Shown: one piece after another, positions 1 through 64,000 of the stretch
Position numbering within the stretch: the stretch's first letter is position 1
Layout of the letters: the number at the start of each line of letters is the position of its first letter
Sequence record: OR892555.1
Length of the DNA stretch: 64,000 nucleotides
Direction: 5' to 3' (one strand)
DNA from: Escherichia phage EP1
The notes under the pieces: generated by a model
Seen by the model: the letters and a program-made list of their open reading frames with translations, nothing else
Database searches by the model: none
What the model was told of the DNA's origin: nothing
Program-made: the position numbers and the translations under genes

Positions 1-345
1 TGTGTAATCCATGTGTTCCCACAAACCCATTTGTTCCATCTTCATAACGAAGTTGAACAGTTGAGGAACTTTTGTGAAACCACCAAAAGCTTCTTTATAG
101 ATGATGCCAAGAAGTAAACGACCAGCCATATCAGAGTATTCTTGAGTCTGCTTATCAATACAAACGTCAATCATAGCTTGGTGCATCTCTTTGGTAGAGC
201 AACCTTCATAGACACGCTTCATAGCTTCCATAGTTACTTCTGACCAAATGATTCCTCGTTTGTCAGCCCATGAAGCCCATTTGTTTAAACGTTCTGGTTC
301 GAATGGTACGATTGTACCGTCAGATTTGCGAATGGTCTTAATCAT
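1..345 (-). CDS. nrdA: ribonucleotide reductase large subunit, N-terminal ATP-cone region (partial, gene runs off window start)
   Basis: Reverse translation from ATG at 343-345 reads MIKTIRKSDGTIVPFEPERLNKWASWADKRGIIWSEVTMEAMKRVYEGCSTKEMH, ATP-cone-like; absent from ORF track because truncated. Confidence 0.5.
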   Translation of the reverse strand, partial: MIKTIRKSDGTIVPFEPERLNKWASWADKRGIIWSEVTMEAMKRVYEGCSTKEMHQAMIDVCIDKQTQEYSDMAGRLLLGIIYKEAFGGFTKVPQLFNFVMKMEQMGLWEHMDYT

Positions 346-396
346 TATTTTAGAGTCCTACAGGTGAAAAGGGTCTCCGAAGAGACCCATTAGAGA

Positions 397-732
397 TTAA
401 ATGCTAAAGATTTGTTTATTTTGCCAAAGTTCATAGAACTTGTTAGAAACCTTGGTAAGTGAGGCTTTTGACATTGCGTTGAAGTACCACCAACGTTTAG
501 TTTCATCAAACAGTTTTTCAAGGTCTTCGTGCAGGTTGTCTTCCATTCGTGAAATAACAAAGTTACCACGCTTCTTACCAGTAACACGACCAAACTTGAT
601 ATCACTTCGTCCTTTACAATCTTCTGTGTACATCACTATGTCACCGAACCGTAAAGGTTTGTCAAACTTATCTACTCCAAGTTCAACGCCAGCTTTTACA
701 TCTTCAATTGTAAGATTGTTTGCTTTAGACAT
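397..732 (-). CDS. hypothetical protein (111 aa)
   Basis: ORF track; co-oriented and tightly packed with flanking genes. Confidence 0.4.
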   Translation of the reverse strand: MSKANNLTIEDVKAGVELGVDKFDKPLRFGDIVMYTEDCKGRSDIKFGRVTGKKRGNFVISRMEDNLHEDLEKLFDETKRWWYFNAMSKASLTKVSNKFYELWQNKQIFSI

Positions 733-1057
733 GATATTTATCCAAGTTTCGTTTCAGGTAAAGCCACCCATCATCAGTGCGTTCAACACCCATGAACAGT
801 GGAGCCGTTACAACCTTTCCAAACGTATTGCGATGCTGACAAATCTCATAAGAATACGTTTTCTCAATGTTCAGGCCATATTTGAAAAGAACTGCTTTCA
901 AGACCTGTTCATTATCCAGTAAAGTTTCTGGTGTCTCTCCATATTTTGCTAACAGTGAATCATTCATAAACACTGTCATAGAGAGATTGTAGTTTGAGAA
1001 ATGGCTCTTTGGAGCCACCTCTTCAGTATTAATGTTCTGTGAATCCATTATAACCAA
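725..1057 (-). CDS. hypothetical protein (110 aa)
   Basis: ORF track; short overlap with neighbours typical of phage operons. Confidence 0.4.
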   Translation of the reverse strand: MVIMDSQNINTEEVAPKSHFSNYNLSMTVFMNDSLLAKYGETPETLLDNEQVLKAVLFKYGLNIEKTYSYEICQHRNTFGKVVTAPLFMGVERTDDGWLYLKRNLDKYHV

Positions 1058-1784
1058 CCCCTTTTAACCAATTCTTCAGGTTATTTGCATCATAGTTCAG
1101 TTTCGGGTATGAGGTCACATGGAACTTCTCACCGTCATAGTAAACAATATCCGCAAGCCATAATCCGTTTTCTCGGCAGAAGTCTTTGTCTGCTTTTGAA
1201 CTGATTGGTCGAACTTCTGTGAAGTCACTCAATCCAAGGTCTTTCAAACTTCCTACAAGACCTTTACAGATAACGCATGTGTCAGATGTTACCACGAATA
1301 ATTCTTTGCTTTCAAGTTCCGCAATGAACTCTGCAAGCTGTACTTTAGGAAGATTAGACTGCTTCATAACCTTCTTATCAGACTCACGGATAATGGCGTA
1401 CCATTCTTTTCCATCAATCATTGAAGCACGTACATGACATTCATCACCAGTATACTTCTCGATATCTGCAAGACGCTTCAAAGCTTCTTCGTAGTTATCG
1501 GTATACTTCAGGTTGTTATTCTCACAGACTGCTTTCATAGCTCCGTCATGGTCATGCTGTGAAAGGTAAATCAGTCCATCAAGAACATACTGTAAATCCG
1601 CCTGAGCATCAAGAGCCTCAATAGGGTCTTTTTCATCAACAGCTTTTAAAAGCTCTTTGGCCTCTTCTAACATACAAAGTGCTTGACTACGCATTGAAGA
1701 CCAGTACTCAGGTGTATAAGGAGTCAACGGGGTATTACCACAACGCTGATTCCAAGTTAAAACGGATTCTCTGGAATTAAACAT
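1029..1784 (-). CDS. MazG-like NTP pyrophosphohydrolase domain fused to glutaredoxin-like CxxC domain (tentative)
   Basis: N-terminal all-alpha region with LEEAKELL and ADLQYVLDGL motifs; C-terminal FVVTSDTCVICKG thioredoxin-fold-like CxxC; sits next to nrdA. Confidence 0.4.
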   Translation of the reverse strand: MFNSRESVLTWNQRCGNTPLTPYTPEYWSSMRSQALCMLEEAKELLKAVDEKDPIEALDAQADLQYVLDGLIYLSQHDHDGAMKAVCENNNLKYTDNYEEALKRLADIEKYTGDECHVRASMIDGKEWYAIIRESDKKVMKQSNLPKVQLAEFIAELESKELFVVTSDTCVICKGLVGSLKDLGLSDFTEVRPISSKADKDFCRENGLWLADIVYYDGEKFHVTSYPKLNYDANNLKNWLKGVGYNGFTEH

Positions 1785-2011
1785 TAAACCTCCTGAAACA
1801 GTTTCTGCTGAGACTCAATATAATCCAGTCGGCCTTTCAGTTCAACACGTTTGTTAATCAGGTGCTGAATCTGGGACTCAAGAGCCTCCATTTCGGACTC
1901 CGTAGCTTCTTTAGCTTTGACAATTGCATCTTTCAGTGCTGCAATGTGGCTGTCAATTTTAGCTACGTGGTCATTATTAATTTTGTTAAATATCATCTTA
2001 TTCTCTCTCAT
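1784..2011 (-). CDS. hypothetical coiled-coil protein (75 aa)
   Basis: ORF track; heptad-like charged sequence. Confidence 0.35.
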   Translation of the reverse strand: MRENKMIFNKINNDHVAKIDSHIAALKDAIVKAKEATESEMEALESQIQHLINKRVELKGRLDYIESQQKLFQEV

Positions 2012-2498
2012 TAAGTTTCATGATTTTATGGATTCTCTTCTCAGCATCTTCATAAGTCTCTTTAGTCAGAAACTTGATTGCTGCAATGTTTGCATTGTAG
2101 AAGAGTCGAAGCTTGGAGTCAATCCTTTTTGTCATGACGTCAAACTTATGTTGAAGGTTAGCTTCTCCGTAGACCAAACCACCTCGCGTATAATAAGTTT
2201 GCACAATATAGAAGTCAAACTCTTTTTCACAGAAAGTTTCAATATCTTTCTTAATATACTCAGAAGAGGTCTGGTAAACCATCCAGTCACTCTCTTTTGT
2301 CACAATCTTACGTCTGGTCTTCCCAGCTACTTTCTTCTTGGTGACATTATTAAACTGCTTCTTACCAATGTAATACTGTCCAGTCTTTTTGCAGTACACT
2401 AAGTAAACGAAACCAAAATACTTAGCGGGGTCAATCTCCCCGCACAGTGAAATCCAATGTCCATATTCATGGCAATTGCCAAAACCTTTAATCTTCAT
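1998..2498 (-). CDS. GIY-YIG family endonuclease (homing endonuclease-like)
   Basis: FVYLVYCKKTGQYYIGKK matches the GIY-(10-11 aa)-YIG motif near the N-terminus. Confidence 0.55.
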   Translation of the reverse strand: MKIKGFGNCHEYGHWISLCGEIDPAKYFGFVYLVYCKKTGQYYIGKKQFNNVTKKKVAGKTRRKIVTKESDWMVYQTSSEYIKKDIETFCEKEFDFYIVQTYYTRGGLVYGEANLQHKFDVMTKRIDSKLRLFYNANIAAIKFLTKETYEDAEKRIHKIMKLNERE

Positions 2499-3528
2499 TC
2501 ATAACAGGCTCCCAACCATATTTAGCAAAGGTGAAATCGTCTTTAGGGTTACGCTCTTGATAGGCAATCCAGAAGTGCTGGTGCATCAGTTCAAGAGGTG
2601 TTTTTGTAATCACCTGACCATCCCACGATTCATAAGTGTATGACTCTTTCTTAGCGTAGAGTCCATAGATAGCATCAAGACACTCTTTATAGGTCTCTTT
2701 ACCTTCCAGAGCGTTCATTACAGCAACTTTCCCTGCACCCTTAAGGCCAAAGTAGTTATCTGCGTTATCTCCTGCTACAGCTTGATAGCAGAGGAATTTA
2801 AAGCCTACACCAACAGTCTTTTTAGCTTTTGGCTTAGACTTGATAGGGCAATCCCAAATATCACCTACATTGCCATCTGCAATGAAAATCAGAGGGGCTT
2901 TCTCGTAAGTCATATCAATACAGTAAGTTCCTTCCGCTTGGCGAAGGTCTTTGTCAATGCTCATAAGAGCAGCCTTCTTACCCATCTTCTCAGCTTTTGC
3001 AATAACAATGGAGTCAGCTTCAAAGCCACCTTTGAGAAGCTTAAACTCAGGTCGTGACAGAAGATACTCACGACAAGCAACTAAATGCGTAGGGGTTACT
3101 GATTCTTTACGGTTACCTTGATACTGGTGTTCAAGACCTTTAATGTCTTTGTGTTTGTGTACACCTTTTTCAGTAAGGTATCCCATCCAAGTTCGCTCTT
3201 TACCAACAACCTTCAACCATTCCTGAAGAACTTGCTGAGTTGCCATAATAGCTTCTTTTTCACTCTTAGCTTCTTTCCAAGACTGTCTTTCCCATTCATC
3301 TTCATCGAATGCAAGACCAAGTTCCTCTGTCAGAACTCTCTGGTCAGATAGCCATTGATTAGCATCTTTAGCACTCTCAAAAGCATCAGACTCTTCAGCA
3401 GTGAGTTTATTCACATACTTGTACTTTGCTTTCTCAACGACACAGGCTCCCTTGTAAGCGATACTGTCAGAGTCAATAAAGACATGTGTCACAGTATCTG
3501 GGAGTTTTGTTAATGTGTACTTTTCCAT
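2488..3528 (-). CDS. 5'-3' exonuclease / RNase H (FEN family)
   Basis: Acidic clusters FIDSDSIAY, FEADSIVIAKAE, MSIDKDLRQ and GDNADNYFGLKGAGK resemble T4 RNase H/FEN active-site and H3TH regions; 346 aa. Confidence 0.6.
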   Translation of the reverse strand: MEKYTLTKLPDTVTHVFIDSDSIAYKGACVVEKAKYKYVNKLTAEESDAFESAKDANQWLSDQRVLTEELGLAFDEDEWERQSWKEAKSEKEAIMATQQVLQEWLKVVGKERTWMGYLTEKGVHKHKDIKGLEHQYQGNRKESVTPTHLVACREYLLSRPEFKLLKGGFEADSIVIAKAEKMGKKAALMSIDKDLRQAEGTYCIDMTYEKAPLIFIADGNVGDIWDCPIKSKPKAKKTVGVGFKFLCYQAVAGDNADNYFGLKGAGKVAVMNALEGKETYKECLDAIYGLYAKKESYTYESWDGQVITKTPLELMHQHFWIAYQERNPKDDFTFAKYGWEPVMNED

Positions 3529-3540
3529 TTATATCTCCAA

Positions 3541-3573
3541 TACGAAAAAGCCCCATACTAAGTACAGGGCTTT
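3541..3573 (-). terminator. rho-independent terminator downstream of the SSB-like gene
   Basis: Minus-strand hairpin AGCCC/GGGCT (3549-3571) followed by U-run (plus-strand AAAAA at 3544-3548). Confidence 0.5.
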
Positions 3574-3590
3574 GTAGTAACTACTGAGAA

Positions 3591-4445
3591 TTAATCTTCA
3601 GTATCAAAATCTTCTTCTTCGTCGTCATCTGGGTCTGGCATCTCTTCGTCGTCGTCGTCGTCAGAGTTAGTATCTTCAGAATCCTTCGCATCTTCTTCGG
3701 TAATTTCACCGTTATCTTCAACGCCATCCAGACCAAGCAGAGCCAGTTCATCTTCATCCAGTTCAGGCTCACCGTTACCACCTGTACCACCAGTGTACGG
3801 AACCAGAGTATCAATGATAAACTGTTCCTGAATCGGCTTAGTCAGAACGTTGCTTTCAAAAGTGTAGAAGTGAGTTGCAAGAATCACACTACCAAATGAA
3901 CCGTTACCTACTGCGATATCTGGGTGAATAATGTCATAAGTTTTGTCGTCATCGTGTTTATCAGAATGTTGAGCCTTGATTTTCTTCATCGGCTGTTTAA
4001 CTGCAACACGCTTACCGTTAACCTCTTCAATCAGCATAACAGGGAATGACTGTTTCGCTGTCCAGACCGCACCATCTTTATAAGCAGCAGCGCGACTTAC
4101 TTTCAGAATGTGATAAGTGTCTGCTTCGAATGGTGGTTTGCAACCAAACTTCTCTTCGAAGTCATCTGCATCAACCGCTTCAGTTGTAACTTTATCCCAA
4201 CCATCAGGATTCTTTTTAGACTTGGTGAACTCTTTAAAGAGTTTGTTACCGTCTTTTGCCAGAATCGAAACGCTGTAGTTACAGTCCTTGCCTGGGAATT
4301 TCTTATCAACTGACTTACCTTTTCCCGGACGTGGGATAGTGTTCAGGTAGTAGAACCAAACATCTTTCAGCAAATAACGCAGAGTCTGACGTTCAGTACC
4401 GTTGTATTTTTCTACCGGAGATTTCATTTTAACAACTTTAGACAT
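3591..4445 (-). CDS. single-stranded DNA-binding protein (T7 gp2.5-like, acidic C-terminal tail), tentative
   Basis: Start moved to MSKVVK (RBS AAGAGGA upstream); strongly acidic C-terminus ending DFDTED; lies between exonuclease and primase-helicase. Confidence 0.45.
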   Translation of the reverse strand: MSKVVKMKSPVEKYNGTERQTLRYLLKDVWFYYLNTIPRPGKGKSVDKKFPGKDCNYSVSILAKDGNKLFKEFTKSKKNPDGWDKVTTEAVDADDFEEKFGCKPPFEADTYHILKVSRAAAYKDGAVWTAKQSFPVMLIEEVNGKRVAVKQPMKKIKAQHSDKHDDDKTYDIIHPDIAVGNGSFGSVILATHFYTFESNVLTKPIQEQFIIDTLVPYTGGTGGNGEPELDEDELALLGLDGVEDNGEITEEDAKDSEDTNSDDDDDEEMPDPDDDEEEDFDTED

Positions 4446-4664
4446 TCTTAAATCCTCTTTCTCAAAATTATTTCTTTCAAACTTGAAGGAGTACAATCTT
4501 ACAGACTTCATACTCCCTTGTCAAACACTTTTAAGCAGATTTTTTAGCTGCTTTACGTGCTGTCTTACCAGTGCGAACACGTTTTGCTTCATAGTGTGCA
4601 GCAGATTTACCAGCAGTTGCTTTCAGTGAATCGCCAAATACTTTTTCAAACGCTTTAGAATGTT

Positions 4665-4961
4665 TCATACAACTCTCCGATAAATTTCGTATTCAAATGT
4701 TTTGTCAGTTAACCTAAACATATAGCCAGTATCGTTGTCAATAGAAACTAAGATTCCATCAATGACACTCTCAAGTTCTCTATATCCTAACTCAACCGTA
4801 TGTCCTTTGTTAATGAGTACTTTACAGAAATTGTCTATACGAGTCAAGCACTCTTTTTTAAATTTTACTGAATTTGTTTCTTCATAGAATGGCGTAAAAC
4901 CCTCCTTAAGATACGCATCAGTCAGTTTCAAACGGGCAGTCATCGTCTTCTCCATCTTCAT
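4665..4961 (-). CDS. hypothetical protein (98 aa)
   Basis: ORF track. Confidence 0.4.
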   Translation of the reverse strand: MKMEKTMTARLKLTDAYLKEGFTPFYEETNSVKFKKECLTRIDNFCKVLINKGHTVELGYRELESVIDGILVSIDNDTGYMFRLTDKTFEYEIYRRVV

Positions 4962-6915
4962 TTAACACTGGTGGAATGGTAGAACTTTGACGTTGCTCTT
5001 GAGTGTAAACCTCTCCAGTCTCACGGTCAAAGTCTTCGTCATCATAATGTGGCATAGAGTCATCATAGTGGTCATCGGCTTCACCAATACCAAACTGCTG
5101 ACGAATATTCTCTGCTGCACCATCAATATCAACACCGCTACCAGCAGCCTTGATAAGACGGCCTGTATCTGGATTATACCAAGTGTGACCAGCAATACCA
5201 GTTGACTTACCATGACGACGGCATTTAGTTAACTTGATTTTTGTCAAGTTTTTCTTAACAGGGTCTGGGTCAACCTTGTTACGCATTAACAGAATGTTGT
5301 TCATGGAAATCTGGAAGTATGCACCAGAACCCTTGATATCCTCTTCAGAAATATCACCACCTTCAGAGTTAGCTTTCTGACCGCCTGCACTCTTACGAAC
5401 GTGGCAGACGTTTACCTGTGCATATTGGTAACGCTTGCAACGACGCAACAGTTCAGACAAGACTTCTTCTTCATCCGTATCAGAACGTGACAGAGCCAGT
5501 GTGATAGGGTCAAGAATGATAATCTTACAGTCTAAGCTGTTAACCAGATAGTCAACAAACTCTAACAGGTTATCTTGGTCGATTGCCCCTTGGTGGTCAA
5601 CGATATGGATACGACGACCAGCAGACAACTCATCATGTGCAACCTTGATTTCATCCCAATTACGTTCATCGTAAGGAATCTCTGAAATCTGTTTACTCAA
5701 GTGAATTGCACAAAGCATCTCCATTAACTCTTCATAAGTATCTTCTACAGGAATCACGCCAATATTGTAATCAGTTTCCTTCCAAGCAGTGTAAATCATT
5801 TCACGGGTGTAAGCTGATTTACCTACTGAAGATGGTGCTGCCAGAGTTGTAATCTCCCCTAAACCGTAACCACCATAAGTCAGCCTGTTCAAGTCTCCAA
5901 AAGATTCTGGGAATGGAATCAGTGGAATCTGACCACGATTCTTCATTGCATCAAAACCATCTGCGAAGTTCTTGATACCAGCAGGGCAGTAACGAGGTGC
6001 ATTATAGATACGCTGTTTAAAACCTTCCAGTACTGTATCTTTCTCTTTGTAAAACTTAGTCCACCACTCATTCAGGTCTTTGACACCTTCTGGATACTGA
6101 AATAAGCGAACCTTCTCAATCGGAAGAATACCAGCAGCCTCTTTAGTGGCTTTTGCACCTGCTTCATCGTTATCAAAGCACAGGTAAATCTCATCAAACG
6201 ATGTGATGTACTGATAGTTGTCTTTGATAGACTTAATGTTTGCACCTGATGGAACAGATACGTGACAGTAATTCTTACGACGAGACTTGTCTTTGATTGC
6301 CAGAGAAGTCATGTAGATTGCTGTAGCACATTCCATCTCACCTTCCCAGATGAATAGACGGTTGCCACCTTCTGGAGCAATCCATGAACCGAACATTGCC
6401 AGTTCACCTTTAATATCCCCTACACCACCTGAGAAGTCTTTAAGCTTACCACGAAGATGCTCTTTCGGATGGTCTTCTGGGTAACGGTGACGAACACGAT
6501 AACCTACATGTTCAAGTTTTCCATTTTCATCTTTCTTGTAAGTTGGGTAAAAGTGTGCATCAATCTCACCTTCACCATCTACATCAACCTTTATTCCAAG
6601 ACGGTCGAGAACCTTTGCAGGAATCTTACGGTCTTTCAAATCCATCGCTTCAAGGTTATCTTTTACATCGTCTAAATCCATACCACGGAAAGTACGATTT
6701 TTATTGTCTGAACCAGTAGAATAAGTACTCACAATTTGCCCTTTATCAAAATCCCACTCTGGAAAACCCTTGTTGCAACTAAAGCAAGTCATCGAATAAG
6801 AATCATCGTCATGATGATAGATTGAACCAGCATCTGATGAACCACACTTAGGGCAAGCACAATGACCAACAAACTGACCAGCTTCCTTCAATTTACGACC
6901 TTTAGACATTAGCAC
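4918..6915 (-). CDS. bifunctional DNA primase-helicase (T7 gp4-like)
   Basis: N-terminal Cys4 zinc ribbon (CPKCGSSD...CFSCNKG), TOPRIM-like FDNDEAGAKA, Walker A GLGEITTLAAPSSVGKSAY; 665 aa. Confidence 0.75.
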   Translation of the reverse strand: MLMSKGRKLKEAGQFVGHCACPKCGSSDAGSIYHHDDDSYSMTCFSCNKGFPEWDFDKGQIVSTYSTGSDNKNRTFRGMDLDDVKDNLEAMDLKDRKIPAKVLDRLGIKVDVDGEGEIDAHFYPTYKKDENGKLEHVGYRVRHRYPEDHPKEHLRGKLKDFSGGVGDIKGELAMFGSWIAPEGGNRLFIWEGEMECATAIYMTSLAIKDKSRRKNYCHVSVPSGANIKSIKDNYQYITSFDEIYLCFDNDEAGAKATKEAAGILPIEKVRLFQYPEGVKDLNEWWTKFYKEKDTVLEGFKQRIYNAPRYCPAGIKNFADGFDAMKNRGQIPLIPFPESFGDLNRLTYGGYGLGEITTLAAPSSVGKSAYTREMIYTAWKETDYNIGVIPVEDTYEELMEMLCAIHLSKQISEIPYDERNWDEIKVAHDELSAGRRIHIVDHQGAIDQDNLLEFVDYLVNSLDCKIIILDPITLALSRSDTDEEEVLSELLRRCKRYQYAQVNVCHVRKSAGGQKANSEGGDISEEDIKGSGAYFQISMNNILLMRNKVDPDPVKKNLTKIKLTKCRRHGKSTGIAGHTWYNPDTGRLIKAAGSGVDIDGAAENIRQQFGIGEADDHYDDSMPHYDDEDFDRETGEVYTQEQRQSSTIPPVLNEDGEDDDCPFETD

Positions 6916-7099
6916 CTCTGCGTTGTAGTTCTGCTTTTAAGCCATTTTCAATCTTGTCTAGCTCGTGAATCTCTTCTGCAATCTCTTTCCGTCTTGAAGC
7001 TACCCTTTCAAGTCGCTCCATCATAACTTCTTTGGAAAGAGATGAGAGTTCAACCGAACGATGGTCAATAACTTCTAAATTATTTACTCTCATCTTCAT
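6902..7099 (-). CDS. hypothetical coiled-coil protein (65 aa)
   Basis: ORF track. Confidence 0.35.
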   Translation of the reverse strand: MKMRVNNLEVIDHRSVELSSLSKEVMMERLERVASRRKEIAEEIHELDKIENGLKAELQRRGANV

Positions 7100-7104
7100 C
7101 TCTC

Positions 7105-7848
7105 TTATTTAATGATAATAGTTTTCAGCTTATTTTCGAGGTCTTCAAGACTACCATTGTTTTGAATAATGTCACGTTCAAATTTGGTAGAAATCCCATT
7201 TTCTGATTTATGTGATGAAACCTTAACCAGATTGTCTCTTTTTACCTCAATGATTTGGCTATCAAAAGACTTTAAGAACTCTGCTTCGTGGTCAAAACGT
7301 AAGTCACTAATCAGTGCAATACCATACTGGTTAGCTTTTGAGCATGATTCAAAGAACCTTTCCATCCTTTCTGCAAGGTCACGAATCCAGAACTTCTCTC
7401 CAAGAACTTTCCTGATAACTTCAGTTCCCCAGATTTGTTGAATCTGACGTGAAGAGAACTTGTAGGTTTTGCTAAGTCCCATTCTGGTTAGTAGAGTCGG
7501 TTTAGCAACCTTCTTCAGCTCCATGATTAAGCGTCCAGTTAGTTCACCACATAACTTGACGTCAAGATGCAAGTTTTTGTGCGGGAATACCTGTTCAAGT
7601 GACCATTGAACTGCAAAGTACAGGTCAGAGAATCTTAAGTTGAACTTTTGAGGTGTCTCTTTAGTTTCACCATATAAATCATTCCAGTCAAGACCAAAGA
7701 TGTATGCAGCAGATTCTTTTAAACTGTCTGCAAAAGCAAAGATGTGAACGTTGTAACCTTCTTCTTCTTGAAGAAAGTTCTTGGTCAACATGCAGGAAGT
7801 GTCCTTACCAGAACGAGCCTTTCCAGTAAATGCAATAATACTTTTCAT
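7105..7848 (-). CDS. P-loop kinase, deoxynucleoside monophosphate kinase-like
   Basis: N-terminal FTGKARSGKDT P-loop resembling phage dNMP kinases. Confidence 0.5.
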   Translation of the reverse strand: MKSIIAFTGKARSGKDTSCMLTKNFLQEEEGYNVHIFAFADSLKESAAYIFGLDWNDLYGETKETPQKFNLRFSDLYFAVQWSLEQVFPHKNLHLDVKLCGELTGRLIMELKKVAKPTLLTRMGLSKTYKFSSRQIQQIWGTEVIRKVLGEKFWIRDLAERMERFFESCSKANQYGIALISDLRFDHEAEFLKSFDSQIIEVKRDNLVKVSSHKSENGISTKFERDIIQNNGSLEDLENKLKTIIIK

Positions 7849-7862
7849 ATACCATTATCTCC

Positions 7863-7895
7863 ATACGAAAAAGCCCCCAATTAAGGAGGCTTTGG
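7863..7895 (-). terminator. rho-independent terminator
   Basis: Minus-strand hairpin AAAGCC/GGCTTT then U-run; shares CCATACGAAAAAGCCCC core with the terminator at 3541. Confidence 0.5.
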
Positions 7896-7908
7896 GAAAA
7901 CAATTCTA

Positions 7909-8712
7909 TTAGTGAATATGTGTAGAATCAAGCTTTTCTTTTTCAGACAGAGCCTGAATAGTTGCTACAAACTCGTCACCAAAGTTGATGGCAATCTTAT
8001 CTTGAAGTACTGCCGCACCAGTTTGCATGATAACTTCACGAAGTGCTTCACCACTTACGTTACCAGCAATCTGCTCTACAAACTCAATAGGTGCATCAAT
8101 CAAACCTGCAACTTCGAACAGGGCGTGAATACTCATAACAGTGATGATTGAAGGAACCAGAGCAGTCAGTTTGACTTGAATCTCATCAAGGCCACGTTCA
8201 GCTTCGTTGCCAACAATCTCTTGGAGTTGCTCTTTGGTTAACTTCACCATTTCCTGTGAACGCTCAAAGATATCTGCAAAACCCCAATCCAGTTTTTCAT
8301 AACGTGGAAGTTTCTCTTGAACACGCTTCTCAAGTACAGCCATCACACTTGCAATGGAGTTGATAATCAGGTTGAATGTGTCATCTTCAGTGAATTCAAG
8401 CAGTGCTTCTTTCTCTTCTTCAGAGAGAACTTTGTAGTCACCAGTTTGCATCTTGTCAAAGATGTAGCCTGTAAAGGCATCCACACCAACAGCTACTGAA
8501 GCAAGAGCAAGTTGACGGTTATTCAGAAGCAGTTCAACCTGTGAGCGAAATGCTGACTCATCAGAGATTTCTGCATTAGCCTGATAAGATTCAGGAGTTG
8601 CTTGTGAACTGAAGGTATTGCTACGCATGACAATAGCAAGGCTTTCAACAGTGTTCAGCATAAAGTTGCTATCAATACCTTTAGAGGCCAGCATTTCATT
8701 TACAGTAGTCAT
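7909..8712 (-). CDS. hypothetical protein (267 aa)
   Basis: ORF track; function not recognisable by eye. Confidence 0.45.
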   Translation of the reverse strand: MTTVNEMLASKGIDSNFMLNTVESLAIVMRSNTFSSQATPESYQANAEISDESAFRSQVELLLNNRQLALASVAVGVDAFTGYIFDKMQTGDYKVLSEEEKEALLEFTEDDTFNLIINSIASVMAVLEKRVQEKLPRYEKLDWGFADIFERSQEMVKLTKEQLQEIVGNEAERGLDEIQVKLTALVPSIITVMSIHALFEVAGLIDAPIEFVEQIAGNVSGEALREVIMQTGAAVLQDKIAINFGDEFVATIQALSEKEKLDSTHIH

Positions 8713-8713
8713 A

Positions 8714-9136
8714 TTAACTCTCTCTCATTTTGTTAAGTGTTTGTCGTGATAACTTTAAGCTTTCTGTAGAGGAAAAGTCAAGAACTTTTTCAGACCTTGG
8801 GAAGTAGTGTCTATCCCATGAACTTTCTACATCGCTAATCAGTGTTGTTAGGTTATCTAAGTCTGTTCCGTTTTGCAACTTCTTTTTTAAAGAATCTATC
8901 AAGAAGAGTGTATCTTTTGCTTTACGCCTCTCAGCAGATATCTCCTTCATATGCTCAAAGACTGAACATTTCATTCTTTCATCGTAACCTTCGGAGAGTT
9001 CAATCTCATGTTGAACATCAACCATTCGACGATGATGGTAAGCGTACTCCTTTTGAGCAGCAATGTCAAGTTCTTCCAACTTTTTTAAAGCTCTCATGAA
9101 GTCAGCTATGTCTGGGTGAACAAACATTCTCTGCAT
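8714..9136 (-). CDS. hypothetical protein (140 aa)
   Basis: ORF track. Confidence 0.4.
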   Translation of the reverse strand: MQRMFVHPDIADFMRALKKLEELDIAAQKEYAYHHRRMVDVQHEIELSEGYDERMKCSVFEHMKEISAERRKAKDTLFLIDSLKKKLQNGTDLDNLTTLISDVESSWDRHYFPRSEKVLDFSSTESLKLSRQTLNKMRES

Positions 9137-9312
9137 AATGCCCTCTTTTAAGTACCTATTAAACTTAATCTGTTTTCTTTACGTATTCTATACGTATAAC
9201 TTTAAAGCTTCTTAAAAGCTATTAAAAATCTTTTAAGGGTTTTTAAAGAAACTGTATAGTTAATCTGTAAAGGGAGTCTTTTAAGTTAAAACCCACTCCG
9301 CAAGATTAACAC

Positions 9313-9333
9313 CTTGTCAAGTGAATTGTCAAC
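9313..9333 (+). promoter_or_regulatory. conserved 21-bp element CTTGTCAAGTGAATTGTCAAC (tandem TTGTCAA half-sites) upstream of the polymerase operon
   Basis: Near-identical copy (18/21) at 50938-50958 upstream of another plus-strand gene block. Confidence 0.4.
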
Positions 9334-9393
9334 TTGCTTTTTTAAACTTTTTGCAGTAATGTATTGAGTCAATGATTTTGAGAGGGAGTAAAA

Positions 9394-12093
9394 ATGGAAA
9401 ACGTAGATTTTGAAAACTTGCACTTGGTAGGTGATACAGAAACTGATGGGTTACTCCTTGAGTTCACAAAAGCACATGTAATGGCATTTGCAGATTACAA
9501 AGATGATGGTGATGAACCTGCTGTGTGGGTATTCACCGATGAACCTATTCTTGGTCACAAATGCACTAAGTACATCAAAGGTGGTCTTCGTGAAGGTGTA
9601 GAGTTTGCTCTCAAGGCAAAGCGTCTCTGTATTCATAACGGTCTTGGCTACGACTGGTGGGTGTTCAATCACATTGCACCGGACTTATGGAACTTTGACA
9701 ATCCGAAGTGTAAACCTTGGGGAGACTTCTTTCAGGATTCTCTTATTCAGTCTCGTGTTCAGTGGATGGATAGACCTACACCAAAAGGTTACAAAGGTGC
9801 GCATGGTTTGGCTGCATGGGGTGCTCGTGTTGGTGTTCGTAAACCAGAGATTGAAGAGTGGGGTGTTTGGAATGCTGACATTCTGAACCGTGTTGTTGAG
9901 GATATTCGAATCAACGCCAAAACTAAACGTGCTCTTGATAACGAATACCTGAAGTTGAAGAAGTGTGGTGTAGACACTTACGAAACCTACATGCGAGCTA
10001 AAGAAACATCTTTCTGGATGAGTCAGCAAGCCATCAACGGTTGGAAAGCTGATATTGAACTTATGCAGTTCCATGTCAAAGAACTTGACAGATTGACTGA
10101 TGAATTAGCTGCTGAAGTTGAGCCTCATCTACCACCGACTATTAAGACGAAAGGTAAAGTTACTGGTGAAGAGTTTGCAAGGGCTTGGAACGAGTATGTT
10201 GAGACATTTGGTAAAGCAGATGGTCTGAAGCGCATCACTAAGTATCCAAAAACTAAGTTCCGTCAGCAGGTTCGTAATGGTGAGATGCAGACTTACGCTA
10301 TCAAACCTTTTGGTAAACCAACTACCAAGATTTTCAACATTGAGAAGCGTAACTGCTACACTCCAACTAACACGGTTACTGGAGAAGAGTACAAAGAAGG
10401 CTTCGTGGCAATGAAAGATGCTCGTGCAGTTTGTAACGAGTTGAATGCTGCGATTGATAAGAAGTGCAAAGACTGGAAACCAGTTAAGACCGTGAAGACT
10501 GTGAAGTACTACAATAATCACGTAGTAAATCACTTTGAACTTGAGTCAAGTCGTTACACAGGTTTGATTGATGCACCTTATACACCAATTGAGTTCGAAG
10601 TTTCACGCATGACTCAGGTTGCGGTTGTGAAGGATTATCTGAAAACTCTTGGCTGGATTCCTGATGACTGGAACTACAAGAAAGACTCTGATGGTCGTCC
10701 GGTGAAGGTTTGTCGCTTCAAAGACAACAAGAAGATGATTCGTAAACATCCGAAATGGCAAGAGATGGTGGAACGTTGCGGATTGAACTATGTTGAACAT
10801 GAAGGTGTACAGTATATCGAACACAACTGGTCTGTGAAGAAGTACACAGATTTGCTTGAGCCTTGCTTGATTCGTACTTCACCGAAACTGACTGAATCAT
10901 CTTACGATACAATTGAAGGTGAACTTGGACAGAAGATTGCGAAGTACTACACTTTGATGCACCGACGCAGAACTATTGAGAACTCAAAGGATGATGAAAA
11001 AGGTTGGTTAAACCAGATTCGTCCAGATGGTCGTTTGAGTGCTGGTGCAATGGTGTTTGGTACTTCAACTGGACGCATGACACAATACGGAATTGTGAAC
11101 GTACCTTCTGGTGCTGCTGTTTACGGTGAACCAATGAGGGCAGTCTGGATTTGTGAAGAAGGAACAAACGTAGTTTCCGTTGACATGAACTCTGCACAGC
11201 TTGTTTTACTGTGTAACTTTATGGGTGATAAAGAGTTCACCAAAGCGGTAACTCAGGGTAAAGAAGAGATTGAGTTTATCCGTCAGGAAGATGGCAGATA
11301 TTACTGCAAACACTTTGACGAATACCTGAATCCAGAAGTTGATAAGTATCTGCGTTATGACTCTGAAAACGACTTGTACGTAGTTTACTCAGGCACTGAT
11401 GCTCATACACTGAACAGTATCTACTTCAGCTTGAACGAAGAACAAGATATCTTGACTTGTCGTATGACTCAGGATGAAAATCTTCTTCACGAAATTAGTA
11501 AAGGTCGTAAAAAAGCTAAGAATGGTATCTATGCGTTACTGTTCGGTGCTGGTGATGAAAAGTTTGCTAAAACGATTAAAGCTGCGACTACTCAGGAAGG
11601 TGCATTGACTAAACAGACTTACTTTGTGCGCTTGCCGAAGATTAAGAAACTGTTAGATGACTTGGAAGCTGACTTTAAGGCAACTAAGAAAGCACTTGAA
11701 GAGGTGTTTGGTAAAACTGCTGCAATTGCTAAAGGTGGTTTTGTCAAGGTAGCTGGAGCATGGTTGTGGTGTAAGTCTCCACACAAACTGTTAAACTATT
11801 TGCTGATGGGTTCAGAAAGTCAGGTTCAAAATGAGGCAATTAACCTTGCTTGTCGTAGAGCCTATGACGAAGGGTTGATGAAATTGAATGGACGTAAGCC
11901 AGCTATCGGCGCTAGGCTTCTTCTGGCATACCACGATGAGAATAGTTGGGAATGTCCAGAGAGTATGACTCAAGAAGTTAAAGCTATTACTGACTGGATG
12001 TACGGACAGGCTTCTAAAAACCTTGGGCTAAGGAAAGAAACTATGGTAACAGGTACTGGTAAGGTTGGTAAGAGTTGGTTGGAAGTGCACTAA
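9394..12093 (+). CDS. DNA polymerase, family A, with N-terminal 3'-5' exonuclease domain
   Basis: Exo motif VGDTETDGL; Pol A-like motifs VSVDMNSAQLVLL (motif A-like), KNGIYALLFGAG (motif B-like), LLAYHDENSWE (motif C-like); 899 aa. Confidence 0.85.
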   Translation: MENVDFENLHLVGDTETDGLLLEFTKAHVMAFADYKDDGDEPAVWVFTDEPILGHKCTKYIKGGLREGVEFALKAKRLCIHNGLGYDWWVFNHIAPDLWNFDNPKCKPWGDFFQDSLIQSRVQWMDRPTPKGYKGAHGLAAWGARVGVRKPEIEEWGVWNADILNRVVEDIRINAKTKRALDNEYLKLKKCGVDTYETYMRAKETSFWMSQQAINGWKADIELMQFHVKELDRLTDELAAEVEPHLPPTIKTKGKVTGEEFARAWNEYVETFGKADGLKRITKYPKTKFRQQVRNGEMQTYAIKPFGKPTTKIFNIEKRNCYTPTNTVTGEEYKEGFVAMKDARAVCNELNAAIDKKCKDWKPVKTVKTVKYYNNHVVNHFELESSRYTGLIDAPYTPIEFEVSRMTQVAVVKDYLKTLGWIPDDWNYKKDSDGRPVKVCRFKDNKKMIRKHPKWQEMVERCGLNYVEHEGVQYIEHNWSVKKYTDLLEPCLIRTSPKLTESSYDTIEGELGQKIAKYYTLMHRRRTIENSKDDEKGWLNQIRPDGRLSAGAMVFGTSTGRMTQYGIVNVPSGAAVYGEPMRAVWICEEGTNVVSVDMNSAQLVLLCNFMGDKEFTKAVTQGKEEIEFIRQEDGRYYCKHFDEYLNPEVDKYLRYDSENDLYVVYSGTDAHTLNSIYFSLNEEQDILTCRMTQDENLLHEISKGRKKAKNGIYALLFGAGDEKFAKTIKAATTQEGALTKQTYFVRLPKIKKLLDDLEADFKATKKALEEVFGKTAAIAKGGFVKVAGAWLWCKSPHKLLNYLLMGSESQVQNEAINLACRRAYDEGLMKLNGRKPAIGARLLLAYHDENSWECPESMTQEVKAITDWMYGQASKNLGLRKETMVTGTGKVGKSWLEVH

Positions 12094-12102
12094 GGTATTG
12101 AA

Positions 12103-12615
12103 ATGATTACAGAAATTCGATTAAAGGAGATTTTAAAGTATGACCCCGATACAGGGGTCTTTACTTGGAAATTCAGAGAAGGTAATGCAAACTTTAACTC
12201 CAGATTTGGAGGCAAGAGGGCTGGAAACTACAGAACAAATACTGATGGTCACAAATCTGTCCAATTGCTGATTGATGGAAGGAGCTACCAAGCAAATCGT
12301 TTAGTTATCTTGTATATGGATGGATACCTACCCGATAAATCTTTACAGGTTGACCACAAAAACTGTGATGGATGGGATAACAGGTATTTGAATTTGAGGG
12401 TTTGCACAGCTTCACAAAACTCTTGCAATCGGTCTAAGAAGTCTCTATCAGGTTTACCAAAAGGTGTTCAGAAGATAAGGAAACGTTTTAGGGCAATGCT
12501 TCGTTTGCAAGGAAGGAATTACCATCTTGGGATGTTTGACACGCCTGAAGAAGCCCACGAAGCTTACTGTGAAGCTGCTATAAAACTCCACGGAGATTTT
12601 GCAAAACTTAGTTGA
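12103..12615 (+). CDS. HNH homing endonuclease with AP2-like DNA-binding domain
   Basis: HNH region VDHKNCDGWDN...CTASQN; C-terminal AP2-like RAMLRLQGRNYHLGMFDTPEEAHEAY; starts 10 nt after the polymerase stop. Confidence 0.7.
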   Translation: MITEIRLKEILKYDPDTGVFTWKFREGNANFNSRFGGKRAGNYRTNTDGHKSVQLLIDGRSYQANRLVILYMDGYLPDKSLQVDHKNCDGWDNRYLNLRVCTASQNSCNRSKKSLSGLPKGVQKIRKRFRAMLRLQGRNYHLGMFDTPEEAHEAYCEAAIKLHGDFAKLS

Positions 12616-12645
12616 CAAGGTGCTCATGGAAGAGTACCATATACT
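12612..12645 (+). promoter_or_regulatory. sigma70-like promoter candidate
   Basis: TTGACA at 12612-12617, 17-nt spacer, TACCAT at 12635-12640 (TATACT at 12640-12645). Confidence 0.35.
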
Positions 12646-12667
12646 ATATATTGTATAGGAGACTTGT

Positions 12668-12868
12668 ATGACTATTTCAGAAATTGAAGTTCAACTGCAA
12701 TGTGCTGGATACTCTCAAAGTGAGATTGAGTCTATGTGCATCATCATTTGCAGTAGCCATAAGCACCTCAAGCTTTCTAATGAAAATCTTCGCAAGGTTG
12801 ATATTTTTATTGCTGGAGGTAAGATTATCAAGGATAAGACAGGCTACCTTAAAGGTGAACGTCTATGA
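12668..12868 (+). CDS. hypothetical protein (66 aa)
   Basis: ORF track; RBS GGAGA upstream. Confidence 0.35.
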   Translation: MTISEIEVQLQCAGYSQSEIESMCIIICSSHKHLKLSNENLRKVDIFIAGGKIIKDKTGYLKGERL

Positions 12869-13074
12869 GCCATCGTGGAAGAACTCATCTCGCCATGATG
12901 CAAGGGGCTTCAAAAGAGACTATCAAGAATCGGAAGAAAACTCTTTTTGACAGAATGAATAGACTCATTGATAATGCAAGCCTACCTAACTCTGAAAAGG
13001 TTTTCTTGAAAGGGAATCTGAAGAGTATCGCACAGGAACTTATTGACATTGAATTTTGGAGACACCAAAAATGA
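12865..13074 (+). CDS. hypothetical protein (69 aa)
   Basis: ORF track; ATGA overlap with upstream gene. Confidence 0.35.
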   Translation: MSHRGRTHLAMMQGASKETIKNRKKTLFDRMNRLIDNASLPNSEKVFLKGNLKSIAQELIDIEFWRHQK

Positions 13075-13322
13075 GCAATAAAGAGCAAGAAGCTTTAGCA
13101 ATCTTCAAGAGCGAAGACAAATCAATAGCTTTTGTCTCAGAGGCTTGGTGCAGAGATTTGGGGTATGATTGGTATCTCTTCTTATGCGCTAAGAAAGATG
13201 TTAAACCAGTTGATGAAACCCGATTCAAAGAACTGTATAATATCTGCCAAGAGGGTTATGAAGAACATTACGAAGGTTCTTTGAATCTTGTAAATTCAAA
13301 AGCTTCAGACTTATTTTATTGA
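13072..13322 (+). CDS. hypothetical protein
   Basis: Start moved to MSNKEQ after GGAGA RBS. Confidence 0.35.
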
Positions 13323-13332
13323 GAGGTTCAAA

Positions 13333-13578
13333 ATGTTAAAATTATTGATACCAGCTTTAGTATTCTTACTGGTGGGGTGCAACCCTTCTTATGAGAATAA
13401 GGATGCCTCTTACAGACTTCCTCCAGAAATGCAAGACTGCAAGATTTACAAGCTTAATGGTGATGCCATTAGCAAAGATGTTATTGTAGTTCGCTGCCCA
13501 AATTCTCAGACGACAACTTCTTACAAGTATGGTAAGAATAATCAGTCACACACCACAGTTTTTGATGGAGGATATTGA
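13333..13578 (+). CDS. putative lipoprotein (81 aa)
   Basis: N-terminal MLKLLIPALVFLLVGC: hydrophobic signal with LVGC lipobox-like cysteine. Confidence 0.45.
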   Translation: MLKLLIPALVFLLVGCNPSYENKDASYRLPPEMQDCKIYKLNGDAISKDVIVVRCPNSQTTTSYKYGKNNQSHTTVFDGGY

Positions 13579-13579
13579 T

Positions 13580-13786
13580 ATGCAGGTTCTGGTAAACTTT
13601 ATCTATAAGTATGAAAACATCTTCAGCACTATGACTGTAGCTCAACGCAATCCGGTTATCCCACGAGAAGGGGAGACTGTTGAGATTAATGATTGGAACT
13701 ACAGAGTTGAAGAGGTCAAGCATAAACTTAAAGATGGTTATGACCACCAAGTTGTAAATGTGTATTTAAAAGGTAAGTGGCAATGA
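13580..13786 (+). CDS. hypothetical protein
   Basis: Start at MQVLVNF preceded by GGAGGA RBS. Confidence 0.35.
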   Translation: MQVLVNFIYKYENIFSTMTVAQRNPVIPREGETVEINDWNYRVEEVKHKLKDGYDHQVVNVYLKGKWQ

Positions 13787-13877
13787 GAGTCTTACATATC
13801 ATCTCTGAAGATTTTGGAGGGTGCTCTTGGCACTCATTTTTCACAAAAGGCTGTCTAGCTTGTGAGGCACGTAATAA

Positions 13878-14978
13878 ATGACAATTCTGTACAAACAAAA
13901 TAAAGATGGTTCTTTCAACGTCTGGTCATGTGTTGCTGTAGGTGATAAAGTCGTCACAACTTATGGTAAAGAAAATGGCAAGATGATGTTTGAAGAGTAC
14001 ACAGCAGAACCTAAGAACATCGGTAAGAAGAATGAGCGTAATGCTGAACAGCAAGCTCTCTTTGAAGTTGCTGCTAAGTACAAGAAGCAGGTTGACCGTA
14101 AAGGTTATGCTTATTCAAAATCTGAAGCAGAGAACACTGAAAAGGTTGGTGTACAACTCGCACAAGATGCTGCAAAGGTAAGCCATGCCAAGTATTTGAA
14201 GTTCCCTGCTGATGCTCAACCTAAGCTTGATGGTGTTCGTTGCCGCATATCAAGAGATGTTGACTCAGTGAACTTCACAGCTTATTCCCGTGAAAATACT
14301 GTGTACAACGTACCTGAAGAGTTGATTCCAGATTTACTCATGATGCTTAAACTCCATAAAGATGTTGATGATTTTGACGGTGAGATTTATGCTCATGGTT
14401 GGGACTTGGAAGATATTGTATCTATGATTAAGAATGCTGACAATCCAGACCGTCACCTGCTTAAATTCTACTGGTATGATATCTGTGATAAAACTAAAAC
14501 TTGGCCTGAGCGTCGTGGAATCATTGATAACTCACCAATTGTTGAACTCGGTGATGCTTGCAGAGTTGTGCCTGTTCAAACTATCCGTGTCAACTCTTGG
14601 GAAGAGTTCGACAAAGCCCATGATAATTGGGTTAAGCTGAAGTTTGAAGGGGCTATGTACCGTTCAATCTCTGAAGAATCTTTCTACGAGTGTAGTCACC
14701 GTTCATACTTCTTAATCAAGCATAAGAAGATGCACACTGAAGAGTTTAAAGTAACTGGTGTGAAGACTGATAAACGTGGTCATGGTAAGTTCGTTGTAGA
14801 AACTCTTCCTAACGTCTTTGTAGATGTTTCATGGAAAACTACCCATGATAAGAAACAGTATCTTGCTGAACATCCTGAAGAGTTTATCGGGAAGCCTTTG
14901 ACGGTTCAGTTCCAGAAGATGACTCGTAAGGGGTCTTTACAGTTCCCTGTTGGCCTCGTTATACGAGATTATGAATAA
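13878..14978 (+). CDS. ATP-dependent DNA ligase
   Basis: Adenylation motif I KLDGVRC; EGAMYRS and FLIKHKK resemble ligase motifs IV and V; 366 aa. Confidence 0.7.
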   Translation: MTILYKQNKDGSFNVWSCVAVGDKVVTTYGKENGKMMFEEYTAEPKNIGKKNERNAEQQALFEVAAKYKKQVDRKGYAYSKSEAENTEKVGVQLAQDAAKVSHAKYLKFPADAQPKLDGVRCRISRDVDSVNFTAYSRENTVYNVPEELIPDLLMMLKLHKDVDDFDGEIYAHGWDLEDIVSMIKNADNPDRHLLKFYWYDICDKTKTWPERRGIIDNSPIVELGDACRVVPVQTIRVNSWEEFDKAHDNWVKLKFEGAMYRSISEESFYECSHRSYFLIKHKKMHTEEFKVTGVKTDKRGHGKFVVETLPNVFVDVSWKTTHDKKQYLAEHPEEFIGKPLTVQFQKMTRKGSLQFPVGLVIRDYE

Positions 14979-14984
14979 AAGTTG

Positions 14985-15012
14985 TTGACATACACTCTCC
15001 GGTAGATATACT
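14985..15012 (+). promoter_or_regulatory. sigma70-like promoter
   Basis: TTGACA (14985-14990), 16-nt spacer, TATACT (15007-15012), about 50 nt upstream of the 15063 start. Confidence 0.5.
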
Positions 15013-15062
15013 AGCAATATAAAATTTGATATAGGAACTACCGGATGAGTTAGGAGAAGAAA

Positions 15063-15443
15063 ATGAAAAAGATTATGGTAGGTGTCATTCTGGCAACTCT
15101 GAGTTTTGGTGCATCAGCTATGAAGATGCCTGAAGCAGACTTTAGCAAGGTCTCTATGGAGGCTTGTCAGATTGTTCGTAAAGTCGTAACAGATGCTGGA
15201 GAGTTGACTAAACCGTTATCTTCTCCAACTGTAATGGAAATGTCTGACCGTATCACTGATTACAATTACCGTGTGATGGCAGACTACTACGAAGCTGTTT
15301 CTGATGCTATGGTCACTCAGGATGTTGACTTGCTTGATGACAAAGACATTGAGAAGGTTGAAGATACTAAGCGTGACATGATGGATGAAACTTTTAAAGG
15401 TGTTCATTATTTTGTTGAAAAGCGTACTTGTGTAGGTTTATGA
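15063..15443 (+). CDS. putative secreted/periplasmic protein (126 aa)
   Basis: N-terminal signal-peptide-like MKKIMVGVILATLSFGASA. Confidence 0.45.
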   Translation: MKKIMVGVILATLSFGASAMKMPEADFSKVSMEACQIVRKVVTDAGELTKPLSSPTVMEMSDRITDYNYRVMADYYEAVSDAMVTQDVDLLDDKDIEKVEDTKRDMMDETFKGVHYFVEKRTCVGL

Positions 15444-15444
15444 T

Positions 15445-15648
15445 ATGAAGAAGAATCATTGCAGAAAGAACTATGGAGAAGTGCTTGACGATGAAGGTTA
15501 TGCAATCTTTCGAGTTTACTGTGCAGATGACTCTGAAGTAGATAAAGCACTTGATGATTATATCAATGGTACTCGTGAAAACGTCAGAGCAACAAACATA
15601 GATTCATTGATTGACACTTCCAGAAAACGGAGGAAGAAAGATGAATGA
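15445..15648 (+). CDS. hypothetical protein (67 aa)
   Basis: ORF track. Confidence 0.3.
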   Translation: MKKNHCRKNYGEVLDDEGYAIFRVYCADDSEVDKALDDYINGTRENVRATNIDSLIDTSRKRRKKDE

Positions 15649-15940
15649 AGTCTTTGACCCTTACGCCCCACAAGATAAGTGGGAAGCCGATAGAGAGTAT
15701 GAGATGGAAAGTTATATCTGTCCAATGGATGTAGACGAAATGAGAGAGTTCGTTGCATTCCGTTTTGAAAAAGAAATTGAGAAAAGAAAACTTTCTCAGG
15801 CACAAGTGGCAAAAATTTGTGATATCTCTCAAAGTCGTGTTTCCAACATTGTCAATGGTACTGGAAAGATTACCCTTGAATACATGTTGAAAGCTTGTGA
15901 AAAACTTGGTGTTAACTTCAACTTAAGGTTGTCAGATTAA
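15641..15940 (+). CDS. helix-turn-helix (XRE-like) DNA-binding protein
   Basis: C-terminal LSQAQVAKICDISQSRVSNIVNG HTH-like segment; start set at MNEVFD after GGAGGAAG RBS. Confidence 0.5.
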   Translation: MNEVFDPYAPQDKWEADREYEMESYICPMDVDEMREFVAFRFEKEIEKRKLSQAQVAKICDISQSRVSNIVNGTGKITLEYMLKACEKLGVNFNLRLSD

Positions 15941-15941
15941 T

Positions 15942-16301
15942 ATGAAACGTGAAAATGCAATCATCAAAGGTAACTTCGCAATTGGCTTCTACGGGAAACC
16001 TACTGAAGCTGAGAAGGTATGGGGTCATGAGATTCTCGAAGAGATGATTCCAAAACTCCAAAAAGGAGAAATCAAGCATTCTGAAAAGAATCGTGTGAAA
16101 GGTTATATGGCAATTGGTTCAGCTATATCTAACATCAAACTTGAGACGACATGTGCAAAAGATGTTCGTAACTCGTTTATCAAAGAACTTTTCAATAACC
16201 TTGATGGTGTTGATGCTACCGCTATCTGGCTTGATATTGATGGTGTTAAGTATACAACTTTCGTATTTAAAAACGAGGATATCAAATGTCTCTTCCCGTA
16301 A
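15942..16301 (+). CDS. hypothetical protein (119 aa)
   Basis: ORF track. Confidence 0.4.
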   Translation: MKRENAIIKGNFAIGFYGKPTEAEKVWGHEILEEMIPKLQKGEIKHSEKNRVKGYMAIGSAISNIKLETTCAKDVRNSFIKELFNNLDGVDATAIWLDIDGVKYTTFVFKNEDIKCLFP

Positions 16302-16786
16302 AAATTGACTTGTTCTTCGGATACAATCTGATGACAGGATGTATGCTCAGTCTTCCAAAGTCTCCTTATCGTACTGAGAAGGGTGCTGTGAAACGTGCTG
16401 CACACTACAATAATGACTTAGGTCGTTTGCAGACGATTTACAAGTGGCTTGAAGAAGACGGTCGCGTGAATGAGTACTTTCATCAGCTTCGTATGTCTAA
16501 TGAAGAAAATAAGATGGGTTACGAAATGTTCCCACGTCTTTACAAAGTGACTTCACCAACTTCTCAAACTTGGAATGAGAAGTCTATTGAGGGTTACAAA
16601 AAGGTCACAATGTCTCCGTTTAGTAGTGGTGCAGAGTTTGAGAAGCTACGTGAGATAATTTATCAGACTGTTGCAAAGCGTGTTGCAAAGGGTCTTTCTT
16701 ATAATGAAAAGATTGACTGGAACACTCAAAAGGTTATACAATTCTTTGCATACGATAATGACAAACAAACTTTTGTAGAGGTTTAA
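16286..16786 (+). CDS. hypothetical protein (166 aa)
   Basis: ORF track. Confidence 0.4.
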   Translation: MSLPVKIDLFFGYNLMTGCMLSLPKSPYRTEKGAVKRAAHYNNDLGRLQTIYKWLEEDGRVNEYFHQLRMSNEENKMGYEMFPRLYKVTSPTSQTWNEKSIEGYKKVTMSPFSSGAEFEKLREIIYQTVAKRVAKGLSYNEKIDWNTQKVIQFFAYDNDKQTFVEV

Positions 16787-16787
16787 A

Positions 16788-17306
16788 ATGAAGATTGGAA
16801 ACAGCTTAACAGAGCCAGAAGCAATCCTGCTTAAGGGTGTTATCAAAGAACATCTGAAAAATCGTAGACTCCAAGAAGGTACAATCCTGATTGAGACAAA
16901 CTACGAAGCCGGAACGATTGAGTTTCTTGATGAAGATACTGGTGATGCACTTTGCCTTTTACCAACTCACCTCTTCACTACTGAGTTCCGAGATTCTAAA
17001 TCAATCTCTGTGAAGCTGGTTCCAAGCATTGAGTTGTATGAAGGTATGCAATATCCACGTAGCTTCAAAGCTTTACTTAACATCTTCATAGATGACATTG
17101 TAGATTTAGTAAGGCCAGAAGCTGGTGAGTATGTAATCACTGCTGAGTGTAAGAATAGCAGCTACATCACTCTCGCTGGTAATCTTTCAACGATGAACTT
17201 CTTAGATTTCATCCCGAAACACTTTGAAGACTTTCTTTCATCGTGTGGTGATGACCTTGATTTCATTGTAAAACTGGAACAAGAATATAAGGTGAATAAG
17301 AAATGA
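16788..17306 (+). CDS. hypothetical protein (172 aa)
   Basis: ORF track. Confidence 0.4.
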   Translation: MKIGNSLTEPEAILLKGVIKEHLKNRRLQEGTILIETNYEAGTIEFLDEDTGDALCLLPTHLFTTEFRDSKSISVKLVPSIELYEGMQYPRSFKALLNIFIDDIVDLVRPEAGEYVITAECKNSSYITLAGNLSTMNFLDFIPKHFEDFLSSCGDDLDFIVKLEQEYKVNKK

Positions 17307-17572
17307 AAATCTTTAAAGTTGAACACTGTTACATGCAGAGTGGTGAGCCAATTCGTTGTCCACATTGTGGTGGCACAGACTTCCAAGGTGAGGTTACAGA
17401 TATCATCTCTGGTCATGTAGCAGAAGAGTATACTCGTTGCCGTGGTTGTATGAAGATTGTTTCATTTTGGGCTTATGGAAGTTATGAGCCACACCCACAC
17501 ATTATTTACCATCCAGTTAAAGTGGTTAAGAACGTCATCAACTGGTTTATCATCAAGGGGTTTTTCAAATGA
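17303..17572 (+). CDS. zinc-ribbon protein (89 aa)
   Basis: CPHCGG ... CRGC paired CxxC motifs. Confidence 0.4.
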   Translation: MKIFKVEHCYMQSGEPIRCPHCGGTDFQGEVTDIISGHVAEEYTRCRGCMKIVSFWAYGSYEPHPHIIYHPVKVVKNVINWFIIKGFFK

Positions 17573-18114
17573 TTCGTTTAGTATTTGCAAGTGGTCGTAA
17601 AGGTGAGTTTGGTACTCCTGATGGAATGCCTTGGGAACGTAACCGTGAAGATATGAAAGAGTTTAAAAAGCTGACTCAAAACCAGCTTGTACTCATGGGT
17701 AATGAAACTTTCAAAACTCTTGGACGTAAACCTTTACCAAATCGTGAGAACATGATTCTGACAAACAACCTCCCATATTACGGTATAGACTTTGATAATG
17801 ATGGCTTTGTCTTTGCAAAGGTTGACCCAGATTCTTTCGGTGCATTCTTGAAGAAGATTGACAGCCAGATTGATGAAAACGTATGTGTGATTGGTGGTGC
17901 AAACATCTTGAAAGCAGCTTTACCGTTTGCTGATGAAGTTTACCACACAGTTATCTATGAAATTACTAAAGAGCCAACTGTGTATCTTCCTGAAGAGGGA
18001 TTCTTTGATTATTTACACGAACCTGAACTCTTTGCTAGAATACAGGCTAAACCTCTGGATGACAAATCTGGGGTTGTAAATTTCTATGTTCCACAAGTAA
18101 GAGGACGTTTCTGA
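17569..18114 (+). CDS. folA: dihydrofolate reductase
   Basis: MIRLVFASGRKGEFGTPDGMPWE...LVLMGNETFKTLGRKPLPNRENMILT matches DHFR N-terminal pattern; directly upstream of thymidylate synthase. Confidence 0.75.
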   Translation: MIRLVFASGRKGEFGTPDGMPWERNREDMKEFKKLTQNQLVLMGNETFKTLGRKPLPNRENMILTNNLPYYGIDFDNDGFVFAKVDPDSFGAFLKKIDSQIDENVCVIGGANILKAALPFADEVYHTVIYEITKEPTVYLPEEGFFDYLHEPELFARIQAKPLDDKSGVVNFYVPQVRGRF

Positions 18115-18115
18115 T

Positions 18116-19012
18116 ATGTCACAAGCAGATGTAAGCTACAAAAATATCCTGAACCATGTTTTAACAGTTGGTGAGCAGCGTAAAACCCGAACTGGTTCTG
18201 TAATTTCAACGTTCTCACCTCCAGAGTTTCGTTTTGATATGCGTACTGGTTTCCCTTTACTGACCTCTAAACAGGTTCTGACAAGACAAGTTATCGGGGA
18301 AGCTTTATGGTTCTTGAACGGTGAGAATAAACTTGGTCATCTTCGCTATCGTACTTGGGGAGAAAACGATGGGGAACGTTGGACAATCTGGACAAATGAC
18401 TTTGAACGCTGGCTTAAAACAACATATGCAAGCGAGCAAGACTGGTTAGAGGATGCAGGTGGACGAATCTACGGTGTTCAGTGGAGAGCCTCAGAAGGTC
18501 ATGGTGGCGTTACAGTTGACCAGTTAGACAATCTGATTACCAAGATGAAAAAGTCTCCTACAGACCGTTACATGCTGGTTAACGCTTGGAATGCTGCTGA
18601 TATCTCAGCTAATGCAATGGCTTTACCACCTTGTCATGTGCTTTTCCAGATTTACATCTCGAATACTGGTGAAGTGGATTTAAAATGGTATCAACGTTCT
18701 GTAGACAGTTTCTTAGGTTTGCCATTTAACATTGCGTCTTATGGTTTCATCTTAGAAGTGCTTTGCAAGATGACTGGCTATACACCTCGTTATCTGATTG
18801 GTACTTTTGGTGACACTCAGATTTATCAGAACCATATGAGTCAGGTATTCCAGCTTTTAGGTAATGAAGAGTTTCCTGCACCGAAGTTTGAGATTGTTCA
18901 AGATTTGAAATGTCTGGATGACCTAAAACATATGACTGCAAGTGACTTTATCGGTGGTTTCAAAGACTATCGACATGCAGGGAAGATTGAAGCTCCCTTG
19001 TCAGTAGGTTGA
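18116..19012 (+). CDS. thyA: thymidylate synthase
   Basis: Active-site region ALPPCHVLFQIY and YQRSVDSFLGLPFNIASY are ThyA signatures. Confidence 0.85.
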   Translation: MSQADVSYKNILNHVLTVGEQRKTRTGSVISTFSPPEFRFDMRTGFPLLTSKQVLTRQVIGEALWFLNGENKLGHLRYRTWGENDGERWTIWTNDFERWLKTTYASEQDWLEDAGGRIYGVQWRASEGHGGVTVDQLDNLITKMKKSPTDRYMLVNAWNAADISANAMALPPCHVLFQIYISNTGEVDLKWYQRSVDSFLGLPFNIASYGFILEVLCKMTGYTPRYLIGTFGDTQIYQNHMSQVFQLLGNEEFPAPKFEIVQDLKCLDDLKHMTASDFIGGFKDYRHAGKIEAPLSVG

Positions 19013-19021
19013 TAGATACAA

Positions 19022-19050
19022 AAAAGGCTCCTTTTTACGGGAGCCTTAAA
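19022..19050. terminator. bidirectional terminator hairpin between convergent genes
   Basis: GGCTCC-loop-GGAGCC hairpin; T-run on the minus-strand side, weaker on the plus side. Confidence 0.5.
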
Positions 19051-19051
19051 C

Positions 19052-19426
19052 TTATTTTTTCTTAGCATTTTGAGTGTTCTGTTCAGTGATTGCTTGCAAA
19101 GCTGATACAGATTGTGCTAGGTTGTTAACACTGTCAGAGAATTTATCAAGGGTCTTGGTCAACTTGGCGTTTTCACCCTTTACGTTCTCTAGCTGAACCT
19201 TCTGGTTCTCCATGCCTAATTGCAGGAGTTTCATGTCAGACTGTAAATCACGAATAGCTGAATAGTTGCTTTTGTTGTAACTATCTAGCTGCTGTAACTT
19301 TGTCGAAACGGAAACTTCCTGCTTCCCACTAGACACCTGCATTGTAGTGTACATACCAATTACACTGAAGATACCCACAACAATTGCACCAATGTTATTT
19401 TTGAAAGCATCCTCTAACCACTTCAT
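19052..19426 (-). CDS. membrane-anchored coiled-coil protein (124 aa)
   Basis: N-terminal TM segment IGAIVVGIFSVIGMY followed by long coiled coil. Confidence 0.4.
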   Translation of the reverse strand: MKWLEDAFKNNIGAIVVGIFSVIGMYTTMQVSSGKQEVSVSTKLQQLDSYNKSNYSAIRDLQSDMKLLQLGMENQKVQLENVKGENAKLTKTLDKFSDSVNNLAQSVSALQAITEQNTQNAKKK

Positions 19427-19620
19427 TCTTTCTCCCCTTTAAAGGCTTTTTCCAAGTTATTAACAAATTCATCATCAATAGGCGTATCTGTCTTACTCGC
19501 AAGGTATCTTGCAAGTCTGAAGAAGGCTTTCTCAATCATGTATTCACTCAGAAGGGAAAGTAGAAGTTTCCAGAGGAAGCTACCCAAGTTTTTTAAGAGG
19601 ATTACTAGGATAGTCGGCAT
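19423..19620 (-). CDS. small hydrophobic protein (65 aa)
   Basis: ORF track; hydrophobic N-terminus ILVILLKNLGSFLWKLLLSLL; ATGA overlap with downstream gene. Confidence 0.35.
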   Translation of the reverse strand: MPTILVILLKNLGSFLWKLLLSLLSEYMIEKAFFRLARYLASKTDTPIDDEFVNNLEKAFKGEKE

Positions 19621-19699
19621 TATGTCACCTCATCAGCCAAGATGGTGAGAATACCTATGAAAATATTAACACCGTCTTAACATTTAGTCAACAAATTGA

Positions 19700-22237
19700 T
19701 TACGCCGTTCTAACCCATGCCATCAATCTGATAAACAAGTTTACAACACTGAATGCTGAACCAGAACCTGTACCACCAGTGTCACCACTAACTGTGTGGG
19801 TGTGAGCACCAATACCAACCGTGTGAGCGTGGTTACCAGCAGAAGCAGCAGTACCAGAGATTGTGTGGGTGTGAGCACCACCTGCATCAGTGTAACCTGG
19901 CCCTGTACCAAGCTTACCACCACCACCACCAGAGTAGTGAGTAGAGTTCTGACCAATCCATGAGATAGCATGTTTGTGACTACCAGCAGATGCAGCAGAA
20001 CCACTTACAGAGTGGGTATGAGCACCAGTCGTGTTAGAGGTCTTAGTACCATAGTCAAAGCTTGACGTTGTAGCTGAGAAGCTGTGAGTATGTGAAGGAA
20101 GGTGTCCTACAGCTAATGTCACAGTATCTGCACCACCAACTGTCTTAACATCTGAACCATTCGCTGCACCGATTCTGACAGTTCTACCGACACCTTCATT
20201 TAGATACGTCCAAGTTAATCCCGGAAGGGTAGTATTAGGGTTCTGGTTAGTTGCAAACCATGTTACAATACCTACAGGGTAAACTTTCTTAAGGTCTGTA
20301 GAGTCTGTAACAGCATTTGCAATCTTCTGGTCAACTTCAGTTTTAGTATATGCACCAACATCTGATGCTGAAGGTTTTAACAAGCTTGTGTAAATAGACT
20401 GGACACTACCAGAAACCATGCTAGTTGGTGGTGTTACAGAACCTTCAGGTGTTGTATACATAGATACTGCGGCATTTGAAGTGCATCTCCAACTAAAGCT
20501 AATACTGTGTGCATAACCACCAGATTTAGCGTAGATATCATAACTATTGCTACCATTCGAAACATAACCAATATCAGTAAACAATGGACTAGTGTCAGTA
20601 CTATTCCAAAGAACTGCCGTGATACCAACAGGTGTAGAGTTGTTTCCAGTCCTTAAAATAATACTAGTAGGCGCGGCTTGTGCTGTTGAGCCAGCATTAT
20701 AACCAGCACCACCTGCAAACCTCATTTCTACAGTTGATGTACTCTGTGGCATAACTACGGTTGCCACCTTAACCCATAAACCATTAGTACCTGAGCTATT
20801 TGGACTAATAGACCCAATCATTTCATATCTTAAGTCTGATAAACTTTTTGTATAATATCTTGAATCAAAGTTTGCAAAGTCTGAAGGTTTCACCTGTCCA
20901 GTGATATTCACACTTTTATTGGCGACAATCTCATTAGCAAGCTGCAAAGAACTACCAAGTATGTGGTTTTGCAATGACAGAGTTGTTGAACCATCTGAGC
21001 CAACACCAATAAACCACCTGTTAGTAGTACCATCTGAGTCTCTTGAGATGATATAAGAGGCTTTACCTGCACTGCTTGGCATTAATACTAGACCCTGACC
21101 ATCATTCTTAATGGTCTGTACACCAGTAAAGGTGTTTGCAGTATTGTTCCTTGCAATTGTAGAAAGTGTTGCAGCAGGAATAAATCTGGCATCAATGTTA
21201 GACCAATCTGTAGGCTGAACCTGTCCAGTGATTGCAAGACTCTTGTTAACTCTGACCATGTTATCAAGTAATACATAGGTATCATTTGAGATGTTTGTCA
21301 ATACAACTGAGTTGCTACCATCTGCATAGTTACCTACAGCCCACTTCATAGAAGCATCTGTGTTCTGACCTTCAATGTAAAGTGCTTTACCACTTGTCAA
21401 GTTCTTCAGAGTTAATCTTGCACCATCACCAAGTAACGTTGTAGTACCTCTGAGGGTGTTGTTTCCAGTAATCGTGTTAGCTGCTGCCAACTGAACAAAT
21501 CTTTGGTCTGCTGCATCACGAGTATAGAATCTTGCATCAAAGTTTGCGAAGTCTGAAGGAACAACCTGTCCAGTAACTTGAAGACTTTTGTTAATACCTA
21601 CAGAACCAGTACCAAGAACAATATTAGTATTCTGTTTGGTGTTTGCAATAGTAACGTCAGAACCAGAACTCAAGTTACCAATTGTGAACCTTACAGCGTT
21701 TGCTGTATCACGACCTTCATAATACAATGCAGCCGCAGCAGTGTTCTTCAAAGTCAAACCAGCATTATCTGTCTGGAAAATCTGACTTGCTGTAAAGGTA
21801 TTTTGAGTTCCCTTGATAGCAAATCTTGCATCGTTCTCATCATTAGTTCTCATCCCAAGTTCATTGGGAGATGGCTTATTCAGAGTGTGATAAACAGTTG
21901 CACTTCTTGAAGCATCTGCAATAGTCAGTTTAAGACCATTTGCATTAAGCTTGAAAGTTTTTGCAGTGTCACCGAAGACAATTTCGGAGTTACCTGTTGG
22001 GTCAAGTAAATCTTTTCCCCCATAGGTAAGCTTTACAATTCCTAAATTACCTGTCATGGTTCCACCAACTAATTGCAGAAATCTTTCCAGTCTAAATGAT
22101 GCAAGGAAATCCGCATAAGTCATTCTACGGTCTTCATCACCTAGCATCTCAGTTCTTTTCTTAACTCTGACATGCAATAGGTCATCAGAACGAATCTCAC
22201 TAATCGAGTTTAATTCACTCAATTTAAATTCTGCCAT
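19700..22237 (-). CDS. tail fiber protein with tail-collar-like domain and His-rich C-terminal repeats
   Basis: Three internal repeats NKSL.ITGQV.PSDF.NFD.R.YT; tail-collar-like VYPVGIVTWFATN...LPGLTWTYL; C-terminal GAHTHS/GSHKHA/GAHTHT His boxes. Confidence 0.7.
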   Translation of the reverse strand: MAEFKLSELNSISEIRSDDLLHVRVKKRTEMLGDEDRRMTYADFLASFRLERFLQLVGGTMTGNLGIVKLTYGGKDLLDPTGNSEIVFGDTAKTFKLNANGLKLTIADASRSATVYHTLNKPSPNELGMRTNDENDARFAIKGTQNTFTASQIFQTDNAGLTLKNTAAAALYYEGRDTANAVRFTIGNLSSGSDVTIANTKQNTNIVLGTGSVGINKSLQVTGQVVPSDFANFDARFYTRDAADQRFVQLAAANTITGNNTLRGTTTLLGDGARLTLKNLTSGKALYIEGQNTDASMKWAVGNYADGSNSVVLTNISNDTYVLLDNMVRVNKSLAITGQVQPTDWSNIDARFIPAATLSTIARNNTANTFTGVQTIKNDGQGLVLMPSSAGKASYIISRDSDGTTNRWFIGVGSDGSTTLSLQNHILGSSLQLANEIVANKSVNITGQVKPSDFANFDSRYYTKSLSDLRYEMIGSISPNSSGTNGLWVKVATVVMPQSTSTVEMRFAGGAGYNAGSTAQAAPTSIILRTGNNSTPVGITAVLWNSTDTSPLFTDIGYVSNGSNSYDIYAKSGGYAHSISFSWRCTSNAAVSMYTTPEGSVTPPTSMVSGSVQSIYTSLLKPSASDVGAYTKTEVDQKIANAVTDSTDLKKVYPVGIVTWFATNQNPNTTLPGLTWTYLNEGVGRTVRIGAANGSDVKTVGGADTVTLAVGHLPSHTHSFSATTSSFDYGTKTSNTTGAHTHSVSGSAASAGSHKHAISWIGQNSTHYSGGGGGKLGTGPGYTDAGGAHTHTISGTAASAGNHAHTVGIGAHTHTVSGDTGGTGSGSAFSVVNLFIRLMAWVRTA

Positions 22238-22249
22238 TATACAATCCTC

Positions 22250-22275
22250 TTAAAAGGGGCTAAAAAGCCCCTATT
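22250..22275 (-). terminator. rho-independent terminator between the two fiber genes
   Basis: AGGGGCT-aaaa-AGCCCCT hairpin followed by U-run on the minus strand. Confidence 0.45.
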
Positions 22276-22279
22276 ATAA

Positions 22280-23428
22280 TTAAGCAGTTCTCTGCCATAC
22301 ATATAGAACAAATGATGGCTGTTCAATGTTAAATGCCTGACCAGAACCAGTTGAGCCAGTTGTACCAGAGTGAGAGTGTTCACCTGCACCTGTAACAGTT
22401 ACAGTAGCCGTATGCGAGTGGCTACCAATTGATACAGAGTGGCTATGAGCACCAATCGCTACAGTATGAGTGTGCGCACCAATCGCTACAGTGTGCGTAT
22501 GGTTGTTAGCGGTTGTCAGAGTGGCTCTTGGGTCATAGTCTGCACCAACTACTGAAAGTCCCGGATGACTCCCTGGGTCATAACCACGGTTAATCCACGT
22601 TGTCTGAGTGAATCCAGCAGAACTCGTAGTTTTATTACCATAGTTAAATGATGATGTGGTCTTAGTACCATAATCAAATGTTGTAGTGCTTCTATTCCCA
22701 TAGTCAAATGAACTGATTGAAGCAGTTGCACCATGTGAGTGACCACCACCTGTAACGTACACTGAGTGAGTGTGAGCAGGGATGTTATTAGCTGTCAATG
22801 CAGCAGTCTGTGAACCAAATGTCGAACCTGCTGGTCTAGAAGCACTGTCATAACCTACAAGCGCTCTACCTCTTGAAACCAGTTCCCAAGTACCTCCACA
22901 AATCAGGTAAGTAGATGGGTTAGCAGCATTCATCGACAAGTGGATAGTACCAACTGGATATGAAGCCTGAACAGCTCTGTATAGACTATTAACTGCTCTT
23001 GCTGTAGCATACTTATCAGCATCTTCATTATATGCGTTGGAGGCTAACCAGTTCTGAACATTACCCAAACCAACTTGTGATTTAGTTGTGTTGTGAGGGT
23101 TATTCTTATCATTAATGTGAGCCTGAATAAGTTGATTAACTTCATCAGAAGACATAATCTGTAAGTTCGCTCTTGCTTCAGCTACGTCAACGATATCTGA
23201 TAAGTTATTTGCAGCGACAAGCTGTAAAGCATTTAAGACATTACCTAATTCAACCTGAACTTTTGTGACACCGTGAGGGTTATTCCTCAAGGATGCGTGA
23301 GGGTCAAGTAGTTGTTCAAGTGTACATCTCTTGTCTTCAATACCTTGTTTAAGGTGGAAGATATCACTTAACTCAATTGGTAATGATGCTTGAGGCAAGG
23401 CACTAATTTGAATTTCACCTACTGCCAT
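22280..23428 (-). CDS. tail fiber / receptor-binding protein, paralogous C-terminus to the 845-aa fiber
   Basis: Tail-collar-like YPVGTIHLSMNAANPSTYLICGGTWEL; C-terminal HTHTVAIGAHTHTVAIGAHSHSVSIGSHSHT. Confidence 0.65.
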   Translation of the reverse strand: MAVGEIQISALPQASLPIELSDIFHLKQGIEDKRCTLEQLLDPHASLRNNPHGVTKVQVELGNVLNALQLVAANNLSDIVDVAEARANLQIMSSDEVNQLIQAHINDKNNPHNTTKSQVGLGNVQNWLASNAYNEDADKYATARAVNSLYRAVQASYPVGTIHLSMNAANPSTYLICGGTWELVSRGRALVGYDSASRPAGSTFGSQTAALTANNIPAHTHSVYVTGGGHSHGATASISSFDYGNRSTTTFDYGTKTTSSFNYGNKTTSSAGFTQTTWINRGYDPGSHPGLSVVGADYDPRATLTTANNHTHTVAIGAHTHTVAIGAHSHSVSIGSHSHTATVTVTGAGEHSHSGTTGSTGSGQAFNIEQPSFVLYVWQRTA

Positions 23429-23430
23429 TA

Positions 23431-23745
23431 TTAGCCTCCAATAAATTCATAAGTGTACTGATTAGTTGTGCTTGTTGGAGCAGTACCTGTCACTGTATTA
23501 ATAAGATTCCATCCAGCCGATACTAAATCAGGCTGTTCAGTAGCAAAGCTTCTTACTTCACCAACAATAGCTGTTGTCCCATTTGCTCTTTCCAGCAAAT
23601 AGTTTAAAATATAGTTATACCACTGACGACCCATTGGTTCACCACGTAGTAAACCTGTTGCCTGAATCTCAGGAGGTGGTAACACTTTTAACTGGTTACC
23701 ATCAGCGTCTACATCATCTGTAGCCCATCTTACTGCATCTGCCAT
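23431..23745 (-). CDS. tail/baseplate-associated protein (104 aa)
   Basis: ORF track; position between fiber and baseplate genes. Confidence 0.4.
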
Positions 23746-24602
23746 TATGAACTTCCTTCCTGTTGAGATTTATCTTTTCTGCCTTTGATGATTTGTGCAA
23801 CTTCAGCCATTACACCGTATTCACCACCTGCAACCGTTTCTTTGCCGACAATAAAGTTGTCGTTGCTGTTATTCGTTCTGCTCACATTCATATAATCTTT
23901 TGAAGTGCTTCCAGCAGTTCTATCAATTCTAAAATAACCGTCTCTTACACCTGCATCTGCTAAACTCCCTAGCAAGTTAGCTTCAAGAGAGCCACCAGTG
24001 TTATTCGTTACAAGACCTTTGTTATTGTCTGTTACAAACCAGTTATCTTTGTCATCAACGATAGCTAAGGCTGAATCAGCAACCTCTACAGGTGTCCAAG
24101 CAGTACCATTCAAAGTCACATCTCTTAAGATGACTGCTGAACCAATTGTTGTTGCAGCAATCTTTGAAAGTGTGTATGCTGTATCTAGAACGTTATTTCT
24201 CGTGTTAACACGAATAACAATCCCACCAGTCATCGGTGTAATATGCTCAAACACCTGTGAAAAGGTAGCATTGTAAAGTGTCATTACGGCATTTTGAAGA
24301 AACGCTGGAGTTGTGTCAGAACGTCTTAGGAAAATTTGGATATACAGCATTGCACGATATGAATCGTCATCAGCACCAAGAGGTCTAGGGACTTTAATCA
24401 AAGCCCCGATATTATCTAGTTGCTGACCAATAGCTGTACGGATATTACGTTCTGTGTGCATCTGCCAAGTAATATCCTCTAACAATTGTAACTCATCTGT
24501 AATAGATTTCAATAGACTAGTGTAAATAAACTTTTCTTTGAATTGAGTTACAGTTCTTTCATCCAATGTTTTGTAATAGACGTCTTCAATCTTTTCAAAC
24601 AT
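23745..24602 (-). CDS. baseplate protein (285 aa)
   Basis: Position in the baseplate cluster; no motif recognised. Confidence 0.4.
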
Positions 24603-24604
24603 TG

Positions 24605-26073
24605 TTACTCCTTAGTGATAGTGTACTGGCTGCTTTCCCATACCGTATACTGGTCACCATCAACTGTGATTCTCGAAGTAGTGTACTGGTCATCCGAAGG
24701 TGGAACTGCTTGGTTATTTGAAAGAGCAACTTTAATTTCGTTGATTTCAATACCTTGAATAACGTCATAGATGTATCCATAGATTCTGTTAGGAATCACG
24801 TCATTACCAACTTTCAGGGTTCTACCATAATCGTTAATACCCTGTACAATACTGTCATGGATATCTTCTTCAGGGATTGTCAAGCTTTCTTCATCATACA
24901 ACTCATAAGTTACCTTAACAAAGACATACTTAGGTGTTGGTCTGCTGAAGTAAACGTTATGAGCCAAACCTCCAAGGTCATATGCAGTACCAAAGATGGA
25001 GCCGTAAGCCCTGATACCAGCAGGTTTAGTATCCCAGATAGCTTGAGCAACGTTATCATTCTGACCACCTACAACGACAATCTTGAAAGATTTCGGAGGA
25101 ATACCATCAGAAGTTGTTGTCTCAGTGTCGTTCTCAACACCTGAAGCATCTGAAACACCCTGAACTCTCTTGACAGCAGCAACGATAGCGTCTAAAGTAC
25201 CTACACCAGTAACAGTTAAAGATTCTAGGTAACGCTGACGAAGTTCTGTATCAGTTTCTTCATCACGTCCTGTTGTCAGGTCGTATCTGTTAAACACATT
25301 ATCAAGACCGTCTACGGTTGTCTCGATTTCAATTAGTGTTCCTGCCAAAGCTGGAATAGCACCAACCTGTTCAGCAACTACATCGTGAATTGTAGTAATC
25401 TTCGTAAAGCTTAGGAATGTCGTTGCAGTAACAACCATAGGGTTTGTTCTGGCAATAATATCCCCTTCATCTTTATAGACCCTTAGAGATGAACCATCAT
25501 TAGTAACTTCAGCCTTAGCAACAATACCACCATTAATAGCATCTGCAAGTTCGTTTAGCAGAGTCGTGATAGTATCTGAAGAAGTAGGTTGATAAGAGAA
25601 AACAACGTTATCAATAATAATAACATAGTTTGCATCAGTACGTAAAGAGTTAACTTCTAAAACTGCTTCAACACAATAAGATGGTGTCAAGGTGAAGGTA
25701 GAAACTGGATAGAAAATATTACCAGCAGTACTTCTCAGTCTTGTTGTTGCAGGGATTGAAGCACCAGTTGTGCCAGTAAATTCAGCCTGTCCTCTTGTAG
25801 CCTGAGCAACGTATCTGTAGATTGCGTTTAAGGCTGTGATATCATCTAGGTTGAATCCTTCAGCTTTATCAATGGTATTACCATCATAAATCTCAGACAG
25901 AACTTCATGAGTATCTGCCAAGGCTCTTGCTACTGATGCTAAGAAGAGACCTAATTGGCTGTCTTCAGATACGTCAAGGTTTGGGGAGATATCTCTTAAA
26001 AGTCTTGCTTTGATATTATCAAAGATTTCTTGATATCTCAATGTTTGTAATCCTGTTGCGGTTAATCCAGCCA

Positions 26074-26074
<1 letters not shown>
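24605..26074 (-). CDS. baseplate J-like wedge protein
   Basis: 489 aa, immediately upstream of a gp25/W-like gene; gene order typical of contractile-tail baseplates. Confidence 0.55.
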
Positions 26075-28092
<2,018 letters not shown>

Positions 28093-28093
<1 letters not shown>

Positions 28094-28434
28094 TATAAGT
28101 TCTCCATCAAACGCATATCTTCAGAAGTGTAATAGTTAAGTTCAAATGCCTTATCCCTCCCAAAGTTATTTCTCGATGGTTGTAAGTCAGTTCCGAAGAT
28201 TTTTTCAACGAAGATTTCACCAGATAAGGAAGGAACTACATAGCGGCCTGTGATAGATTGGTCGGCAAGGCATTTCTTTTCAGATAATAATACATTACCA
28301 TCAACATCAGTTAGCGTCAAGAACCATCTGTCAAGCCTTTCTTTGTATTTCAATTCAATAACAAAAACAGCACCTTCTAAAGTCACTGTCTGAGTTGACC
28401 ATTCCGTATCTGGAACAGGGATATACTGAGACAT
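28093..28434 (-). CDS. tail protein (113 aa)
   Basis: ORF track; tail module position. Confidence 0.35.
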
Positions 28435-29231
28435 TAATAAGTTCCTTTCTTGTTTGGGTTAACTGAATGCTTCTGCATAGATTTACCACTTCCAGCACCA
28501 GTACTAAGAACTTGAGCAGCGTTTCTTTCAGCTTCATCACTAAAGGTTGTCTGCCCTTTACTGGTATTTGCAGAGCGACCACAAGCAGCCATAGCACGAT
28601 ATTCATCACTTGAAAGTTCTCTTACACCATTTGATTGTAGGTCATACAGAAGTTGACAGTTTAATTTACCGTTACCTAAAGAAGTTGTAGTATTACCAGT
28701 ATTCTTCTTTGAAGTTGCTCCACCATCATTTGTGGTAGCTGTTTTACCAGTTGCTGCTGAAACGTCAGTTTGTCCGACTACAGCTTTAAATTCCACACCT
28801 TGAAAAGTCATCTGAATACGAAGACCATTTGCAATCGTGTGTTCTTTATAAGCTTTGAAGTTTGTGATAATGCTATCGTCAATCTTAATACCATCTTTAC
28901 AGATAACAGAAATAATCTGTTTCTGGTCTCGCCAAGTTTCTACAGTGTCGATAAAGTTTTCTACAAGTTGGCCTTGACGGGTGCGTAATAGGCTACCTTC
29001 GTAGCCCACTACAACAACACCAGAGATAGTAATAGTCTTTGGAGCACGTTGAACGTTATCAGTTACAGTCTGTCCAGATTGCATTGTTTGAGTAGTCACC
29101 ATCATGGGTGAGTCATACTCCATACTCTCTGTTGCAGATAATGTCAAAAATGCGTCAACATTATCTCTCAGATGGAAGTAAATACCATCCTTACCAGAGT
29201 ATTTAATTTGCATATTAGAATTCCATAACAT
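28434..29231 (-). CDS. tail protein (265 aa)
   Basis: ORF track; tail module position. Confidence 0.4.
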
Positions 29232-31474
29232 TATTCTTCCTCTGGGTAACTTGAGTTAAGAAGGATATCTTCTTGGTGCTTGTCCATGATATCAACCATC
29301 TTAGTAGCAATCTGCTTACCATCAAGATTGAATGAAACATTCAGAGTCTGTCTAGTCTGCATAGGGAAACCAGAGGGTGTCATCATCATTGGTGTTTGAT
29401 TGAACTTAGTTGCAAAGTTATTTAAAGACTCTGACAAGTTGTTCATGATAATATCCCAATTGGACATTCCGTTATCAACAAAGCTACGATTACCTTGAGC
29501 ATCTACAGAATATTGTGCAAACTGTAGCTGTCCATTCTGGTCAAAAAACATTGGACGTTTTGGGTTGGTAATGCTTGATACAGCATCTTCAAAAGGCTTT
29601 GGAAGAGTAACTTCGTTGAACCTACCATTGTTCTTTCTGTCTGTAGAGCCAGATAACATCAATGATGAACCAACTGTACCAAGAACCATTCTGGTAGCTG
29701 TAACTCCTGCAACACCTGTAGCTGTTTCTGCTGTAGCTGCTGCACCACCTAGACCAAACTTCTGCATGATTTTTGCAAAGATACCTTCTTCAAAGATACT
29801 CTTAACGAATGCTACAGTGCCACCAAAGATTTTAGCAACCTTAGTAATAGCAGCAATTGCAACACCAATCATAGCAAAGGTTGAAACTAGTTCAGCAGAA
29901 TCCTTGATAAGTTTCTGTTGACTTGCATCCAAATCCTTGTACCATGCCATTGCAGAGTAATACAGTGAAGATGTTCTATACATGATATCTGTTACGAAGT
30001 CAAGTAAGTTACCAGCACCTTTTAACAGGTAACCAATCACTGTACCGAGTGCTTCAGCAGTACCCATAGAACCTTGTAAGAACATTGCAATGGATTGTGA
30101 AAGCTGTGAAATACCGTCGCTAGAGTTGTTAAACAATGCAACTAACATGTTATCCCACATAGACTTCGCTTGACCCATTGAGGTAGCTGTCTGCTTAGAT
30201 ACGGCATTCATACCACCTGCTGCCTGTACCAACTCAGCCATCTTTTCAGATACCTTTGGAAGTACATCTTCAGCAAGGAGCTTACCGTCTTTCATCAACT
30301 TATCAAGTTCTTGTGGGGTCTTACCAATAGCATCAGCAAATAACTGTACAGCACCTGCTAAACGGTCACCTAACTGACCACGAAGTTCTTCAGCCTGAAT
30401 CTTACCCTTAGAAGCCATCTGTTGGAAAGCAACCATGATACCTTTCAGGTCTTCGTCTGTTGCACCCCTGATACGAGAGAACATTGCAGCGTTCTTATAG
30501 AACTCCTGAGTTCCTTGGAATCCAAGAGCAGGTTGAGCACCAGCAGCAAAGTTTGAGTATTGCTTCATGGTATTTGTGTAGTTCTGTCCAATCTGATGAG
30601 CGAACGATGCAGCGAACATTCTAGCTTGCTGTGTATCTGCTCCGAAGATAGCTGTTGAGGCTAACTGTGCAGACTGTCTTTTAACACCTGCATCAATTGT
30701 CTTCTGAGCCAATTCTAAGGCTGCATAAGCTGAAACAAAACCACCAATCATCTGGCGTAGAGATGAGTTAGCTCTTTCCTGAAGCCAAGCTGATTCTCTG
30801 ACTGACTTGAGTCTAGCATTTTCTGCAATAACCCAACGCTTGGTAACGTCAATGAGCTTTTTGACTTCCATCTCATATTCACCGACTTTACCAGTTCCCT
30901 TATATTTGTTATAAAGACCTTGCAAGTTTCCTCTGAAGGAAGCTGCCATTTGGTTACCTTGCCCACCAATAGTTTCAAGGCGACGTGTCAGACCAGAATA
31001 GAAGTTGTTGTTAAACATTCTTTCCATCTGTCTCTGAGCAATATCAGGTCTTGGAGGTCTTGGGTTGCCACTTCCACCAGTAGGAGGGAAACCAGTACCA
31101 CCTTTTCTACCACCACGAACAGTGACTTTTCCATCAACTTTCATAGCGTCTCTTAAAGCCTTGTTAATTTCCTTGGCAGTTTTTCTACCTTGCGTCTCCA
31201 GTCTTTTAAGAGATTTAACACCTTGTGAATCAAGGTTAAGGGAGTTGTTGAGTGCTTTATTGATTCTGCCCGAAGCAGTCTGAGCGTTTTTTACAATTCT
31301 GTTTAATGCTTCCTGTGAAGACTTATTAGGTTTCACGTCAAAGGCTTTGTTAATATTACGTTCGATTCGTTGAGCAGACTGCATAGCCATCTTTTCAACT
31401 CTCTGCAAACCTTTAACAACCTTTTCACTGAAACCCAACTCCACAATAAAGCTATCAACTGTATATTGTGCCAT
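29231..31474 (-). CDS. tail tape measure protein
   Basis: 747 aa, Ala/Gly/Gln-rich and helical; directly after the chaperone pair, as in contractile and long-tail modules. Confidence 0.75.
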
Positions 31475-31713
31475 TAAATTTTACCTGCCCTTCTAAGTTC
31501 GTTATAAGCAATTTCTTCTTTGTATGACCTCTGGATTTCTAAATACTGTCGCAGAGATAATAAATCAGAGAAAGTCATTGAGAAGAGTTGGTCGAGTGTT
31601 TCTTTACACCCTTCCATACCGTAAATAGCAAGCACAAATTTCATCTCATCTGCTTCTTCATAAGTTGCTGCTACAGCCCCATCAGTCAATGGGGTCTGCA
31701 TAGCACTACTCAT
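31474..31713 (-). CDS. tail assembly chaperone T-segment (probably expressed as frameshift extension)
   Basis: 79-aa ORF in the -1 frame relative to the upstream chaperone, open from the slippery site through to its stop. Confidence 0.45.
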   Translation of the reverse strand: MSSAMQTPLTDGAVAATYEEADEMKFVLAIYGMEGCKETLDQLFSMTFSDLLSLRQYLEIQRSYKEEIAYNELRRAGKI

Positions 31714-31715
31714 GC

Positions 31716-32126
31716 TTACTGAGAAGTTAGGCTTTTGAAAATGCTTGCTTCGAAAAAACTTCCGAAATTAGCCTCCAGAGCAAATGCCAAGAAGTCAATA
31801 AATTCACCGTAGTTCGCTTGGAAGTATTTATCTACGTTTAGAGGGAAGTCATCTACAGTTGCACCTTGGAATAACAAAGCAGCCATTGAGTCAATATCGA
31901 GTTCATCAATACGGTCAAAGCAAGCTTCAACTAATTCTTTGAAAGGTACTGCTGTTACACTTTCTTCGCCTTCTTTCTGCTCTTTCCCAGATAAACTTGA
32001 AAACATCTGAGCAATTGTCGGTACAACAACTTTACCGAGTTTCATCGACATTTTAATACCATCTCTTGCACCTAGCAGGACAATATTCACTTTCTTACCA
32101 TTAATAATTTTAGATTCTGTCTTCAT
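31716..32126 (-). CDS. tail assembly chaperone (G-like)
   Basis: 136 aa between tube and tape measure; slippery T_TTT_TTC heptamer near its 3' end (plus-strand 31752-31758). Confidence 0.55.
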   Translation of the reverse strand: MKTESKIINGKKVNIVLLGARDGIKMSMKLGKVVVPTIAQMFSSLSGKEQKEGEESVTAVPFKELVEACFDRIDELDIDSMAALLFQGATVDDFPLNVDKYFQANYGEFIDFLAFALEANFGSFFEASIFKSLTSQ

Positions 32127-32205
32127 TGTGATTCCTTAAATTTCTTAGGTTCTATAAACGAAAAAAGGGAAGACCTTTTATAGTCTCCCCCTTATTAGGA
32201 TGTTC

Positions 32206-32652
32206 TTAAACACTTGACGCAGGAATCGTAGAAGTGTAGTCTAGCTTCTCACAACCAAAAATCCAAGTTTTAGAGTTCTGGTCACGACCAAGTTCAATCT
32301 GTGGAAGTTCCTGCAACCATGCGTTAATACCAGTTGCCAGAACAGAACCAGATGGGTCGTAGATTACGAAGTTAGAAGAGATATCTTCTTCAAGTTCCAT
32401 GTCATCTTGTTTAGCTTGAATCGCAGAAAGCATCTGGTTAGAGAGTGAAGTCTGCATTAGCTCAATCTCAATAGTACCTGTCTTATCTGCGTTTCTTGTC
32501 AGAGCTACCTGACCACCTGCACCAACAACTGGTGTAACAAGTGGAGAAGTTCTCTGTAGACGTAAGAATGAGTCTGGAGCAAAGCCTTCGATGGCAATAC
32601 CATTCCAGCTACATACAACGTCTTTAGGGGAATATTGCTGATACATAGCCAT
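32206..32652 (-). CDS. tail tube protein
   Basis: 148 aa directly downstream of the sheath gene. Confidence 0.55.
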   Translation of the reverse strand: MAMYQQYSPKDVVCSWNGIAIEGFAPDSFLRLQRTSPLVTPVVGAGGQVALTRNADKTGTIEIELMQTSLSNQMLSAIQAKQDDMELEEDISSNFVIYDPSGSVLATGINAWLQELPQIELGRDQNSKTWIFGCEKLDYTSTIPASSV

Positions 32653-32667
32653 TCCAATTTACCTCTA

Positions 32668-34020
32668 TTATTCGTAAGCCACTGTACCTTTCAAGTCAAC
32701 ATCCAAGATAGCACCTGCTAAGATACCTGCGAAGGTAACGTCTTTCAGGATACGAGCTTTCTTGTCTGCCAAAGCAACTTGAGAGGCTTTAGGAACATTA
32801 ACTGTATAAGATGACAGGAAGTTTCTGTTAACTGCTCTTTGCAGAGAGGTTTCAATGACCTGACGAATACGGGTAATACCAGTATCATCATAAGTAATCT
32901 TACCACCCTTCTGATTAATTAGCAAGTCTCTAAGAGAAGTTTTCAAGTCAGATTCTAACCAGTCAACACCACGGATGATATCAATCCATTCACCACCAGA
33001 AGTGATACCTCTACGTACAACTGGAACACCGCCATCAAGGTCGATGAAGTTGCAGTGACGTACATCCAAAGCGGATTTCTGAATGCTTGTCAGAGGTCTC
33101 TGGTTAGCTGGCTGAAGAGATGCTTCAACACCAGTCAACTGAGCGTTACCCCAAGCAATGGAACCTGCGTCATATGGAGCACCATAAGCGATGTAAGCCA
33201 TTTCTGGGTAGTCATAACTTGCAGTGTGATGCCATAGGCAAACAGTACGTGTGTACATGCTCTTAGCAAGTTGTGCAGGAACATCAGAAGCTGATGCCAA
33301 TTCAGTACCTTGCAGGGCAGCTACATCAGAGTTAGCTGTGAAGAAAATCTTCTTACGAGCCTGAATCTCAGAAGCCATTGCCAAGACGAACTGTGTAGTT
33401 CTATCTTCAGCAGCAATGAAGTACCAGTCAGTTGAGTACGTTTCAATTGCAGCCAGAGCAGTTGCAGCAGTATCAGCAGTTGTACCAGCGATTGATACAG
33501 TGTTGGTTGTTGATGTAACTTTTACGAAGTCATTGTCACCAGCTTTTGTAACAATCATGGTTGCAGAGCTACCAGTACCTGTTACGTTGATAGTAACATC
33601 ATCTTTGATTGTTTGGTCAGCTTCAATCTGCTCTTTAAACTGCGTCAGTACAATCAGAGCGGTGTCATCAGCTTGAGCAGTGTATTGGTATGGCTGAGAA
33701 ACCCCACCACCTACAGCAACCGTCAGAGAGTAATCTGTGCTTTCAGTTACTTCATCGGGGATTGAAACTGTATACTGCATAGCACGTCTACCAATATATA
33801 GCTGAGTTACTTTTGGAGTCTGACTCCATAGTTGTTTTGCAGCTTTATAAGCAGCAGTACTTTCACCGAAATCTTCAGCAACTTCAGTCAGAGAAGTATA
33901 GCCACGAACCCTTTCTTCAAAGTTGTCTGTTGACGCTAAGAATAATGGTAGACCAAAACCTTCTCTCGTAGTTCCTGCGGTGTTCAATGTAATATCTACA
34001 TTAACAATTGGATTCCACAT
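32668..34020 (-). CDS. tail sheath protein
   Basis: 450 aa preceding tube, chaperones and tape measure; indicates a contractile tail. Confidence 0.65.
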   Translation of the reverse strand: MWNPIVNVDITLNTAGTTREGFGLPLFLASTDNFEERVRGYTSLTEVAEDFGESTAAYKAAKQLWSQTPKVTQLYIGRRAMQYTVSIPDEVTESTDYSLTVAVGGGVSQPYQYTAQADDTALIVLTQFKEQIEADQTIKDDVTINVTGTGSSATMIVTKAGDNDFVKVTSTTNTVSIAGTTADTAATALAAIETYSTDWYFIAAEDRTTQFVLAMASEIQARKKIFFTANSDVAALQGTELASASDVPAQLAKSMYTRTVCLWHHTASYDYPEMAYIAYGAPYDAGSIAWGNAQLTGVEASLQPANQRPLTSIQKSALDVRHCNFIDLDGGVPVVRRGITSGGEWIDIIRGVDWLESDLKTSLRDLLINQKGGKITYDDTGITRIRQVIETSLQRAVNRNFLSSYTVNVPKASQVALADKKARILKDVTFAGILAGAILDVDLKGTVAYE

Positions 34021-34620
34021 TTATTTTACCCCTTTGGAGTCTACATCTAGATGGATAGTATATTCTGGTGGCTCCTGTCCTTCCTCATAAACCAACTCAC
34101 CATCAACGATAACGCACTCAATAATACCGCCACGTTCATCTTTCAAGACTGAGTTCATTACAAGGGTTACAACAAGAGGTGCAGAATTTTCGAAATCTGT
34201 ATTAAGATAAGTGTAATCATTCGGGATAGCTCCAGTATCAAGTACCGTAGCACCTGTCTGTTCAAGCAAGAAATCCCTTGTGGAACTCATCTCTAACCTT
34301 TGTTTTAGCTCCAGCATAATACTGTGAGCACCTTTACCATTTACAGTAATTAGTACGGGAATCTGAAAAGCAATTCGATAACAAACTACATCATCTTCCA
34401 CGAATTTATCAAGTAGCCAACCATAAGGTGTTGTAGCATCTTGGCAGTATACTGTAATGAATGGCTGGTCAGGTTTTAAACCTTTATCGTTAGAGTTGTC
34501 AGAGGGGTAAGCCCTAATAACGTTTGGTCTGTTATTCTTATCACGCGCTAATCGGTGACCAATAACATCTGCCAAAGTTCTGACAATCCCTTTCTCAAGT
34601 TCTGCTGTTTCTAACTGCAT
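34021..34620 (-). CDS. neck / tail completion protein (tentative)
   Basis: Position between head and tail modules. Confidence 0.4.
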   Translation of the reverse strand: MQLETAELEKGIVRTLADVIGHRLARDKNNRPNVIRAYPSDNSNDKGLKPDQPFITVYCQDATTPYGWLLDKFVEDDVVCYRIAFQIPVLITVNGKGAHSIMLELKQRLEMSSTRDFLLEQTGATVLDTGAIPNDYTYLNTDFENSAPLVVTLVMNSVLKDERGGIIECVIVDGELVYEEGQEPPEYTIHLDVDSKGVK

Positions 34621-34996
34621 TCATTTTATCCCTTCTAATAATGATATATTCATAATGGGATGTGTAAGCTAATTGATTTGACCAGTCCATTGTCATAAAT
34701 ACTTCGTACTCGTGACCATCAATCATCACAATATCGGATTCAGTCCAGTCAACATCATCAGATGCTCTCAACTTAGCTACAGTATAAAGGATTCTGGTAT
34801 CAGTCAGACGAATACCTTCCGGTAAGACAATCTGCGTACCATTCTTTACAGAACCCTTAATATATGGCTGGATATTACCTTTGCAGTTAATCTCTACAAT
34901 ATCTTCTGAAGCTACCCAATCACCATCGTTATTGTAATAACCATCTTCAGATACTTTGCGCTTAACTACAAAGCGGTGTCTGTTTAAGAGTCTCAT
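34595..34996 (-). CDS. neck / head-tail joining protein (tentative)
   Basis: Position between head and tail modules. Confidence 0.4.
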   Translation of the reverse strand: MRLLNRHRFVVKRKVSEDGYYNNDGDWVASEDIVEINCKGNIQPYIKGSVKNGTQIVLPEGIRLTDTRILYTVAKLRASDDVDWTESDIVMIDGHEYEVFMTMDWSNQLAYTSHYEYIIIRRDKMNAVRNSRT

Positions 34997-35475
34997 TTCT
35001 TAATACCTTTTTTAGTAGAAATTTTATAAGCAAGCTTGTCTCTCAAATCACCTGTCTCTACAAGAGGTGCGTTAAAACCTTTTTTCTTGACTGTGGAAGG
35101 TGCGTTAGGAGGAAGGATAGCAGTATTACCGAAACCTCTTTTAATTGACTTCTGAGCACTCTTTGCAAATGCTTCCAAAGTATTTGTGGGGTCTACGTTA
35201 AGACTGTTAAGTTGCTTATAGAGATTCTTCTTAGTCTGCTCTAACAAGGTCTGTCTGTTTAGCATCATAGTGATTTCAAACAACCTACGATATACTTTAC
35301 CAGAAGCTGAGGGAACCCCAATAACTTCGTGTAAATACATTAAAGCAGGATAAGAAAAACCAGAGCTATGTTGACCTTGTTCTTGAAAATACCCAACTTG
35401 AGCATTAGCCGTATGCAAGTTCTTCATAGCCCCGACTAATTTAGCTCTAGCGGGGTGAATAACCCTTTTAACCAT
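34993..35475 (-). CDS. head-tail connector/completion protein (tentative)
   Basis: Position between head and tail modules. Confidence 0.4.
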   Translation of the reverse strand: MVKRVIHPARAKLVGAMKNLHTANAQVGYFQEQGQHSSGFSYPALMYLHEVIGVPSASGKVYRRLFEITMMLNRQTLLEQTKKNLYKQLNSLNVDPTNTLEAFAKSAQKSIKRGFGNTAILPPNAPSTVKKKGFNAPLVETGDLRDKLAYKISTKKGIKK

Positions 35476-35927
35476 TATTCATCTCGCTCGATAATAAATA
35501 CGCCATTGACATTAGGGCAGAAGTCTCTACCATGATATCTAGCAGCATCGCCATATTCAGTATATTTCTTGACAGAGCAAGGATTCTGTTGACGTCTGAT
35601 ATCAATATCACACTGACTAATCCCACCCGCATAAGGTAGACCAGACACTGAACTTTTAATCAGGTCGTCGTAGACAGCTTTTAGAGACTTGAATCTGGAA
35701 GAGTTACGTAAGTAAACACCACCAACTTTCTCATCTCCCATCTTGGCTACTTGAAAGAGTAAATATTTAAGAGCTTTGATGGCTGCTTTCTTTTCGTCTT
35801 TACCAGATTCCACATAGAACCACTCTAGCACCGACTGTTCAATAAGAAGTTCATCGTTATTGGTGTCGGTGCAGAGGATTCTTACTCTATCAAGAGGGTT
35901 ATTGGCTGGGTCGCCTGTATAACACAT
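35475..35927 (-). CDS. head completion/adaptor protein (tentative)
   Basis: Immediately downstream of the major capsid gene. Confidence 0.4.
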   Translation of the reverse strand: MCYTGDPANNPLDRVRILCTDTNNDELLIEQSVLEWFYVESGKDEKKAAIKALKYLLFQVAKMGDEKVGGVYLRNSSRFKSLKAVYDDLIKSSVSGLPYAGGISQCDIDIRRQQNPCSVKKYTEYGDAARYHGRDFCPNVNGVFIIERDE

Positions 35928-35948
35928 TTATAACCCTCCTTTCAAGTA

Positions 35949-37061
35949 TTAGTCTTGTGGTGCAGCGTCAGAACGAACGTCTACCAGCAACTGAGGACGT
36001 GTGCAGTATGGCAGCATGTAAGAGTGAGCTTCGAAGTCAATACCTTCGTCACGGTCTTTTTCGTATTCGAATACATACAGTTCCTGACCAAGAGTATTTG
36101 CGTAACCCATCTTCGGACATGGGCCATATGCAACTTCGAAGATGTTGTTAGCTTCACCCAACATAGAAACGTTAGGGAACGCATGACCAACACCTACAGT
36201 GTTTGCTACGCCGTCGATGCTTACCAGAACGTGAGTCTTACCACGCTTATCTTGGAACTTACCGTTGTACTGTACAAACTTCACACCACCGTAGTAGAAT
36301 GTGTTCATATGAGCCTGAACGCCATCAGTACCACCAGTTCTCAGAGAGCCAGTAATCTGCTGCCAAGCCAGTGGAGTCTGCTGTGCAAGGTATGCGTCAC
36401 GAATCTTCGGATGCTTGATAAGCTTGCTGAAGAACAGACGGTCAACAACTACGTGAATTTCTTCACCGTTGATAACTGTACCAATCTTAGCTTCATCTTC
36501 CATGTGCATACGAAGTTCTTCGATAGCAGCGTCGATATCAGCGTTTGGATTGTCAAGGTCAAAGTAAACAGTCTTCTTCTCAACGTCAAACTGCTTGAAC
36601 AGGTCAGCATAAAGAACACCATTAGCGTCGATTACTTTACCCTTCAGAGCTTGCATAAACAAGAACTCACGAGTAATATCGAACTTGGTACGAATCTTCA
36701 TCAGCTTACGAGCACGAACGATAGCTTCAGTAGTCAGTTCGTTTGCAGTGCCTGGGCGACGTACACCCTGAATTTCATCAGGAGTGATGCTTTCAATTTC
36801 TTTGAAATACATCATTGGGAAGCTAATCTGCTTAACTTTCTCTGGAGCGCTCGTTTCAGCTTTGCGGCTGGTACGGTCTACAGCATCCAGTAAGCTAACA
36901 TCAGACTCAGTTAAATCCATCAGGAAAGTGGTCTGAGTGGTTGGAGCAGAACGGAAAAGACCCAAACCGGAAATATAACCGTAAGTATTTGGGATAGACT
37001 GGACTTCACCAGTCAGGTCAGCAAGGAAAAATCTGCTTTGTTCAGAATTGATTAATGCCAT
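35949..37061 (-). CDS. major capsid protein (lambda gpE-like family)
   Basis: 370 aa; C-terminal MLGEANNIFEVAYGPCPK...YMLPYCTRPQLLVDV parallels lambda gpE; preceded by D-like decoration and S49 protease genes. Confidence 0.75.
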   Translation of the reverse strand: MALINSEQSRFFLADLTGEVQSIPNTYGYISGLGLFRSAPTTQTTFLMDLTESDVSLLDAVDRTSRKAETSAPEKVKQISFPMMYFKEIESITPDEIQGVRRPGTANELTTEAIVRARKLMKIRTKFDITREFLFMQALKGKVIDANGVLYADLFKQFDVEKKTVYFDLDNPNADIDAAIEELRMHMEDEAKIGTVINGEEIHVVVDRLFFSKLIKHPKIRDAYLAQQTPLAWQQITGSLRTGGTDGVQAHMNTFYYGGVKFVQYNGKFQDKRGKTHVLVSIDGVANTVGVGHAFPNVSMLGEANNIFEVAYGPCPKMGYANTLGQELYVFEYEKDRDEGIDFEAHSYMLPYCTRPQLLVDVRSDAAPQD

Positions 37062-37091
37062 TATAAAATTCTCCAGAATGTCTTATTGTTA

Positions 37092-37469
37092 TTACAGGCC
37101 AGTTGGTACGAAATCAATGCCTTTCGCTTTAAGAGCAGTCTTAACAGCGTCAGCATCAACACCTTCAGCCAGAGTTAAGAGGTCTTTAAGTTCAGCATCA
37201 CGGAAGATACCAACAACTTTCAACTGACCATGATAAGACAGTTGCAGGTCTGCGTAGAAGTTAACGATGCAAACAGAGTCAGCCTGAGCTTCTTCACCTG
37301 CTGCAACTTTAGTACCATCAGCTTTCAGAACTTCACCTACACGGTAGTCTGTTGAAGCTACTGGTTCATACACTTTACGAGAGTGACCATTTGGTGTAAT
37401 CTGTTCCCAAAGAATGATATCATTCAGTGGTTCTCTGTTACCTAAGTGAGTAAAACCTTGATATGCCAT
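37092..37469 (-). CDS. head decoration protein (lambda gpD-like)
   Basis: 125 aa between protease and capsid genes; LKADGTKVAAGEEAQADSVCIV resembles the gpD core. Confidence 0.5.
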   Translation of the reverse strand: MAYQGFTHLGNREPLNDIILWEQITPNGHSRKVYEPVASTDYRVGEVLKADGTKVAAGEEAQADSVCIVNFYADLQLSYHGQLKVVGIFRDAELKDLLTLAEGVDADAVKTALKAKGIDFVPTGL

Positions 37470-37480
37470 TATGTGTTTCC

Positions 37481-38833
37481 TTAATTGATAAGAGATTTCA
37501 AAGCATTCTGGAGAGCCAGTTTGCGTTGTTCTGCGGTGTCATCAGAAGCCTTTTCAGAAGGTTTTTCTTCATCAACCAGTTCTGCTTCACCGTCATTACC
37601 CATTTCTTCCATTGCATTAGAGTGTTCCAGAACAGCACCAGCAGTTTCTTTCAGCTTAGTGATTTCTGAATCTTTCTCCGACATTGCAGAAGCATGAGCC
37701 GCGATAGTTTCATTTAGTTTCTGGTTAGCACCTTCCATAGCATTCATAAAGAGAACACTCAGAGGGTTGTCAAGACCAGCGCCTAAGATAGCCTGAGCAG
37801 CTTCTGTTGCGTCAAACCCGAAAGCTTCAGCAGAAGCAGAAATCTTACCAGTCAGTTCAGACATAGTTTTTTCCTGTTCTTTTGCTTTCATCTGAGCAAC
37901 CTGAGCGCGTAGAGCCTCTAGTTCTTGCTTTTCTTGTTCAGTCATTTCTTCACCTGAATTGTTAACGTTTAAACTTACAGGAGCTTCGTCAGAACCTTGT
38001 AAGTAATTTAAGAAATCATCTTGAGACATGATTGAATTAATTAAACCAAGTTCAAGAGCTTCCTGAGCAGAATAAACATTCGCCTCAGTATTCTTTACAG
38101 CTTCTTCAGAGATGTTACGTGCATCAGCTACAAAACCTGTGAAGGTGTTATAGGTGTCATTAATTCTCTGTTGAAGTCTTGTTTTGCTTTCTTCTGAGAG
38201 TGCTTGGAATGGAGAACCCAAACCTTTAAATTCACCAGCTTTAATAACGTTAATTGTAACGCCATTCTTTTCAAATGCTTTAGTTAATTCTTGGTGAACC
38301 ATAATTACACCGATTGAACCAACATCTGCATCTGGTGATGCAATTACTTCATCAGCAGAACATGCAAGTGCATATGCAGCGGAACATGCGAACTCATCAA
38401 CATATGCTACAATTTTCTTTTTGCCTCTGGAGGCTACGATGTGACGTGCTAATTCAAAACAACCTGAAGCTTCACCACCACCAGAATCAACGTGCAGTAC
38501 AATTGTCTTAATAGATTCATCTGCTAAAGCTTCGTCGAAGCCTCTGCGTAAACCTTCATAAGAACTTAGACCACCAGTACACATTGCATCCATAAATGTC
38601 ATACGATGTGTTAGGCCACCCATAATAGGAATAATAGCAATGTCGTCTTTGACTTTTAAAAGACTTCTTGCCTCACCTTTAGGTTTGTCGAAATTGACTG
38701 CTGCTTGAACTTCACCTAACAAGCGGTTATTTACATAAGTCGCTGCTGAGTGAGCTAGAGATTCAGTGGCTAGTAAAGGCTGGTTGAATAATCTATCAGC
38801 AAGTCTGAAGATATTCGAACTCATTTTACTCAC
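37481..38833 (-). CDS. prohead protease (S49/SppA-like) with C-terminal scaffold-like coiled-coil region
   Basis: VLHVDSGGGEASG...ACSAAYALACSADEVIASPDADVGSIGV serine protease core; C-terminal Glu/Ala/Lys-rich helical region. Confidence 0.75.
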   Translation of the reverse strand: MSKMSSNIFRLADRLFNQPLLATESLAHSAATYVNNRLLGEVQAAVNFDKPKGEARSLLKVKDDIAIIPIMGGLTHRMTFMDAMCTGGLSSYEGLRRGFDEALADESIKTIVLHVDSGGGEASGCFELARHIVASRGKKKIVAYVDEFACSAAYALACSADEVIASPDADVGSIGVIMVHQELTKAFEKNGVTINVIKAGEFKGLGSPFQALSEESKTRLQQRINDTYNTFTGFVADARNISEEAVKNTEANVYSAQEALELGLINSIMSQDDFLNYLQGSDEAPVSLNVNNSGEEMTEQEKQELEALRAQVAQMKAKEQEKTMSELTGKISASAEAFGFDATEAAQAILGAGLDNPLSVLFMNAMEGANQKLNETIAAHASAMSEKDSEITKLKETAGAVLEHSNAMEEMGNDGEAELVDEEKPSEKASDDTAEQRKLALQNALKSLIN

Positions 38834-38834
38834 C

Positions 38835-39167
38835 CTATTTGTTTAAATCCACCGATACTGAAGCGATAACATAGATACCTTCTTCAGCAAAGAATTGAGG
38901 GCTGCTAAGAGCACCTGTTGCCACGCATTTATCGTTGGCATCCCATAGGCTATAGTGTGAGACCGTTGCAGAAGCTGGCACAGTGATATTAACTGTGTCT
39001 TCTGAGGCAATTAAGCCATTGTTCGGTTCAGAGAAATAAATAGCCACTGGCTGAGTAACCTTATTTGCTGTAGGGTCTGCCGTTGGGTCTACATTGTGTA
39101 AAACAATAGTCGTTGGGGTTAGCGTGGCGAGGATTTTATTCTTACCATCAATAGTTAATGTTCCCAT
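38835..39167 (-). CDS. hypothetical head-module protein (110 aa)
   Basis: ORF track. Confidence 0.35.
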   Translation of the reverse strand: MGTLTIDGKNKILATLTPTTIVLHNVDPTADPTANKVTQPVAIYFSEPNNGLIASEDTVNITVPASATVSHYSLWDANDKCVATGALSSPQFFAEEGIYVIASVSVDLNK

Positions 39168-39667
39168 TAATTGAACCTTACTTTCTGTTTAAGGACTGTT
39201 GAATGGTTACCAGATTCATCCACCACATTTACAATCATATCATATACTTTACCTTTGACAAGTACTTTGTAATCATTTTGTGAAAAAATGTACTCAAGTC
39301 TGTTAGACTCTTTGTTTACTGTCATTGGAGATTGAAATGCTGTGTCAATGGTAATGAACGCAGCTTCAACGCTATTAACGTTTATACGTTTATTCTCACA
39401 GTTATATAACTTTACACCCAAAAGGCATGAACTGTCAAATGGAATTTTAACAATTTCACTACAATTGTTTGAAATAAACGAATTTCCGTCCATTGGGGCA
39501 TCAAGTAACCTGCAAATAGTGAAAACGTTAGAGGTTCCACCATCACTTACATAACCTGAAAGGCTGACCCTTGAGCCAGCCTCCACAGATAATGTATCAG
39601 TAATAACCAGAACACCTCTATACGAATGCACTCGTGTAGCATTTGAAATAGAGATAACTTCAGCCAT
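39167..39667 (-). CDS. hypothetical head-module protein (166 aa)
   Basis: ORF track. Confidence 0.35.
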   Translation of the reverse strand: MAEVISISNATRVHSYRGVLVITDTLSVEAGSRVSLSGYVSDGGTSNVFTICRLLDAPMDGNSFISNNCSEIVKIPFDSSCLLGVKLYNCENKRINVNSVEAAFITIDTAFQSPMTVNKESNRLEYIFSQNDYKVLVKGKVYDMIVNVVDESGNHSTVLKQKVRFN

Positions 39668-41142
39668 TATTTATTTGCCTTATTCGCTGTACTTGGGTCT
39701 TTTGCTGAAGGGGTCTTTGCAGTCCCCTCTCCGGCAGTCTTATAACCATCACCTGAACGACTTTGAGTGTTAGGAGATAATTCTTCAGACACAGGTTGGG
39801 ACTCATCAGCAGGTGGTAAGCCAATGTGTTCTCTAAGCTTGTTAGACAGTTCCTTATCAACTTCCATAGCACCAACTGCAACGGTCTTCTGGATATAAGC
39901 ACCGATAGCTTCAAGGTCTGGAGTTTCAATGTCGTCATAAACGATTTGGACGTGTTCTTCGTCATCCCACATATTCAGAGCGTAAGTCTGTGCTACTAGG
40001 TCACGGTTAATTACGTTTCTGATTTGTTTCAGAAGAATATCTACAGACATTGCAAGTAAACTTGTCTTAGAATCTGCTAAAGAGAATGAACCGTATTTTG
40101 ACTGACCCATTGCAAGAACATCTGACATAAACGCCATCATAATCTGCTTAGAATAACGGTCAATAATAGCTCCAGTATCATAAGCCTTTGCACCCTGTCT
40201 AGACACTAATGAGAACTCAAAGATATCCTCTTTAGTTTCTGGGTCGATGAATCTAGGCCAGATTAAACCTGCTCGGTCATTTGCAATCATATCATTAACT
40301 ACAGATTTGCAGTATTCTACGAAAGCTTTCTTTTCAGGTTCAGCATTCTCATCCAGATAATCAGGTGGTAAACCAATCTTTGGCATACCTACTAAATCTC
40401 TGGAAACACCAACTGCTTCGTACTCTTCAATTTGGACTTTATATTTCCAAGGTACATAAGCATTAAGTAATGGTGAACGACCTTCTGGGTTACCGTATTC
40501 ATCATCATATTTGAACAGCAAGAATTTACTTCTTGGAAGTTTTCTTGTTAATGGCTGTTCAGCCATATTAATAGCTCCAGCAATGTGTGAAACGTTTCTC
40601 AGATTCTGTCTAACACCTGTTACTTTTCGATAGTCTGAATCAAAATACCATTTATCAAGTGTTGATTGGTTTCTGATGGGGAGTTTAGCCCAACCAATTA
40701 AACCATCATTATATCTCGAAGGGTATTTCCCTTTATTACCCTGACGCTTCTTGTAAACTTTCTCATTCACGCAGAATCCGTAAGTGCAGAATGACATTAC
40801 AGAGTTAATAAAGTCAGCCCAATCATGCTCCATGTCATCCATCAGAGAGTTAAAGAAGTCTGCTCGTTCAATCATCTTAGGGTCTTGTTCTTTTCCCTTC
40901 GGAGGAACAAATCTCCAGTTGACTTTTCTAACAAACATCTTAATAATGTTTACAGATGCCGCTACAGCAGGGTCACGCATCATTAGTTGGAAAGTCTTAA
41001 TGCTTTCTGGGAATCTTAAAGCTTGTCTAGGTTCTTCATAGATTCTTCCATTACGAACCTTTAAACCAAGGCTCCCAACCTCACCCATTCTGAATGGAGG
41101 TAGGATTTCTTGTGTTTCTGTAATTTCTGCCATTCTTCTCAC
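39667..41142 (-). CDS. portal protein
   Basis: 491 aa directly downstream of the large terminase gene and upstream of the protease. Confidence 0.65.
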   Translation of the reverse strand: MRRMAEITETQEILPPFRMGEVGSLGLKVRNGRIYEEPRQALRFPESIKTFQLMMRDPAVAASVNIIKMFVRKVNWRFVPPKGKEQDPKMIERADFFNSLMDDMEHDWADFINSVMSFCTYGFCVNEKVYKKRQGNKGKYPSRYNDGLIGWAKLPIRNQSTLDKWYFDSDYRKVTGVRQNLRNVSHIAGAINMAEQPLTRKLPRSKFLLFKYDDEYGNPEGRSPLLNAYVPWKYKVQIEEYEAVGVSRDLVGMPKIGLPPDYLDENAEPEKKAFVEYCKSVVNDMIANDRAGLIWPRFIDPETKEDIFEFSLVSRQGAKAYDTGAIIDRYSKQIMMAFMSDVLAMGQSKYGSFSLADSKTSLLAMSVDILLKQIRNVINRDLVAQTYALNMWDDEEHVQIVYDDIETPDLEAIGAYIQKTVAVGAMEVDKELSNKLREHIGLPPADESQPVSEELSPNTQSRSGDGYKTAGEGTAKTPSAKDPSTANKANK

Positions 41143-41150
41143 CTGAATTG

Positions 41151-42767
41151 TTAACGTCTAAGCCCCTCATAAGGATTGCTTCTCACTAAATCAGTGTGAG
41201 TACCCATAGAAGGTGGCTTGAATAGTTTTACTTCGTTGAGACTGTTGAAAGCATCGCTTGTGGCATCCACTTGGTCATCCTTGGTTTTCCCATCTCCACA
41301 AAAACCTTCCAGTTCTTGGAAATAGGCTTCGTTCCAGCTACCTCTAACGATTTTTACCAATCCTGCTTCAGAAGCAGCAGAGAAACCCGCAAAACGGGTA
41401 ACTTTATCTTTATTGGTTGGTTTGGCTCTTGCACGATAACCTTTCTCGGAAAGTTTTCTGATAAGAGATGTTGCGTAGGATTTACCAGCAGCGCCTGGGT
41501 CTTGAGGAATAAAGATACCAGTACGTTTGCCGTCGCTTTCAGCGGTCAAGTTAATTTGTGTCTCGACTCCAGAAGGTCTATCTCTAAATCTTACTACGTT
41601 CATGACATAATAGCAACCATCTTTTTTAGATTTAGCCATTCTAACACCTGCTGTCCAGTCAGGGTTAGGGTTAACTTCAGAAGGTAAAGTAGCCGCTAAG
41701 TCCCATGCTCTCACGTCAAATACGTCAGGTGGAACTGAATCAACAATCTCACACCATTGTCTTTGCCAATAGTTAGAACCTTCTGCACGAGCTTTCCAGT
41801 TACCAAATCTCAAACGTGCAACGTTTACTGGAGTGTTGTTTTCCAGCTTACCACGATACTTCGGTTCCAAGAAGTCAAGAATTGGGTTATCATCAATCGT
41901 ACCAGAGATAAAGGTATACGTCTGAGGAATCTCCAGAGGGAACATTTCAAGAATCTTGTCTCTATCCCAATCAGATACCATCACACCATCATTCATCACA
42001 TACCAACGAATACGACCACATTTCTCAGGGTCTGGATAACCTTCTTCGTCTAAGAATGGTTCTACCCAATCATAAATGAAGTGGTCTCTGTCTGGGTTCA
42101 TGGAAATCTTCATGTAAGAGTCACCTTCAGCACCAGAACGCAAACGAGTTTGCAGGTATGAAATCTGTGACGCAGAGAAGTGTGTACCTTCGTCAAAGTA
42201 AATTGCTGAGTATTCAATACCCTGATGACCTTCAGCGTGTTTTTCAAGTTCTAAGTAGGTAAACTTGATAGTAGCCCCAGAAGGGAATACAATGGTCATC
42301 TTCTGTTCATGTGGAACACCACCGAACTTACCAAAAAGCTTCTTCGCAGCAGGCCATAAACCACCTTGTAACTGTGTCGTGTTTCGACGGAAGTATACAG
42401 CGTTGTAGTTAGGGTCTTCGATAAATCTGAGTGAATCCATCAGCAAAGCAGCAGTCTTACCAGCACCAGCCGCACCACCATATAGAACTAAGTCAGCATT
42501 TGTGTTAAGAAATACTTCCTGAGAGCCGGGTTGTGGAGCTACATAGTTCTTATCAGTCATAAGTTTAAAGATAAGTCTTACTTGGTCTGGAGTGTATCTT
42601 AATAAAGTCAGAATCTGAGTAGGAAGGAATTTAGAGGGGTCTTTACCAAATGACTTGATAATATCTTTAACTTCATCAGAAAGCCCCAACTCTCCAGCTA
42701 GGACTTTCCTTACATCTTCCACTCGCTTCTGCTTAACAGCATTCAAATCCATTAAGCGCCTCCGCAA
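41151..42767 (-). CDS. terminase large subunit
   Basis: Walker A LYGGAAGAGKTAA; C-terminal RNase H-like nuclease region; 538 aa. Confidence 0.85.
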   Translation of the reverse strand: MRRRLMDLNAVKQKRVEDVRKVLAGELGLSDEVKDIIKSFGKDPSKFLPTQILTLLRYTPDQVRLIFKLMTDKNYVAPQPGSQEVFLNTNADLVLYGGAAGAGKTAALLMDSLRFIEDPNYNAVYFRRNTTQLQGGLWPAAKKLFGKFGGVPHEQKMTIVFPSGATIKFTYLELEKHAEGHQGIEYSAIYFDEGTHFSASQISYLQTRLRSGAEGDSYMKISMNPDRDHFIYDWVEPFLDEEGYPDPEKCGRIRWYVMNDGVMVSDWDRDKILEMFPLEIPQTYTFISGTIDDNPILDFLEPKYRGKLENNTPVNVARLRFGNWKARAEGSNYWQRQWCEIVDSVPPDVFDVRAWDLAATLPSEVNPNPDWTAGVRMAKSKKDGCYYVMNVVRFRDRPSGVETQINLTAESDGKRTGIFIPQDPGAAGKSYATSLIRKLSEKGYRARAKPTNKDKVTRFAGFSAASEAGLVKIVRGSWNEAYFQELEGFCGDGKTKDDQVDATSDAFNSLNEVKLFKPPSMGTHTDLVRSNPYEGLRR

Positions 42768-42773
42768 ATAGAA

Positions 42774-42974
42774 TTATTCAGCAGCAACTTCTTCGGCAGC
42801 CTTAACACCAAACTTTGCATCAACTGCATCTAACAGTTCATCCATATTGGTTTCTTTAATGTCTTTGCCAGTTGCATTAGCCAGACGGTGAGCAACACTG
42901 ATAATAGTGTTCTGCAACAGTTCGGCTCTTTTGTTTGCTTCATAAAGTTCTTTGTAAACATTAGTCTCGTTCAT
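42774..42974 (-). CDS. hypothetical small protein upstream of terminase
   Basis: ORF track with start trimmed to MNETNVYKEL; helical. Confidence 0.3.
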   Translation of the reverse strand: MNETNVYKELYEANKRAELLQNTIISVAHRLANATGKDIKETNMDELLDAVDAKFGVKAAEEVAAE

Positions 42975-43195
42975 TGTATTTCTCCAAAATAATAAGTGAA
43001 TGGCTCTCCTGAAAAAAGACGGTGCAGAGACCGTCAAGGAGAAACCACAATGTATGCCAGAGACATACTGTATAAGTCTTCTTATAAAGTATACATCTGT
43101 AAAAAAGCCCTGTCTAAAAATACTCTTCGGTAGCGAAAGGAAGAATACTCGTAGCAGGGCGTTATTATTTTATTTTGAGAGAGAGTAAAATAATT

Positions 43196-43271
43196 TGGAG
43201 CGTCGAAAGGGAGTCGAACCCTCATAATCCTGTTTTGCAGACAGGTACATAGCCATTTCTGTCATCGACGC
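43196..43271 (-). tRNA. tRNA-Cys (anticodon GCA)
   Basis: Acceptor halves 43200-43206/43265-43271 pair; T-arm AAGGG-AGTCGAA-CCCTC (reverse-complement view); anticodon loop CUGCAAA; CCA encoded. Confidence 0.7.
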
Positions 43272-43277
43272 ATTAAT

Positions 43278-43369
43278 TGGAGGAAGATACCAGACTTGAA
43301 CTGGTACGCCGATTTCTCGGTTACTGACAGTTTAGCAAACTGTCCCCTTACCTTTAGGGTTAATCTTCC
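43278..43369 (-). tRNA. tRNA-Ser (anticodon GCU), long variable arm
   Basis: 92 nt; acceptor GGAAGAT/ATCTTCC; anticodon stem ACAGT/ACTGT with loop UUGCUAA. Confidence 0.7.
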
Positions 43370-43371
43370 AA

Positions 43372-44103
43372 TTATTTATTCAAGGCATCCTTCATTTCTG
43401 GAGTTGCAATTGAATCAATCACGCCAGATTTACAGGAATCATCAAACCAGTCTGGTAAGATACCTGCAAGGAAACCATTAATATTTGTTTTCAAGTAATC
43501 AGCAATCAAAGCCGCTTCATCTGCAATCATCTGAGCCACTTCATTAGCATAGGCAGTAATCTTTGCCATACCATCATTAATCGCTGTAACAGCTTGTGTA
43601 GCGAGGTCAGAGATGGTTGCTAGTCCTTTATCAATTGCATCCTGTAAGTCGCTTAGAACGCTGTTTACGGCATCTATAGAGGTATTAATCAAATCCATAG
43701 CCTTGTTACCGTATTCAGTAGCAACTCCCATGATTCCACTAAACGGTGTACAACCAACTTGTTCACCTGCTGCTCCCATAACATTAGAGTAACCTTTAGC
43801 TACTTGCATACGTTGTGAAAACTCATCTACAGACTTCTGTCCATATTGAGTCAGTGTGTTAGTTGTCGTTGTAGTGCTTCCAAGGCTAGTTGAGAAGCTA
43901 CTTAACAAGGCTGTAGTCAAACCAGCAGCAATAAGTTTATCTTTTACTGTAGGGTCTGATACCGAGCTAATAGAGCTTACTAATGAAGTAGAAGCGGCAA
44001 CTGTACCACCAAGAACTGCTGCACCAGTAATAAGAGGGTTAGAGAACCCGTTACCGGATTTAAGGAGACTGAAAATCTCTTTACCTTGTCCTGTCATCTC
44101 TTT
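43372..44103 (-). CDS. Ser/Thr/Ala-rich protein embedded in the tRNA array
   Basis: ORF trimmed to MKEMTGQ so it does not overlap the adjacent tRNA; low-complexity S/T-rich centre. Confidence 0.4.
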   Translation of the reverse strand, partial: KEMTGQGKEIFSLLKSGNGFSNPLITGAAVLGGTVAASTSLVSSISSVSDPTVKDKLIAAGLTTALLSSFSTSLGSTTTTTNTLTQYGQKSVDEFSQRMQVAKGYSNVMGAAGEQVGCTPFSGIMGVATEYGNKAMDLINTSIDAVNSVLSDLQDAIDKGLATISDLATQAVTAINDGMAKITAYANEVAQMIADEAALIADYLKTNINGFLAGILPDWFDDSCKSGVIDSIATPEMKDALNK

Positions 44104-44122
44104 CATTATGCACCTATAAAAT

Positions 44123-44199
44123 TGGTAGCCCATCGGGATTTGAACCCTGTTCTCATGTTTTTCAGACACGCGCTTTAACCATATAAGCTAATTGAGCTA
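44123..44199 (-). tRNA. tRNA, tentative Phe (anticodon GAA), atypical T-stem and acceptor/D-arm linker
   Basis: T-loop ATTTGAA with 3-bp GGG/CCC stem; anticodon loop CUGAAAA; acceptor TAGCTCA/TGGGCTA pairs with one G-U. Confidence 0.45.
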
Positions 44200-44206
44200 T
44201 TAAAAT

Positions 44207-44283
44207 TGGGGTGACCTACGGGAATCGAACCCGTATAGACCATGTTCACAGCATGGGTCATTATCCATTTATGATAAGGCCAC
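44207..44283 (-). tRNA. tRNA-His (anticodon GUG)
   Basis: T-arm ACGGG-AATCGAA-CCCGT; anticodon stem CCATG/CATGG with loop CUGUGAA; D-stem TCAT/ATGA. Confidence 0.7.
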
Positions 44284-44314
44284 ATGTAAGGACTCTCGTA
44301 AGAACCCTTAGAGG

Positions 44315-44390
44315 TGGCAGCAGCGTAAGGATTTGAACCTTAATCTTTCAGCTTCAGAGGCTGGAGCATTGCCAGTTATGCTACACTGCT
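44315..44390 (-). tRNA. tRNA-Gln (anticodon CUG)
   Basis: T-arm TAAGG-ATTTGAA-CCTTA; anticodon loop CUCUGAA; D-stem GCAT/ATGC. Confidence 0.65.
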
Positions 44391-44397
44391 ATTAATT

Positions 44398-44468
44398 TGG
44401 TACTCCATATCGGATTCGAACCGATACATAACACAGATTTTAAGTCTGGCCTCTCTGCCAATTGGAGT
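44398..44468 (-). tRNA. tRNA-like gene, anticodon loop reads UAA (Leu-type) but D-arm appears truncated
   Basis: Perfect T-arm ATCGG-ATTCGAA-CCGAT and 6-bp acceptor; only about 10 nt available for the D-arm. Confidence 0.4.
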
Positions 44469-44478
44469 AATGGAGCAT

Positions 44479-44554
44479 TGGCGGGGGATGTTGGAATTGA
44501 ACCAACTTCTTCGATTTCAAAGACCGAGGTTTTAACCTTGTAAACTAATCCCCT
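44479..44554 (-). tRNA. tRNA-Gln (anticodon UUG)
   Basis: T-arm GTTGG-AATTGAA-CCAAC; anticodon loop CUUUGAA; D-stem GTTT/AAAC. Confidence 0.6.
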
Positions 44555-44562
44555 TTAAATCT

Positions 44563-45120
44563 TTACTTTCTTAGTGGATGAATAAAGAATGCCAACATAA
44601 TTCTTTCCCTTGAGAATGCTCTTTCTTCTGGGACAACACTTTTAAGTTTCCATCCAACATAAATTCTCCAGTAAAACTGTTTACCAAAGACTTTAATTGA
44701 TGGGATAAAAGCGAATAATCCCCAAGCATTCCTATTCCACATCAGGAGATAACCTGTCTGATTATCTTCAGGGTTAGAACTTACGTTGATATTACCTTTC
44801 CACTTAGTAACATCTTTTACATCTCTTCCTAATACATGGTAAGAGAAGTTATAAGCTTTGTTTCTCCAGAGCCACCCAACTCTCTGCATATAAACACCAA
44901 GCTTACCAATCTTTCTAATCTTAGCCCATCGCTCAACGTGACCTTTGTCACCGTCAATTGGGTTATCATAAGTTTCCATCCATCTGAATCCAAAAGGTAG
45001 ATGGCCTTTCTTCTCACTGTAGAATGGAACAACAAAAGGTGCTAAGATTACTGCTAAGATTGCTGCAAATGGCTCTAGCAAAGCTAGGAAAATCCATGAA
45101 GCATACTTCAAATATCTCAT
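44563..45120 (-). CDS. membrane protein embedded in the tRNA array
   Basis: ORF trimmed to MRYLKYAS to avoid tRNA overlap; N-terminal TM segment ASWIFLALLEPFAAILAVILAPFVV. Confidence 0.4.
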   Translation of the reverse strand: MRYLKYASWIFLALLEPFAAILAVILAPFVVPFYSEKKGHLPFGFRWMETYDNPIDGDKGHVERWAKIRKIGKLGVYMQRVGWLWRNKAYNFSYHVLGRDVKDVTKWKGNINVSSNPEDNQTGYLLMWNRNAWGLFAFIPSIKVFGKQFYWRIYVGWKLKSVVPEERAFSRERIMLAFFIHPLRK

Positions 45121-45140
45121 TTTAAATAGCCTCTTTAAAT

Positions 45141-45216
45141 TGGTGCAGAATAAGGGATTCGAACCCCTATTAACAGCTTCGTAGACTGTTGCTCTATCCA
45201 TTTGAACTAATCCTGC
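45141..45216 (-). tRNA. tRNA-Arg (anticodon ACG)
   Basis: T-arm AAGGG-ATTCGAA-CCCCT; anticodon loop CUACGAA. Confidence 0.6.
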
Positions 45217-45330
45217 TTCCCTACGAGAACACCATACAGTTTTTCACAAACTTTGTTTTTACGTCTGTTTAGGTATGACGCTCTAAACTTTTTTGCGATG
45301 GAGTTATTGCTCATAGTGCTCTCCTCAAAT

Positions 45331-45408
45331 TGGTGTTCCAAGACGGATTCGAACCGTCACTAATACAAGGTTTGAGCTTGCATCCTCTGCCAATTGGGAT
45401 ACTGGAAC
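45331..45408 (-). tRNA. tRNA with anticodon CAA (Leu-type) but short variable region
   Basis: Well-formed cloverleaf in reverse complement (acceptor GTTCCAG/TTGGAAC, D-loop AATTGGCAG, T-loop TTCGAAT); anticodon loop CUCAAAC; 78 nt. Confidence 0.55.
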
Positions 45409-45410
45409 AT

Positions 45411-45485
45411 TGGTACTCGCTGAAGGAATTGAACCTTCTTTACCAACTTGTAAGGATGGGGCTTTACCGTATAAACTAAGCGAGT
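45411..45485 (-). tRNA. tRNA-Val (anticodon UAC)
   Basis: Acceptor ACTCGCT/AGCGAGT perfect; T-arm GAAGG-AATTGAA-CCTTC; anticodon loop CUUACAA. Confidence 0.65.
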
Positions 45486-45490
45486 ATGAA

Positions 45491-45578
45491 AAGAGGTCTG
45501 AAGTTGTGCCGCTAACTCAACTCCGTGGAATTTGTTACGGTCTTCAGTTGACTCAAGCGGTCTTTCACTCGACCTCTG
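45491..45578. ncRNA. structured element with acceptor-like terminal stem but no T-loop (candidate small RNA or degenerate tRNA)
   Basis: AGAGGTC (45492-45498) pairs with GACCTCT (45571-45577); internal hairpin CTGAAG...CTTCAG; fills a tRNA-sized gap in the array. Confidence 0.3.
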
Positions 45579-45581
45579 AAA

Positions 45582-45658
45582 TGGTGCTGCTCACAGGACT
45601 CGAACCTGCATTTCCATCCTTACAAGGGATGTGTAATAGCCAATTATACGAAAGCAGC
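45582..45658 (-). tRNA. tRNA-Thr (anticodon UGU)
   Basis: T-arm ACAGG-ACTCGAA-CCTGC; anticodon stem CATCC/GGATG with loop CUUGUAA. Confidence 0.7.
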
Positions 45659-45664
45659 ATTGTT

Positions 45665-45739
45665 TGGAGCATCCAGAGGGAATCGAACCCTCAACCTCAG
45701 TTTGGAAGACTGTAATTTTCCCGTTTAAACTATGGATGC
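45665..45739 (-). tRNA. tRNA-Gly (anticodon UCC)
   Basis: Acceptor GCATCCA/TGGATGC perfect; T-arm GAGGG-AATCGAA-CCCTC; anticodon loop CUUCCAA. Confidence 0.65.
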
Positions 45740-45745
45740 ACTAAT

Positions 45746-45821
45746 TGGTGGAGAAGCAGGGAATTGAACCCTGTACTTAAGTTTGCAAAACTTATGTTTT
45801 AACCATGTAAACTACATCCCC
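45746..45821 (-). tRNA. tRNA-Ala (anticodon UGC)
   Basis: T-arm CAGGG-AATTGAA-CCCTG; anticodon stem TAAGT/ACTTA with loop UUUGCAA. Confidence 0.65.
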
Positions 45822-45827
45822 AATGTT

Positions 45828-45903
45828 TGGTACAGGTGGAGGGAATTGAACCCATCATCTTACTGATTAAGAGTCAGCCGCATAACCATTTTGCTACACC
45901 TGC
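45828..45903 (-). tRNA. tRNA-Lys (anticodon CUU), tentative
   Basis: T-loop AATTGAA with GGG/CCC stem; anticodon loop CUCUUAA; acceptor ACAGGTG/CACCTGC. Confidence 0.55.
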
Positions 45904-45910
45904 ATTAATT

Positions 45911-45988
45911 TGGTAGGAGACAAGGGATTCGAACCCTCAAACACCAACTTCTAAGGATGGTAGGTTTACCAATTACCGTCAATCTCCC
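45911..45988 (-). tRNA. tRNA with anticodon UAG (Leu-type) but short variable region, structure partly unresolved
   Basis: T-arm AAGGG-ATTCGAA-CCCTC; acceptor with two G-U pairs; anticodon loop CUUAGAA; D-loop AATTGGTAA. Confidence 0.45.
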
Positions 45989-46052
45989 ATTAAATCTTTG
46001 TAGAGAACTGCTAAGACGCCAAAGCAACAATGGTATCAAATGCCTTAACAAT

Positions 46053-46080
46053 TCTCTAAAAAGACCTAACTGGTCTTTGC
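46053..46080 (-). terminator. hairpin, possible minus-strand terminator inside the tRNA array (weak)
   Basis: AAAGACC-taact-GGTCTTT stem followed by short U-run on the minus strand. Confidence 0.3.
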
Positions 46081-46229
46081 ATAGTCTTGTTTAATCCGGT
46101 GACTATAACCTTTGGAGAGCTTGATATTATCTCTTCTCCGTGACACCTACTAGGTGCTTTGTTGTGCGTGTACGACAATACACGAGGGAAACCGAACGCT
46201 GTACCAGAGCGTGGGCTTAAATCTCATTA

Positions 46230-46319
46230 GGCGGTAGATAAAGGAGTCGAACCCTCACCGTATCACTACAATGGCAATTGTTTTCAAGACAATTTGGCTT
46301 CCATTAGCCGCTATCTACC
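46230..46319 (-). tRNA. tRNA-Ser (anticodon UGA), long variable arm
   Basis: Acceptor GGTAGAT/ATCTACC; anticodon stem ATTGT/ACAAT with loop CUUGAAA; about 87 nt. Confidence 0.65.
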
Positions 46320-46332
46320 CCTAATAAGACTG

Positions 46333-46737
46333 TTAAACCTCTAACAGTCCTGCATGAACTTTCCTATGACAGTTAGAACACAGTACAACACATTTTCTAA
46401 CTTCTCTCTTAATAGTCCCTCTAGAGTAAGTCTTTAAATTGCTAGGTTCAAAGTCTTTTTCATTTGGGTCTAAATGGTGGAAGTCTAATGCTACTGGTTC
46501 AGATTCACCACAAACTCTGCATTTGCAGATTCTTTTGTATCGGTTAAGAAACTCTCTGTTTCTTTTTCTGTCAGCTACCGCCCTAATTTTCCTTTTAGCT
46601 TTATAAGTTGGGTCTTCTTGATACTTCTTAGAAGAGTATTTGGATTTGCAATCTTTGCATACTGACTGGTATCCATTACCACGCTTATGAAAACAACTTA
46701 AAGGTTTTTCTTGTGAGCATTTTCTACAAAGTTTCAT
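46333..46737 (-). CDS. HNH homing endonuclease inserted in the tRNA array
   Basis: Cys-rich zinc-binding N-terminus; HNH core DFHHLDPNEK ... CSNCHRKVH. Confidence 0.65.
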   Translation of the reverse strand: MKLCRKCSQEKPLSCFHKRGNGYQSVCKDCKSKYSSKKYQEDPTYKAKRKIRAVADRKRNREFLNRYKRICKCRVCGESEPVALDFHHLDPNEKDFEPSNLKTYSRGTIKREVRKCVVLCSNCHRKVHAGLLEV

Positions 46738-46751
46738 ACAAGTACCTATTC

Positions 46752-46822
46752 TGGCAGGGGTGTAGAGATTCGAACTCTAATCAAGAATTTTGGAGACTCT
46801 ATTGCTGCCTTAGCTCACCCCT
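46752..46822 (-). tRNA. tRNA-Trp (anticodon CCA), tentative
   Basis: Acceptor AGGGGTG/CACCCCT perfect; T-arm TAGAG-ATTCGAA-CTCTA; anticodon loop CUCCAAA; short D-arm. Confidence 0.6.
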
Positions 46823-46993
46823 ATTAACACTATAATTCGAAGCTTACCGTATTGTCACAACACTGTCAAGCCTCTTCTCAGATTATTTACATGTTCTGGA
46901 AAACATGAGATACAGACCACCTCCTTATGAAGTTGACTCATCTGAATCAACACGGAGACCCGCTAAGGTCGTCTAAGTAATCTGCTAACTAAT

Positions 46994-47070
46994 TGGCACA
47001 CCCTACAGGGCTCGAACCTGTAACTCAGTGCTTAGAAGGCACTTGCTCTATCCAATTGAACTAAGGGTGC
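46994..47070 (-). tRNA. tRNA-Arg (anticodon UCU)
   Basis: T-arm ACAGG-GCTCGAA-CCTGT; anticodon stem AGTGC/GCACT with loop CUUCUAA. Confidence 0.7.
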
Positions 47071-47320
47071 ATTCTTATCTTTAAAGGCTCTCTTAGAAAA
47101 CCCTTAAAGATGCCCACCTTATTAATCATACCGTGGGCGAGTACGCCAAATTCTTTGATGAGGGGTTGGAAGACCTCACTGGTGTTTAGCCTATTAAGCT
47201 ACTGCCAGAAAAACATTATCGTTTGCATTTATTTTAGTTTGCAAAAATAGACGCTACGCTAACGAAAACTAAGGTTACTATAAAGTGGTCACATCTGAAT
47301 GTCAACAACTTTATCGAATT

Positions 47321-47396
47321 TGGTAGTGGTAGCAGGAATCGAACCTGCGATGTTCGGTTATCAGCCGAGTGTTATGACCGTCTTAACTATACCACC
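47321..47396 (-). tRNA. tRNA-Ile (anticodon GAU)
   Basis: T-arm GCAGG-AATCGAA-CCTGC; anticodon loop CUGAUAA. Confidence 0.6.
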
Positions 47397-47398
47397 AT

Positions 47399-47475
47399 TG
47401 GAGGTTCAGATGGGATTCGAACCCACATTCATAGGGCTTATGAAACCCTTGCATTACCTTATCTGCGACTGAACC
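47399..47475 (-). tRNA. tRNA-Met (anticodon CAU), G-C-rich anticodon stem
   Basis: Acceptor GGTTCAG/CTGAACC perfect; T-arm ATGGG-ATTCGAA-CCCAC; anticodon stem AGGGC/ACCCT with loop UUCAUAA. Confidence 0.65.
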
Positions 47476-47554
47476 ATAATAAGTTGCCCTTTGGAGAAGA
47501 ACTATTGAGTGGGTGTTTCCAGCCGCGCAGGTGTTCTTCAGTTAAGGGCGAATT
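47476..47554. ncRNA. structured element with acceptor-like terminal stem but no T-loop (candidate small RNA)
   Basis: TTGCCCT (about 47484-47490) pairs with AGGGCGA (about 47544-47550); shares a TTCAGTT motif with the element at 45491. Confidence 0.25.
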
Positions 47555-47630
47555 TGGTAGGAGTGGAGGGATTCGAACCCGTCGCCTGTCAGATTAAAAG
47601 TCTGCCGCATCACCATTCTGCTACACTCCC
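47555..47630 (-). tRNA. tRNA-Lys (anticodon UUU)
   Basis: T-loop ATTCGAA with GGG/CCC stem; anticodon stem TCAGA/TCTGC with loop CUUUUAA. Confidence 0.65.
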
Positions 47631-47775
47631 ATTAAATCATCTTTGCAGTAACCTACGCAAACCTTGCTAAAGGGTTTGTAGAGTCATTTCCTATTAAGCT
47701 AATCTAGAATCATGCTAAGGAAATTCATCGGCACTCATGGGACGACATTTAGCTCCATAAGCCACTGCAAAGAGG

Positions 47776-47907
47776 ATTACCAGACCGTTGTTTTATCTTA
47801 AGTGCTCCCATTACACCAACACGCCGTAACGTGTGAAGGAATCGAACCTTCGCCTTTTCTTTACCAGAGAAATAGATTGTTTAATACTTGCTGTAAACGG
47901 TCTTCTG
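47776..47907 (-). ncRNA. tRNA-like RNA lacking a canonical acceptor stem, enclosed by a long-range stem (candidate Y-RNA-like or pseudo-tRNA)
   Basis: Minus strand reads AGACCGTT...[anticodon-like arm TTTCT-CTGGTAA-AGAAA][T-arm GAAGG-TTCGATT-CCTTC][hairpin ACACG-TTACGG-CGTGT]...AACGGTCT; ends pair over 8 bp. Confidence 0.4.
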
Positions 47908-47919
47908 TAAATTTGTTGA

Positions 47920-47993
47920 GCCAGACCAAGTTTTAAATTATTCAAATTAATTGGCTTGAAATTTTTAAGTTGGCTTGCTGAATTTGGTCTTCT
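47920..47993 (-). repeat. hairpin spacer module, copy B1 (CAGAAGACCAA ... TTGGTCTGG)
   Basis: AGACCAA (47922-47928) complementary to TTGGTCT (47983-47989); conserved flanks shared with copies at 47779, 48388, 48544. Confidence 0.5.
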
Positions 47994-48055
47994 GCTCCTT
48001 TAAAGAATACTCGTAAGAACTCTTTAAGGGATGGGCTAAAAAGCCCTCTCAAATT

Positions 48056-48133
48056 TGGCGGTTACGAAGGGATTCGAACCCTCATCATCTCCCGTGACAG
48101 GGGAGTATTTTAACCAGATTAAACTACATAACC
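48056..48133 (-). tRNA. tRNA-Asp (anticodon GUC)
   Basis: T-arm AAGGG-ATTCGAA-CCCTC; anticodon stem CTCCC/GGGAG with loop CUGUCAC. Confidence 0.7.
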
Positions 48134-48139
48134 TTTGTT

Positions 48140-48227
48140 TGGTGCGCCGTGAAGGAGTCGAACCTACCGAGTCATAATGACAAGTGATTTACAGTCACCA
48201 CCGCTTCCATCTACGGGATAACGACGC
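48140..48227 (-). tRNA. tRNA-Tyr (anticodon GUA), long variable arm
   Basis: 88 nt; T-arm GAAGG-AGTCGAA-CCTAC; anticodon loop CUGUAAA. Confidence 0.65.
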
Positions 48228-48297
48228 ATTTTATTCTATTCAGGCTAAGGACTTGCACCTTACAAATCGGTGAGCATTACGCTTCTCTCCCAAATCT

Positions 48298-48374
48298 TGG
48301 CGGTGAGTTAGGGATTCGAACCCTATACCATTCGGTTAACAGCCGACCGCACATGCCTTATGTGCTTCCTCACC
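48298..48374 (-). tRNA. tRNA-Asn (anticodon GUU)
   Basis: T-arm TAGGG-ATTCGAA-CCCTA; anticodon loop CUGUUAA. Confidence 0.7.
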
Positions 48375-48387
48375 ATGTTTAGTATTG

Positions 48388-48449
48388 CCAGACCGTATCT
48401 TTTCATTTTTTCCTATAAAAATTTTGAGATTGCTGTAAACGGTCTTCTG
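48388..48449 (-). repeat. hairpin spacer module, copy A2 (CAGAAGACCGT ... ACGGTCTGG)
   Basis: AGACCGT (48390-48396) complementary to ACGGTCT (48439-48445); lies between tRNA-Asn and the CAU tRNA. Confidence 0.5.
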
Positions 48450-48455
48450 CAAATT

Positions 48456-48532
48456 TGGAGGCGGGTGTTGGAGTCGAACCAACCGTTACCATGCTAATGA
48501 GACATGTGAGACACCCTTTCTCTATACCCGCG
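48456..48532 (-). tRNA. tRNA with anticodon CAU (Met, fMet or Ile-lysidine type)
   Basis: T-arm GTTGG-AGTCGAA-CCAAC; D-stem GAGA/TCTC; anticodon loop CUCAUUA; position 1-72 mismatched. Confidence 0.6.
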
Positions 48533-48543
48533 ATTCTTAATGA

Positions 48544-48607
48544 CCAGACCAAGTTTTATTTTCTATAAGCGAAGAAAGTTTTTTAACTTGCTGAATTTGG
48601 TCTTCTG
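48544..48607 (-). repeat. hairpin spacer module, copy B2 (CAGAAGACCAA ... TTGGTCTGG)
   Basis: AGACCAA (48546-48552) complementary to TTGGTCT (48597-48603). Confidence 0.5.
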
Positions 48608-48614
48608 TCAAATT

Positions 48615-48689
48615 TGGAGTCGTAGACGGGATTCGAACCCGCGAGCAACTGATTGAAGGTCAGGTGGCTAACCATTTGCCTTCTACGAC
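48615..48689 (-). tRNA. tRNA-Glu (anticodon UUC), tentative (C at position 33)
   Basis: Acceptor GTCGTAG/CTACGAC perfect; T-arm ACGGG-ATTCGAA-CCCGC; anticodon loop CCUUCAA. Confidence 0.55.
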
Positions 48690-48696
48690 ATTAATT

Positions 48697-48773
48697 TGGT
48701 CTCCGTTGAGGGAGTTGAACCCTCGACCCCTTGCTCCCAAAGCAAGTGCTCTGCCAAACTGAGCTAAACGGAA
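48697..48773 (-). tRNA. tRNA-Pro (anticodon UGG)
   Basis: T-arm GAGGG-AGTTGAA-CCCTC; anticodon stem CTTGC/GCAAG with loop UUUGGGA. Confidence 0.7.
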
Positions 48774-48940
48774 ATAATTCTTTTCAAACTCTATGTAACC
48801 ACTTTAACATTATTTTTTAGTGGTTGTCAAGAACTTTTTTAAAATATTTTTCAGTATCTTAGAAAAACTCTCGATTTCGTTTTTATGTAGAACATATTAA
48901 AGGGTATCAAACAATTTGTCAATACCCTTTTTAAAACTTT

Positions 48941-50356
48941 TTACCAGATGTAACGGTCAATCATTACTGCTTTGAGCATTACGCTGATTGGGTCAAACTT
49001 CTCACCACCAAGCAGAGCCTTTAAAGTGGCTGGAGAGAAACCTGATACCATCGCTACTCCGTTATCATTTACGGATACTTCGCAGTGACCATTACGGTTT
49101 GCTAAGTACCAGAATACCAGTTGTGGCATCTCATATCCAGCTTTTTCATACTTACTACGAATTACTTCGAAGTTTGTACGACCATTTGCCCCGTCAACCT
49201 GATTAAACTCCATATCAGAGAAGATAATAAGCTTACTTGGCATTGCTGCCTGAGTCAAGTTATTTCTTACACCAATTTCAAGAATACGGTCAAATGCTGC
49301 TTGTAGGTTTGTAGAACCATACTCAACATGACTCATAATCTGACGATGACGATTCTGTAAAGTGCCACTCAGGGTGATAAAGTGAGGTCTGTCTGAGTAA
49401 ATCATTAACTCGTCTTTAAAACAACCTGTATTGCGTTCTGAGACGTATAACGCCAGAGACACACCAATATCAAGAGCGGTTACTGAACCAAATGTTTCCC
49501 AAGTCATAGAGCATGATACATCTGTCATACAAAGGATGTTTTCACCATCAGCCATCCAGTTTGGTAGTGCTTTCCACTGTTCATTAGCAACTTGTGCTTT
49601 ACCACGCTGAACAGATTTAAGAACATCATAAGGGTATACAGCACCAGCATTAATCTTCGTCTCGCCCTTAGATAGAGCTTCAACGTAAGCTGCATAACGT
49701 TCACCATCTTTCTTACTGAACAGTTTTTGATAACGTGCAGCAGCCAGTGAAGGAATCTTACTGTAGTCAATCTCGCCAAAGTTATTTGTAGAGATTTTCT
49801 GTTCAACGGTGTCAGATAAAGCTGACAGCAGTGTACGGTACTCTTTCTCACTCAAGTTTGCAAATTTACAGAAACGTTTTACAAACTGCTTGTGGCGTGG
49901 TTTTACTCGTGGTAACCACTTAGCTGCTAAACATGCTGTATCAGGGTCTAACAAAGCTTCTTCTAAATGCTTGAAAGCATCTGTCTCATAACGAGTACCT
50001 ACGAAGATTTTGAAGTCATCGAAACGACCTAATTCAGAAATCTTATCCATGATACGAAGAACTTGGAAAGAATCCAGAATGTTATCTTCGATTGCTTGTA
50101 AGAGGACAGTTCGGAAAGCTTTACGCTCACCCATACCTTCTCGTACATCTCGCATATGCAGTAAAATACGAACTGCTACATCAACATCCTCACGCAAAGC
50201 TTTGTAGAACAAGTCTGGGAGAATCTCTACATTGTTACGGCTTGAACCAGCAGCTTTGTAGAAGTCTACCAAGGCAGACATTGATGATGTATGGTTAACA
50301 GCACCATTTTCAGTTCGCCCTGCATTGAGGTGCGAATGCTTAAATAAATCGCTCAT
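48941..50356 (-). CDS. Ro60-like protein: helical TROVE-like N-terminal region plus C-terminal vWA domain with MIDAS motif
   Basis: C-terminal MTDVSCSMTWE (DxSxS) ... GSTNLQAAF ... LVFWYLANRNGHCEVSVNDNGVAMVSGFS parallels the Ro60 vWA domain; 471 aa; directly upstream of the tRNA array on the same strand. Confidence 0.6.
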   Translation of the reverse strand: MSDLFKHSHLNAGRTENGAVNHTSSMSALVDFYKAAGSSRNNVEILPDLFYKALREDVDVAVRILLHMRDVREGMGERKAFRTVLLQAIEDNILDSFQVLRIMDKISELGRFDDFKIFVGTRYETDAFKHLEEALLDPDTACLAAKWLPRVKPRHKQFVKRFCKFANLSEKEYRTLLSALSDTVEQKISTNNFGEIDYSKIPSLAAARYQKLFSKKDGERYAAYVEALSKGETKINAGAVYPYDVLKSVQRGKAQVANEQWKALPNWMADGENILCMTDVSCSMTWETFGSVTALDIGVSLALYVSERNTGCFKDELMIYSDRPHFITLSGTLQNRHRQIMSHVEYGSTNLQAAFDRILEIGVRNNLTQAAMPSKLIIFSDMEFNQVDGANGRTNFEVIRSKYEKAGYEMPQLVFWYLANRNGHCEVSVNDNGVAMVSGFSPATLKALLGGEKFDPISVMLKAVMIDRYIW

Positions 50357-50436
50357 ATTTTACTCTCTTCTCTCTTTTGTTGTTTGATGTGACAGACTTT
50401 AGAACATCTTCGTAGAGCCTGTCAACATCTTTTAAA

Positions 50437-50808
50437 TTATTTTTTCAGAGCCGCTACAGCAGAGAACGTTGGCTTGTTCTCTTGTGGCTTATCTCCACCT
50501 TTCTCACCCTCTTTCTTAGTATCTGCTGCAATAGCTTTCATCTCACCTGCTGAGTGAGTCATGATAGTTTTGCCAGCTTCCATCATTGACTTCAGGTTTA
50601 CATCATCAGCCGTCAAACCAAACTCTGCAAGTTTTACAGGGTCTCTGGTAACAATTGCCTCAAACAACTTTGCAGCATACTCTGCTGAGTTGTCAATGGT
50701 TAATTGGGCTTTTACAAGAGAACTTTTGTTACGTGAGCCTTTTGGTCTTCCAGATGGGTTACCGGACTGGCCTTTCTTGAATTGGCCTTTGTTTGTACGT
50801 TTTGTCAT
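50437..50808 (-). CDS. hypothetical protein with N-terminal GNPSGRPKG motif (123 aa)
   Basis: ORF track; Gly/Pro/Lys-rich N-terminus. Confidence 0.4.
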   Translation of the reverse strand: MTKRTNKGQFKKGQSGNPSGRPKGSRNKSSLVKAQLTIDNSAEYAAKLFEAIVTRDPVKLAEFGLTADDVNLKSMMEAGKTIMTHSAGEMKAIAADTKKEGEKGGDKPQENKPTFSAVAALKK

Positions 50809-50937
50809 TCAGTCTCCTTCTAAGACTTCTTAAAAGGCTTTTAAGATAAGAGATAGATATCCAGAAAGATATCTGTTTAAATAGCCTTTTTAGAAGAGTC
50901 TTTTAAGTAATCTTCTAAGTGTTTTATTAGGCTACAG

Positions 50938-50958
50938 CTTGTCAAGTCATTTGTCAAC
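50938..50958 (+). promoter_or_regulatory. conserved 21-bp element CTTGTCAAGTCATTTGTCAAC (second copy)
   Basis: 18/21 identity with 9313-9333; in the divergent intergenic region. Confidence 0.4.
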
Positions 50959-50981
50959 AACTTTTTCAGTTGCAATAGTTC

Positions 50982-51010
50982 TTGACTTGTTGTATGGATT
51001 ACTGTACCAT
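50982..51010 (+). promoter_or_regulatory. sigma70-like promoter candidate
   Basis: TTGACT (50982-50987), 17-nt spacer, TACCAT (51005-51010). Confidence 0.35.
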
Positions 51011-51198
51011 CTTACTTAAAGCTGTAGGTCTGCCTTTATCTACAAAGGAGACTTAATGAGAAAATCTAATAAACCGAAGAAAGGTAATAATACCAATCAC
51101 TGTAAGGAATCAAAAAGGGTAGAATCAATCTACTATTCGTCCTCTGAAATTGGTCTGTACCTGTTCTTTCAAAATTACAGAAGACAAGAGGATTATTT

Positions 51199-51432
51199 AT
51201 GTGTAGTTCACAATTAGAAATCACAGATATTATTGAGTTGTATCAGACTGCAAAGAATCATGGCTATATAACTTCTATTGGGAAGAATAGTCACTATGAT
51301 GCTCTAACTGGAATGTATTTCAGGGCTGTAGCTCAATCTAGTGAACAGCATTTAATGGTTTCTTCCAGTGAGTTTGCTTCGTTTCTCTATTGCAGCAAAA
51401 TTATAAATCGTAGGAGAACTGATAAATGTTAA
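51199..51432 (+). CDS. hypothetical protein (77 aa)
   Basis: ORF track; GAGGA RBS. Confidence 0.3.
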   Translation: MCSSQLEITDIIELYQTAKNHGYITSIGKNSHYDALTGMYFRAVAQSSEQHLMVSSSEFASFLYCSKIINRRRTDKC

Positions 51433-52016
51433 CCGTAAGTTTTAATTATAATAGTGATGGTTCTGTATCCGTCACTTCACCTTATGCAAATGACCTCTTA
51501 AAAGAGTTGGTTAATCAGTGTGGAAGAGGTATGCACTACGTACCTGACACTTTTAAACAGAAGACAATTGCAAATAACCTGATGCGTGTGACAGTAAGCA
51601 ATACAAACCCGTCATATGACTTGAGCGAAGAATCTCCATATTCACTTATGGCTCTTGGTGAAGACAGCAAATTTAAGCTTGTTTGCCATGATTCTGAGAC
51701 TTTCCTTAAGGTATTCTCAAACCTCATCCACAATTCTAAATATTCATACGTAGATGGCTCTGTGTCATTCTACCCAGCAAACTACACATGTGTTCTTGTG
51801 GACAATATGAGAAGTGGTGAACTAATCCCTACAGATATCTCGTTTGATGTGAACACTACACCAGACGCAACTCCAAGAAATGACTTCGACATGGATTATG
51901 CACTTGCTTTGAGTAAGAAATCTGAGTTCATTGAGTATGTCAATGGATTCGGCTTTAAGTTTGATGAGACTATGAATCTCAAAAAGCTTAAAAACCTGCT
52001 TAAGACTAAAGCTTAA
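51426..52016 (+). CDS. hypothetical protein (196 aa)
   Basis: ORF track; followed by terminator. Confidence 0.4.
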   Translation: MLTVSFNYNSDGSVSVTSPYANDLLKELVNQCGRGMHYVPDTFKQKTIANNLMRVTVSNTNPSYDLSEESPYSLMALGEDSKFKLVCHDSETFLKVFSNLIHNSKYSYVDGSVSFYPANYTCVLVDNMRSGELIPTDISFDVNTTPDATPRNDFDMDYALALSKKSEFIEYVNGFGFKFDETMNLKKLKNLLKTKA

Positions 52017-52021
52017 GCACT

Positions 52022-52041
52022 TCGGGGCGAAAGCCCCTTTT
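52022..52041 (+). terminator. rho-independent terminator
   Basis: GGGGC-gaaa-GCCCC hairpin followed by TTTTT. Confidence 0.6.
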
Positions 52042-52061
52042 TAATTATTTAAGGATAGATA

Positions 52062-52436
52062 ATGAAGGCGAAGAGTGGAAAAGACTTTTACTGCTTCCTA
52101 CAATCCTATGTACAAACAATTGAAGAAGGTGAGAGATATAATCTTGAAGATGTTCTCCCAACTCCTTTGACGTGGCATACTAGTAAATGGCCTGAAACGG
52201 ATATCCAACCAACCACTGCAACCTTCAAATACACCCCTAAAATTGACCTACCAGATTCTGAAGGATTACTCTACCCAATGTTTCACATTGTCGGTCTAGG
52301 TACTTTCCTTATGGATATTCAGTATGTAATGGGTAAGGGATATAAAATTGAAGGTGTAGTTCTTGGTGATGTTTCTCCGCAACACAAAGGCTACTTCAGA
52401 TTAAATGCAAGATTAGAGGCTAATAAAAATGATTAA
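52062..52436 (+). CDS. hypothetical protein, paralog of the N-terminal domain of the next gene
   Basis: SKWPETDI, FLMDIQYVM and LNARLE align with SPWPEADI, FFMDLQYAI and LNAKLK in the 52429 product. Confidence 0.45.
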   Translation: MKAKSGKDFYCFLQSYVQTIEEGERYNLEDVLPTPLTWHTSKWPETDIQPTTATFKYTPKIDLPDSEGLLYPMFHIVGLGTFLMDIQYVMGKGYKIEGVVLGDVSPQHKGYFRLNARLEANKND

Positions 52437-53313
52437 GGCAAAAACATACCCAGATTTTAAAGAGTTCGTCAAAGGTTTTATTGCGAACGTTAAGGCTGGT
52501 AAAAGATATGACTTCAGAACATATCAGGAAGCTATTCTCCCACTAACTTACAGTTCACCTTGGCCTGAAGCAGACATTGCAGAGTCGACCAACTTCACTT
52601 ACGAGCCAGCCTACACAGTGCCATTCAGTCAAGAACTTCTTTACAGCATCGGTGCTCAAATGAGAACTTCTGATTTCTTTATGGATTTGCAGTATGCAAT
52701 CATTAATGGTAAGGATGTTGACACGGTTTACTGTGAATGGCTTGCAAGAGTCAAACCCTTCTCAATGCTTAACGCAAAACTGAAAGATGCTGTAGTTCCT
52801 CCAGTAATCACTACACAGCCAACTAACCAGACTATTAATGAGGGTGACACGTTGACTCTGAGTATCGTTGCAACTGGTGCTACAGGCCATCAGTGGAAGA
52901 AAGGTGCAAGTAACATCTCCGGTGCAACATCTGCAACCTACACAAAATCAAACGTAGTCCCTGCTGATGCTGGTTCTTACACTTGCGTAGTAACTGGAGA
53001 GGGTGGTGTAACGGTAACGTCAAACGCTGCAACTGTGACGGTGAATGCTTTACCCGTAATCACTACGCAGCCACAAAACGTTGAAATCACTGAAGGTGAA
53101 ACTCTTGAGTTGAGCATCGTGGCTACTGGAGCAACTGGTTACCAGTGGAAGAAAGGTGCTGACAACATCTCTGGAGCAACTTCAGCAACTTACACAAAAG
53201 AGAATGCAACAACTGCTGACGATGCCGGAACGTACACTTGTGTAGTTACTGGTGCAGGTGGTTCTGTGACTTCTAACGCAGCTACTGTTGTGGTTAACGA
53301 AGTAGGAGGTTAA
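52429..53313 (+). CDS. protein with two tandem Ig-like domains (Hoc-like surface/decoration candidate)
   Basis: C-terminal duplicated about 85-aa unit ITTQP.N..I.EG.TL.LSIVATGATG.QWKKGA.NISGATSATYTK...AG.YTCVVTG. Confidence 0.55.
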   Translation: MIKAKTYPDFKEFVKGFIANVKAGKRYDFRTYQEAILPLTYSSPWPEADIAESTNFTYEPAYTVPFSQELLYSIGAQMRTSDFFMDLQYAIINGKDVDTVYCEWLARVKPFSMLNAKLKDAVVPPVITTQPTNQTINEGDTLTLSIVATGATGHQWKKGASNISGATSATYTKSNVVPADAGSYTCVVTGEGGVTVTSNAATVTVNALPVITTQPQNVEITEGETLELSIVATGATGYQWKKGADNISGATSATYTKENATTADDAGTYTCVVTGAGGSVTSNAATVVVNEVGG

Positions 53314-53315
53314 TA

Positions 53316-53780
53316 ATGCGACTCTCTGATAAGGGGCTTGCAGCAATTAAGTTCTTTGAAGGGCTTCGTCTAGAAGCCTATAAAGACTCTGCTGGAATCC
53401 CAACAATCGGGTACGGTACAATTCGTATTGGTGGTAAACCTGTTACGATGGGTATGAAGATTACTGCTGCACAAGCTGAACAGTATCTGCTTGCAGATGT
53501 TGAAAGCTATGTTGGTGCAGTGAACAAAGCTATCAAGGTTCCAACTTCTCAAAATGAGTTTGATGCTCTCGTTGTAGAAACTTACAACATCGGTATCACA
53601 GCTATGAGAGATTCCACTTTCATCAAGCGTCACAATGCTGGTAACAAAGCTGGCTGTGCTGAAGCTATGCAGTGGTGGAACAAGGTAACGGTCAATGGTA
53701 AGAAAGAAGTTTCTAAGGGTCTGCAAAACAGACGTCGCTTAGAAGCTAAAATTTATCTTGACGCTGTTTATCCTAAATAG
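53316..53780 (+). CDS. endolysin, GH24 lysozyme family (T4 e / P22 gp19-like)
   Basis: N-terminal FEGLRLEAYKDSAGIPTIGYGT catalytic motif region; 154 aa. Confidence 0.75.
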   Translation: MRLSDKGLAAIKFFEGLRLEAYKDSAGIPTIGYGTIRIGGKPVTMGMKITAAQAEQYLLADVESYVGAVNKAIKVPTSQNEFDALVVETYNIGITAMRDSTFIKRHNAGNKAGCAEAMQWWNKVTVNGKKEVSKGLQNRRRLEAKIYLDAVYPK

Positions 53781-53788
53781 TAGATTTA

Positions 53789-53813
53789 GAGGCTCCTTCG
53801 GGAGCCTTTTTTA
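53789..53813 (+). terminator. rho-independent terminator after endolysin
   Basis: GGCTCC-ttcg-GGAGCC hairpin followed by TTTTTT. Confidence 0.6.
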
Positions 53814-53818
53814 TTTCT

Positions 53819-54229
53819 ATGGAGAAAACTATGAAGATTTGGGCTAGTGATGTTGGAACTTTCAAATACACCCGTAGTGGTATGAAGGTTCGTATCAGTG
53901 GGAGTAAGATTGTGACCTTGGGAGATAAGGTTTACAGCAAGTTTATTGTTGAGGTGATTGAGCGTTCGCCTATCACAATTGCTAACAACGCTTTCTATGT
54001 AGGTAGCATGTACAACGTGGATGGTGAAGGTATGTTCAGTCCACTTGGTGAGAATGGTTTAGATATTATTTCAGAACACCCCTTGACAAGAGAGCAGCTT
54101 TCCGGTTACTATAAAAGCCTACTTGAGAAGCAGAAAGCTTTGCATAAAGGTGAGGCTAACTACCACAACAACCAGTGCATCAAGCTTCTGGACAAGATTG
54201 AAAAAGCTGAGAGAGGTTATTATGAATAA
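53819..54229 (+). CDS. hypothetical protein
   Basis: ORF track. Confidence 0.4.
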   Translation: MEKTMKIWASDVGTFKYTRSGMKVRISGSKIVTLGDKVYSKFIVEVIERSPITIANNAFYVGSMYNVDGEGMFSPLGENGLDIISEHPLTREQLSGYYKSLLEKQKALHKGEANYHNNQCIKLLDKIEKAERGYYE

Positions 54230-54611
54230 AGAGATTCCTGTAAAAGTTGATACTTCACGTCATGGTAATGACACACGAAATCTTGCAGATGCTGTAATAT
54301 ATCAATATCAAGGAAATCTGCGTCTACGTTTTAGAGCATCTGGAAGCATTCTTTCACACACTCGTGATGATGAAGATGGTTGTCCAGTATTTGGTTGGTA
54401 TTGCACAGACTTCCCTCTGTATGCAATCCATTACCCAGACGGTCAGGAAGATTGGACTACACAATCTATCTTTGATGAACTGAATGGCATTCCTGTAGAG
54501 ACAGAAGTTGAGAAGGAGCCTGTAGAACTAACCTTCACTTTCGTTACTGAAGAGAAAGTTGGTGACATTTCTGTTACAGAAGCTATTCAGGTTACACAGG
54601 TAATTCGCTAA
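54222..54611 (+). CDS. hypothetical protein
   Basis: Start trimmed to MNKEIPV after GAGAGG RBS. Confidence 0.4.
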   Translation: MNKEIPVKVDTSRHGNDTRNLADAVIYQYQGNLRLRFRASGSILSHTRDDEDGCPVFGWYCTDFPLYAIHYPDGQEDWTTQSIFDELNGIPVETEVEKEPVELTFTFVTEEKVGDISVTEAIQVTQVIR

Positions 54612-54904
54612 TGAGTCGTTTACAGGTTGTCTTTCCGATTTGTGACTTTGTTCTTGAACGAGAGTTCGACCTGTACGAAGAAATAACCGATGACATGACT
54701 TGGAGTGTCGTTGAAGAGGCTATAAAGAAACTTTATGGTGGCCTCTTAAACCCCGCCAACAAGAAACTCACCACTAAGCAGGTGTCTGAACCGTACACTA
54801 CGTATGATGCCTCAAAGACACCTTTTGAGAACACCTGCTTTGAGTTACTTATTGGTGGCAACAAGGTTAACTATTTCTTCGTCAGGGAATACCGTGATGA
54901 CTAA
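54611..54904 (+). CDS. hypothetical protein (97 aa)
   Basis: ORF track. Confidence 0.4.
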   Translation: MSRLQVVFPICDFVLEREFDLYEEITDDMTWSVVEEAIKKLYGGLLNPANKKLTTKQVSEPYTTYDASKTPFENTCFELLIGGNKVNYFFVREYRDD

Positions 54905-55241
54905 GTTACACGTTGTTGTTTACAAGAGCTTTGCGGATATGCAGAATGCTTTGACTTCACAAGTTGATAAGCACCGTTCAAGGCTCTTTATCATGTGTGA
55001 TTTAGGAGATTACCAGCAACCTAAAGAGTTTAAATACAAAGATGGTGTCAGAGTCTTACAGTTTGAGGATAGCGTAACAGTTTTCGTCAAGCATGACCTT
55101 CCAGCAAAACACATAGGTATGTTTGAGTACTACATTTACCGCCATACAAATATGCGTGGTGATGATATCAAGATTTCTTCTTTAGAGGTCTTTGAAACTC
55201 CTAACACACAACTTAAAAAATATTTAGTGAGGAAACTATAA
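54897..55241 (+). CDS. hypothetical protein
   Basis: Start trimmed to MTKLHVV. Confidence 0.35.
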   Translation: MTKLHVVVYKSFADMQNALTSQVDKHRSRLFIMCDLGDYQQPKEFKYKDGVRVLQFEDSVTVFVKHDLPAKHIGMFEYYIYRHTNMRGDDIKISSLEVFETPNTQLKKYLVRKL

Positions 55242-55831
55242 TGTCTGAAGAAGTAAAGCCAGAGAATCAAGAAGAATTTATGCCACGAGTTACCCTTGTG
55301 CAACATTTTGGTAACATTGAAGGTATTCTTGCAGCATTCCAACCAACTGTTAACTCACCTGCAAAGGTTTGTACAGTGACTATGAACGTTAACAACATAT
55401 CTGCGTGTGTTATCGAAGAAGTTCAGTACTTCAAGTATAACGACAAAGAAGTTGATGCAGCACTTTTGAAGTATCGTGCAACTCTTGACAAGGATATTAA
55501 CCACCGTGACGTAGTTTCACTGTTTGGTGACTTGCATAAGCTGCTTGAAAAGGTTCTTAAGCGTACATACTACATGAATAGTGGTGCAATCATTACTACG
55601 TACATTTCACCTTGCATTACTGAACCAGTTCTGACAGATGATGCACAGTTCTACGTGACCGCTGCTTCTAGTCCTGATTGGTGGATGAAAAACAATGCTC
55701 TGAAGACTGTTGTTGAAGCTATCCGTGAACATATTCCTGGGTTTAGCCCTTGGCGTGGTGCTAAAGATGACTTCATCTCCATGCTTGAGAATGAACGAAA
55801 CAGACGTAGTGCATTACTGCCTAAAAAATAA
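55241..55831 (+). CDS. hypothetical protein (196 aa)
   Basis: ORF track. Confidence 0.4.
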   Translation: MSEEVKPENQEEFMPRVTLVQHFGNIEGILAAFQPTVNSPAKVCTVTMNVNNISACVIEEVQYFKYNDKEVDAALLKYRATLDKDINHRDVVSLFGDLHKLLEKVLKRTYYMNSGAIITTYISPCITEPVLTDDAQFYVTAASSPDWWMKNNALKTVVEAIREHIPGFSPWRGAKDDFISMLENERNRRSALLPKK

Positions 55832-55833
55832 GC

Positions 55834-55863
55834 TTGACAGCAGTATACATGTTTTTATATGAT
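55834..55863 (+). promoter_or_regulatory. sigma70-like promoter
   Basis: TTGACA (55834-55839), 18-nt spacer, TATGAT (55858-55863). Confidence 0.45.
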
Positions 55864-55890
55864 GGGGCTACTTAAGGGTAGTCCCTTTTT
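55864..55890 (+). terminator. terminator-like hairpin immediately after the promoter
   Basis: GGGGCTAC-ttaag-GGTAGTCCC followed by TTTTT. Confidence 0.4.
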
Positions 55891-55909
55891 CATATGCGAG
55901 GAAAGTAAA

Positions 55910-56602
55910 ATGAAAGTACAAAAAGGTGATGTAATAGCTATTCGCGTCCTTCATGGTCTAGCAACAAAACATGACACAGTTTATGCTGACGTAACATTTG
56001 TATCAGGTAATGGAAGAGTATACTTCAAACCAAGAGCTAATATGCGTTTTCTTGTTGACCGTCGCGGAAAGGTTGAGAATGGAATCTACGCTGGTCAAGT
56101 GTACTCAACCGATGAGTTTGGCAAAGGCATATTCACAGGTACTTGGCGAGGTATTTTAACACTTGGGCTATGTACAAGTATGAAATCTGAAGAAGCTGAA
56201 GAAGTATGTGAAGAAACCTTTGAAGCACCTGTCATTAATGCTGAAGACCTCCCTAAACATGACTATGGTGCAGCACGTTTCACAACTAAGGCAGATGCTA
56301 ATGGGGCAGCTTCAGTAGTTGTCGACAAAGCCCAAGACTTCTTCAAAGCTTTCTCTTCAAGTAACCAACATCATCACCACTTCAATCCTCAAACAAAACT
56401 TGATTCAGTGTTAACTAGTAAATGTGAAGATGCTAAGAAGTTGGCTAAAGAGGTTTATGAAGCTTCTTTTACAGCAAGTGAAGTGATTGAAGAGAATCAG
56501 TTTGAAAAGGTCATTCGTACAATGATGAAGGCTGGTTTAACACCTTATCAGATTGCTGAAGAGATTCAACGTCAGTTCTACAACGCTATGGTGAACGAAT
56601 GA
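55910..56602 (+). CDS. hypothetical protein
   Basis: Start trimmed to MKVQKGD (RBS GAGGAAAG) so it follows the hairpin. Confidence 0.4.
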   Translation: MKVQKGDVIAIRVLHGLATKHDTVYADVTFVSGNGRVYFKPRANMRFLVDRRGKVENGIYAGQVYSTDEFGKGIFTGTWRGILTLGLCTSMKSEEAEEVCEETFEAPVINAEDLPKHDYGAARFTTKADANGAASVVVDKAQDFFKAFSSSNQHHHHFNPQTKLDSVLTSKCEDAKKLAKEVYEASFTASEVIEENQFEKVIRTMMKAGLTPYQIAEEIQRQFYNAMVNE

Positions 56603-56820
56603 AAAAATTTACAACACTTGGTGAGTACTGGATGCTTGCTGCTACAGAATCATACAGGAAAGCCAAAAAGACTAAACAGTGCTATGGTAAGAAAGCTGAA
56701 GGTGATATTCTGTACTGCACAGTGTATGATGGAATGCCTCATGTTACACCAAGAGGTAAAGCTTTCAAACGTCTGATGGATATTGAGTGGAATGCTCGTT
56801 TAGAGAGGGTAGCAAAATGA
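56599..56820 (+). CDS. hypothetical protein (73 aa)
   Basis: ORF track; ATGA overlaps on both sides. Confidence 0.35.
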   Translation: MKKFTTLGEYWMLAATESYRKAKKTKQCYGKKAEGDILYCTVYDGMPHVTPRGKAFKRLMDIEWNARLERVAK

Positions 56821-57323
56821 TTTATGAAGATAGCCGTGATGTAATTTCTTATCAGAAATCTCAACACCATGTCTCTATCAAGATTGTCAAACCTGATGGT
56901 GAAGAAGGTGTTATCTCTCACTTTGGAGGCGACAATTGGTTTGGCACAGGGTGCTTTGAAGGTTACAGTAAAGAATACCTGAAAGCATTCTACCGAGACT
57001 TTAGCAGTGACTACAATGAACTGATTGATGTGAAGAATAAGTGTACAGCCAGTGAGTACAAAGTCAGGGGTTGGGCTGGAATGATTCTGATGCTTGGTAT
57101 TTTCCTTCTGATGATTTGTGCAATCTCCTTCATGGGCTTCTACACCCAAGATTTAACACTGAATCAGACCGAAAAGAAAATAGGTGAAATTTGGTTCTTG
57201 TATGTCCTTCCAATTGCTGGTATGATTTCTGCCTATTGGAGAATGAAGGTTCATAAGAAACGACTTGTGGACGCTGAGAATAAATTTGAAGAGGTAAGTA
57301 AAGAATGCAACCTAAGATTTTAG
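56817..57323 (+). CDS. membrane protein (two predicted TM helices)
   Basis: Start trimmed to MIYEDS; hydrophobic segments WAGMILMLGIFLLMICAISFMGFY and IWFLYVLPIAGMISAYW. Confidence 0.4.
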   Translation: MIYEDSRDVISYQKSQHHVSIKIVKPDGEEGVISHFGGDNWFGTGCFEGYSKEYLKAFYRDFSSDYNELIDVKNKCTASEYKVRGWAGMILMLGIFLLMICAISFMGFYTQDLTLNQTEKKIGEIWFLYVLPIAGMISAYWRMKVHKKRLVDAENKFEEVSKECNLRF

Positions 57324-57397
57324 CTGTATGTATCCGCTATGCAATTGCTGATATGATTAATCAGGCAATCCTGAAAGATGCTTATAAGGAGTGATAA

Positions 57398-57625
57398 ATG
57401 ATTAAGACACCTATCCAGCCATTCGGCTTTAGCTCTCTGAACGAACTGAAAGAGCACCTTGACAAGAACTACTACAACGAACAACCTGTAACGGTTCTTA
57501 AAGCTGACCTTTCAAAACTTCTGGACATTGCTATTGAAGCTACTGTAGAATCAAAACCAGAAGTTGAGAAGAAAGCTGAAAAGAAAACGAAGAAGACTGA
57601 GAAGAAATCTGAGGATTCTGAGTAA
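57398..57625 (+). CDS. hypothetical Lys/Glu-rich protein (75 aa)
   Basis: ORF track. Confidence 0.35.
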   Translation: MIKTPIQPFGFSSLNELKEHLDKNYYNEQPVTVLKADLSKLLDIAIEATVESKPEVEKKAEKKTKKTEKKSEDSE

Positions 57626-57678
57626 AATCTTGAAGGGGTTACTTGATAGCCCCTCTTAACCAAACAAGGTAGCAAAAA

Positions 57679-58146
57679 ATGAAACTTAAAGAAATCGTTC
57701 GTAAAGCAATGCTGGACAACTCCACTAAAGATGAGATGTACAAAGAAATCTGTGATAAGTTGAACTGTTCAAGACATGCTGCCAAGGTTCTTGTCGCAAG
57801 TTTTATATGGGAGTGTTCAGAGGCTTATATGAACTATACAGCTTTTGAGAGTTCTCACTTGATAGGCGACATAAAGGTTGGTACAGAGTTCAAAGAGCCT
57901 GAAATGAAACCTTCAGTGAAAGTAGGTAACCTTTATCAGATTAAAGATTTCCAGACTGCACAGATTGTTGCAAAAGGTGAAGTAGAAGCTGTGTACAATG
58001 ATGGTACATACCTCATTAAAATCTTTGAGTATGCTAAGTCATATGCTCACCTTTGTGGAATAAGATTTCTTGTGACGAAAGAAGATTTAGTTATGTCATC
58101 TGGTGATAAAGCTTATGCTGTACCACATTATGAAATTGTACGATGA
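57679..58146 (+). CDS. hypothetical protein (155 aa)
   Basis: ORF track. Confidence 0.4.
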   Translation: MKLKEIVRKAMLDNSTKDEMYKEICDKLNCSRHAAKVLVASFIWECSEAYMNYTAFESSHLIGDIKVGTEFKEPEMKPSVKVGNLYQIKDFQTAQIVAKGEVEAVYNDGTYLIKIFEYAKSYAHLCGIRFLVTKEDLVMSSGDKAYAVPHYEIVR

Positions 58147-58826
58147 AGAGTCTTATGGGACACCTTCGCAGGATGAATTGGACGAACTTGAAAGATACGG
58201 TTCTCCTTCGGAAGAAGAAAAAGATTCAATCTGATGAATGGTCAAAACTTACTAAGAAGTGTTTTCAGGATTTGATAGATATGGAAAAACAATTTGAGTT
58301 AGAGAGAAAGTACTTGGTACTGAGTTTGGAAGATATTGATAACTATCTTTCACCAGAATGCAGAGACCAGCTTCAACAAATTGTAATGTCACTGAGGCAT
58401 TCAAGAGAACTTGTAGATGGTAAAGAGCCACTTGAAGGTATCTTTGTTAAGAACTCTTATCCGTTCTATAAAGATACTTTGCAGAAACTTGAAATGTACG
58501 TTAAACAGCAGAACCGTAAAGAGTTCACTATGGTTTCTCTTGGTGGACAACAAATGCTTGTTATGGAGGATATCAATCCTAAACGAGTTAACAGAGGTGT
58601 TTGTATCAAGGTCACAGGTAAAGAAGAATTTGTTGATTATGACATACTCAGACATATTATAGATGGTTTGGGTGCTGTACTGAACATGAATGAATACCAT
58701 ATTAGTTCACACCCAATTAAGGGTGACCAGATAATGATTCAGGTAAGAGAACGTCATAATGGGTTCACACACTTCTTCCAGACTTCTAAAACTTCATTGC
58801 AAGCTATGCTTAGTGAAGTGATGTAA
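58143..58826 (+). CDS. hypothetical protein (227 aa)
   Basis: ORF track; last gene of the plus-strand block. Confidence 0.4.
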   Translation: MKSLMGHLRRMNWTNLKDTVLLRKKKKIQSDEWSKLTKKCFQDLIDMEKQFELERKYLVLSLEDIDNYLSPECRDQLQQIVMSLRHSRELVDGKEPLEGIFVKNSYPFYKDTLQKLEMYVKQQNRKEFTMVSLGGQQMLVMEDINPKRVNRGVCIKVTGKEEFVDYDILRHIIDGLGAVLNMNEYHISSHPIKGDQIMIQVRERHNGFTHFFQTSKTSLQAMLSEVM

Positions 58827-58833
58827 AACTCTA

Positions 58834-58882
58834 CAGCCCCTTAAAATGGATTCGATAGAATCTATCTCATAGGGGCTTTTTA
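58834..58882 (+). terminator. rho-independent terminator with large structured loop
   Basis: AGCCCCT (58834-58840) pairs with AGGGGCT (58870-58876) then TTTTT; loop holds GATTCGATAGAATCTATC. Confidence 0.5.
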
Positions 58883-60420
58883 TTGAGTAAAATAATTTTT
58901 ATAAAATTTGGGATTCACTACGTTCATCTTGGGTCACCATATCATGTGATAAAATATCTACCCCTCTTAACAGTCTACTTAATCTTACTCTCTATATAGT
59001 TATATAGTACTATATAGTATCTTAGTCTCTTAACAGTGAGTCTCTATAGCACTCTGTATAGCCCTTCTAAATAGCCCTCTATAAAGCCCTCTAATCAATC
59101 CTCTTCCAAACCTATACAATCCCTTAACCATCTCTTCATAGCTCCTTAGAAGCCCCTATACCCATCTTAATCTCTAGGTAAAAGATAGTACCCTCTATAG
59201 GGTGTTCACTAGGTTCTACTAACCCTCTATATAGACTGTTTTAGCTAACTAAACAGGTATTACCTTCTAAGGCTTATCCTACAAGGTCTAACACGGTACT
59301 AACAAGGTATCTTATAAGCCTGTATTTACCTGTTTTATACAGAATACTATATAGATATTTATGCAACTATTAAAATTTTTATAAAATAGAACTGTCAAGT
59401 CACTTTTTAGGGTCTTGAGAGCAACTCAAAAATATCTGTCTAGGGTGTATATCTGCTTGGTAGCCCTTAACAGCCTTGTAACATACCCTTTGCAAAATTT
59501 TAAAATATCATTAACAATTTCTTTACAACTCTATCAATCTCTTAACATCTCTTCAAAGGTCTTAACAGATTCTTAACAGGACTAACAAGGGTGTAACAAG
59601 TCTCTAACAAGTGCTACATAGACTTTACAGATTCTTAACAGATGACTAACAAGAGCTAACAAGTTAATTTTAAAGGGTTATTTTGTTAAGATAATTAACA
59701 AGTTCCTAACAAGGCTTTAAAGCTTTTAACATACTGTTAACATGGTCACTATCTCTTCTCTTATCGTTCCCTTAACTTCTTAGTGATTCTCTAAACATCC
59801 TCTTAAAAGCTCTCTATAGCTCTATACAGCCTCTTTTAAGCCCCTTGTAAGGTATCTATAGCCCAAGTAACTACAAAGGGCTTTATAGGGCTTTACAGAG
59901 GCTTTAAAGGGTATGCCAAGTTAGCTAACAAGAGTTTAACAAGGTCTTAACAATGATTTAACATACCCCTAACAAGGGTAACTATTCAGGAGTTGTTAAG
60001 AATTTGTTAAGAAAATGTTAAGGGGGCTAGCATTTACGTAACTTTTAAGCCACTTTTAAGCAACTTTATAGCCCCTATAACATACTTTTAAGACACTAAC
60101 AAGCCCTTTTTAGTAGTTCACAAGGTGACTAACGAGATGATAAAGCTTGATACCTTATAAGATTCTTTTAAGGCCATAGAAAGCTCTATAAAGGGCTTTT
60201 AAGAGTGGGTTAATATGATTGCTTAAGTTAGGTTGATAAGCTGTTATAGGGCTTTATAGAGCGTTTTAGAGGGTTGCCCTTCCCTTTGGGTTATGGGCTT
60301 ATATTTTAGGGAAAGAATAGTTGATTTGATAAGAGAATATAGAGTAAGCTATAGAGTTATTGTTCTAAATGTATGAGATAGATTCTATCGAATCTGTGAT
60401 ATGAGTCTGTATAGACGTAA
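58883..60420. repeat. ORF-free region of degenerate short repeats (CTAACAAG, CTTAACAG, CTCTATAG, GGCTTTATAG)
   Basis: No ORF of 60 aa or more in any frame across about 1.6 kb; stop-containing 8-10 bp motifs recur dozens of times. Confidence 0.55.
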
Positions 60421-60496
60421 AAAAGCCCCTATGCGATAGATTCTATGAAGGTAATTCATTACCTAAATCACTATCGAATCCATAGAAAGGGGCTGT
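60421..60496 (-). terminator. rho-independent terminator, mirror image of the 58834 terminator
   Basis: AGCCCCT (60424-60430) pairs with AGGGGCT (60488-60494); U-run on minus strand (plus-strand AAAA at 60421-60424); loop holds GATAGATTCTATG and CTATCGAATC. Confidence 0.45.
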
Positions 60497-60537
60497 TAAG
60501 GTATCTGGGGCTATTTTAGCCCCGTTGCGGCGTCTCG

Positions 60538-60786
60538 TTAGTTATGACCGTCCTTGTCATAGTAAAGAGAAATGATTTTATCGTTCCAATAGTGCCAATG
60601 ATTACCATCTTTCACCGCCTCTTGGATAGCTGCAATCCAAAAATCCGATTCAGGGTTATAATCCTTGACAATCTGGCTAACAAGGCTTTTCACCATATCA
60701 AAAGCACTATCTGTACTGATAATGTCAAATTTAACGTCCAGTGAGTAAAAACCATATTCGTTAACAGTTGCGCGGATAGTTGCCAT
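60538..60786 (-). CDS. hypothetical protein (82 aa)
   Basis: ORF track; preceded by conserved leader. Confidence 0.4.
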   Translation of the reverse strand: MATIRATVNEYGFYSLDVKFDIISTDSAFDMVKSLVSQIVKDYNPESDFWIAAIQEAVKDGNHWHYWNDKIISLYYDKDGHN

Positions 60787-60806
60787 TTTTGAACCTCCAG
60801 TTTAGG
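60787..60806 (-). promoter_or_regulatory. conserved leader CCTAAACTGGAG upstream of start codon (copy 1)
   Basis: Minus strand TTTCCTAAACTGGAGGTTCAAAAATG; upstream hairpin GGGGAGGG/CCTTCCCC. Confidence 0.5.
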
Positions 60807-60845
60807 AAAGTGGGGAAGGTCAATCCCTCCCCGTTGATTAGTAAT

Positions 60846-61109
60846 TTACTGCATATTGGCGTATGTTGCAAGCCTTTTTTCGTTGTATTTTGTCAGAATC
60901 TCACAAGACAAAACATCATATTTAGTAATGGCGTTGCTTTTGTCAAGGTCAAAAAAGCTAAACACTTTACCATCTTTGAATCCTACAACTTCATAAGACT
61001 CTTTGATGAGTTCACCGCTAAACATATCACTTTCGACACGGTGAAACAAGGATACATCTTCTTTATCAGTTGCAATCTGTAAAAGTGTGGTTAATTCTAC
61101 ATGTTCCAT
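60846..61109 (-). CDS. hypothetical protein (87 aa)
   Basis: ORF track; conserved leader. Confidence 0.4.
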   Translation of the reverse strand: MEHVELTTLLQIATDKEDVSLFHRVESDMFSGELIKESYEVVGFKDGKVFSFFDLDKSNAITKYDVLSCEILTKYNEKRLATYANMQ

Positions 61110-61131
61110 CTTGATTTCTCCAGTTTAGGAT
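61110..61131 (-). promoter_or_regulatory. conserved leader CCTAAACTGGAG (copy 2)
   Basis: Minus strand ATAATCCTAAACTGGAGAAATCAAGATG; preceded by hairpin GGGGAAG-aaatca-CTTCCCC (61135-61154). Confidence 0.5.
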
Positions 61132-61166
61132 TATGGGGAAGTGATTTCTTCCCCTTGATAGACACT

Positions 61167-61694
61167 TTAAAGATTCGCTATCGTTTCGTCAAGTGAATTT
61201 TCTAAGTTTTTTAAAGATTGTTCGTAAAGTCTAATCCCTCTAGTTAATGCCTCCCCCAACGTAATTTTAAATTTAGTTGTTGGATAGTCACTTGTAAAGA
61301 GATTTTCAACTTCATAGAGTGGGTGTTGTTGGTTACCCGTTCCCATAGCATACATCCCTGTATAGTGGATTGCAATAAAAAGATTATGAGACTTTATAGA
61401 GCGTTCATAGGCCATTTTGTAGCGGTTTAGCTCGTTTTTAGTCGCCTTGATAGCCATTTCATGAATCTCTGCGACGATAGCCATATAATCCGGCAGAATC
61501 ATTGCAACAGCTTTCATAAAGTTGTCAGCGGTCATAATTTTCTGATTTGGGCGATGGATGTAATACTTTTTATCTTCCCCTTTCGTGATGACTGCAAAAG
61601 TTTTATCTTTCAGGGTGAATTCAAAGGTATCTTTGACAGGTTTTTTCATTACATCTTTTGAGCGAATAGTGTTGATTGCTGTAAACTTGTTCAT
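61167..61694 (-). CDS. hypothetical protein (175 aa)
   Basis: ORF track; conserved leader. Confidence 0.4.
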   Translation of the reverse strand: MNKFTAINTIRSKDVMKKPVKDTFEFTLKDKTFAVITKGEDKKYYIHRPNQKIMTADNFMKAVAMILPDYMAIVAEIHEMAIKATKNELNRYKMAYERSIKSHNLFIAIHYTGMYAMGTGNQQHPLYEVENLFTSDYPTTKFKITLGEALTRGIRLYEQSLKNLENSLDETIANL

Positions 61695-61716
61695 CTTTGA
61701 TTCTCCAGTTTAGGAA
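61695..61716 (-). promoter_or_regulatory. conserved leader CCTAAACTGGAG (copy 3)
   Basis: Minus strand TACTTCCTAAACTGGAGAATCAAAGATG. Confidence 0.5.
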
Positions 61717-61896
61717 GTAAGCTTGATTGCTTGATAGATACTATAGGGCTTTTAGAAAGTGATTGCAAGCCCTTTTTAGTCTTATCTATAAAGAATCTTT
61801 TAAGTGATTCCTTTTAGATAAAACCCCCTCGAACAAATGTACTATTGTCAAGGGGTATCGTCAAGTAATTTTTGAAAGTTTTTTGTAAGTTGTTGA

Positions 61897-62238
61897 TTAG
61901 CTTATAAAGATTTTTTCAGGCTTGACGTAGTTCATTTTTTGGCCTTTAAGTAAATCACTCCAGATTAAAGCGGCAATGTGACCATAACCAAATTCACGTA
62001 GTGCTTTCATCGTGTTGACTTTTGTTTCAAATCGTGTTGCGTAGTATTCACTGTTAAGGGTTGTTTTGTTCCCTTCATTGTCTGTATGAATGATTTGCAT
62101 CACATGAAACGGGCTAACATCCTCTCCGCGATTCCATTGCTCAAAGTATTTTAAACACTGCATAGGCGACATATTATCACTTACTCGTGTAGACCATGAC
62201 GAATTTTCTTTATCGGTAATTACGGTTACATGTGCCAT
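61897..62238 (-). CDS. hypothetical protein (113 aa)
   Basis: ORF track; conserved leader. Confidence 0.4.
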   Translation of the reverse strand: MAHVTVITDKENSSWSTRVSDNMSPMQCLKYFEQWNRGEDVSPFHVMQIIHTDNEGNKTTLNSEYYATRFETKVNTMKALREFGYGHIAALIWSDLLKGQKMNYVKPEKIFIS

Positions 62239-62260
62239 CTTTGAATCTCCAGTTTAGGAA
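62239..62260 (-). promoter_or_regulatory. conserved leader CCTAAACTGGAG (copy 4)
   Basis: Minus strand AGCTTTCCTAAACTGGAGATTCAAAGATG; upstream GCCCCAGATAAAGAG box shared with copy 6. Confidence 0.5.
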
Positions 62261-62314
62261 AGCTCTTTATCTGGGGCTTATGGTATCAAGCTTTTAAGCC
62301 CCTTGTAAAGTACT

Positions 62315-62551
62315 TTATTTGTAAATCTCTAAAAATTCATCTTCATTAACATTTTCGTAGTATTCTGCGTTTTCGTCTTCACCTTGTAAGACATAACAGC
62401 CCATTCTAGACGATTTCGGGTATTCTTGTCTAGCAATATTGCAAGCTTCTACCGCGTTTTGTTTAGTTCCTTCAAAGGATTCTAAAACCCCATAATGGCA
62501 ATTATTAGCCCCAGAGCATACAGCAAGCATGAGATAGATTGTAGTTAACAT
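62315..62551 (-). CDS. small protein with signal-peptide-like N-terminus (78 aa)
   Basis: MLTTIYLMLAVCSGANNC hydrophobic N-terminus; lacks the conserved leader, has a GC hairpin upstream instead. Confidence 0.4.
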   Translation of the reverse strand: MLTTIYLMLAVCSGANNCHYGVLESFEGTKQNAVEACNIARQEYPKSSRMGCYVLQGEDENAEYYENVNEDEFLEIYK

Positions 62552-62614
62552 GATTTAAGCCCCTTGCAAGCCCCTATGCGGGGCTTTTTAATGTTGTTAG
62601 TGTGATTGTATGGT

Positions 62615-63172
62615 TTACGCTAAAACGTCGTTTACAGTGCTTTCTGTTAAGCTTTCCTGCATTGCGTCTAGCATGTTGCAATAGATAATTGAACTATCAT
62701 CAGTATTTTGAATAAGGCTTGCAACTTCTTCAAGTTTTTCATCAACATAGCCTAAATTTGGATTTTTTAAGTTAGGTACAAAAAACGGTGAATACATAGC
62801 GTTAAATTCTGTGATGTAAACCTTTTTAATCCAATCTTTATCAAAAGATTCTGTAAAGCTTGCGATATCACTCATATTTTCACAAGACCAATCATCTTGC
62901 AATTCATATTCTGGAATGTCAAGTTCTAAGATAACAATATTTTGAGTTTTCATCTGAAAAGCTGCTGTGATTGTAGCACTATCAAGAGCATTGCGTAAAC
63001 CTTCATTAGTAATTTCTTCAGCATTCATAGAATCAAGGTCATAGAATTTATTAACAGGGTAAACGTAAAAACAACCATCACTATCAGAGCAATTCCAAGC
63101 GCCTGATGGTTTATCACCGCCATTGATGAGGTTTACAAAGTTTTCTTGAGTAGTACCGTGAAAGCATTTCAT
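62615..63172 (-). CDS. hypothetical acidic protein (185 aa)
   Basis: ORF track; conserved leader. Confidence 0.4.
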   Translation of the reverse strand: MKCFHGTTQENFVNLINGGDKPSGAWNCSDSDGCFYVYPVNKFYDLDSMNAEEITNEGLRNALDSATITAAFQMKTQNIVILELDIPEYELQDDWSCENMSDIASFTESFDKDWIKKVYITEFNAMYSPFFVPNLKNPNLGYVDEKLEEVASLIQNTDDSSIIYCNMLDAMQESLTESTVNDVLA

Positions 63173-63193
63173 TTTGAATCTCCAGTTTAGGAA
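63173..63193 (-). promoter_or_regulatory. conserved leader CCTAAACTGGAG (copy 5)
   Basis: Minus strand CCACTTCCTAAACTGGAGATTCAAAATG. Confidence 0.5.
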
Positions 63194-63257
63194 GTGGGCT
63201 TGCTTGCCCGTCTGATAAGTAATTTAAGCTATTTAAAAACCAGTGTCAATAGATTTT

Positions 63258-63662
63258 TTAAAGTTCTGCGTAAATTGCATCACAGATATCACGAAAATCA
63301 TAGCTTGTTAAGTTACGTTGTAACCATGTTGCGAAAAAATCAGCTATTGCAAAATTTGCATCATACTCAACAGACAACCACACTTTTACAGCAAATCGAA
63401 ACATTTTCAAGTCAAGTTCTTTATTCATTACTTTTGATTTGCCCAACATATCAACCATTTCATATTGTGCTCCGTCAAGTGTAACACCTGAAGCAACATT
63501 TGCAAGTGAATTTTTTACGTTTTCAACGTCTAAGATTGCACCTTGAATCTTTCCAATAATGTTGTGTAGTGTTTCATCTGGTGCTGCTGATGTAATTACG
63601 TTGATGCGGTTAACGGTCAAACGTGCTTTTAGGATTGCAGTGTCGCGATTGTTAATAGCCAT
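63258..63662 (-). CDS. hypothetical protein (134 aa)
   Basis: ORF track; conserved leader. Confidence 0.4.
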   Translation of the reverse strand: MAINNRDTAILKARLTVNRINVITSAAPDETLHNIIGKIQGAILDVENVKNSLANVASGVTLDGAQYEMVDMLGKSKVMNKELDLKMFRFAVKVWLSVEYDANFAIADFFATWLQRNLTSYDFRDICDAIYAEL

Positions 63663-63682
63663 TTTTGAATCTCCAGTTTAGG
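63663..63682 (-). promoter_or_regulatory. conserved leader CCTAAACTGGAG (copy 6)
   Basis: Minus strand CACTAACCTAAACTGGAGATTCAAAAATG; upstream GCCCCAGATAAAGAG box. Confidence 0.5.
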
Positions 63683-63837
63683 TTAGTGATAAAATCTCTT
63701 TATCTGGGGCTATACTAGCAAACTTTATAACCCCATGTAAAGCAATTTTTAGACTAAATTTAACTTTTTACCGTTAACAATGATGTAACTTACACCACTA
63801 TTGCTGTAAACATCTTGATAGATTCTGCGTAACTTGC

Positions 63838-64000
63838 CTAAATAGCGTACTTTCCAAGAGGTAGGAATCTTTTTACCGTATCCGGTGGATGTTTTCTGTA
63901 AACCTGCTAATTGCCATTCTAAAATGTGCTGTTCTGCTGTTAACTCTTCAAAGTTTAATACGCCGTCTACATAGTGCTTTAAAGTGACGTTTAAAGTACG
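63838..64000 (-). CDS. hypothetical protein, C-terminal part (gene starts beyond window end)
   Basis: Open minus-strand frame from the window edge to TAG at 63838-63840 (ends ...TSWKVRYAI); not in ORF track because no start lies in the window. Confidence 0.3.

Follow-up and report, generated by a model that had tools for sequence, protein, structure and literature searches.

Two genuine protein-coding genes, here termed ORF A and ORF B, lie within the tRNA array of a Felix O1-like myovirus (Suspvirus), of which one stretch of 64,000 nucleotides (the window) was analyzed. The best explanation overall, which we hold with about even confidence, is that both genes are expressed from the tRNA transcript, that ORF A encodes a virion-associated protein and that ORF B encodes a membrane protein acting in lysis control. 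The two ORFs are unrelated to each other. The genes were already known; hundreds of Felix O1-like genomes carry them with the annotation 'hypothetical protein', and Pfam covers both with DUF entries.

Two conserved genes within the tRNA array

ARAGORN detected 24 tRNAs on the minus strand of the window (43196..48773), and both ORFs are located on this strand inside the array. ORF A (43372..44106, minus strand) encodes an acidic, all-helical and probably virion-associated protein of 244 aa (DUF7217). ORF B (44563..45120, minus strand) encodes a protein of 185 aa (DUF7338) with an N-terminal transmembrane (TM) helix and a basic, Trp-rich alpha/beta domain. Both descriptions draw on sequence, Pfam, phrog, dN/dS and AF2. 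In their longest forms the ORFs overlap tRNA genes: ORF A starts with a GTG at 44169 (265 aa) and runs into tRNA-Phe(gaa) (44123..44198, minus strand), and ORF B starts with an ATG at 45201 (212 aa) and runs into tRNA-Arg(acg) (45141..45216, minus strand). The first start of ORF A that is clear of tRNA-Phe is the ATG at 44106-44104, which gives the protein of 244 aa and is preceded at a distance of 4 nt by a Shine-Dalgarno-like AGGTG (44111..44115, minus strand). For ORF B, the ATG at 45120 gives 185 aa and the stop codon, with a Shine-Dalgarno-like AAGAGG (45130..45135, minus strand) 9 nt before it. These trimmed starts are identical to the annotated starts in mistaenkt, Felix O1, VpaE1 and SUSP1. 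An earlier sequence-only reading of the window had trimmed the starts correctly, apart from a slip of 3 nt. It had the gene and the 244 aa of ORF A right, but placed its end at 44103, so that the translation began with K instead of M; for ORF B its coordinates stand, and the 186 aa it gave are 185 aa plus the stop codon.

The same reading had called for profile and structure searches. Profile searches returned matches over the full length of both proteins. ORF A matched Pfam PF23854 (DUF7217) over residues 8-242 with an E value of 1e-82 (277.8 bits, cut-off 29) and phrog_2114 with an E value of 2e-106. ORF B matched Pfam PF24027 (DUF7338) over residues 1-184 of 185 with an E value of 1.6e-61 (207.6 bits, cut-off 27) and phrog_2143 with an E value of 8e-81. 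In NCBIfam, nothing matched. Structure searches gave no fold match in the PDB for either ORF: there was no Foldseek match with E<0.1, TM-scores were below 0.35, and profile searches of the PDB yielded nothing meaningful. With tblastn, homologues of each ORF were found in about 600 phage records, down to 25-28% identity. Compared with Felix-like relatives, dN/dS was 0.10-0.13 (about 0.11) for ORF A and 0.02-0.10 (about 0.05) for ORF B, in comparisons in which dS reached about 1-2. Both genes are thus under strong purifying selection.

The orthologues of ORF A are Felix O1 ORF49 (NP_944879) and SUSP1 AVU07_agp133, with protein identities of 82-94%, and all occupy one position, between tRNA-Phe and tRNA-Ser/Cys. 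Those of ORF B are Felix O1 ORF48 (NP_944875) and SUSP1 AVU07_agp134, with identities of 95-99% and a position between tRNA-Arg and tRNA-Gln. Against Felixounavirus, dS was 0.15-0.38 for ORF B and about 1.0 for ORF A. The low value for ORF B compared to ORF A hints that the segment with ORF B was exchanged recently. A block transfer of ORF B together with its flanking tRNAs was considered and rejected; the similarity to Av-05 and to locus L027 is limited to the ORF and a leader of about 20 nt, and the flanking tRNAs in the window differ from those of both on either side.

Could the two ORFs be chance open frames in the spacer DNA between tRNAs? The overlap of their longest versions with tRNAs is the one observation in favor of this. 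Against it stand the Pfam E values, the homologues in hundreds of phages, the dN/dS values of 0.02-0.13, the confident fold prediction for ORF B, and RT-PCR and knock-down data on the orthologues. Conservation and selection refute a chance origin, to which we assign a negligible probability. The claim of the sequence-only reading that two protein-coding genes lie in the tRNA array, on the tRNA strand, was therefore borne out by Pfam, tblastn, dN/dS and the RT-PCR of orthologues.

Probable expression from the tRNA transcript

The ORFs fit closely between their neighboring tRNAs. The start codon of ORF A is located 16 nt downstream of the 3' CCA end of tRNA-Phe, and tRNA-Ser(gct) (43278..43369, minus strand) begins 2 nt past its stop codon. 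Likewise, ORF B starts 20 nt downstream of the CCA end of tRNA-Arg, and tRNA-Gln(ttg) (44479..44554, minus strand) begins 8 nt past its stop codon. Each ORF thus follows one tRNA by 16-20 nt and precedes the next by 2-8 nt. In a motif scan, the best sigma-70-like promoter upstream of both ORFs was found at 47277..47305 on the minus strand (TTGACA-17-TATAGT, 11/12, consensus match only). In Felix O1, this site corresponds to the 'P45' promoter (PMC3185647). A weaker promoter-like site, also upstream of both ORFs, was found at 46829-46858. Between 46829 and 43116 the scan revealed no minus-strand promoter-like site, and the sole terminator-like match in this interval is weak and located inside ORF A. 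A stronger match, a terminator-like hairpin with a T-run (43018..43035, minus strand, pattern match only), follows the last tRNA (Cys), where the combined tRNA/mRNA transcript probably ends. In the gaps separating the ORFs from their tRNAs, the scan detected no promoter-like and no convincing terminator-like site.

Both ORFs are most likely expressed from a long tRNA precursor transcript. As there is no space for promoters of their own, the mRNAs would be released by the cuts of tRNA processing. Upstream, each mRNA may be cut by RNase E or by 3' trimming after the preceding CCA; downstream, RNase P would cut at the 5' end of the next tRNA. The sequence-only reading had proposed co-transcription with the tRNAs. 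Together with tRNA-linked processing this is plausible, given gaps of 2-20 nt and the scan result, and it is consistent with the positive RT-PCR of Felix O1 ORF48 and ORF49 transcripts (PMC3185647). In that work both orthologues belong to the 5-min RT-PCR class; lysis or virion genes would be expected later. However, this class also includes the major capsid gene, and the timing data are therefore weak.

A similar arrangement is found in the E. coli thrU-tyrU-glyT-thrT-tufB operon and in the tRNA punctuation of mitochondria, where, as in the window, a coding gene abuts same-strand tRNAs without a promoter of its own. In these systems tRNA processing sets the mRNA ends. The window differs from both in having two mRNAs, tRNAs on both sides of each, and a phage array of 24 tRNAs.

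ORF A as a probable virion-associated protein

ORF A consists of 32% Ser, Thr and Ala, in agreement with the earlier description as Ser/Thr/Ala-rich, and has a pI of 4.4. The AF2 model (pLDDT 80) contains helices only. Conserved motifs at the N- and C-terminus were modeled with low confidence, as would be expected if these parts bind to partners. In other Ounavirinae, the packaging/head module begins with the homologue of ORF A, and this position is conserved. In Erwinia phage Coenus, for example, the last tRNA is followed by the ORF A homologue and then by TerL and portal. The earlier view of ORF A as an insert in the array is thus hardly appropriate.

Evidence for a location in the virion comes from the Ackermannviridae phage LIMEstone1. 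Its ORF129 (242 aa, 25.03 kDa) is listed as a 'confirmed structural protein' after virion mass spectrometry, with 2 peptides and 18% coverage. ORF129 belongs to the same Pfam family as ORF A (DUF7217, E 2.6e-93) and aligns with it end to end (BLASTP 3e-27, 242 versus 244 aa). A C-terminal motif containing Cys, which reads LPDWFxDxCK in the close relatives of ORF A, is kept. The identity between the two proteins is 28%, and the gene context differs: the neighbors of ORF129 are gp3 (tail completion) and a lipoprotein gene, not tRNAs or TerL, and a late promoter is annotated upstream. In Ackermannviridae the DUF7217 gene is flanked by a SLOG/YAcAr protein and a DUF7424 lipoprotein; homologues of these two neighbors were not found in the window. 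We conclude that ORF A is probably a minor virion-associated, acidic helical-bundle protein, on the strength of a 2-peptide detection of a distant homologue with 28% identity. In the CRISPRi-ART knock-down, the SUSP1 orthologue agp133 was classified as 'Not Fit', and ORF A appears to be dispensable under laboratory conditions.

Two further candidates for evidence were discarded. The virion band assigned to 'Gp49' in the Felix O1 paper runs at 51 kDa, compared to 25 kDa predicted for 244 aa, is discussed there as possibly the sheath, and is unfit as evidence; it is probably the ORF63 sheath, a 450-aa 'major structural protein'. Furthermore, gp215-217 of the Vi01-like phage Sajous1 were rejected as DUF7217 homologues because the record shows a different locus.

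ORF A might instead be a non-structural or assembly factor (scaffold-like, chaperone-like, or a membrane-active helical protein), with the LIMEstone1 detection due to carry-over. The small number of peptides fits such a carry-over, and the LIMEstone1 virion list also contains the non-structural ligase and PhoH. The orthologue of ORF A is absent from the stringent whole-phage shotgun list of Felix O1, and VpaE1_047 lacks the structural annotation given to those proteins of VpaE1 that mass spectrometry identified. The 'Not Fit' result for SUSP1 points the same way, as do a helix of borderline hydrophobicity, rich in Ala and Gly (residues 25-43), and the sub-threshold resemblance to ClyA, XaxB, apolipophorin and IncA-type bundles seen in the PDB searches. 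On the other hand, the conserved place in front of the other packaging/head genes in Ounavirinae, the neighboring tail-completion gene and annotated late promoter in Ackermannviridae, and the low-confidence conserved termini all argue for a structural protein. We therefore regard a non-structural role as possible but doubtful.

ORF B and a possible role in lysis control

ORF B has a single strong hydrophobic segment at the N-terminus (residues 9-31) and a pI of 10.1. In the AF2 model (pLDDT 93.9) a TM helix spans residues 2-33. Hence, the membrane protein with an N-terminal TM helix described in the sequence-only reading was confirmed at this level. In nearly all DUF7338 homologues the N-terminal flank of the TM segment carries a net charge of +2, and the C-terminal flank is close to 0 or negative. 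From this charge bias we infer a single-pass inner-membrane protein with N-in/C-out topology, yet the C-terminal domain itself is very basic. The Trp-rich alpha/beta domain would then face the periplasm. In BFVD, Foldseek retrieved only unnamed members of the family, one of which is labeled 'Envelope protein'. The family comprises 836 clusters at 50% identity, and in the literature searched we found no mention of DUF7338, DUF7217 or PF24027. A few GenBank records label ORF B as 'holin'; a stated basis for this was not found. An apparent fusion of DUF7338 with Gp53-like_C (P0033) is located on a contig of 1.2 kb and was not trusted.

The gene neighborhoods of distant DUF7338 members were compared. 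DUF7338 genes were found co-oriented beside holin and/or endolysin genes in 4-5 distant subgroups, with endolysins of four families. In locus L059 a tail fibre gene and a DUF4376 ORF are followed by DUF7338, an 89-aa TM ORF and Phage_lysozyme. In L060 and L074 the order is tail fibre (with assembly protein), DUF7338, GTA_holin_3TM and a GH108 endolysin, and in L054 it is tail-fibre assembly protein, DUF7338 and holin. DUF7338 is located between a 2-TM ORF and Amidase_2 in L067, L070 and L071, directly before Amidase_3 in L068, and before Phage_lysozyme in L056. Most junctions in these loci are gaps or overlaps of 2-4 nt, and the subgroups share 22-37% identity with each other. A supposed DUF7338-holin fusion in L054 turned out to be an out-of-frame read through high-GC DNA; the two genes merely overlap by 4 nt. 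Other lineages have different contexts: the gene lies inside a baseplate module in the clade L075-L083, stands alone on the plus strand, surrounded by minus-strand genes, in L049-L051, and has unrelated neighbors in some others.

Because distant DUF7338 genes adjoin holin and endolysin genes, the best-supported role for ORF B is that of a lysis-control membrane protein, which could be holin-like, a holin partner or a holin antagonist. A separate canonical holin is also encoded in several of the lineages in which DUF7338 adjoins lysis genes, and DUF7338 is therefore probably not the sole holin. Within the window, the endolysin gene (53316-53777) and a spanin-like pair (19052-19426 and 18967-19068) are located away from ORF B. 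A TM protein of 65 aa is encoded at 19423-19620. In the T4-like phage RB16, which has DUF7338, pseT.2 and pseT.3 are annotated. Presumably, T4-like phages with DUF7338 already possess holin T, RI and spanins, and DUF7338 would therefore be accessory there. The statement of the sequence-only reading that the function of the two genes is unknown understates what can be recovered from the virion homologue of ORF A and the lysis context of ORF B.

The closest analogue among known lysis proteins is the class III holin T of T4. Like the predicted ORF B protein, T combines a single N-proximal TM helix with a large periplasmic domain at the C-terminus, and the sizes are similar (218 versus 185 aa). 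In addition, DUF7338 takes the place equivalent to t in the T4 gene order 37, 38, t (holin) in L054, L059 and L074. No sequence homology was detected (hhalign probability 0.1; no Pfam holin match at E<=1), and the predicted fold of ORF B had no match to any PDB chain. Moreover, t adjoins a tail-fibre gene, whereas ORF B in the window sits in the tRNA array, and T is itself the holin, whereas several DUF7338 phages encode a canonical holin in addition. We consider DUF7338 analogous to holin T in architecture and gene position, not homologous. The separately encoded antiholins and holin partners T4 RI, P2 LysA and PBSX XhlA are likewise small membrane proteins that are linked to a holin by gene position or by function; in the case of RI, a periplasmic domain tethered to the membrane governs when lysis occurs. 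No homology of DUF7338 to these proteins was found; it is larger and has its own fold. Two-component i-spanins of the Rz type are type II inner-membrane proteins with a periplasmic domain and a gene in the lysis cassette, features that DUF7338 would share. However, i-spanins form a coiled coil, in contrast to the alpha/beta domain in the AF2 model of ORF B, and among the window ORFs there was no lipobox or lipoprotein ORF within or beside ORF B. Felix O1-like phages already have an overlapped spanin pair (PMC6139136).

The sequence-only reading had offered host-interaction or exclusion factors as a possible role for such inserts. ORF B would in this case be a superinfection-exclusion or envelope-modifying factor in the inner membrane that, through its periplasmic domain, blocks DNA entry or masks or alters the receptor, in the manner of T4 Imm and Sp, HK97 gp15, T5 Llp and Cor. 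The predicted single-pass topology and the conserved basic, Trp/Tyr-rich domain would suit such a protein. DUF7338 also recurs beside tail-fibre or receptor-binding genes, as do the exclusion genes llp and cor. The lone opposite-strand gene in L049-L051 has a moron-like look, DUF7338 occurs in accessory regions of T4-like phages, and the Felix O1 orthologue falls into the early RT-PCR class. However, at least four deeply diverged subgroups couple DUF7338 to late tail-fibre, holin and endolysin genes, with one coupled position between the 2-TM ORF and an endolysin, and such coupling is unusual for an independently expressed moron. Searches of Pfam, PHROG, NCBIfam and the PDB gave no match to Imm, Sp, HK97 gp15, Llp or Cor. 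In addition, the CRISPRi-ART knock-down of the SUSP1 orthologue agp134 was scored as 'Semi-Fit' (fitness 1.24, p 0.087, 3 guides); the guides are placed some 20 nt away from tRNA-Arg, and interference with tRNA maturation is conceivable. A cut in fitness in a single-phage laboratory assay argues against an exclusion factor, which should be neutral there. Exclusion is accordingly not the best-supported reading and we judge it unlikely; the gene context of ORF B points more to lysis control.

DUF7338 genes are also linked to tRNAs. Counted over the examined loci with a tRNA inside the flanks taken, a same-strand tRNA lies 4-1095 nt upstream of DUF7338 in every locus except L059 and the truncated L033. 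This order was found in Ounavirinae, Avunavirus Av-05, several Straboviridae genera, Otagovirus phiPsa300 and unclassified metagenome contigs. T4-like phages with just 1-3 tRNAs keep DUF7338 within about 1.1 kb of them, with different genes around. A role together with the tRNAs, either as a counter to tRNA-targeting defences or in tRNA maturation or use, would explain why DUF7338 follows tRNA genes in many lineages. For a different small ORF of the tRNA region of SUSP1, the authors of the CRISPRi-ART study suggest, as speculation, an adaptation to tRNA-targeting defences. Against such a role, many DUF7338 genes are placed in tail or lysis modules, with no tRNA closer than 6 kb. Furthermore, ORF B is membrane-anchored and probably faces the periplasm, and neither Pfam nor the PDB fold search revealed an RNA-related domain in it. 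The tRNA clusters are plastic, rich in homing endonucleases (HNH ORFs) and collect accessory genes, and co-location may therefore result from recombination and from a common early or strong transcription instead of a common function. No observation links either protein to tRNA biology. We consider a tRNA-related role of ORF B very improbable.

Within the preferred lysis-control reading, a more far-reaching proposal, which we put forward only tentatively, is that DUF7338 represents a new class of phage lysis proteins (a T-like single-TMD holin or holin regulator) that moved into the tRNA operon in large virulent phages. In tRNA-free lineages the gene occupies the junction between tail-fibre genes and lysis cassette; in large virulent phages whose lysis genes are dispersed, namely Felix O1-like and T4-like phages, Av-05 and Otagovirus, it has settled just downstream of tRNA genes. 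If true, lysis control would be wired to the transcription and processing of the tRNA operon, and ORF B could be the missing lysis piece in Ounavirinae. Both the Felix O1 paper (2010) and the CRISPRi-ART paper (2025) report no identifiable holin in this group, and ORF B could bear on this point.

DUF7338 is a widespread family, absent from the literature searched, with an orthologue in SUSP1 whose knock-down lowered phage fitness. The gene neighborhoods provide a testable hypothesis for ORF B, that of lysis control. The repeated placement of DUF7338 after tRNAs in unrelated phages raises the possibility that tRNA-punctuated mRNAs are a regular means of gene expression in the tRNA arrays of phages.

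Protein genes within the tRNA array

Escherichia phage EP1 carries 24 tRNAs on the minus strand (43196-48773; ARAGORN), and two protein-coding genes are embedded among them. ORF A ends at 43372 and its longest form overlaps tRNA-Phe; the first ATG outside the tRNA, at 44106, has AGGTG 4 nt upstream and yields 244 aa. ORF B ends at 44563, and in its longest form it likewise runs into a tRNA gene, tRNA-Arg; the ATG at 45120, with AAGAGG 9 nt before it, yields 185 aa. Both starts are those annotated in mistaenkt, Felix O1, VpaE1 and SUSP1. The sequence-only reading had recognized that the frames run into tRNAs and need trimming, and the relatives confirm its trimmed starts, except that its ORF A coordinate (44103) was 3 nt short. 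That both genes are real was also borne out. ORF A matches Pfam DUF7217 (E 1e-82) and phrog_2114, and ORF B matches DUF7338 (E 1.6e-61) and phrog_2143. Each protein is present in about 600 phage records, with identity down to 25-28% (tblastn), and dN/dS against Felix-like relatives (Nei-Gojobori) was 0.10-0.13 for ORF A and 0.02-0.10 for ORF B. As members of two DUF families and exact counterparts of Felix O1 ORF49 and ORF48, ORF A and ORF B are already annotated knowledge. ORF48 is listed as 'CHP; membrane protein' (185 aa, pI 10.1) and ORF49 as 'CHP' (244 aa, pI 4.3), and both were RT-PCR positive (PMC3185647, Supplementary Table 1).

In a similarity search, 291 phage records matched the region 43150-45450. 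Best matches were Salmonella phage PC79-13 (97%), Escherichia phage mistaenkt and SUSP1/SUSP2 (~94%; Ounavirinae, Suspvirus) and Felix O1 (88.5%). The array also contains a 134-aa HNH homing-endonuclease ORF (46333-46737, minus strand; phrog_2255, E 3e-45). Since HNH genes are placed differently in the arrays of relatives (two in mistaenkt, three in Felix O1), homing endonucleases have made a mosaic of the array. A small ORF (45207-45341, minus strand; phrog_13848, E 1.4e-15), of 44 aa from a TTG or ~35 aa from an ATG near 45314, lies between tRNA-Leu(caa) and tRNA-Arg. Its SUSP1 counterpart agp135, annotated longer and overlapping tRNA-Arg, was graded 'Not Fit' in CRISPRi-ART, the genome-wide dCas13d knock-down of SUSP1 (PMC11879866). 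Directly upstream of the array is a 471-aa gene with DUF2828 and DUF7788 (48941-50356, minus strand), whose Felix O1 orthologue bears the RefSeq label 'RNA-binding protein'; its adjacency to 24 tRNAs may be meaningful. The same transcription unit is headed by a gene for a 123-aa DUF5681 protein (50437-50808, minus strand), and its SUSP1 orthologue agp130 is among the top-scoring 'Fit' genes (PMC11879866); the Felix O1 genome paper identified no small terminase (PMC3185647). In the direction of transcription, the array leads to a small ORF and on to the genes for the large terminase and the portal.

Two observations concern the tRNAs themselves. An 87-nt spacer between tRNA-Thr and tRNA-Val without a tRNA call (45491-45577, minus strand) has 83% identity to the one that follows tRNA-Gly in Av-05, an unrelated phage (locus L028, 5655-5739), and may represent a degenerate tRNA or else conserved non-coding DNA. 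Within the stretch read (43196-45408), the CCA end is encoded in most tRNAs, with A(A)TT directly after it (CCAATT/CCAAATT), which could be a common processing signal.

The genes were expected to be co-transcribed with the tRNAs, and this is probable. The same-strand gaps are 20 nt from the tRNA-Arg 3' end to the ORF B ATG, 8 nt from the ORF B stop to tRNA-Gln, 16 nt from the tRNA-Phe 3' end to the ORF A ATG and 2 nt from the ORF A stop to tRNA-Ser, so that an own promoter for either ORF would need to sit within a tRNA gene. A consensus scan found promoter-like sites on the minus strand at 48922, 48830, 47305 and 46858, and none on that strand between 46829 and 43116. The site at 47305 (TTGACA-17-TATAGT) agrees with the 'P45' promoter reported for Felix O1 (PMC3185647). 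The only terminator-like motif in 46829-43116 is a weak one inside ORF A, and a stronger terminator-like hairpin lies downstream of tRNA-Cys (43035-43018). ORF A and ORF B would then be translated from the tRNA precursor, or from pieces released by tRNA processing. Such a tRNA-flanked layout recalls mixed tRNA-mRNA operons, e.g. tufB. Felix O1 ORFs 45, 46, 48 and 49 fall together in the 5-min RT-PCR class (PMC3185647); this timing is untrustworthy, because the class includes the major capsid gene as well.

ORF A, a DUF7217 protein

ORF A is acidic (pI 4.4) and 32% Ser/Thr/Ala, with a single borderline hydrophobic Ala/Gly helix at residues 25-43. The AlphaFold model (pLDDT 80) is an all-helical bundle with low confidence at the highly conserved N- and C-terminal motifs, and no significant PDB match was obtained by sequence or fold. 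Homologues occur throughout Ounavirinae and, at ~28% identity, in Ackermannviridae. There, LIMEstone1 ORF129 (242 aa, 25.03 kDa) is a DUF7217 protein (Pfam E 2.6e-93; BLASTP 3e-27 against ORF A), annotated as 'confirmed structural protein' from 2 peptides at 18% coverage (Table 2, PMC3296691). A putative late promoter lies upstream of it, and the tail-completion gene gp3 is two genes away. In Erwinia phage Coenus no other CDS separates the homologue from the last tRNA, and two small ORFs, TerL and portal come next. Positionally, ORF A is thus the first gene of the packaging/head module; Felix O1-like phages have two further tRNAs (Ser, Cys) downstream of it. Knock-down of the SUSP1 orthologue agp133 with dCas13d was graded 'Not Fit' (-0.12, p 0.46; PMC11879866). 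With moderate confidence, we regard ORF A as a minor, dispensable virion-associated protein.

The structural protein 'Gp49' of Felix O1 was considered as further evidence and rejected. The main text gives this name to a 51-kDa major band, discussed as a possible sheath (PMC3185647), whereas Supplementary Table 1 of the same paper lists ORF49 with 244 aa and ORF63 as a 450-aa 'major structural protein'. The band does not suit a 25-kDa product and fits ORF63, and the widely copied listing of Gp49 among structural proteins is probably a numbering slip.

In two Ackermannviridae loci, a 'GTP-binding domain' gene of the YAcAr/SLOG family lies two genes upstream of the DUF7217 homologue (L005, 4293-4760; L093, 5131-5553), and phrog_289 ('GTP-binding domain', profile length 500) matches the C-terminal half of ORF A. 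SLOG-DUF7217 fusions or a functional link may exist; a SLOG homologue was not found within the window.

ORF B and its linkage to tRNA genes

The assignment of ORF B as a membrane protein holds. In its AlphaFold model (pLDDT 93.9), a single long helix at the N-terminus (residues 2-33) leads into a compact alpha/beta domain, which has a pI of 10.1 and nine Trp; the whole protein lacks Cys. Invariant residues include T50, D52, G57, W83, W85, R86, N87, Y90, R152, G156, W157, K158 and K160. In nearly all homologues the N-terminal tail carries a charge of +2, and the C-terminal flank is neutral or negative, which favours an N-in/C-out orientation. No PDB chain was matched by sequence or fold (Foldseek best E 0.19, TM-scores <0.2), and a viral structure library returned family members only. 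An exhaustive HMM search gave 836 DUF7338 clusters at 50% identity, nearly all single-domain proteins of 160-200 aa; no mention of DUF7338 was found in the searched literature.

Linkage to tRNAs was analyzed in 80 IMG/VR loci and annotated records, with flanks of up to 6 kb scanned. Where the flanks held a tRNA, a same-strand tRNA was located 4-1095 nt upstream of DUF7338, except in truncated L033 and in L059, whose sole tRNA is on the opposite strand, 2.4 kb downstream. The gene lies between tRNA-Arg (or Leu) and tRNA-Gln in Felixounavirus and Suspvirus, between tRNA-Asp and tRNA-Ser in the 84.7-kb contig L027 (ORF B 87% identical), and between tRNA-Gly and tRNA-Gln in Avunavirus Av-05. It is within the array in ~172- to 183-kb T4-like-sized contigs with 18-19 tRNAs and in Otagovirus phiPsa300 (25% identity). 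In Pseudotevenvirus and similar contigs of ~175-180 kb, which have only 1-2 tRNAs, it lies 600-1100 nt past the tRNA, and in Dhakavirus 230-990 nt past tRNA-Arg. Of three metagenome contigs at 33% identity, two have it 5-7 nt past tRNA-Met and one 251 nt past tRNA-Arg. By a rough estimate from cluster and genome sizes, random placement in or just after a tRNA cluster has a chance of ~1% in T4-likes and 5-8% in others. The repeated linkage is thus not chance, albeit a proper null would be softer, since tRNA clusters are plastic and rich in homing endonucleases.

At the DNA level, the window resembles L027 and Av-05 only over ORF B and a ~20-nt leader, and the flanking tRNAs differ. Compared with Felixounavirus (L002, L006-L026), dS was 0.15-0.38 for ORF B and ~1.0 for ORF A, 460 nt apart; this contrast suggests that the ORF B segment has recently recombined or undergone gene conversion. 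The restricted DNA similarity and the low dS of ORF B are both consistent with a cassette moving between tRNA contexts. A tRNA-related role of ORF B itself we consider very improbable. Most of the distant DUF7338 members (29-38% identity) have no nearby tRNA.

DUF7338 beside tail-fibre and lysis genes

Among these distant members, annotation of the neighbouring genes revealed a second pattern, placement beside tail-fibre and lysis genes, which is more informative than the tRNA linkage. L060 has the order 1544-aa tail spike/fibre, small ORF, homing endonuclease, small ORF, DUF7338, GTA_holin_3TM and GH108 endolysin; L074 has tail fibre, tail-fibre assembly protein, DUF7338 and the same holin and endolysin; and L059 has baseplate, tail fibre, DUF4376 ORF, DUF7338, 89-aa TM ORF and Phage_lysozyme. 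In L054, DUF7338 follows a tail-fibre assembly protein, and a holin (phrog_198, E 3e-17) starts 4 nt before its stop. Amidase_2 follows DUF7338 in L067, L071 and L070, Amidase_3 in L068 and Phage_lysozyme in L056; a 2-TM ORF precedes it in L067 and L071 (109-112 aa) and in L068 (109 aa). Most neighbours are separated or overlap by 2-4 nt. Such loci represent four or five DUF7338 subgroups with only 22-37% mutual identity, and endolysins of four unrelated families. Tail-fibre genes also precede the prophage copies in Amantichitinum and a Selenomonadaceae MAG, and in phiM9 the gene follows a short tail-fibre gene. As exceptions, the clade L075-L083 has DUF7338 in the baseplate module beside a gp25-like gene, and its neighbours are uninformative in L049-L051, L062-L065, L072-L073 and phiT5282EW. 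The placement resembles the T4 order gene 37, gene 38 (tail-fibre assembly), t (holin). With one TMD and a large domain in the periplasm, T4 T has the topology predicted for DUF7338, but the two proteins are not homologous (hhalign probability 0.1).

The most economical reading of these neighbourhoods is that DUF7338 would be a membrane protein controlling lysis, either resembling a holin or acting as a partner or antagonist of one; we give this lysis-related role nearly an even chance. DUF7338 co-exists with canonical holins in other phages. The sequence-only reading had raised host interaction or exclusion as an occasional function of such inserts. Exclusion is not the best-supported view, as the linkage to tail-fibre, holin and endolysin genes favours lysis control, and a role in exclusion or envelope modification appears rather unlikely. 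Knock-down of the SUSP1 orthologue agp134 was 'Semi-Fit' (fitness 1.24, p 0.087, 3 guides; PMC11879866), a phenotype that may reflect a polar effect on tRNA maturation, since the guides bind ~20 nt from tRNA-Arg.

No holin was identifiable in Felix O1-type phages, either in the 2010 genome paper (PMC3185647) or in the CRISPRi-ART paper of 2025 (PMC11879866); spanins of the JH2 family, with 'overlapped' architecture, have been identified (PMC6139136). In the window, three minus-strand ORFs directly follow the 845-aa tail-fibre gene (19700-22237). The first (19423-19620) encodes 65 aa, with a hydrophobic segment at the N-terminus and a charged tail; the second (19052-19426) is i-spanin-like, with a TM segment and an apparent coiled-coil region; and the third (18967-19068), overlapping the second, encodes 33 aa with what was read as a weak lipobox-like motif. 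They look like a partial lysis cassette, distant from the endolysin (53316-53777). The holin of this phage group could plausibly be the 65-aa ORF, and ORF B is therefore not the sole candidate.

As far as the searched literature shows, neither the cross-family linkage of DUF7338 to tRNAs nor that to tail-fibre, holin and endolysin genes has been described. In summary, these linkages provide a testable hypothesis and not a demonstration of function. Tentatively, and at less than even odds, DUF7338 may represent a novel family of lysis proteins integrated into tRNA operons, possibly the missing lysis component of Ounavirinae.

Follow-up and report, generated by a model that had tools for sequence, protein, structure and literature searches.

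Three genes in the tRNA cluster of a Felix-O1-like phage are probably functional leucine tRNAs of the short-variable-loop type

We analyzed a stretch of 64,000 nucleotides from Escherichia phage EP1 (OR892555.1), referred to below as the window; its source is a Felix-O1-like myovirus. It contains a large tRNA gene cluster, in which three genes carry a leucine anticodon (NAG or YAA):

43196-48773, reverse strand: tRNA gene cluster containing the three leucine genes (ARAGORN, Rfam)
44398-44476, reverse strand: tRNA-Leu(UAA), type I (ARAGORN; Rfam, 47.5 bits), anticodon at 44440-44442
45331-45408, reverse strand: tRNA-Leu(CAA), type I (ARAGORN; Rfam, 44 bits), anticodon at 45372-45374
45911-45988, reverse strand: tRNA-Leu(UAG), type I (ARAGORN; Rfam, 40 bits), anticodon at 45951-45953

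The cluster is flanked by the large terminase gene on one side and a DUF2828/DUF7788 gene on the other, and its gene order matches that of Felix O1. It comprises 24 tRNAs called by ARAGORN, a tRNA-Glu recovered only by Rfam, and weak Trp-like and Tyr-like elements, with small ORFs interspersed among the tRNAs; the two tRNA-Ser genes, of 92 and 90 nt, retain long hairpin arms. With their encoded CCA, the ARAGORN calls for Leu(UAA), Leu(CAA), and Leu(UAG) are 79, 78, and 78 nt long, respectively (76, 75, and 75 nt without it). All three score well above the RF00005 gathering score of 29, and their matches in a 6-kb search had E-values of 5e-8 to 5e-6; chance is excluded for these matches.

The ARAGORN anticodons are the same as those obtained by hand folding in the initial annotation, and neither other anticodons nor an overlooked class II tRNA-Leu came to light: no long-armed tRNA-Leu was found in the window by ARAGORN and Rfam. 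As drawn by ARAGORN, the variable regions measure 7 nt in Leu(UAA), 5 nt in Leu(CAA), and 4 nt in Leu(UAG) (overall ranges of 7, 5-6, and 4-5 nt), whereas class II tRNAs have a hairpin-forming variable arm of more than 10 nt. The hand folds were essentially right in that the long arm of the host's class II tRNA-Leu is absent. The sizes first given (71-78 nt, with variable regions of 4-6 nt) were correct as to shortness, but the first gene is 76 nt plus CCA, and the variable regions span 4-7 nt. The three genes agree with the definition of type I tRNA-Leu (Fan et al., 2019), that is, a loop of about 5 nt within a canonical cloverleaf, although the loops of the UAA and CAA genes deviate from the usual 5 nt of the family.

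Leu(UAA) has a D arm whose stem is 3 bp and whose loop is 11 nt (CAAUUGGCAGA), together with A73 and a G1.U72 pair; Leu(CAA) likewise has a 3-bp D stem, an 11-nt D loop, and A73. The D arm of the UAA gene had been thought truncated, but this was an artifact, because the gene had been ended at 44468 instead of 44476 and so lacked 8 nt at its 5′ end; its actual D arm is like that of E. coli leuZ, leuW, and leuX. Leu(UAG) is the least regular of the three: ARAGORN draws its D stem slipped, with 3 nt connecting the acceptor and D stems, there is a U30.U40 mismatch in the anticodon stem, and position 37 is A instead of G; A73 and G1.U72 are both present. The long connector had been noticed by hand, and ARAGORN reproduces the 3 nt both in Leu(UAG) and in the Phe gene at 44123-44198. 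Single-sequence thermodynamic folding did not set the cloverleaf apart: it gave non-significant z-scores of -0.8 to -2.2, with a near-cloverleaf minimum-energy fold for Leu(CAA) only, the UAA and UAG genes giving non-cloverleaf folds when each sequence was folded alone; since these tRNAs are AU-rich, such folding is uninformative, and we used comparative evidence instead.

We aligned 61 short tRNA-Leu sequences. U8, G18, G19, the D-loop A, U33, A35, U48, T54, T55, C56, A58, and A73 are invariant among them, and A14 and A15 are found in at least 90%. Bases are paired in 97% of the alignment cells (57% when shuffled), all 20 of the 20 cloverleaf pairs change on both sides, and the covariation score is 1.04, shuffled alignments scoring 0.25 and slid registers no more than 0.19; thus the ARAGORN folds and the 61 homologues give a cloverleaf backed by covariation, with the universal tRNA nucleotides in place. 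The conserved positions of the family coincide with the identity set of E. coli LeuRS (A73, A14, A15-U48, G18G19, and the D-loop A, which is A20a; PMC9976931; PMC6614811), and this set is present in all three genes. We also tried the AAUUGGYAGA D loop as a mark of descent from class II tRNA-Leu, but dropped it because a pattern scan of IMG/VR showed that phage tRNAs for Thr, Lys, Trp, and Asn commonly have it. The assignment to leucine rests on A15-U48, A73, the 3-bp stem with its 11-nt loop, and published isotype scores.

Leu(UAA) occurs at 99% identity or more in 211 phage records, and identical genes annotated as tRNA-Leu are found in more than 200 related phages. Both Leu(UAA) and Leu(CAA) are 100% identical to their Felix O1 counterparts, although the aligned non-tRNA DNA is 86.8% identical; Leu(CAA) is also identical in wV8, Moogle, and Sf14. 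In the Ounavirinae (Felix O1, wV8, Moogle, Sf14, and phiSUSP1), the tRNA-Leu genes are so annotated and have the same cluster position and order, and the Leu(UAG) genes are 88.5-100% identical to that of the window, which carries a non-Felix allele whose U30.U40 mismatch is common to T5; nothing else of substance differs. As compared with Felix O1, whose stem is fully paired, four anticodon-stem pairs of Leu(UAG) differ, with both sides changed, and these substitutions are, by their pattern, compensatory. To judge from these comparisons, all three genes are under strong purifying selection. Some homologues in relatives are labeled tRNA-Pseudo or tRNA-OTHER. Comparison with related phages, as the initial annotation had proposed, bore out the leucine assignment, since tRNAscan-SE records the homologous 77-78 nt genes of phiEa104 as tRNA-Leu, with scores of about 50.

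The least probable of the alternatives we weighed is that the three genes are false calls by the tRNA finders or pseudogenes in decay. Compared with the rest of the cluster, their Rfam scores are on the low side (40-47.5 bits), the labels just mentioned point the same way, and degenerate neighbors (the Tyr-like and Phe genes) do exist in the cluster; but decay would hardly leave 100% identity across phages whose flanks diverge by 13%, compensatory changes in Leu(UAG), and strong family-wide covariation at every pair. Conservation and covariation, as read from the alignments, already contradict this explanation.

Published isotype scores bear on the amino acid. In the tRNAscan-SE table for Sf14, whose genes are close relatives, the Leu model is best for all three (67.4, 49.1, and 60.2; PMC12482277). 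For Leu_TAG, the margin is narrow, as Ile2 (65.7) and Lys (63.4) come close to Leu (67.4; PMC12482277), which could be taken to mean that anticodon and identity are mismatched, that an amino acid different from leucine is attached to the tRNAs, and that UUR or CUA codons have another meaning in the phage. We regard this as highly improbable: the leucine set is matched in A73, A15-U48, and the layout of the D loop; there is no G3.U70 and no long arm for SerRS; and other synthetases would be expected, from established identity rules, to read anticodons that are absent here (PMC9976931).

Short tRNA-Leu homologues are found well beyond the Felix O1 group, in phages of Erwinia, Cronobacter, Xanthomonas, Enterococcus, and Mycobacterium as well as in T5; the same architecture is seen in T5, phiEa104, EspYZU15, X1, Bop, and prophiGD54-2, and also in IMG/VR contigs and bacterial chromosomes. 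Among 90 loci on viral contigs, a small and non-random sample located via non-Leu tRNAs, there were 10 short and 34 long tRNA-Leu genes (about one quarter short). Among the bacterial-genome matches listed, 117 of 120 had a short tRNA-Leu, mostly as a lone chromosomal gene in Actinomycetota; we therefore rejected the idea that the short form is phage-specific. The premise of the initial annotation that bacterial tRNA-Leu is class II was likewise too strong, given the type I gene of Streptomyces coelicolor (PMC6614811) and those on many actinomycetotal chromosomes. The UAA and CAA cores have a mean identity of about 0.65 to bacterial type I tRNA-Leu, as opposed to about 0.5 to type II. Leu(UAA) had no blastn match in 5,426 E. 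coli genomes, so blastn, at its sensitivity, points to no source in the host or a prophage. The genes are thus already known, identical ones having been annotated in Felix O1 and related phages, and type I tRNA-Leu has been published, in Streptomyces (Fan et al., 2019; PMC6614811); in the literature searched we found no discussion of arm-less tRNA-Leu in phages, and the papers on Sf14 and T5-related tRNAs never mention the variable region (PMC12482277; PMC10264068).

Four known systems offer useful comparisons. Type I tRNA-Leu(CAA) of S. coelicolor is similar in that a loop of about 5 nt replaces the hairpin in an otherwise canonical cloverleaf (PMC6614811); type I genes of this kind coexist with type II isoacceptors or replace them. 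The S. coelicolor tRNA, however, has its gene on the chromosome, and the LeuRS that charges it has a special leucine-specific domain (PMC6614811), whereas the genes described here are phage-borne, belong to a phage of an enterobacterial host, and are type I in all three isoacceptors, two of them with loops of 6-7 nt. T5/BF23, from a different virus family (Demerecviridae), has 77-nt type I tRNA-Leu(UAG) and tRNA-Leu(UAA) and is without a CAA isoacceptor; its Leu(UAG) is 83.8% identical to that of the window and has both the CUUAGAA loop and the U30.U40 mismatch in common with it, but its connector is the regular 2 nt, its D-stem register is regular, and its variable loop is 5 nt long. E. coli leuZ (UAA), leuX (CAA), and leuW (UAG) share with the phage tRNAs their anticodons, A73, U48, and a 3-bp D stem with an 11-nt D loop (RAAUYGGUAGA); in addition, leuZ has G1.U72, and the E. 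coli readers of UUR have A37. They differ in having a variable arm of 13-15 nt with a hairpin, in core identity (only about 50%, with no blastn-level similarity), and, for leuW, in having G37 where the phage Leu(UAG) has A37. In mitochondrial tRNAs, the D and T loops are often degenerate; in the phage tRNAs, by contrast, G18G19, a TTCRA T loop (T54 T55 C56 A58), and a full-size D loop are all preserved. Animal mitochondrial tRNA-Leu resembles the phage genes in being without a long arm and in using A73 for identity (PMC9976931; PMC6614811), and human mt-tRNA-Leu has a floppy anticodon branch (PMC9976931).

Overall, the three genes are probably functional type I leucine tRNAs of a Felix-O1-like phage. 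The initial annotation had suggested that they might be non-canonical decoders or tRNA mimics, a suggestion for which we found no support: the canonical cloverleaf covaries, the nucleotides for LeuRS identity are kept, and there are signs of strong purifying selection. What a mimic or decoy would be expected to lack is there: the anticodon loop is of 7 nt and includes U33, position 73 is A, and the CCA is encoded. A single YrlA-like match, at 44137-44261, had an E-value of 0.51 and overlaps other tRNAs. Because type I tRNA-Leu is a widespread and conserved family, the three genes are better regarded as ordinary working tRNAs.

As ordinary tRNAs, they would be transcribed along with the rest of the minus-strand cluster, with CCA already encoded, and the LeuRS of the host (E. 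coli or Salmonella) would attach leucine to them. LeuRS would read A73 and the tertiary core (U8-A14, A15-U48, G18G19 with the T loop, and the D-loop A), and neither the anticodon nor the long arm; tRNA-Leu could lose the arm because LeuRS would have no need of it. SerRS depends on the long arm of tRNA-Ser. The absent hairpin would then be the defining trait of an old and widespread tRNA-Leu lineage (in phages, tRNA arrays, and Actinomycetota), and no local defect. In decoding, the UAA tRNA would read UUA and UUG, the CAA tRNA UUG, and the UAG tRNA CUA and CUG, possibly also CUU. Such codons are much commoner in this AT-rich phage than in E. coli; TTA, TTG, and CTA make up 47% of the Leu codons in 66 ORFs of the window.

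The step from these tRNAs to leucine is one that we infer. According to a review, E. coli tRNA-Leu can dispense with its long arm, and arm-less variants stay active with EcLeuRS (PMC9976931); type I tRNA-Leu of Streptomyces is leucylated (PMC6614811). Fan et al. (2019), however, obtained no in vitro leucylation of Streptomyces type I tRNA-Leu(CAA) with 1 nM E. coli LeuRS, described ScoLeuRS as the only prokaryotic LeuRS that charges both types, and found that variable-loop length matters; according to the same group, tRNAs with a large variable loop are favored by the leucine-specific domain of EcLeuRS (PMC6614811). Because EcLeuRS failed on the Streptomyces tRNA, charging by an enterobacterial LeuRS should not be taken for granted, and both this failure and the domain's preference could be used to argue that the phage RNAs are produced without being substrates of enterobacterial LeuRS, acting instead as non-translating decoys for defense or toxin proteins or as regulators. 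We consider this very unlikely, given the activity of the arm-less E. coli variants; moreover, a decoy needs no A73, A15-U48, CCA, U33, A35, or codon-matched leucine anticodons, all of which are conserved, and the three isoacceptors are kept across more than 200 genomes.

In at least three lineages of enterobacterial phages (the Felix O1 group, T5, and Seunavirus), all tRNA-Leu genes are of the arm-less form. This sole use by E. coli phages fits awkwardly with the failure of EcLeuRS on the Streptomyces type I tRNA, and for this reason the phage versions may hold compensating LeuRS determinants. That such determinants exist and that the loss of the arm was selected as immunity to arm-recognizing factors is, as a combined proposal, unlikely. 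Its second half matches an explanation that refines the one we prefer, leaving the tRNAs functional for leucine and giving another reason for their architecture: loss of the arm would be a counter-defense that evades a nuclease, or some other factor of the host or a competitor, which recognizes or cuts the type II arm, so that leucine codons would still be readable when the tRNA-Leu of the host is inactivated. T-even infection leads to cleavage of a host tRNA-Leu. The tRNA-Leu genes of Felix-O1-like phages and T5 are all arm-less while those of their hosts are armed, and the anticodon loop of Leu(UAG) departs from the host version at three positions. It is also consistent with this explanation that phage tRNAs show differences from those of the host for which evasion of tRNA nucleases has been proposed (PMC10264068; PMC13056530), and that VapC52 cuts within the long variable loop of Mycobacterium tuberculosis tRNA-Ser, a type II tRNA (PMC13273310). 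On the other hand, we found no enterobacterial nuclease aimed at the tRNA-Leu arm in the literature searched, many phages retain type II tRNA-Leu, tRNA-Ser and tRNA-Tyr still have their arms in the same clusters of related phages, and the lone, housekeeping-looking arm-less tRNA-Leu of many Actinomycetota needs no defense story. Counter-defense is therefore an unlikely explanation, if the least unlikely of the alternatives.

For annotation, the three genes are to be treated as normal phage tRNA-Leu genes. If the counter-defense explanation were true, the contest between phage tRNAs and tRNA-targeting immunity would be fought over the variable arm as well as the anticodon loop.

We identified a minus-strand tRNA gene cluster at 43.2-48.8 kb of the window, in which ARAGORN predicts 24 tRNAs and the Rfam tRNA model (gathering score 29) gives 25 matches. 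Three of its genes carry leucine anticodons and a short variable region:

44398-44476, minus strand: tRNA-Leu(UAA), 79 nt including CCA, Rfam 47.5 bits
45331-45408, minus strand: tRNA-Leu(CAA), 78 nt including CCA, Rfam 44 bits
45911-45988, minus strand: tRNA-Leu(UAG), 78 nt including CCA, Rfam 40 bits

All three genes have A73, a CCA in the DNA, a 7-bp acceptor stem, a 7-nt anticodon loop with U33, and the T arm GGTTCGAATCC; in the ARAGORN drawings, the variable region is 7 nt in Leu(UAA), 5 nt in Leu(CAA), and 4 nt in Leu(UAG). The initial annotation had assigned the same anticodons as ARAGORN and placed the CAA and UAG genes exactly, with the UAA gene ending 8 nt short on its 5′ side (44468 instead of 44476); the truncated D arm reported for Leu(UAA) was due to this misplaced end, and the actual D arm is an 11-nt loop, CAAUUGGCAGA, on a 3-bp stem. 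ARAGORN also places 3 nt between the acceptor and D stems of Leu(UAG) and of the neighboring tRNA-Phe, where the hand-made folds had 3-4 nt. The short architecture is real, and the hand-made folds were right apart from the one boundary. A relaxed Rfam search of 43000-49000 found no long-armed tRNA-Leu, so the phage's leucine set is wholly short-armed; the cluster's two tRNA-Ser genes (92 and 90 nt) keep the long arm.

The 5.8-kb cluster region matches Ounavirinae myoviruses in 360 records, with 94.6% identity to phiSUSP1 and 80-97% to Felix O1 (a related Salmonella phage), wV8, Moogle-like and Erwinia phages. At 99% identity or more, the Leu(UAA)-Gln segment recurs in 211 records and Leu(CAA) in 159; Leu(UAG) has two alleles among related phages. 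Where the tRNA sets of these phages are annotated, the homologs are called tRNA-Leu: for example, the phiEa104 record contains tRNA-Leu genes of 77-78 nt with tRNAscan-SE scores of about 50, and in a 2025 paper on the tRNAs of the closely related phage Sf14, which never mentions the variable region, isotype scores from tRNAscan-SE rank Leu top for all three genes (PMC12482277). A switch of identity, with the three tRNAs charged with an amino acid other than leucine, is highly improbable. Comparison with Felix O1 revealed 100% identity for both Leu(UAA) and Leu(CAA), against 86.8% in the aligned non-tRNA DNA; Leu(UAG) shares 88.5%, and eight of its nine differences lie in the anticodon stem, where four pairs are altered on both sides (the stem is fully paired in Felix O1 and has a U30·U40 mismatch in the window). 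As read from the sequences, this pattern of identity and paired changes bears the mark of selection on an RNA that folds and functions, and we give almost no weight to the reading of the three genes as pseudogenes.

The U30·U40 mismatch is common to T5 and Cronobacter phage EspYZU15 (window 45911-45988, minus strand; comparison loci L001, 5997-6073, and L004, 5001-5077). The anticodon loop of Leu(UAG), CUUAGAA, has A37, versus G37 (the m1G37 site) in E. coli leuW.

Short tRNA-Leu, elsewhere of 74-77 nt (without or with CCA), are also found in the following phages:

T5: UAA and UAG
Erwinia phage phiEa104: CAA, AAG, and UAA
Cronobacter phage EspYZU15: UAA and UAG
Xanthomonas phage X1: short CAG alongside long UAG
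Enterococcus phage Bop: short UAG alongside long UAA
Mycobacterium prophage prophiGD54-2: UAG and CAA

Scanning IMG/VR with a sequence pattern and running ARAGORN on the matches yielded at least 64 distinct short tRNA-Leu. Across 61 aligned sequences (including the window's three), U8, G18, G19, the D-loop A, U33, A35, U48, T54, T55, C56, A58, and A73 are invariant, and A14 and A15 occur in 90% or more; because the search pattern prescribed some D- and T-loop positions, their conservation is partly by construction, while the stems, U48, and A73 lay outside the pattern. A 7/3/5/5-bp cloverleaf on the 61 sequences gives 97.0% standard-paired cells (57% when shuffled, and 36-48% in slid registers), two-sided changes at all 20 of its 20 pairs, and a covariation score of 1.04 versus 0.25 shuffled. 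In a small, non-random viral sample, the tRNA-Leu at loci picked via a non-Leu tRNA number 10 short and 34 long; at these loci, 49 of 51 tRNA-Ser genes are long (at least 85 nt), as are 30 of 32 tRNA-Tyr genes (at least 79 nt). Type II tRNA-Leu, with the long arm, are also present in phages of Gammaproteobacteria.

We also scanned bacteria, one genome per species, for a short gap from a Leu-type anticodon loop to the T loop; 117 of the 120 matches listed (that is, at least 117) are short tRNA-Leu. Among these listed matches, most are lone chromosomal genes, mainly tRNA-Leu(UAA) of Actinomycetota (Mycobacterium, Nocardia, Gordonia, Rhodococcus, Arthrobacter or Pseudarthrobacter, and Rothia); Bifidobacterium has the CAA form, and others lie in dense arrays (8-26 tRNAs per 8 kb) in Acidobacteriota, cyanobacteria, and Planctomycetota. 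The lone actinobacterial genes contradict the claim of a review that animal mitochondria are the sole exception to a long arm in tRNA-Leu. Core identity of the window's UAA and CAA genes averages about 0.65 to bacterial type I tRNA-Leu, and about 0.5 to E. coli or phage type II. The lone arm-less tRNA-Leu(UAA) is strongly conserved across Mycobacterium, Nocardia, Gordonia, Rhodococcus, Arthrobacter, and Rothia (bacterial loci L128-L247).

E. coli leuZ, leuW, and leuX are 85-87 nt long with a variable arm of 13-15 nt, whereas the phage genes are short-armed; common to both are a 3-bp D stem, an 11-nt D loop (GAAUYGGUAGA), A73, and U48 directly 5′ of the T stem, and leuZ and two of the three phage genes have a G1·U72 wobble. 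Core identity between phage and E. coli tRNA-Leu is only about 50%, and blastn of Leu(UAA) against 5,426 E. coli genomes gave no match, which argues that the phage genes are not recent captures of host genes. The G1·U72 pair, which may be a feature related to leucyl-tRNA synthetase (LeuRS), closes the acceptor stem in 28 of the 61 aligned type I tRNA-Leu (the UAA and UAG genes of the window among them) and in leuZ (E. coli locus L248, 1316-1402).

Elsewhere in the cluster, Rfam matches without an ARAGORN call include a tRNA-Glu(UUC) at 48614-48689 (minus strand, 53.7 bits), whose anticodon loop CCUUCAA has C instead of the near-universal U at position 33; this is not a sequencing error, since the allele recurs at 100% identity in Erwinia phage phiEa21-4 and at 99% or more in 29 phage records. 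A long-armed class II sequence resembling tRNA-Tyr(GUA) at 48145-48225 (minus strand), at 22.8 bits under the Rfam threshold and also without an ARAGORN call, is possibly a decaying gene; the Felix O1 record marks tRNA-Tyr as a pseudogene. Two weak matches, again not called by ARAGORN, are located at 46755-46822 (minus strand, 32.6 bits; by eye a tRNA-Trp(CCA) with G73, encoded CCA, and a short D arm, 15 nt from acceptor to anticodon stem) and 47827-47890 (minus strand, 30.6 bits; degenerate-looking by eye). The tRNA-Phe(GAA) at 44123-44198 (minus strand, 39 bits) is irregular, with an A7·A66 mismatch, a 3-nt connector 5′ of the D stem, and, in its T arm, one mismatch and a 6-nt loop; its Sf14 homolog has a very low Phe isotype score, 13.8 (PMC12482277). 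A very weak YrlA (Y-RNA-like) match at 44137-44261 (minus strand, 21.5 bits, E = 0.51) overlaps the His and Phe tRNAs, and a sub-threshold permuted tmRNA match at 47194-47379 (minus strand; 38.7 bits, gathering score 47), intergenic and adjoining tRNA-Ile, is probably driven by its tRNA-like part. Minus-strand ORFs amid the tRNA genes encode DUF7217 (43372-44133, 253 aa), DUF7338 (44563-45201, 212 aa), and a 134-aa protein without a Pfam match (46333-46737); relatives have HNH endonucleases annotated at comparable positions. The gene directly upstream of the cluster (48941-50356, minus strand) encodes a 471-aa DUF2828/DUF7788 protein, and the Felix O1 gene just before tRNA-Pro, matched by position alone, is annotated as "RNA-binding protein".

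The three genes most likely encode working leucine tRNAs. They would be transcribed along with the cluster (promoter-like sites lie 5′ of it at 48922-48894 and 48830-48801, though sites of this kind are no more frequent than chance predicts), processed at both ends with no need for CCA addition, since CCA is encoded, and charged by the host LeuRS via A73 and the tertiary core. Leu(UAA) would then decode UUA and UUG; Leu(CAA), UUG; and Leu(UAG), CUA and CUG, perhaps CUU too. In the 66 window ORFs, TTA makes up 22.6% of leucine codons, TTG 16.4%, CTA 8.2%, CTT 28.7%, and CTG only 17.7%; in E. coli, CUG accounts for about half. Arm loss would be tolerated specifically in Leu because LeuRS is not dependent on the arm; SerRS does depend on it, and the long arm persists in tRNA-Ser and tRNA-Tyr of the same phage clusters. 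Counter-defense, a refinement of this reading, is an unlikely reason for the missing arm, and that the three RNAs serve as decoys is very unlikely.

A "type I" tRNA-Leu(CAA) of Streptomyces coelicolor is charged by its own LeuRS, and its 5-nt loop length matters (Fan et al., 2019, PMC6614811); within the literature searched, the term "type I tRNALeu" is used only there. Behra et al. (2019, PMC6582537) make brief mention of a tRNA-Leu(TAG) with a short loop, from a mycobacterial tRNA cluster. E. coli LeuRS did not charge the S. coelicolor type I tRNA-Leu at all in the assay of Fan et al. (PMC6614811). This result is genuine counter-evidence to the charging of the phage tRNA-Leu by enterobacterial LeuRS, which we infer, but it is outweighed, because LeuRS identity nucleotides are under strong purifying selection, the three isoacceptors match the phage codons, and the architecture recurs in phages of many hosts. 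The earlier suggestion of tRNA mimics or non-canonical decoders is unsupported: the three genes are type I tRNA-Leu, a kind described before, and identical copies are annotated in public phage genomes. The remaining interest is biochemical: it lies in the possible acceptance of arm-less tRNA-Leu by an ordinary E. coli-type LeuRS, in how this would work, and in why phages so often prefer the arm-less form.

What the first reader, a model, noticed from the sequence alone, without database searches (positions are those of the whole stretch)
45486..45581. tRNA-sized elements with acceptor-like terminal stems but no T-loop
Between tRNA-Val and tRNA-Thr an 86-nt segment has perfectly complementary 7-nt ends (AGAGGTC / GACCTCT) and an internal hairpin (CTGAAG...CTTCAG), yet lacks a GTTCGAAT-type T-loop. 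A similar unit lies at 47476-47554 (TTGCCCT / AGGGCGA ends, shared TTCAGTT motif), and a related motif occurs at about 46930-46990. By analogy with T4, whose tRNA region encodes stable non-tRNA small RNAs, these may be additional small RNAs; they are also candidate Ro60 ligands.
Basis: partly seen in the sequence, partly recalled or inferred. Interest (0 to 1): 0.6.

Follow-up and report, generated by a model that had tools for sequence, protein, structure and literature searches.

The report
Two non-tRNA RNAs in phage tRNA operon
Two tRNA-sized gaps in this phage's tRNA gene cluster hold conserved, rod-shaped structured RNAs that are not tRNAs and match no catalogued RNA family; their function is unknown, and they do not look like partners of the phage's Ro60-like protein, for which a separate set of better candidates lies nearby.

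Summary
The window is a Felixounavirus/Suspvirus-type coliphage whose tRNA cluster lies on the minus strand. Both elements are real.

E1 (45489-45577, minus strand) has a 7-bp closing stem, folds better than shuffles (z -3.7), and is as conserved as the tRNAs in 259 phage records. Two pairs show compensatory changes. A 27-nt core is invariant even in the distant TH18/Av-05 phages.

E2 (47482-47551, minus strand) is unrelated to E1. It is a three-helix hairpin with strong covariation (11 of 18 pairs changed on both sides; 0 of 500 shuffles reach this). It occurs as a present/absent cassette between tRNAs in Ounavirinae, Vequintavirinae, Stephanstirmvirinae and N4-like phages. In one subfamily its basal stem is followed by (N)CCA.

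The third site (46930-46990) is not supported. Neither element matches Rfam, T4 rnaC/rnaD, E. coli genomes or 185,579 prokaryotic genomes.

The "small RNA" reading is supported by conservation and structure only; expression was not tested. The Ro60-ligand reading is not supported. The phage does encode a structural Ro60 homologue (48941-50356), but phage TH18 carries E1 and E2 with no Ro-like gene. Four other units (47777-48610) share a conserved bulged stem, one of them with YrlA-like architecture, and are better candidates.

The parts
45489..45577 (-). E1: 89-nt rod-shaped structured RNA between tRNA-Thr and tRNA-Val
   Evidence: MFE z = -3.7. Model R2 scores 116.7 bits here and 88-116 bits in relatives. 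94.6% identity across about 25 related loci, in the range of the tRNAs. 96% of cells paired.
45571..45577 (-). E1 P1 5' strand (AGAGGUC); pairs with 45492-45498 (GACCUCU)
   Evidence: The G-C at position 4 becomes U-A in the TH18/Av-05 lineage, with a G.U intermediate in L055.
45492..45498 (-). E1 P1 3' strand
45557..45560 (-). E1 P2 5' strand (CCGC); pairs with 45509-45512 (GCGG)
   Evidence: G-C changes to A-U in L050/L051, with a G.U intermediate in L074.
45526..45552 (-). E1 invariant 27-nt core GUCAACUGAAGACCGUAACAAAUUCCA. It covers the P3 5' strand, the GAAGA bulge, P4 (CCGU/ACGG) and the 10-nt apical loop AACAAAUUCC (45527-45536).
   Evidence: Identical in the Felixounavirus and TH18/Av-05 lineages, although the whole element is only 81% identical between them.
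47482..47551 (-). E2: roughly 70-nt three-helix hairpin RNA between tRNA-Lys(UUU) and tRNA-Met, present only in a subset of related phages
   Evidence: MFE z = -5.1. Model R1 scores 87.6 bits. Covariation. Precise 78-85-nt presence/absence polymorphism against a 4-6-nt spacer.
47544..47549 (-). E2 P1 5' strand (GCCCUU); pairs with 47486-47491 (AAGGGC). This is the acceptor-like basal stem.
   Evidence: It covaries: GCCCCU/AGGGGC, GCCUCU/AGAGGC, GCUCCC/GGGAGC, ACCCCA/UGGGGU. It is followed by (N)CCA in ABPH49, P778, KE23, SP058, MY01 and IME11, but not in the window.
47533..47539 (-). E2 P2 5' strand (GAAGAAC); pairs with 47496-47502 (GUUCUUC)
   Evidence: 6 of 7 pairs show changes on both sides.
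47506..47529 (-). E2 P3 hairpin UGCGCGG-C-UG[GAAA]CA-C-CCACUCA, with conserved C.U, C.A and C.C mismatches and a GNRA loop
   Evidence: Nearly invariant across subfamilies. The register is supported by U-A to A-U, G-C to U-A, C.U to C-G, G-C to A-U, C.A to U.G, and G[GAAA]C to C[GUAA]G.
45582..45658 (-). tRNA-Thr(UGU), immediately upstream of E1 in the transcript
45411..45485 (-). tRNA-Val(UAC), 6 nt downstream of E1. Cleavage by RNase P at its 5' end would define the E1 3' trailer.
   Evidence: The processing step is inferred.
47555..47630 (-). tRNA-Lys(UUU), upstream of E2
47399..47475 (-). tRNA-Met, downstream of E2

Best explanation
E1 and E2 are two unrelated, phage-specific families of structured non-coding RNA. 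Each sits in a 'tRNA slot' of the phage tRNA operon, on the tRNA strand, 4-10 nt from its neighbouring tRNAs.

Inferred mechanism: they are co-transcribed with the tRNAs from the cluster's sigma-70-like promoters. They are released by the host tRNA-maturation machinery: RNase P at the 5' end of the next tRNA, and probably at E2's own acceptor-like stem; RNase E and 3' exonucleases behind the preceding tRNA. They then persist as roughly 70-90-nt rod-shaped RNAs because both ends are locked in a closing helix.

The parts most likely to do the work are those conserved in sequence. For E1 this is the invariant 27-nt apical segment. For E2 it is the base of P3 with its fixed C.U and C.A mismatches. 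These would bind a conserved enterobacterial factor (protein or RNA) in trans.

The elements act independently of the phage's Ro60-like protein. E2 behaves as an exchangeable cassette, like a tRNA gene. In one subfamily it carries a tRNA-like U(-1)/G(+1) ... (N)CCA end.

Shown: existence, strand, conservation, secondary structure, distribution, and independence from the Ro-like gene. Inferred: transcription, processing, stability, and a trans-acting role.
For: Always the same strand as the tRNAs and the same spacing from them, in every phage examined.

E1 is 94.6% identical across relatives, against 80-88% for ordinary spacers. Its 27-nt core is invariant in a lineage that is otherwise 81% identical.

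E1 pairing: 96% of cells paired, two compensatory pairs each with a G.U intermediate, and slid controls at 29-48%.

E2 pairing: 93% of cells paired, 11 of 18 pairs changed on both sides, 0 of 500 shuffles reaching this, and slid controls at 36-57%.

G.U pairs outnumber A.C pairs on the tRNA-sense strand (E1 34 vs 3; E2 10 vs 5). This points to RNA-level selection on that strand.

E2 is found in Ounavirinae, Vequintavirinae, Stephanstirmvirinae and three genera of Schitoviridae. It is a clean presence/absence cassette.

Promoter-like sites lie on the minus strand upstream of both transcription units.

Precedent: T4 rnaC/rnaD in the same genomic context accumulate as stable RNAs of still unknown function (PMC9697503).
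Against: There are no expression or end-mapping data.

E1 covariation is thin: 2 pairs. The shuffle control for 'pairs with a change on both sides' is reached in 56 of 500 shuffles, so E1's fold rests mainly on thermodynamics and on sequence conservation.

No target or partner was identified. No complementarity stands out within the phage, and there is no E. coli match at blastn sensitivity.

E2 is dispensable: most Felixounaviruses, including the window's closest relative phiSUSP1, lack it.

The window's copies have no CCA, and the window's E2 has C rather than U at position -1.
Confidence: 0.55

Rival explanations
1. E1 and/or E2 are Y-RNA-like ligands of the phage Ro60-like protein encoded at 48941-50356.
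For: The protein is a structural Ro60 homologue: its top 12 Foldseek PDB hits are all Ro60/TROVE, full length, E about 1e-8. Both elements lie within 4 kb downstream on the same strand, which is the criterion of Chen et al. 2014. The window's E1 5' strand, GGUCGAGUG, recalls the metazoan GGUCCGAGUG (my recollection of hY3, not tested).
Against: No Y_RNA or YrlA model hit at E<=1. Most E1 copies read GGUCAAGUG and TH18 reads GUCAAUG, so the Ro-contact-like motif is not conserved. Neither element has T or D arms. The complete TH18 genome has E1 and E2 but no Ro-like gene (7 tblastn queries plus a profile search) and no Y-like unit. The Ro-like-positive phages P778, L048 and L049 lack E1. E2 occurs in N4-like phages; only about 6 kb around E2 was examined there, so the absence of Ro in those genomes is not proven. 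Four better candidates lie next to the gene.
Confidence: 0.07
2. They are cis-acting processing or insulator hairpins. In this reading they are structured spacers that help the polycistronic precursor fold or position RNase P/E, with no function after release.
For: They sit exactly between tRNAs. Their closing stems would isolate neighbouring tRNA folds. Loss of E2 is tolerated. Other tRNA-sized hairpin spacers occur in related clusters, for example after E2 in SP058 and ABPH49.
Against: Most tRNA pairs in the same cluster are separated by only 2-9 nt and need no such spacer. An insulator would need structure, not sequence. Yet E1's 27-nt loop and bulge segment and E2's P3, including its mismatches, are sequence-invariant across phage subfamilies while the stems drift. 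E2 keeps the same sequence between quite different tRNA pairs: Lys/Met, Gly/Glu, Met/Ile, Ser/Asn, Arg/Cys, Tyr/Ser.
Confidence: 0.2
3. They are decayed tRNA pseudogenes.
For: They have tRNA size, tRNA position, and a 6-7-bp terminal stem. Some related records annotate 'tRNA-Pseudo' features in the cluster.
Against: No tRNA call from ARAGORN or Rfam, even at E<=1. The conserved and covarying fold is an unbranched rod, not a cloverleaf. Conservation equals that of functional tRNAs. E2 is 88-92% identical between different phage subfamilies.
Confidence: 0.03
4. They are DNA-level elements: a palindromic mobile cassette, a recombination or homing site, or a transcription terminator.
For: E2 is a clean insertion/deletion polymorphism with inverted-repeat ends. 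HNH endonuclease genes are scattered through these clusters. E1 is followed by UUUU in Felixounaviruses.
Against: G.U pairs exceed A.C pairs on the sense strand, and there are many compensatory changes. This fits RNA pairing rather than DNA palindromes. No terminator was called at either element. TH18's E1 has no U tract. No target-site duplication is evident. There is one copy per genome and none in bacterial genomes.
Confidence: 0.05

Closest known systems
Phage T4 species 1 and species 2 RNAs (rnaC, rnaD)
   Same: Non-tRNA small RNA genes in the phage tRNA gene cluster, on the tRNA strand and adjacent to tRNA genes. They are stable RNAs whose function is still unknown (PMC9697503).
   Different: No sequence or structure homology: models R1 and R2 find nothing in the T4 region. 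T4 rnaC carries a canonical T arm (CCGGGUUCGAAUCCCGG) and is 139 nt long. E1 and E2 are unbranched rods of 70-90 nt without a T loop.
Bacterial Y RNAs (YrlA RF02553, YrlB) bound by Ro60/Rsr
   Same: Encoded within 4 kb of, and on the same strand as, a Ro60-type gene. The 5' and 3' ends pair into a stem.
   Different: No model match, no GNCGAA(N)G motif, and no tRNA-like T/AS/D module. Both elements are present in a phage without any Ro-like gene. The Y-RNA description fits units U1-U4 at 47777-48610 instead.
Hairpin-type RNase P substrates and tRNA acceptor minihelices (for example the 4.5S RNA precursor, from general knowledge)
   Same: E2 is a long hairpin whose basal 6-7-bp helix is preceded by U and starts with G. 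In one subfamily it is followed by A/N-CCA. These are the known determinants for E. coli RNase P, and minihelices are known substrates for CCA-adding enzymes.
   Different: Cleavage and CCA addition are untested. The window's own copy lacks CCA and has C at -1. An internal loop separates P1 from P2, so there is no continuous 12-bp acceptor/T-like stack.
tRNA-operon spacer-derived sRNAs of E. coli (for example 3'ETS-leuZ, from general knowledge)
   Same: Small RNAs released as by-products of tRNA precursor processing that then act in trans.
   Different: Those are short, largely unstructured, Hfq-dependent sponges. E1 and E2 are tightly folded, with no obvious Hfq-type U tail or seed.

Membership tests
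tRNA (RF00005) | Cloverleaf with D, anticodon and T arms; GTTCRANYC-type T loop | tested here: not met
   ARAGORN and the Rfam tRNA model give no call at either element, even at E<=1. The conserved fold is an unbranched rod.
tRNA (RF00005) | 7-bp acceptor stem followed by discriminator plus CCA (encoded in 23 of 24 tRNAs of this cluster) | tested here: inconclusive
   E1 has a 7-bp stem but no CCA in any lineage. E2 has a 6-bp stem and no CCA in the window, but 7 bp plus (N)CCA in 6 of 17 distinct homologues.
Y RNA / YrlA (RF00019, RF02553) | Match to the family covariance model | tested here: not met
   No hit at E<=1 over 42500-49500. The only YrlA hit (21.5 bits) lies on the tRNA-Phe/His pair.
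Y RNA / YrlA (RF00019, RF02553) | Encoded near (<4 kb) and on the same strand as a Ro60 orthologue | tested here: met
   The Ro60 fold of ORF 48941-50356 is shown by AlphaFold plus Foldseek. E2 lies 1.4 kb and E1 3.4 kb downstream on the same strand. The whole tRNA cluster meets this criterion too, so it discriminates poorly.
Y RNA / YrlA (RF00019, RF02553) | Co-occurrence with a Ro60 gene across genomes | tested here: not met
   TH18 has E1 and E2 but no Ro-like gene. P778, L048 and L049 have a Ro-like gene but no E1.
Y RNA / YrlA (RF00019, RF02553) | Conserved Ro-contact motif (GNCGAAN0-1G / GGUCCGA) in the terminal stem, and a tRNA-like T/AS/D module (YrlA) | tested here: not met
   No motif match in E1 or E2. 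E1's GGUCGAG is GGUCAAG in most relatives and GUCAAUG in TH18. There are no T or D arms.
Y RNA / YrlA (RF00019, RF02553) | Physical binding to Ro60 | not testable with these tools
   Needs RIP, CLIP or EMSA.
T4 rnaC/rnaD-type stable RNAs of phage tRNA clusters | Non-tRNA RNA gene inside the tRNA operon, on the tRNA strand | tested here: met
T4 rnaC/rnaD-type stable RNAs of phage tRNA clusters | Sequence or structure homology to rnaC or rnaD | tested here: not met
   No R1 or R2 hits in T4 68500-74500. The folds differ.
T4 rnaC/rnaD-type stable RNAs of phage tRNA clusters | Accumulation as a discrete stable RNA during infection | not testable with these tools
   Needs a Northern blot or small-RNA-seq.
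Intrinsic terminator | Short GC-rich hairpin immediately followed by a U tract, conserved | tested here: not met
   No terminator-like call at either element. The U tract after E1 is absent in TH18.

The most novel reading that the evidence does not exclude
E2 is a horizontally traded tRNA-end mimic. In this reading it is a hairpin matured by RNase P, and in part of the family it ends in CCA. Virulent enterobacterial phages of at least four lineages would carry it in their tRNA arrays to sponge or decoy a host factor that recognises tRNA acceptor ends, for example a tRNA-directed defence toxin or nuclease. The invariant mismatch-studded base of P3 would be the specific bait. E1 would be a second, lineage-restricted decoy or regulator acting through its invariant 27-nt loop. 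Together with the Y-RNA-like array, this would make phage tRNA clusters general 'structured-RNA islands' rather than codon-supply devices only.
Probability: 0.12. Interest if true: 0.8.

Novelty: new variant of a known kind. Interest (0 to 1): 0.55.

Why it matters
Phage tRNA clusters are usually read as codon-usage or anti-defence tRNA supplies, and their tRNA-sized gaps are ignored or annotated as small ORFs. This work shows that two such gaps hold RNA families under clear structural and sequence selection. One of them (E2) is exchanged between unrelated phage groups like a tRNA gene.

This extends the 50-year-old, still unexplained T4 rnaC/rnaD observation to many enterobacterial phages. 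It also supplies covariance models, defined helices and invariant segments that make the question experimentally tractable.

Separating these RNAs from the Ro60-like system, and pointing to the true Y-RNA-like candidates, also gives a concrete entry point for studying the widespread phage DUF2828 'RNA-binding protein'.

Tried and rejected
- Hammerhead reading of E2's CUGANGA...GAAAC: rejected. CUGAAGA lies inside the covarying P2 helix, no stem II can be drawn, and there is no Rfam ribozyme hit.
- CRISPR-repeat or anti-CRISPR mimic (E2 GAAACACCC against enterobacterial I-E repeats, from memory): only about 11 nt of resemblance and no repeat hairpin. Not pursued.
- ToxI-like antitoxin mimic (E1 AAAUUC): a 6-nt resemblance only.
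- 23S H69 mimicry by the E1 tip (CCGUAAC): a post-hoc 7-mer, not significant.
- Antisense target search. The E1 loop complement is not enriched in the window. There is no E. coli match for either element at E<=1; short seeds cannot be excluded.
- The E1 21-mer also hit six unrelated metagenome contigs. There it is the reverse complement of codons for the amidotransferase motif G-I-C-Y-G-L-Q, judged a chance match to a very abundant motif.
- E1 as a relative of the Y-like units through the shared GAAGACCGU 9-mer: rejected. R3 does not hit E1 meaningfully (17.9 bits, E 0.33, spanning tRNA-Thr). E1 lacks their bulged basal helix. TH18 keeps the E1 core without any such unit.
- E1-DUF7338 linkage: the two are syntenic in Felixounavirus and TH18, but the Mooglevirus-type loci have E1 without DUF7338.
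- Two literature searches were wasted on unspecific terms. No paper contains either core sequence.
- IMG/VR scans added few lineages.

Full report
**Context.** The 3.1 kb around the finding is 96% identical to Escherichia phage phiSUSP1 and 85-98% identical to hundreds of Felixounavirus-type phages. ARAGORN finds 24 tRNA genes at 43196-48773, all on the minus strand. Rfam adds a tRNA at 48618-48689 and several weak calls. The relevant strand for the finding is therefore the minus strand.

**Observation.** E1 lies between tRNA-Thr and tRNA-Val. On the tRNA strand it reads UUUC-AGAGGUC...GACCUCU-UUUCAU.
- It folds at -31.4 kcal/mol, z = -3.7.
- No tRNA finder and no Rfam family hits it at E<=1.
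- E2, between tRNA-Lys and tRNA-Met, folds at -23.9 kcal/mol, z = -5.1, also with no Rfam hit.
- The third site (46930-46990) folds no better than shuffles (z = -0.75). It lies in the least conserved kind of spacer (83% identity) and is hit by neither covariance model. I do not count it as an element.

**E1, comparative evidence.**
- blastn finds E1 in 259 phage records. It is 95-100% identical in the Ounavirinae, while the surrounding region is typically 85-90% identical.
- Measured over about 25 related loci, E1 is 94.6% identical. That is inside the range of the tRNAs (74-99.8%) and above ordinary spacers at 80-88%.
- A second lineage, the rV5-like TH18/Av-05 group, carries an 81%-identical copy after its tRNA-Gly. 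A metagenome scan added further variants.
- In a model-based alignment of 21 distinct sequences, the fold P1-P2-P3-P4 is 96% paired, against 29-48% when the partners are slid. Two pairs show compensatory changes, each with a G.U intermediate: G-C to U-A in P1 and G-C to A-U in P2.
- Covariation is limited because the sequence barely varies. A 27-nt segment (45552-45526) is invariant in every copy, including TH18. It covers the P3 5' strand, a GAAGA bulge, P4 and the 10-nt loop AACAAAUUCC.
- G.U pairs outnumber A.C pairs 34 to 3 on the tRNA-sense strand. This fixes the functional strand.
It shows no compensation and loses pairs in TH18 and other variants.

**E2, comparative evidence.** E2 is a separate family; models R1 and R2 never cross-hit. 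It occurs in:
- a minority of Ounavirinae;
- the TH18 group;
- Mydovirus, Seunavirus and other Vequintavirinae;
- a Stephanstirmvirinae phage;
- Yersinia phage P778;
- three genera of N4-like Schitoviridae.

In every case it lies between two tRNAs on their strand, but between different tRNA pairs.

On 17 distinct sequences, the three-helix structure is 93% paired. Eleven of 18 pairs changed on both sides, no shuffle in 500 reaches any measure, and slid controls give 36-57% paired.

P1 and P2 drift freely, with compensation. The base of P3 (UGCGCG.../...CACUCA), with its C.U and C.A mismatches, is almost invariant, and the rare changes are isosteric or compensatory. The tip is a GNRA loop: G[GAAA]C, or C[GUAA]G in TH18. 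N4-likes of the SP058/MY01 type have a shorter UUAG/UUAU hairpin instead.

In most Felixounaviruses, tRNA-Lys and tRNA-Met are separated by only 4-6 nt. In a subset, exactly 78-85 nt of E2 is present. The window has it; its closest relative phiSUSP1 does not. E2 is therefore an exchangeable, dispensable cassette.

In six of 17 distinct homologues, the basal stem is U|GCC...GGC-A followed by CCA or NCCA. That is the format RNase P and CCA-adding enzymes recognise (general knowledge; cleavage untested). The window copy lacks CCA, whereas 23 of 24 of its tRNAs encode it.

**Not host-derived, not T4-like.** Neither element matches any complete E. coli genome. Neither conserved core occurs in 185,579 representative bacterial and archaeal genomes. 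The T4 tRNA region with rnaC and rnaD gives no hit with either model. T4 rnaC has a canonical T arm that E1 and E2 lack. T4 RNAC and RNAD are still described as RNAs of unknown function (PMC9697503). No paper in the library contains the E1 or E2 core sequence.

**The Ro60 question.** The 471-aa ORF at 48941-50356 (minus strand) is DUF2828 plus DUF7788, PHROG 'RNA-binding protein'.
- It has no sequence match to PDB chains.
- An AlphaFold model (pLDDT 88.6) retrieves Ro60/TROVE structures as its 12 best Foldseek hits, over the full length. They include the Thermus phage phiLo Ro60.
- The phage therefore does encode a Ro60-type protein, and homologues occur in 709 phage records.

E1 and E2 nonetheless fail the Y-RNA tests other than proximity to the gene (no model hit, no conserved GNCGAA motif, no T or D arms; see the membership table). 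Three distribution results argue against the link:
- The complete TH18 genome contains E1 and E2 but no Ro-like gene, by tblastn with seven diverse queries and by a profile search. It also has no Y-like unit.
- The Ro-like-positive phages P778, L048 and L049 lack E1.
- E2 occurs in N4-like phages.

**What fits Y RNA instead.** Between the Ro-like gene and E2, four units on the same strand share a 5' CAGAAGACC-N5-CAGCAA and a 3' (ACGG|UUGG)UCUGG. The 5' motif (searched as GAAGACC-N5-CA) has 6 matches in the whole 64-kb window against 0.42 expected, and 4 of them lie in the 47892-48605 stretch.
- Each folds into the same basal bulged helix, N4-[AGA]-AGACCNN / NNGGUCU-[G]-N4. The outer 4 bp differ compensatorily between the paralogues.
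- The fourth unit (47910-47777) encloses a V arm, a canonical T arm, a capped acceptor-like stem and a D arm, in the V-T-AS-D order described for YrlA (PMC4201824).
- The capped stem covaries completely among relatives: ACACG/CGUGU, ACUCGAC/GUCGAGU, ACCCUUC/GAAGGGU.
- A model of it finds homologues beside Ro-like genes in a metagenomic Ounavirinae-like contig and, in tandem pairs, in Klebsiella phage phi1_175008 and a related IMG/VR contig. It finds none in TH18, Mydo, the N4-likes or T4.
- Rfam's YrlA model does not detect it, and Rfam calls part of it a weak tRNA. It is therefore at best a divergent relative.

These units, not E1 or E2, are the plausible ligands of the Ro-like protein.

**Mechanism and rivals.**
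- Best-supported reading: E1 and E2 are stand-alone structured RNAs released from the tRNA precursor by tRNA-processing enzymes. They act through their sequence-invariant segments on a conserved host factor.
- A purely cis-acting spacer or insulator role is the main rival. It does not explain sequence invariance of loops and mismatches, nor E2's identical sequence between different tRNA neighbours.
- The pseudogene, DNA-element and terminator readings are contradicted by the covariation, the G.U bias and the scans.
- The specific partner and the biological role remain unknown. Transcription, processing and stability are inferred, not shown.

**Verdict.** The 'extra small RNAs' interpretation is supported as far as sequence analysis can go. 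The relatedness of the two units and the Ro60-ligand idea are not supported. E2 in particular is a well-supported RNA family absent from Rfam 15 and from the searched literature, and it is shared across phage subfamilies.

Noticed in passing
window 48941-50356 (-): The 471-aa DUF2828/DUF7788 'RNA-binding protein' directly upstream of the tRNA cluster is a structural Ro60/TROVE plus vWA homologue. The AlphaFold model has pLDDT 88.6, and its top 12 PDB hits are all Ro60, although it has no sequence-level PDB match. Homologues occur in 709 phage records (Listeria, Mycobacterium, Vibrio, Campylobacter and other phages).
   Followed up: yes
window 48610-48541, 48452-48385, 47997-47918 (-): Three short (about 70-80 nt) paralogous units share the bulged basal helix N4-AGA-AGACCNN/NNGGUCU-G-N4 and the box CAGCAA. 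Their outer 4 bp covary between copies. They are candidate YrlB-like Y RNAs for the Ro-like protein.
   Followed up: partly
window 47910-47777 (-): A 135-nt unit has the same basal helix and encloses a V arm, a T arm (GAAGGUUCGAUUCCUUC), a capped acceptor-like stem that fully covaries among relatives, and a D arm. This is the YrlA-like V-T-AS-D order. Rfam calls part of it a weak tRNA (47827-47890, 30.6 bits), and the YrlA model misses it.
   Followed up: yes
L047 1083-1347; L029 6640-6904; L049 12952-13089: Homologues of the YrlA-like unit (44-68 bits with model R3) sit next to Ro-like genes in Klebsiella phage phi1_175008 (a tandem pair), a related IMG/VR contig (a tandem pair), and a metagenomic Ounavirinae-like contig. 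All helices carry compensatory changes.
   Followed up: partly
window 48618-48689 (-), 48145-48225 (-), 46755-46822 (-): ARAGORN missed three tRNA-like genes. One is a good Rfam tRNA (53.7 bits), at the position where relatives annotate tRNA-Glu. A weak hit (22.8 bits) lies where relatives have tRNA-Tyr. A 32.6-bit hit sits next to the HNH gene, where typing phage 15 annotates tRNA-Trp.
   Followed up: no
window 46333-46737 (-): An HNH endonuclease ORF (PHROG 2255) is inserted in the tRNA cluster. Only about 3 of about 20 related loci align here, so it is a variable insertion.
   Followed up: no
window 47071-47320 (-): This 250-nt spacer is 93.5% conserved among relatives. It contains the best sigma-70-like site of the region (47305-47277, 11 of 12 matches) and a sub-threshold Rfam 'tmRNA_permuted' hit (47194-47379, 38.7 bits against a gathering score of 47) that overlaps tRNA-Ile.
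   Followed up: no
L053, L060, L064, L068, L070, L072: The 21-nt E1 core CTGAAGACCGTAACAAATTCC also occurs in six unrelated metagenome contigs. There it is the reverse complement of codons for the amidotransferase motif G-I-C-Y-G-L-Q. I judged it a chance match, but an antisense relationship to such an mRNA was not excluded.
   Followed up: partly
window 44563-45201 (-); L001 4347-4904: A DUF7338 protein gene lies 0.25-0.7 kb downstream of E1 in Felixounaviruses and also in TH18 (78% amino-acid identity). This suggests a shared block Gly-(Thr)-E1-...-DUF7338. The Mooglevirus-type loci have E1 without it.
   Followed up: partly
L033 3070-3139; L036 3074-3145: In Salmonella phage SP058 and phage ABPH49, E2 is followed by another tRNA-sized spacer with complementary ends (for example UAGAGUGU...ACACUCUA). 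Further uncharacterised hairpin elements may therefore exist in phage tRNA arrays.
   Followed up: no
L077 26889-28133; L075 8641-9675: Phage TH18, which carries E1 and E2 but no Ro-like gene, encodes its own CCA tRNA nucleotidyltransferase and an RNA ligase 2.
   Followed up: no
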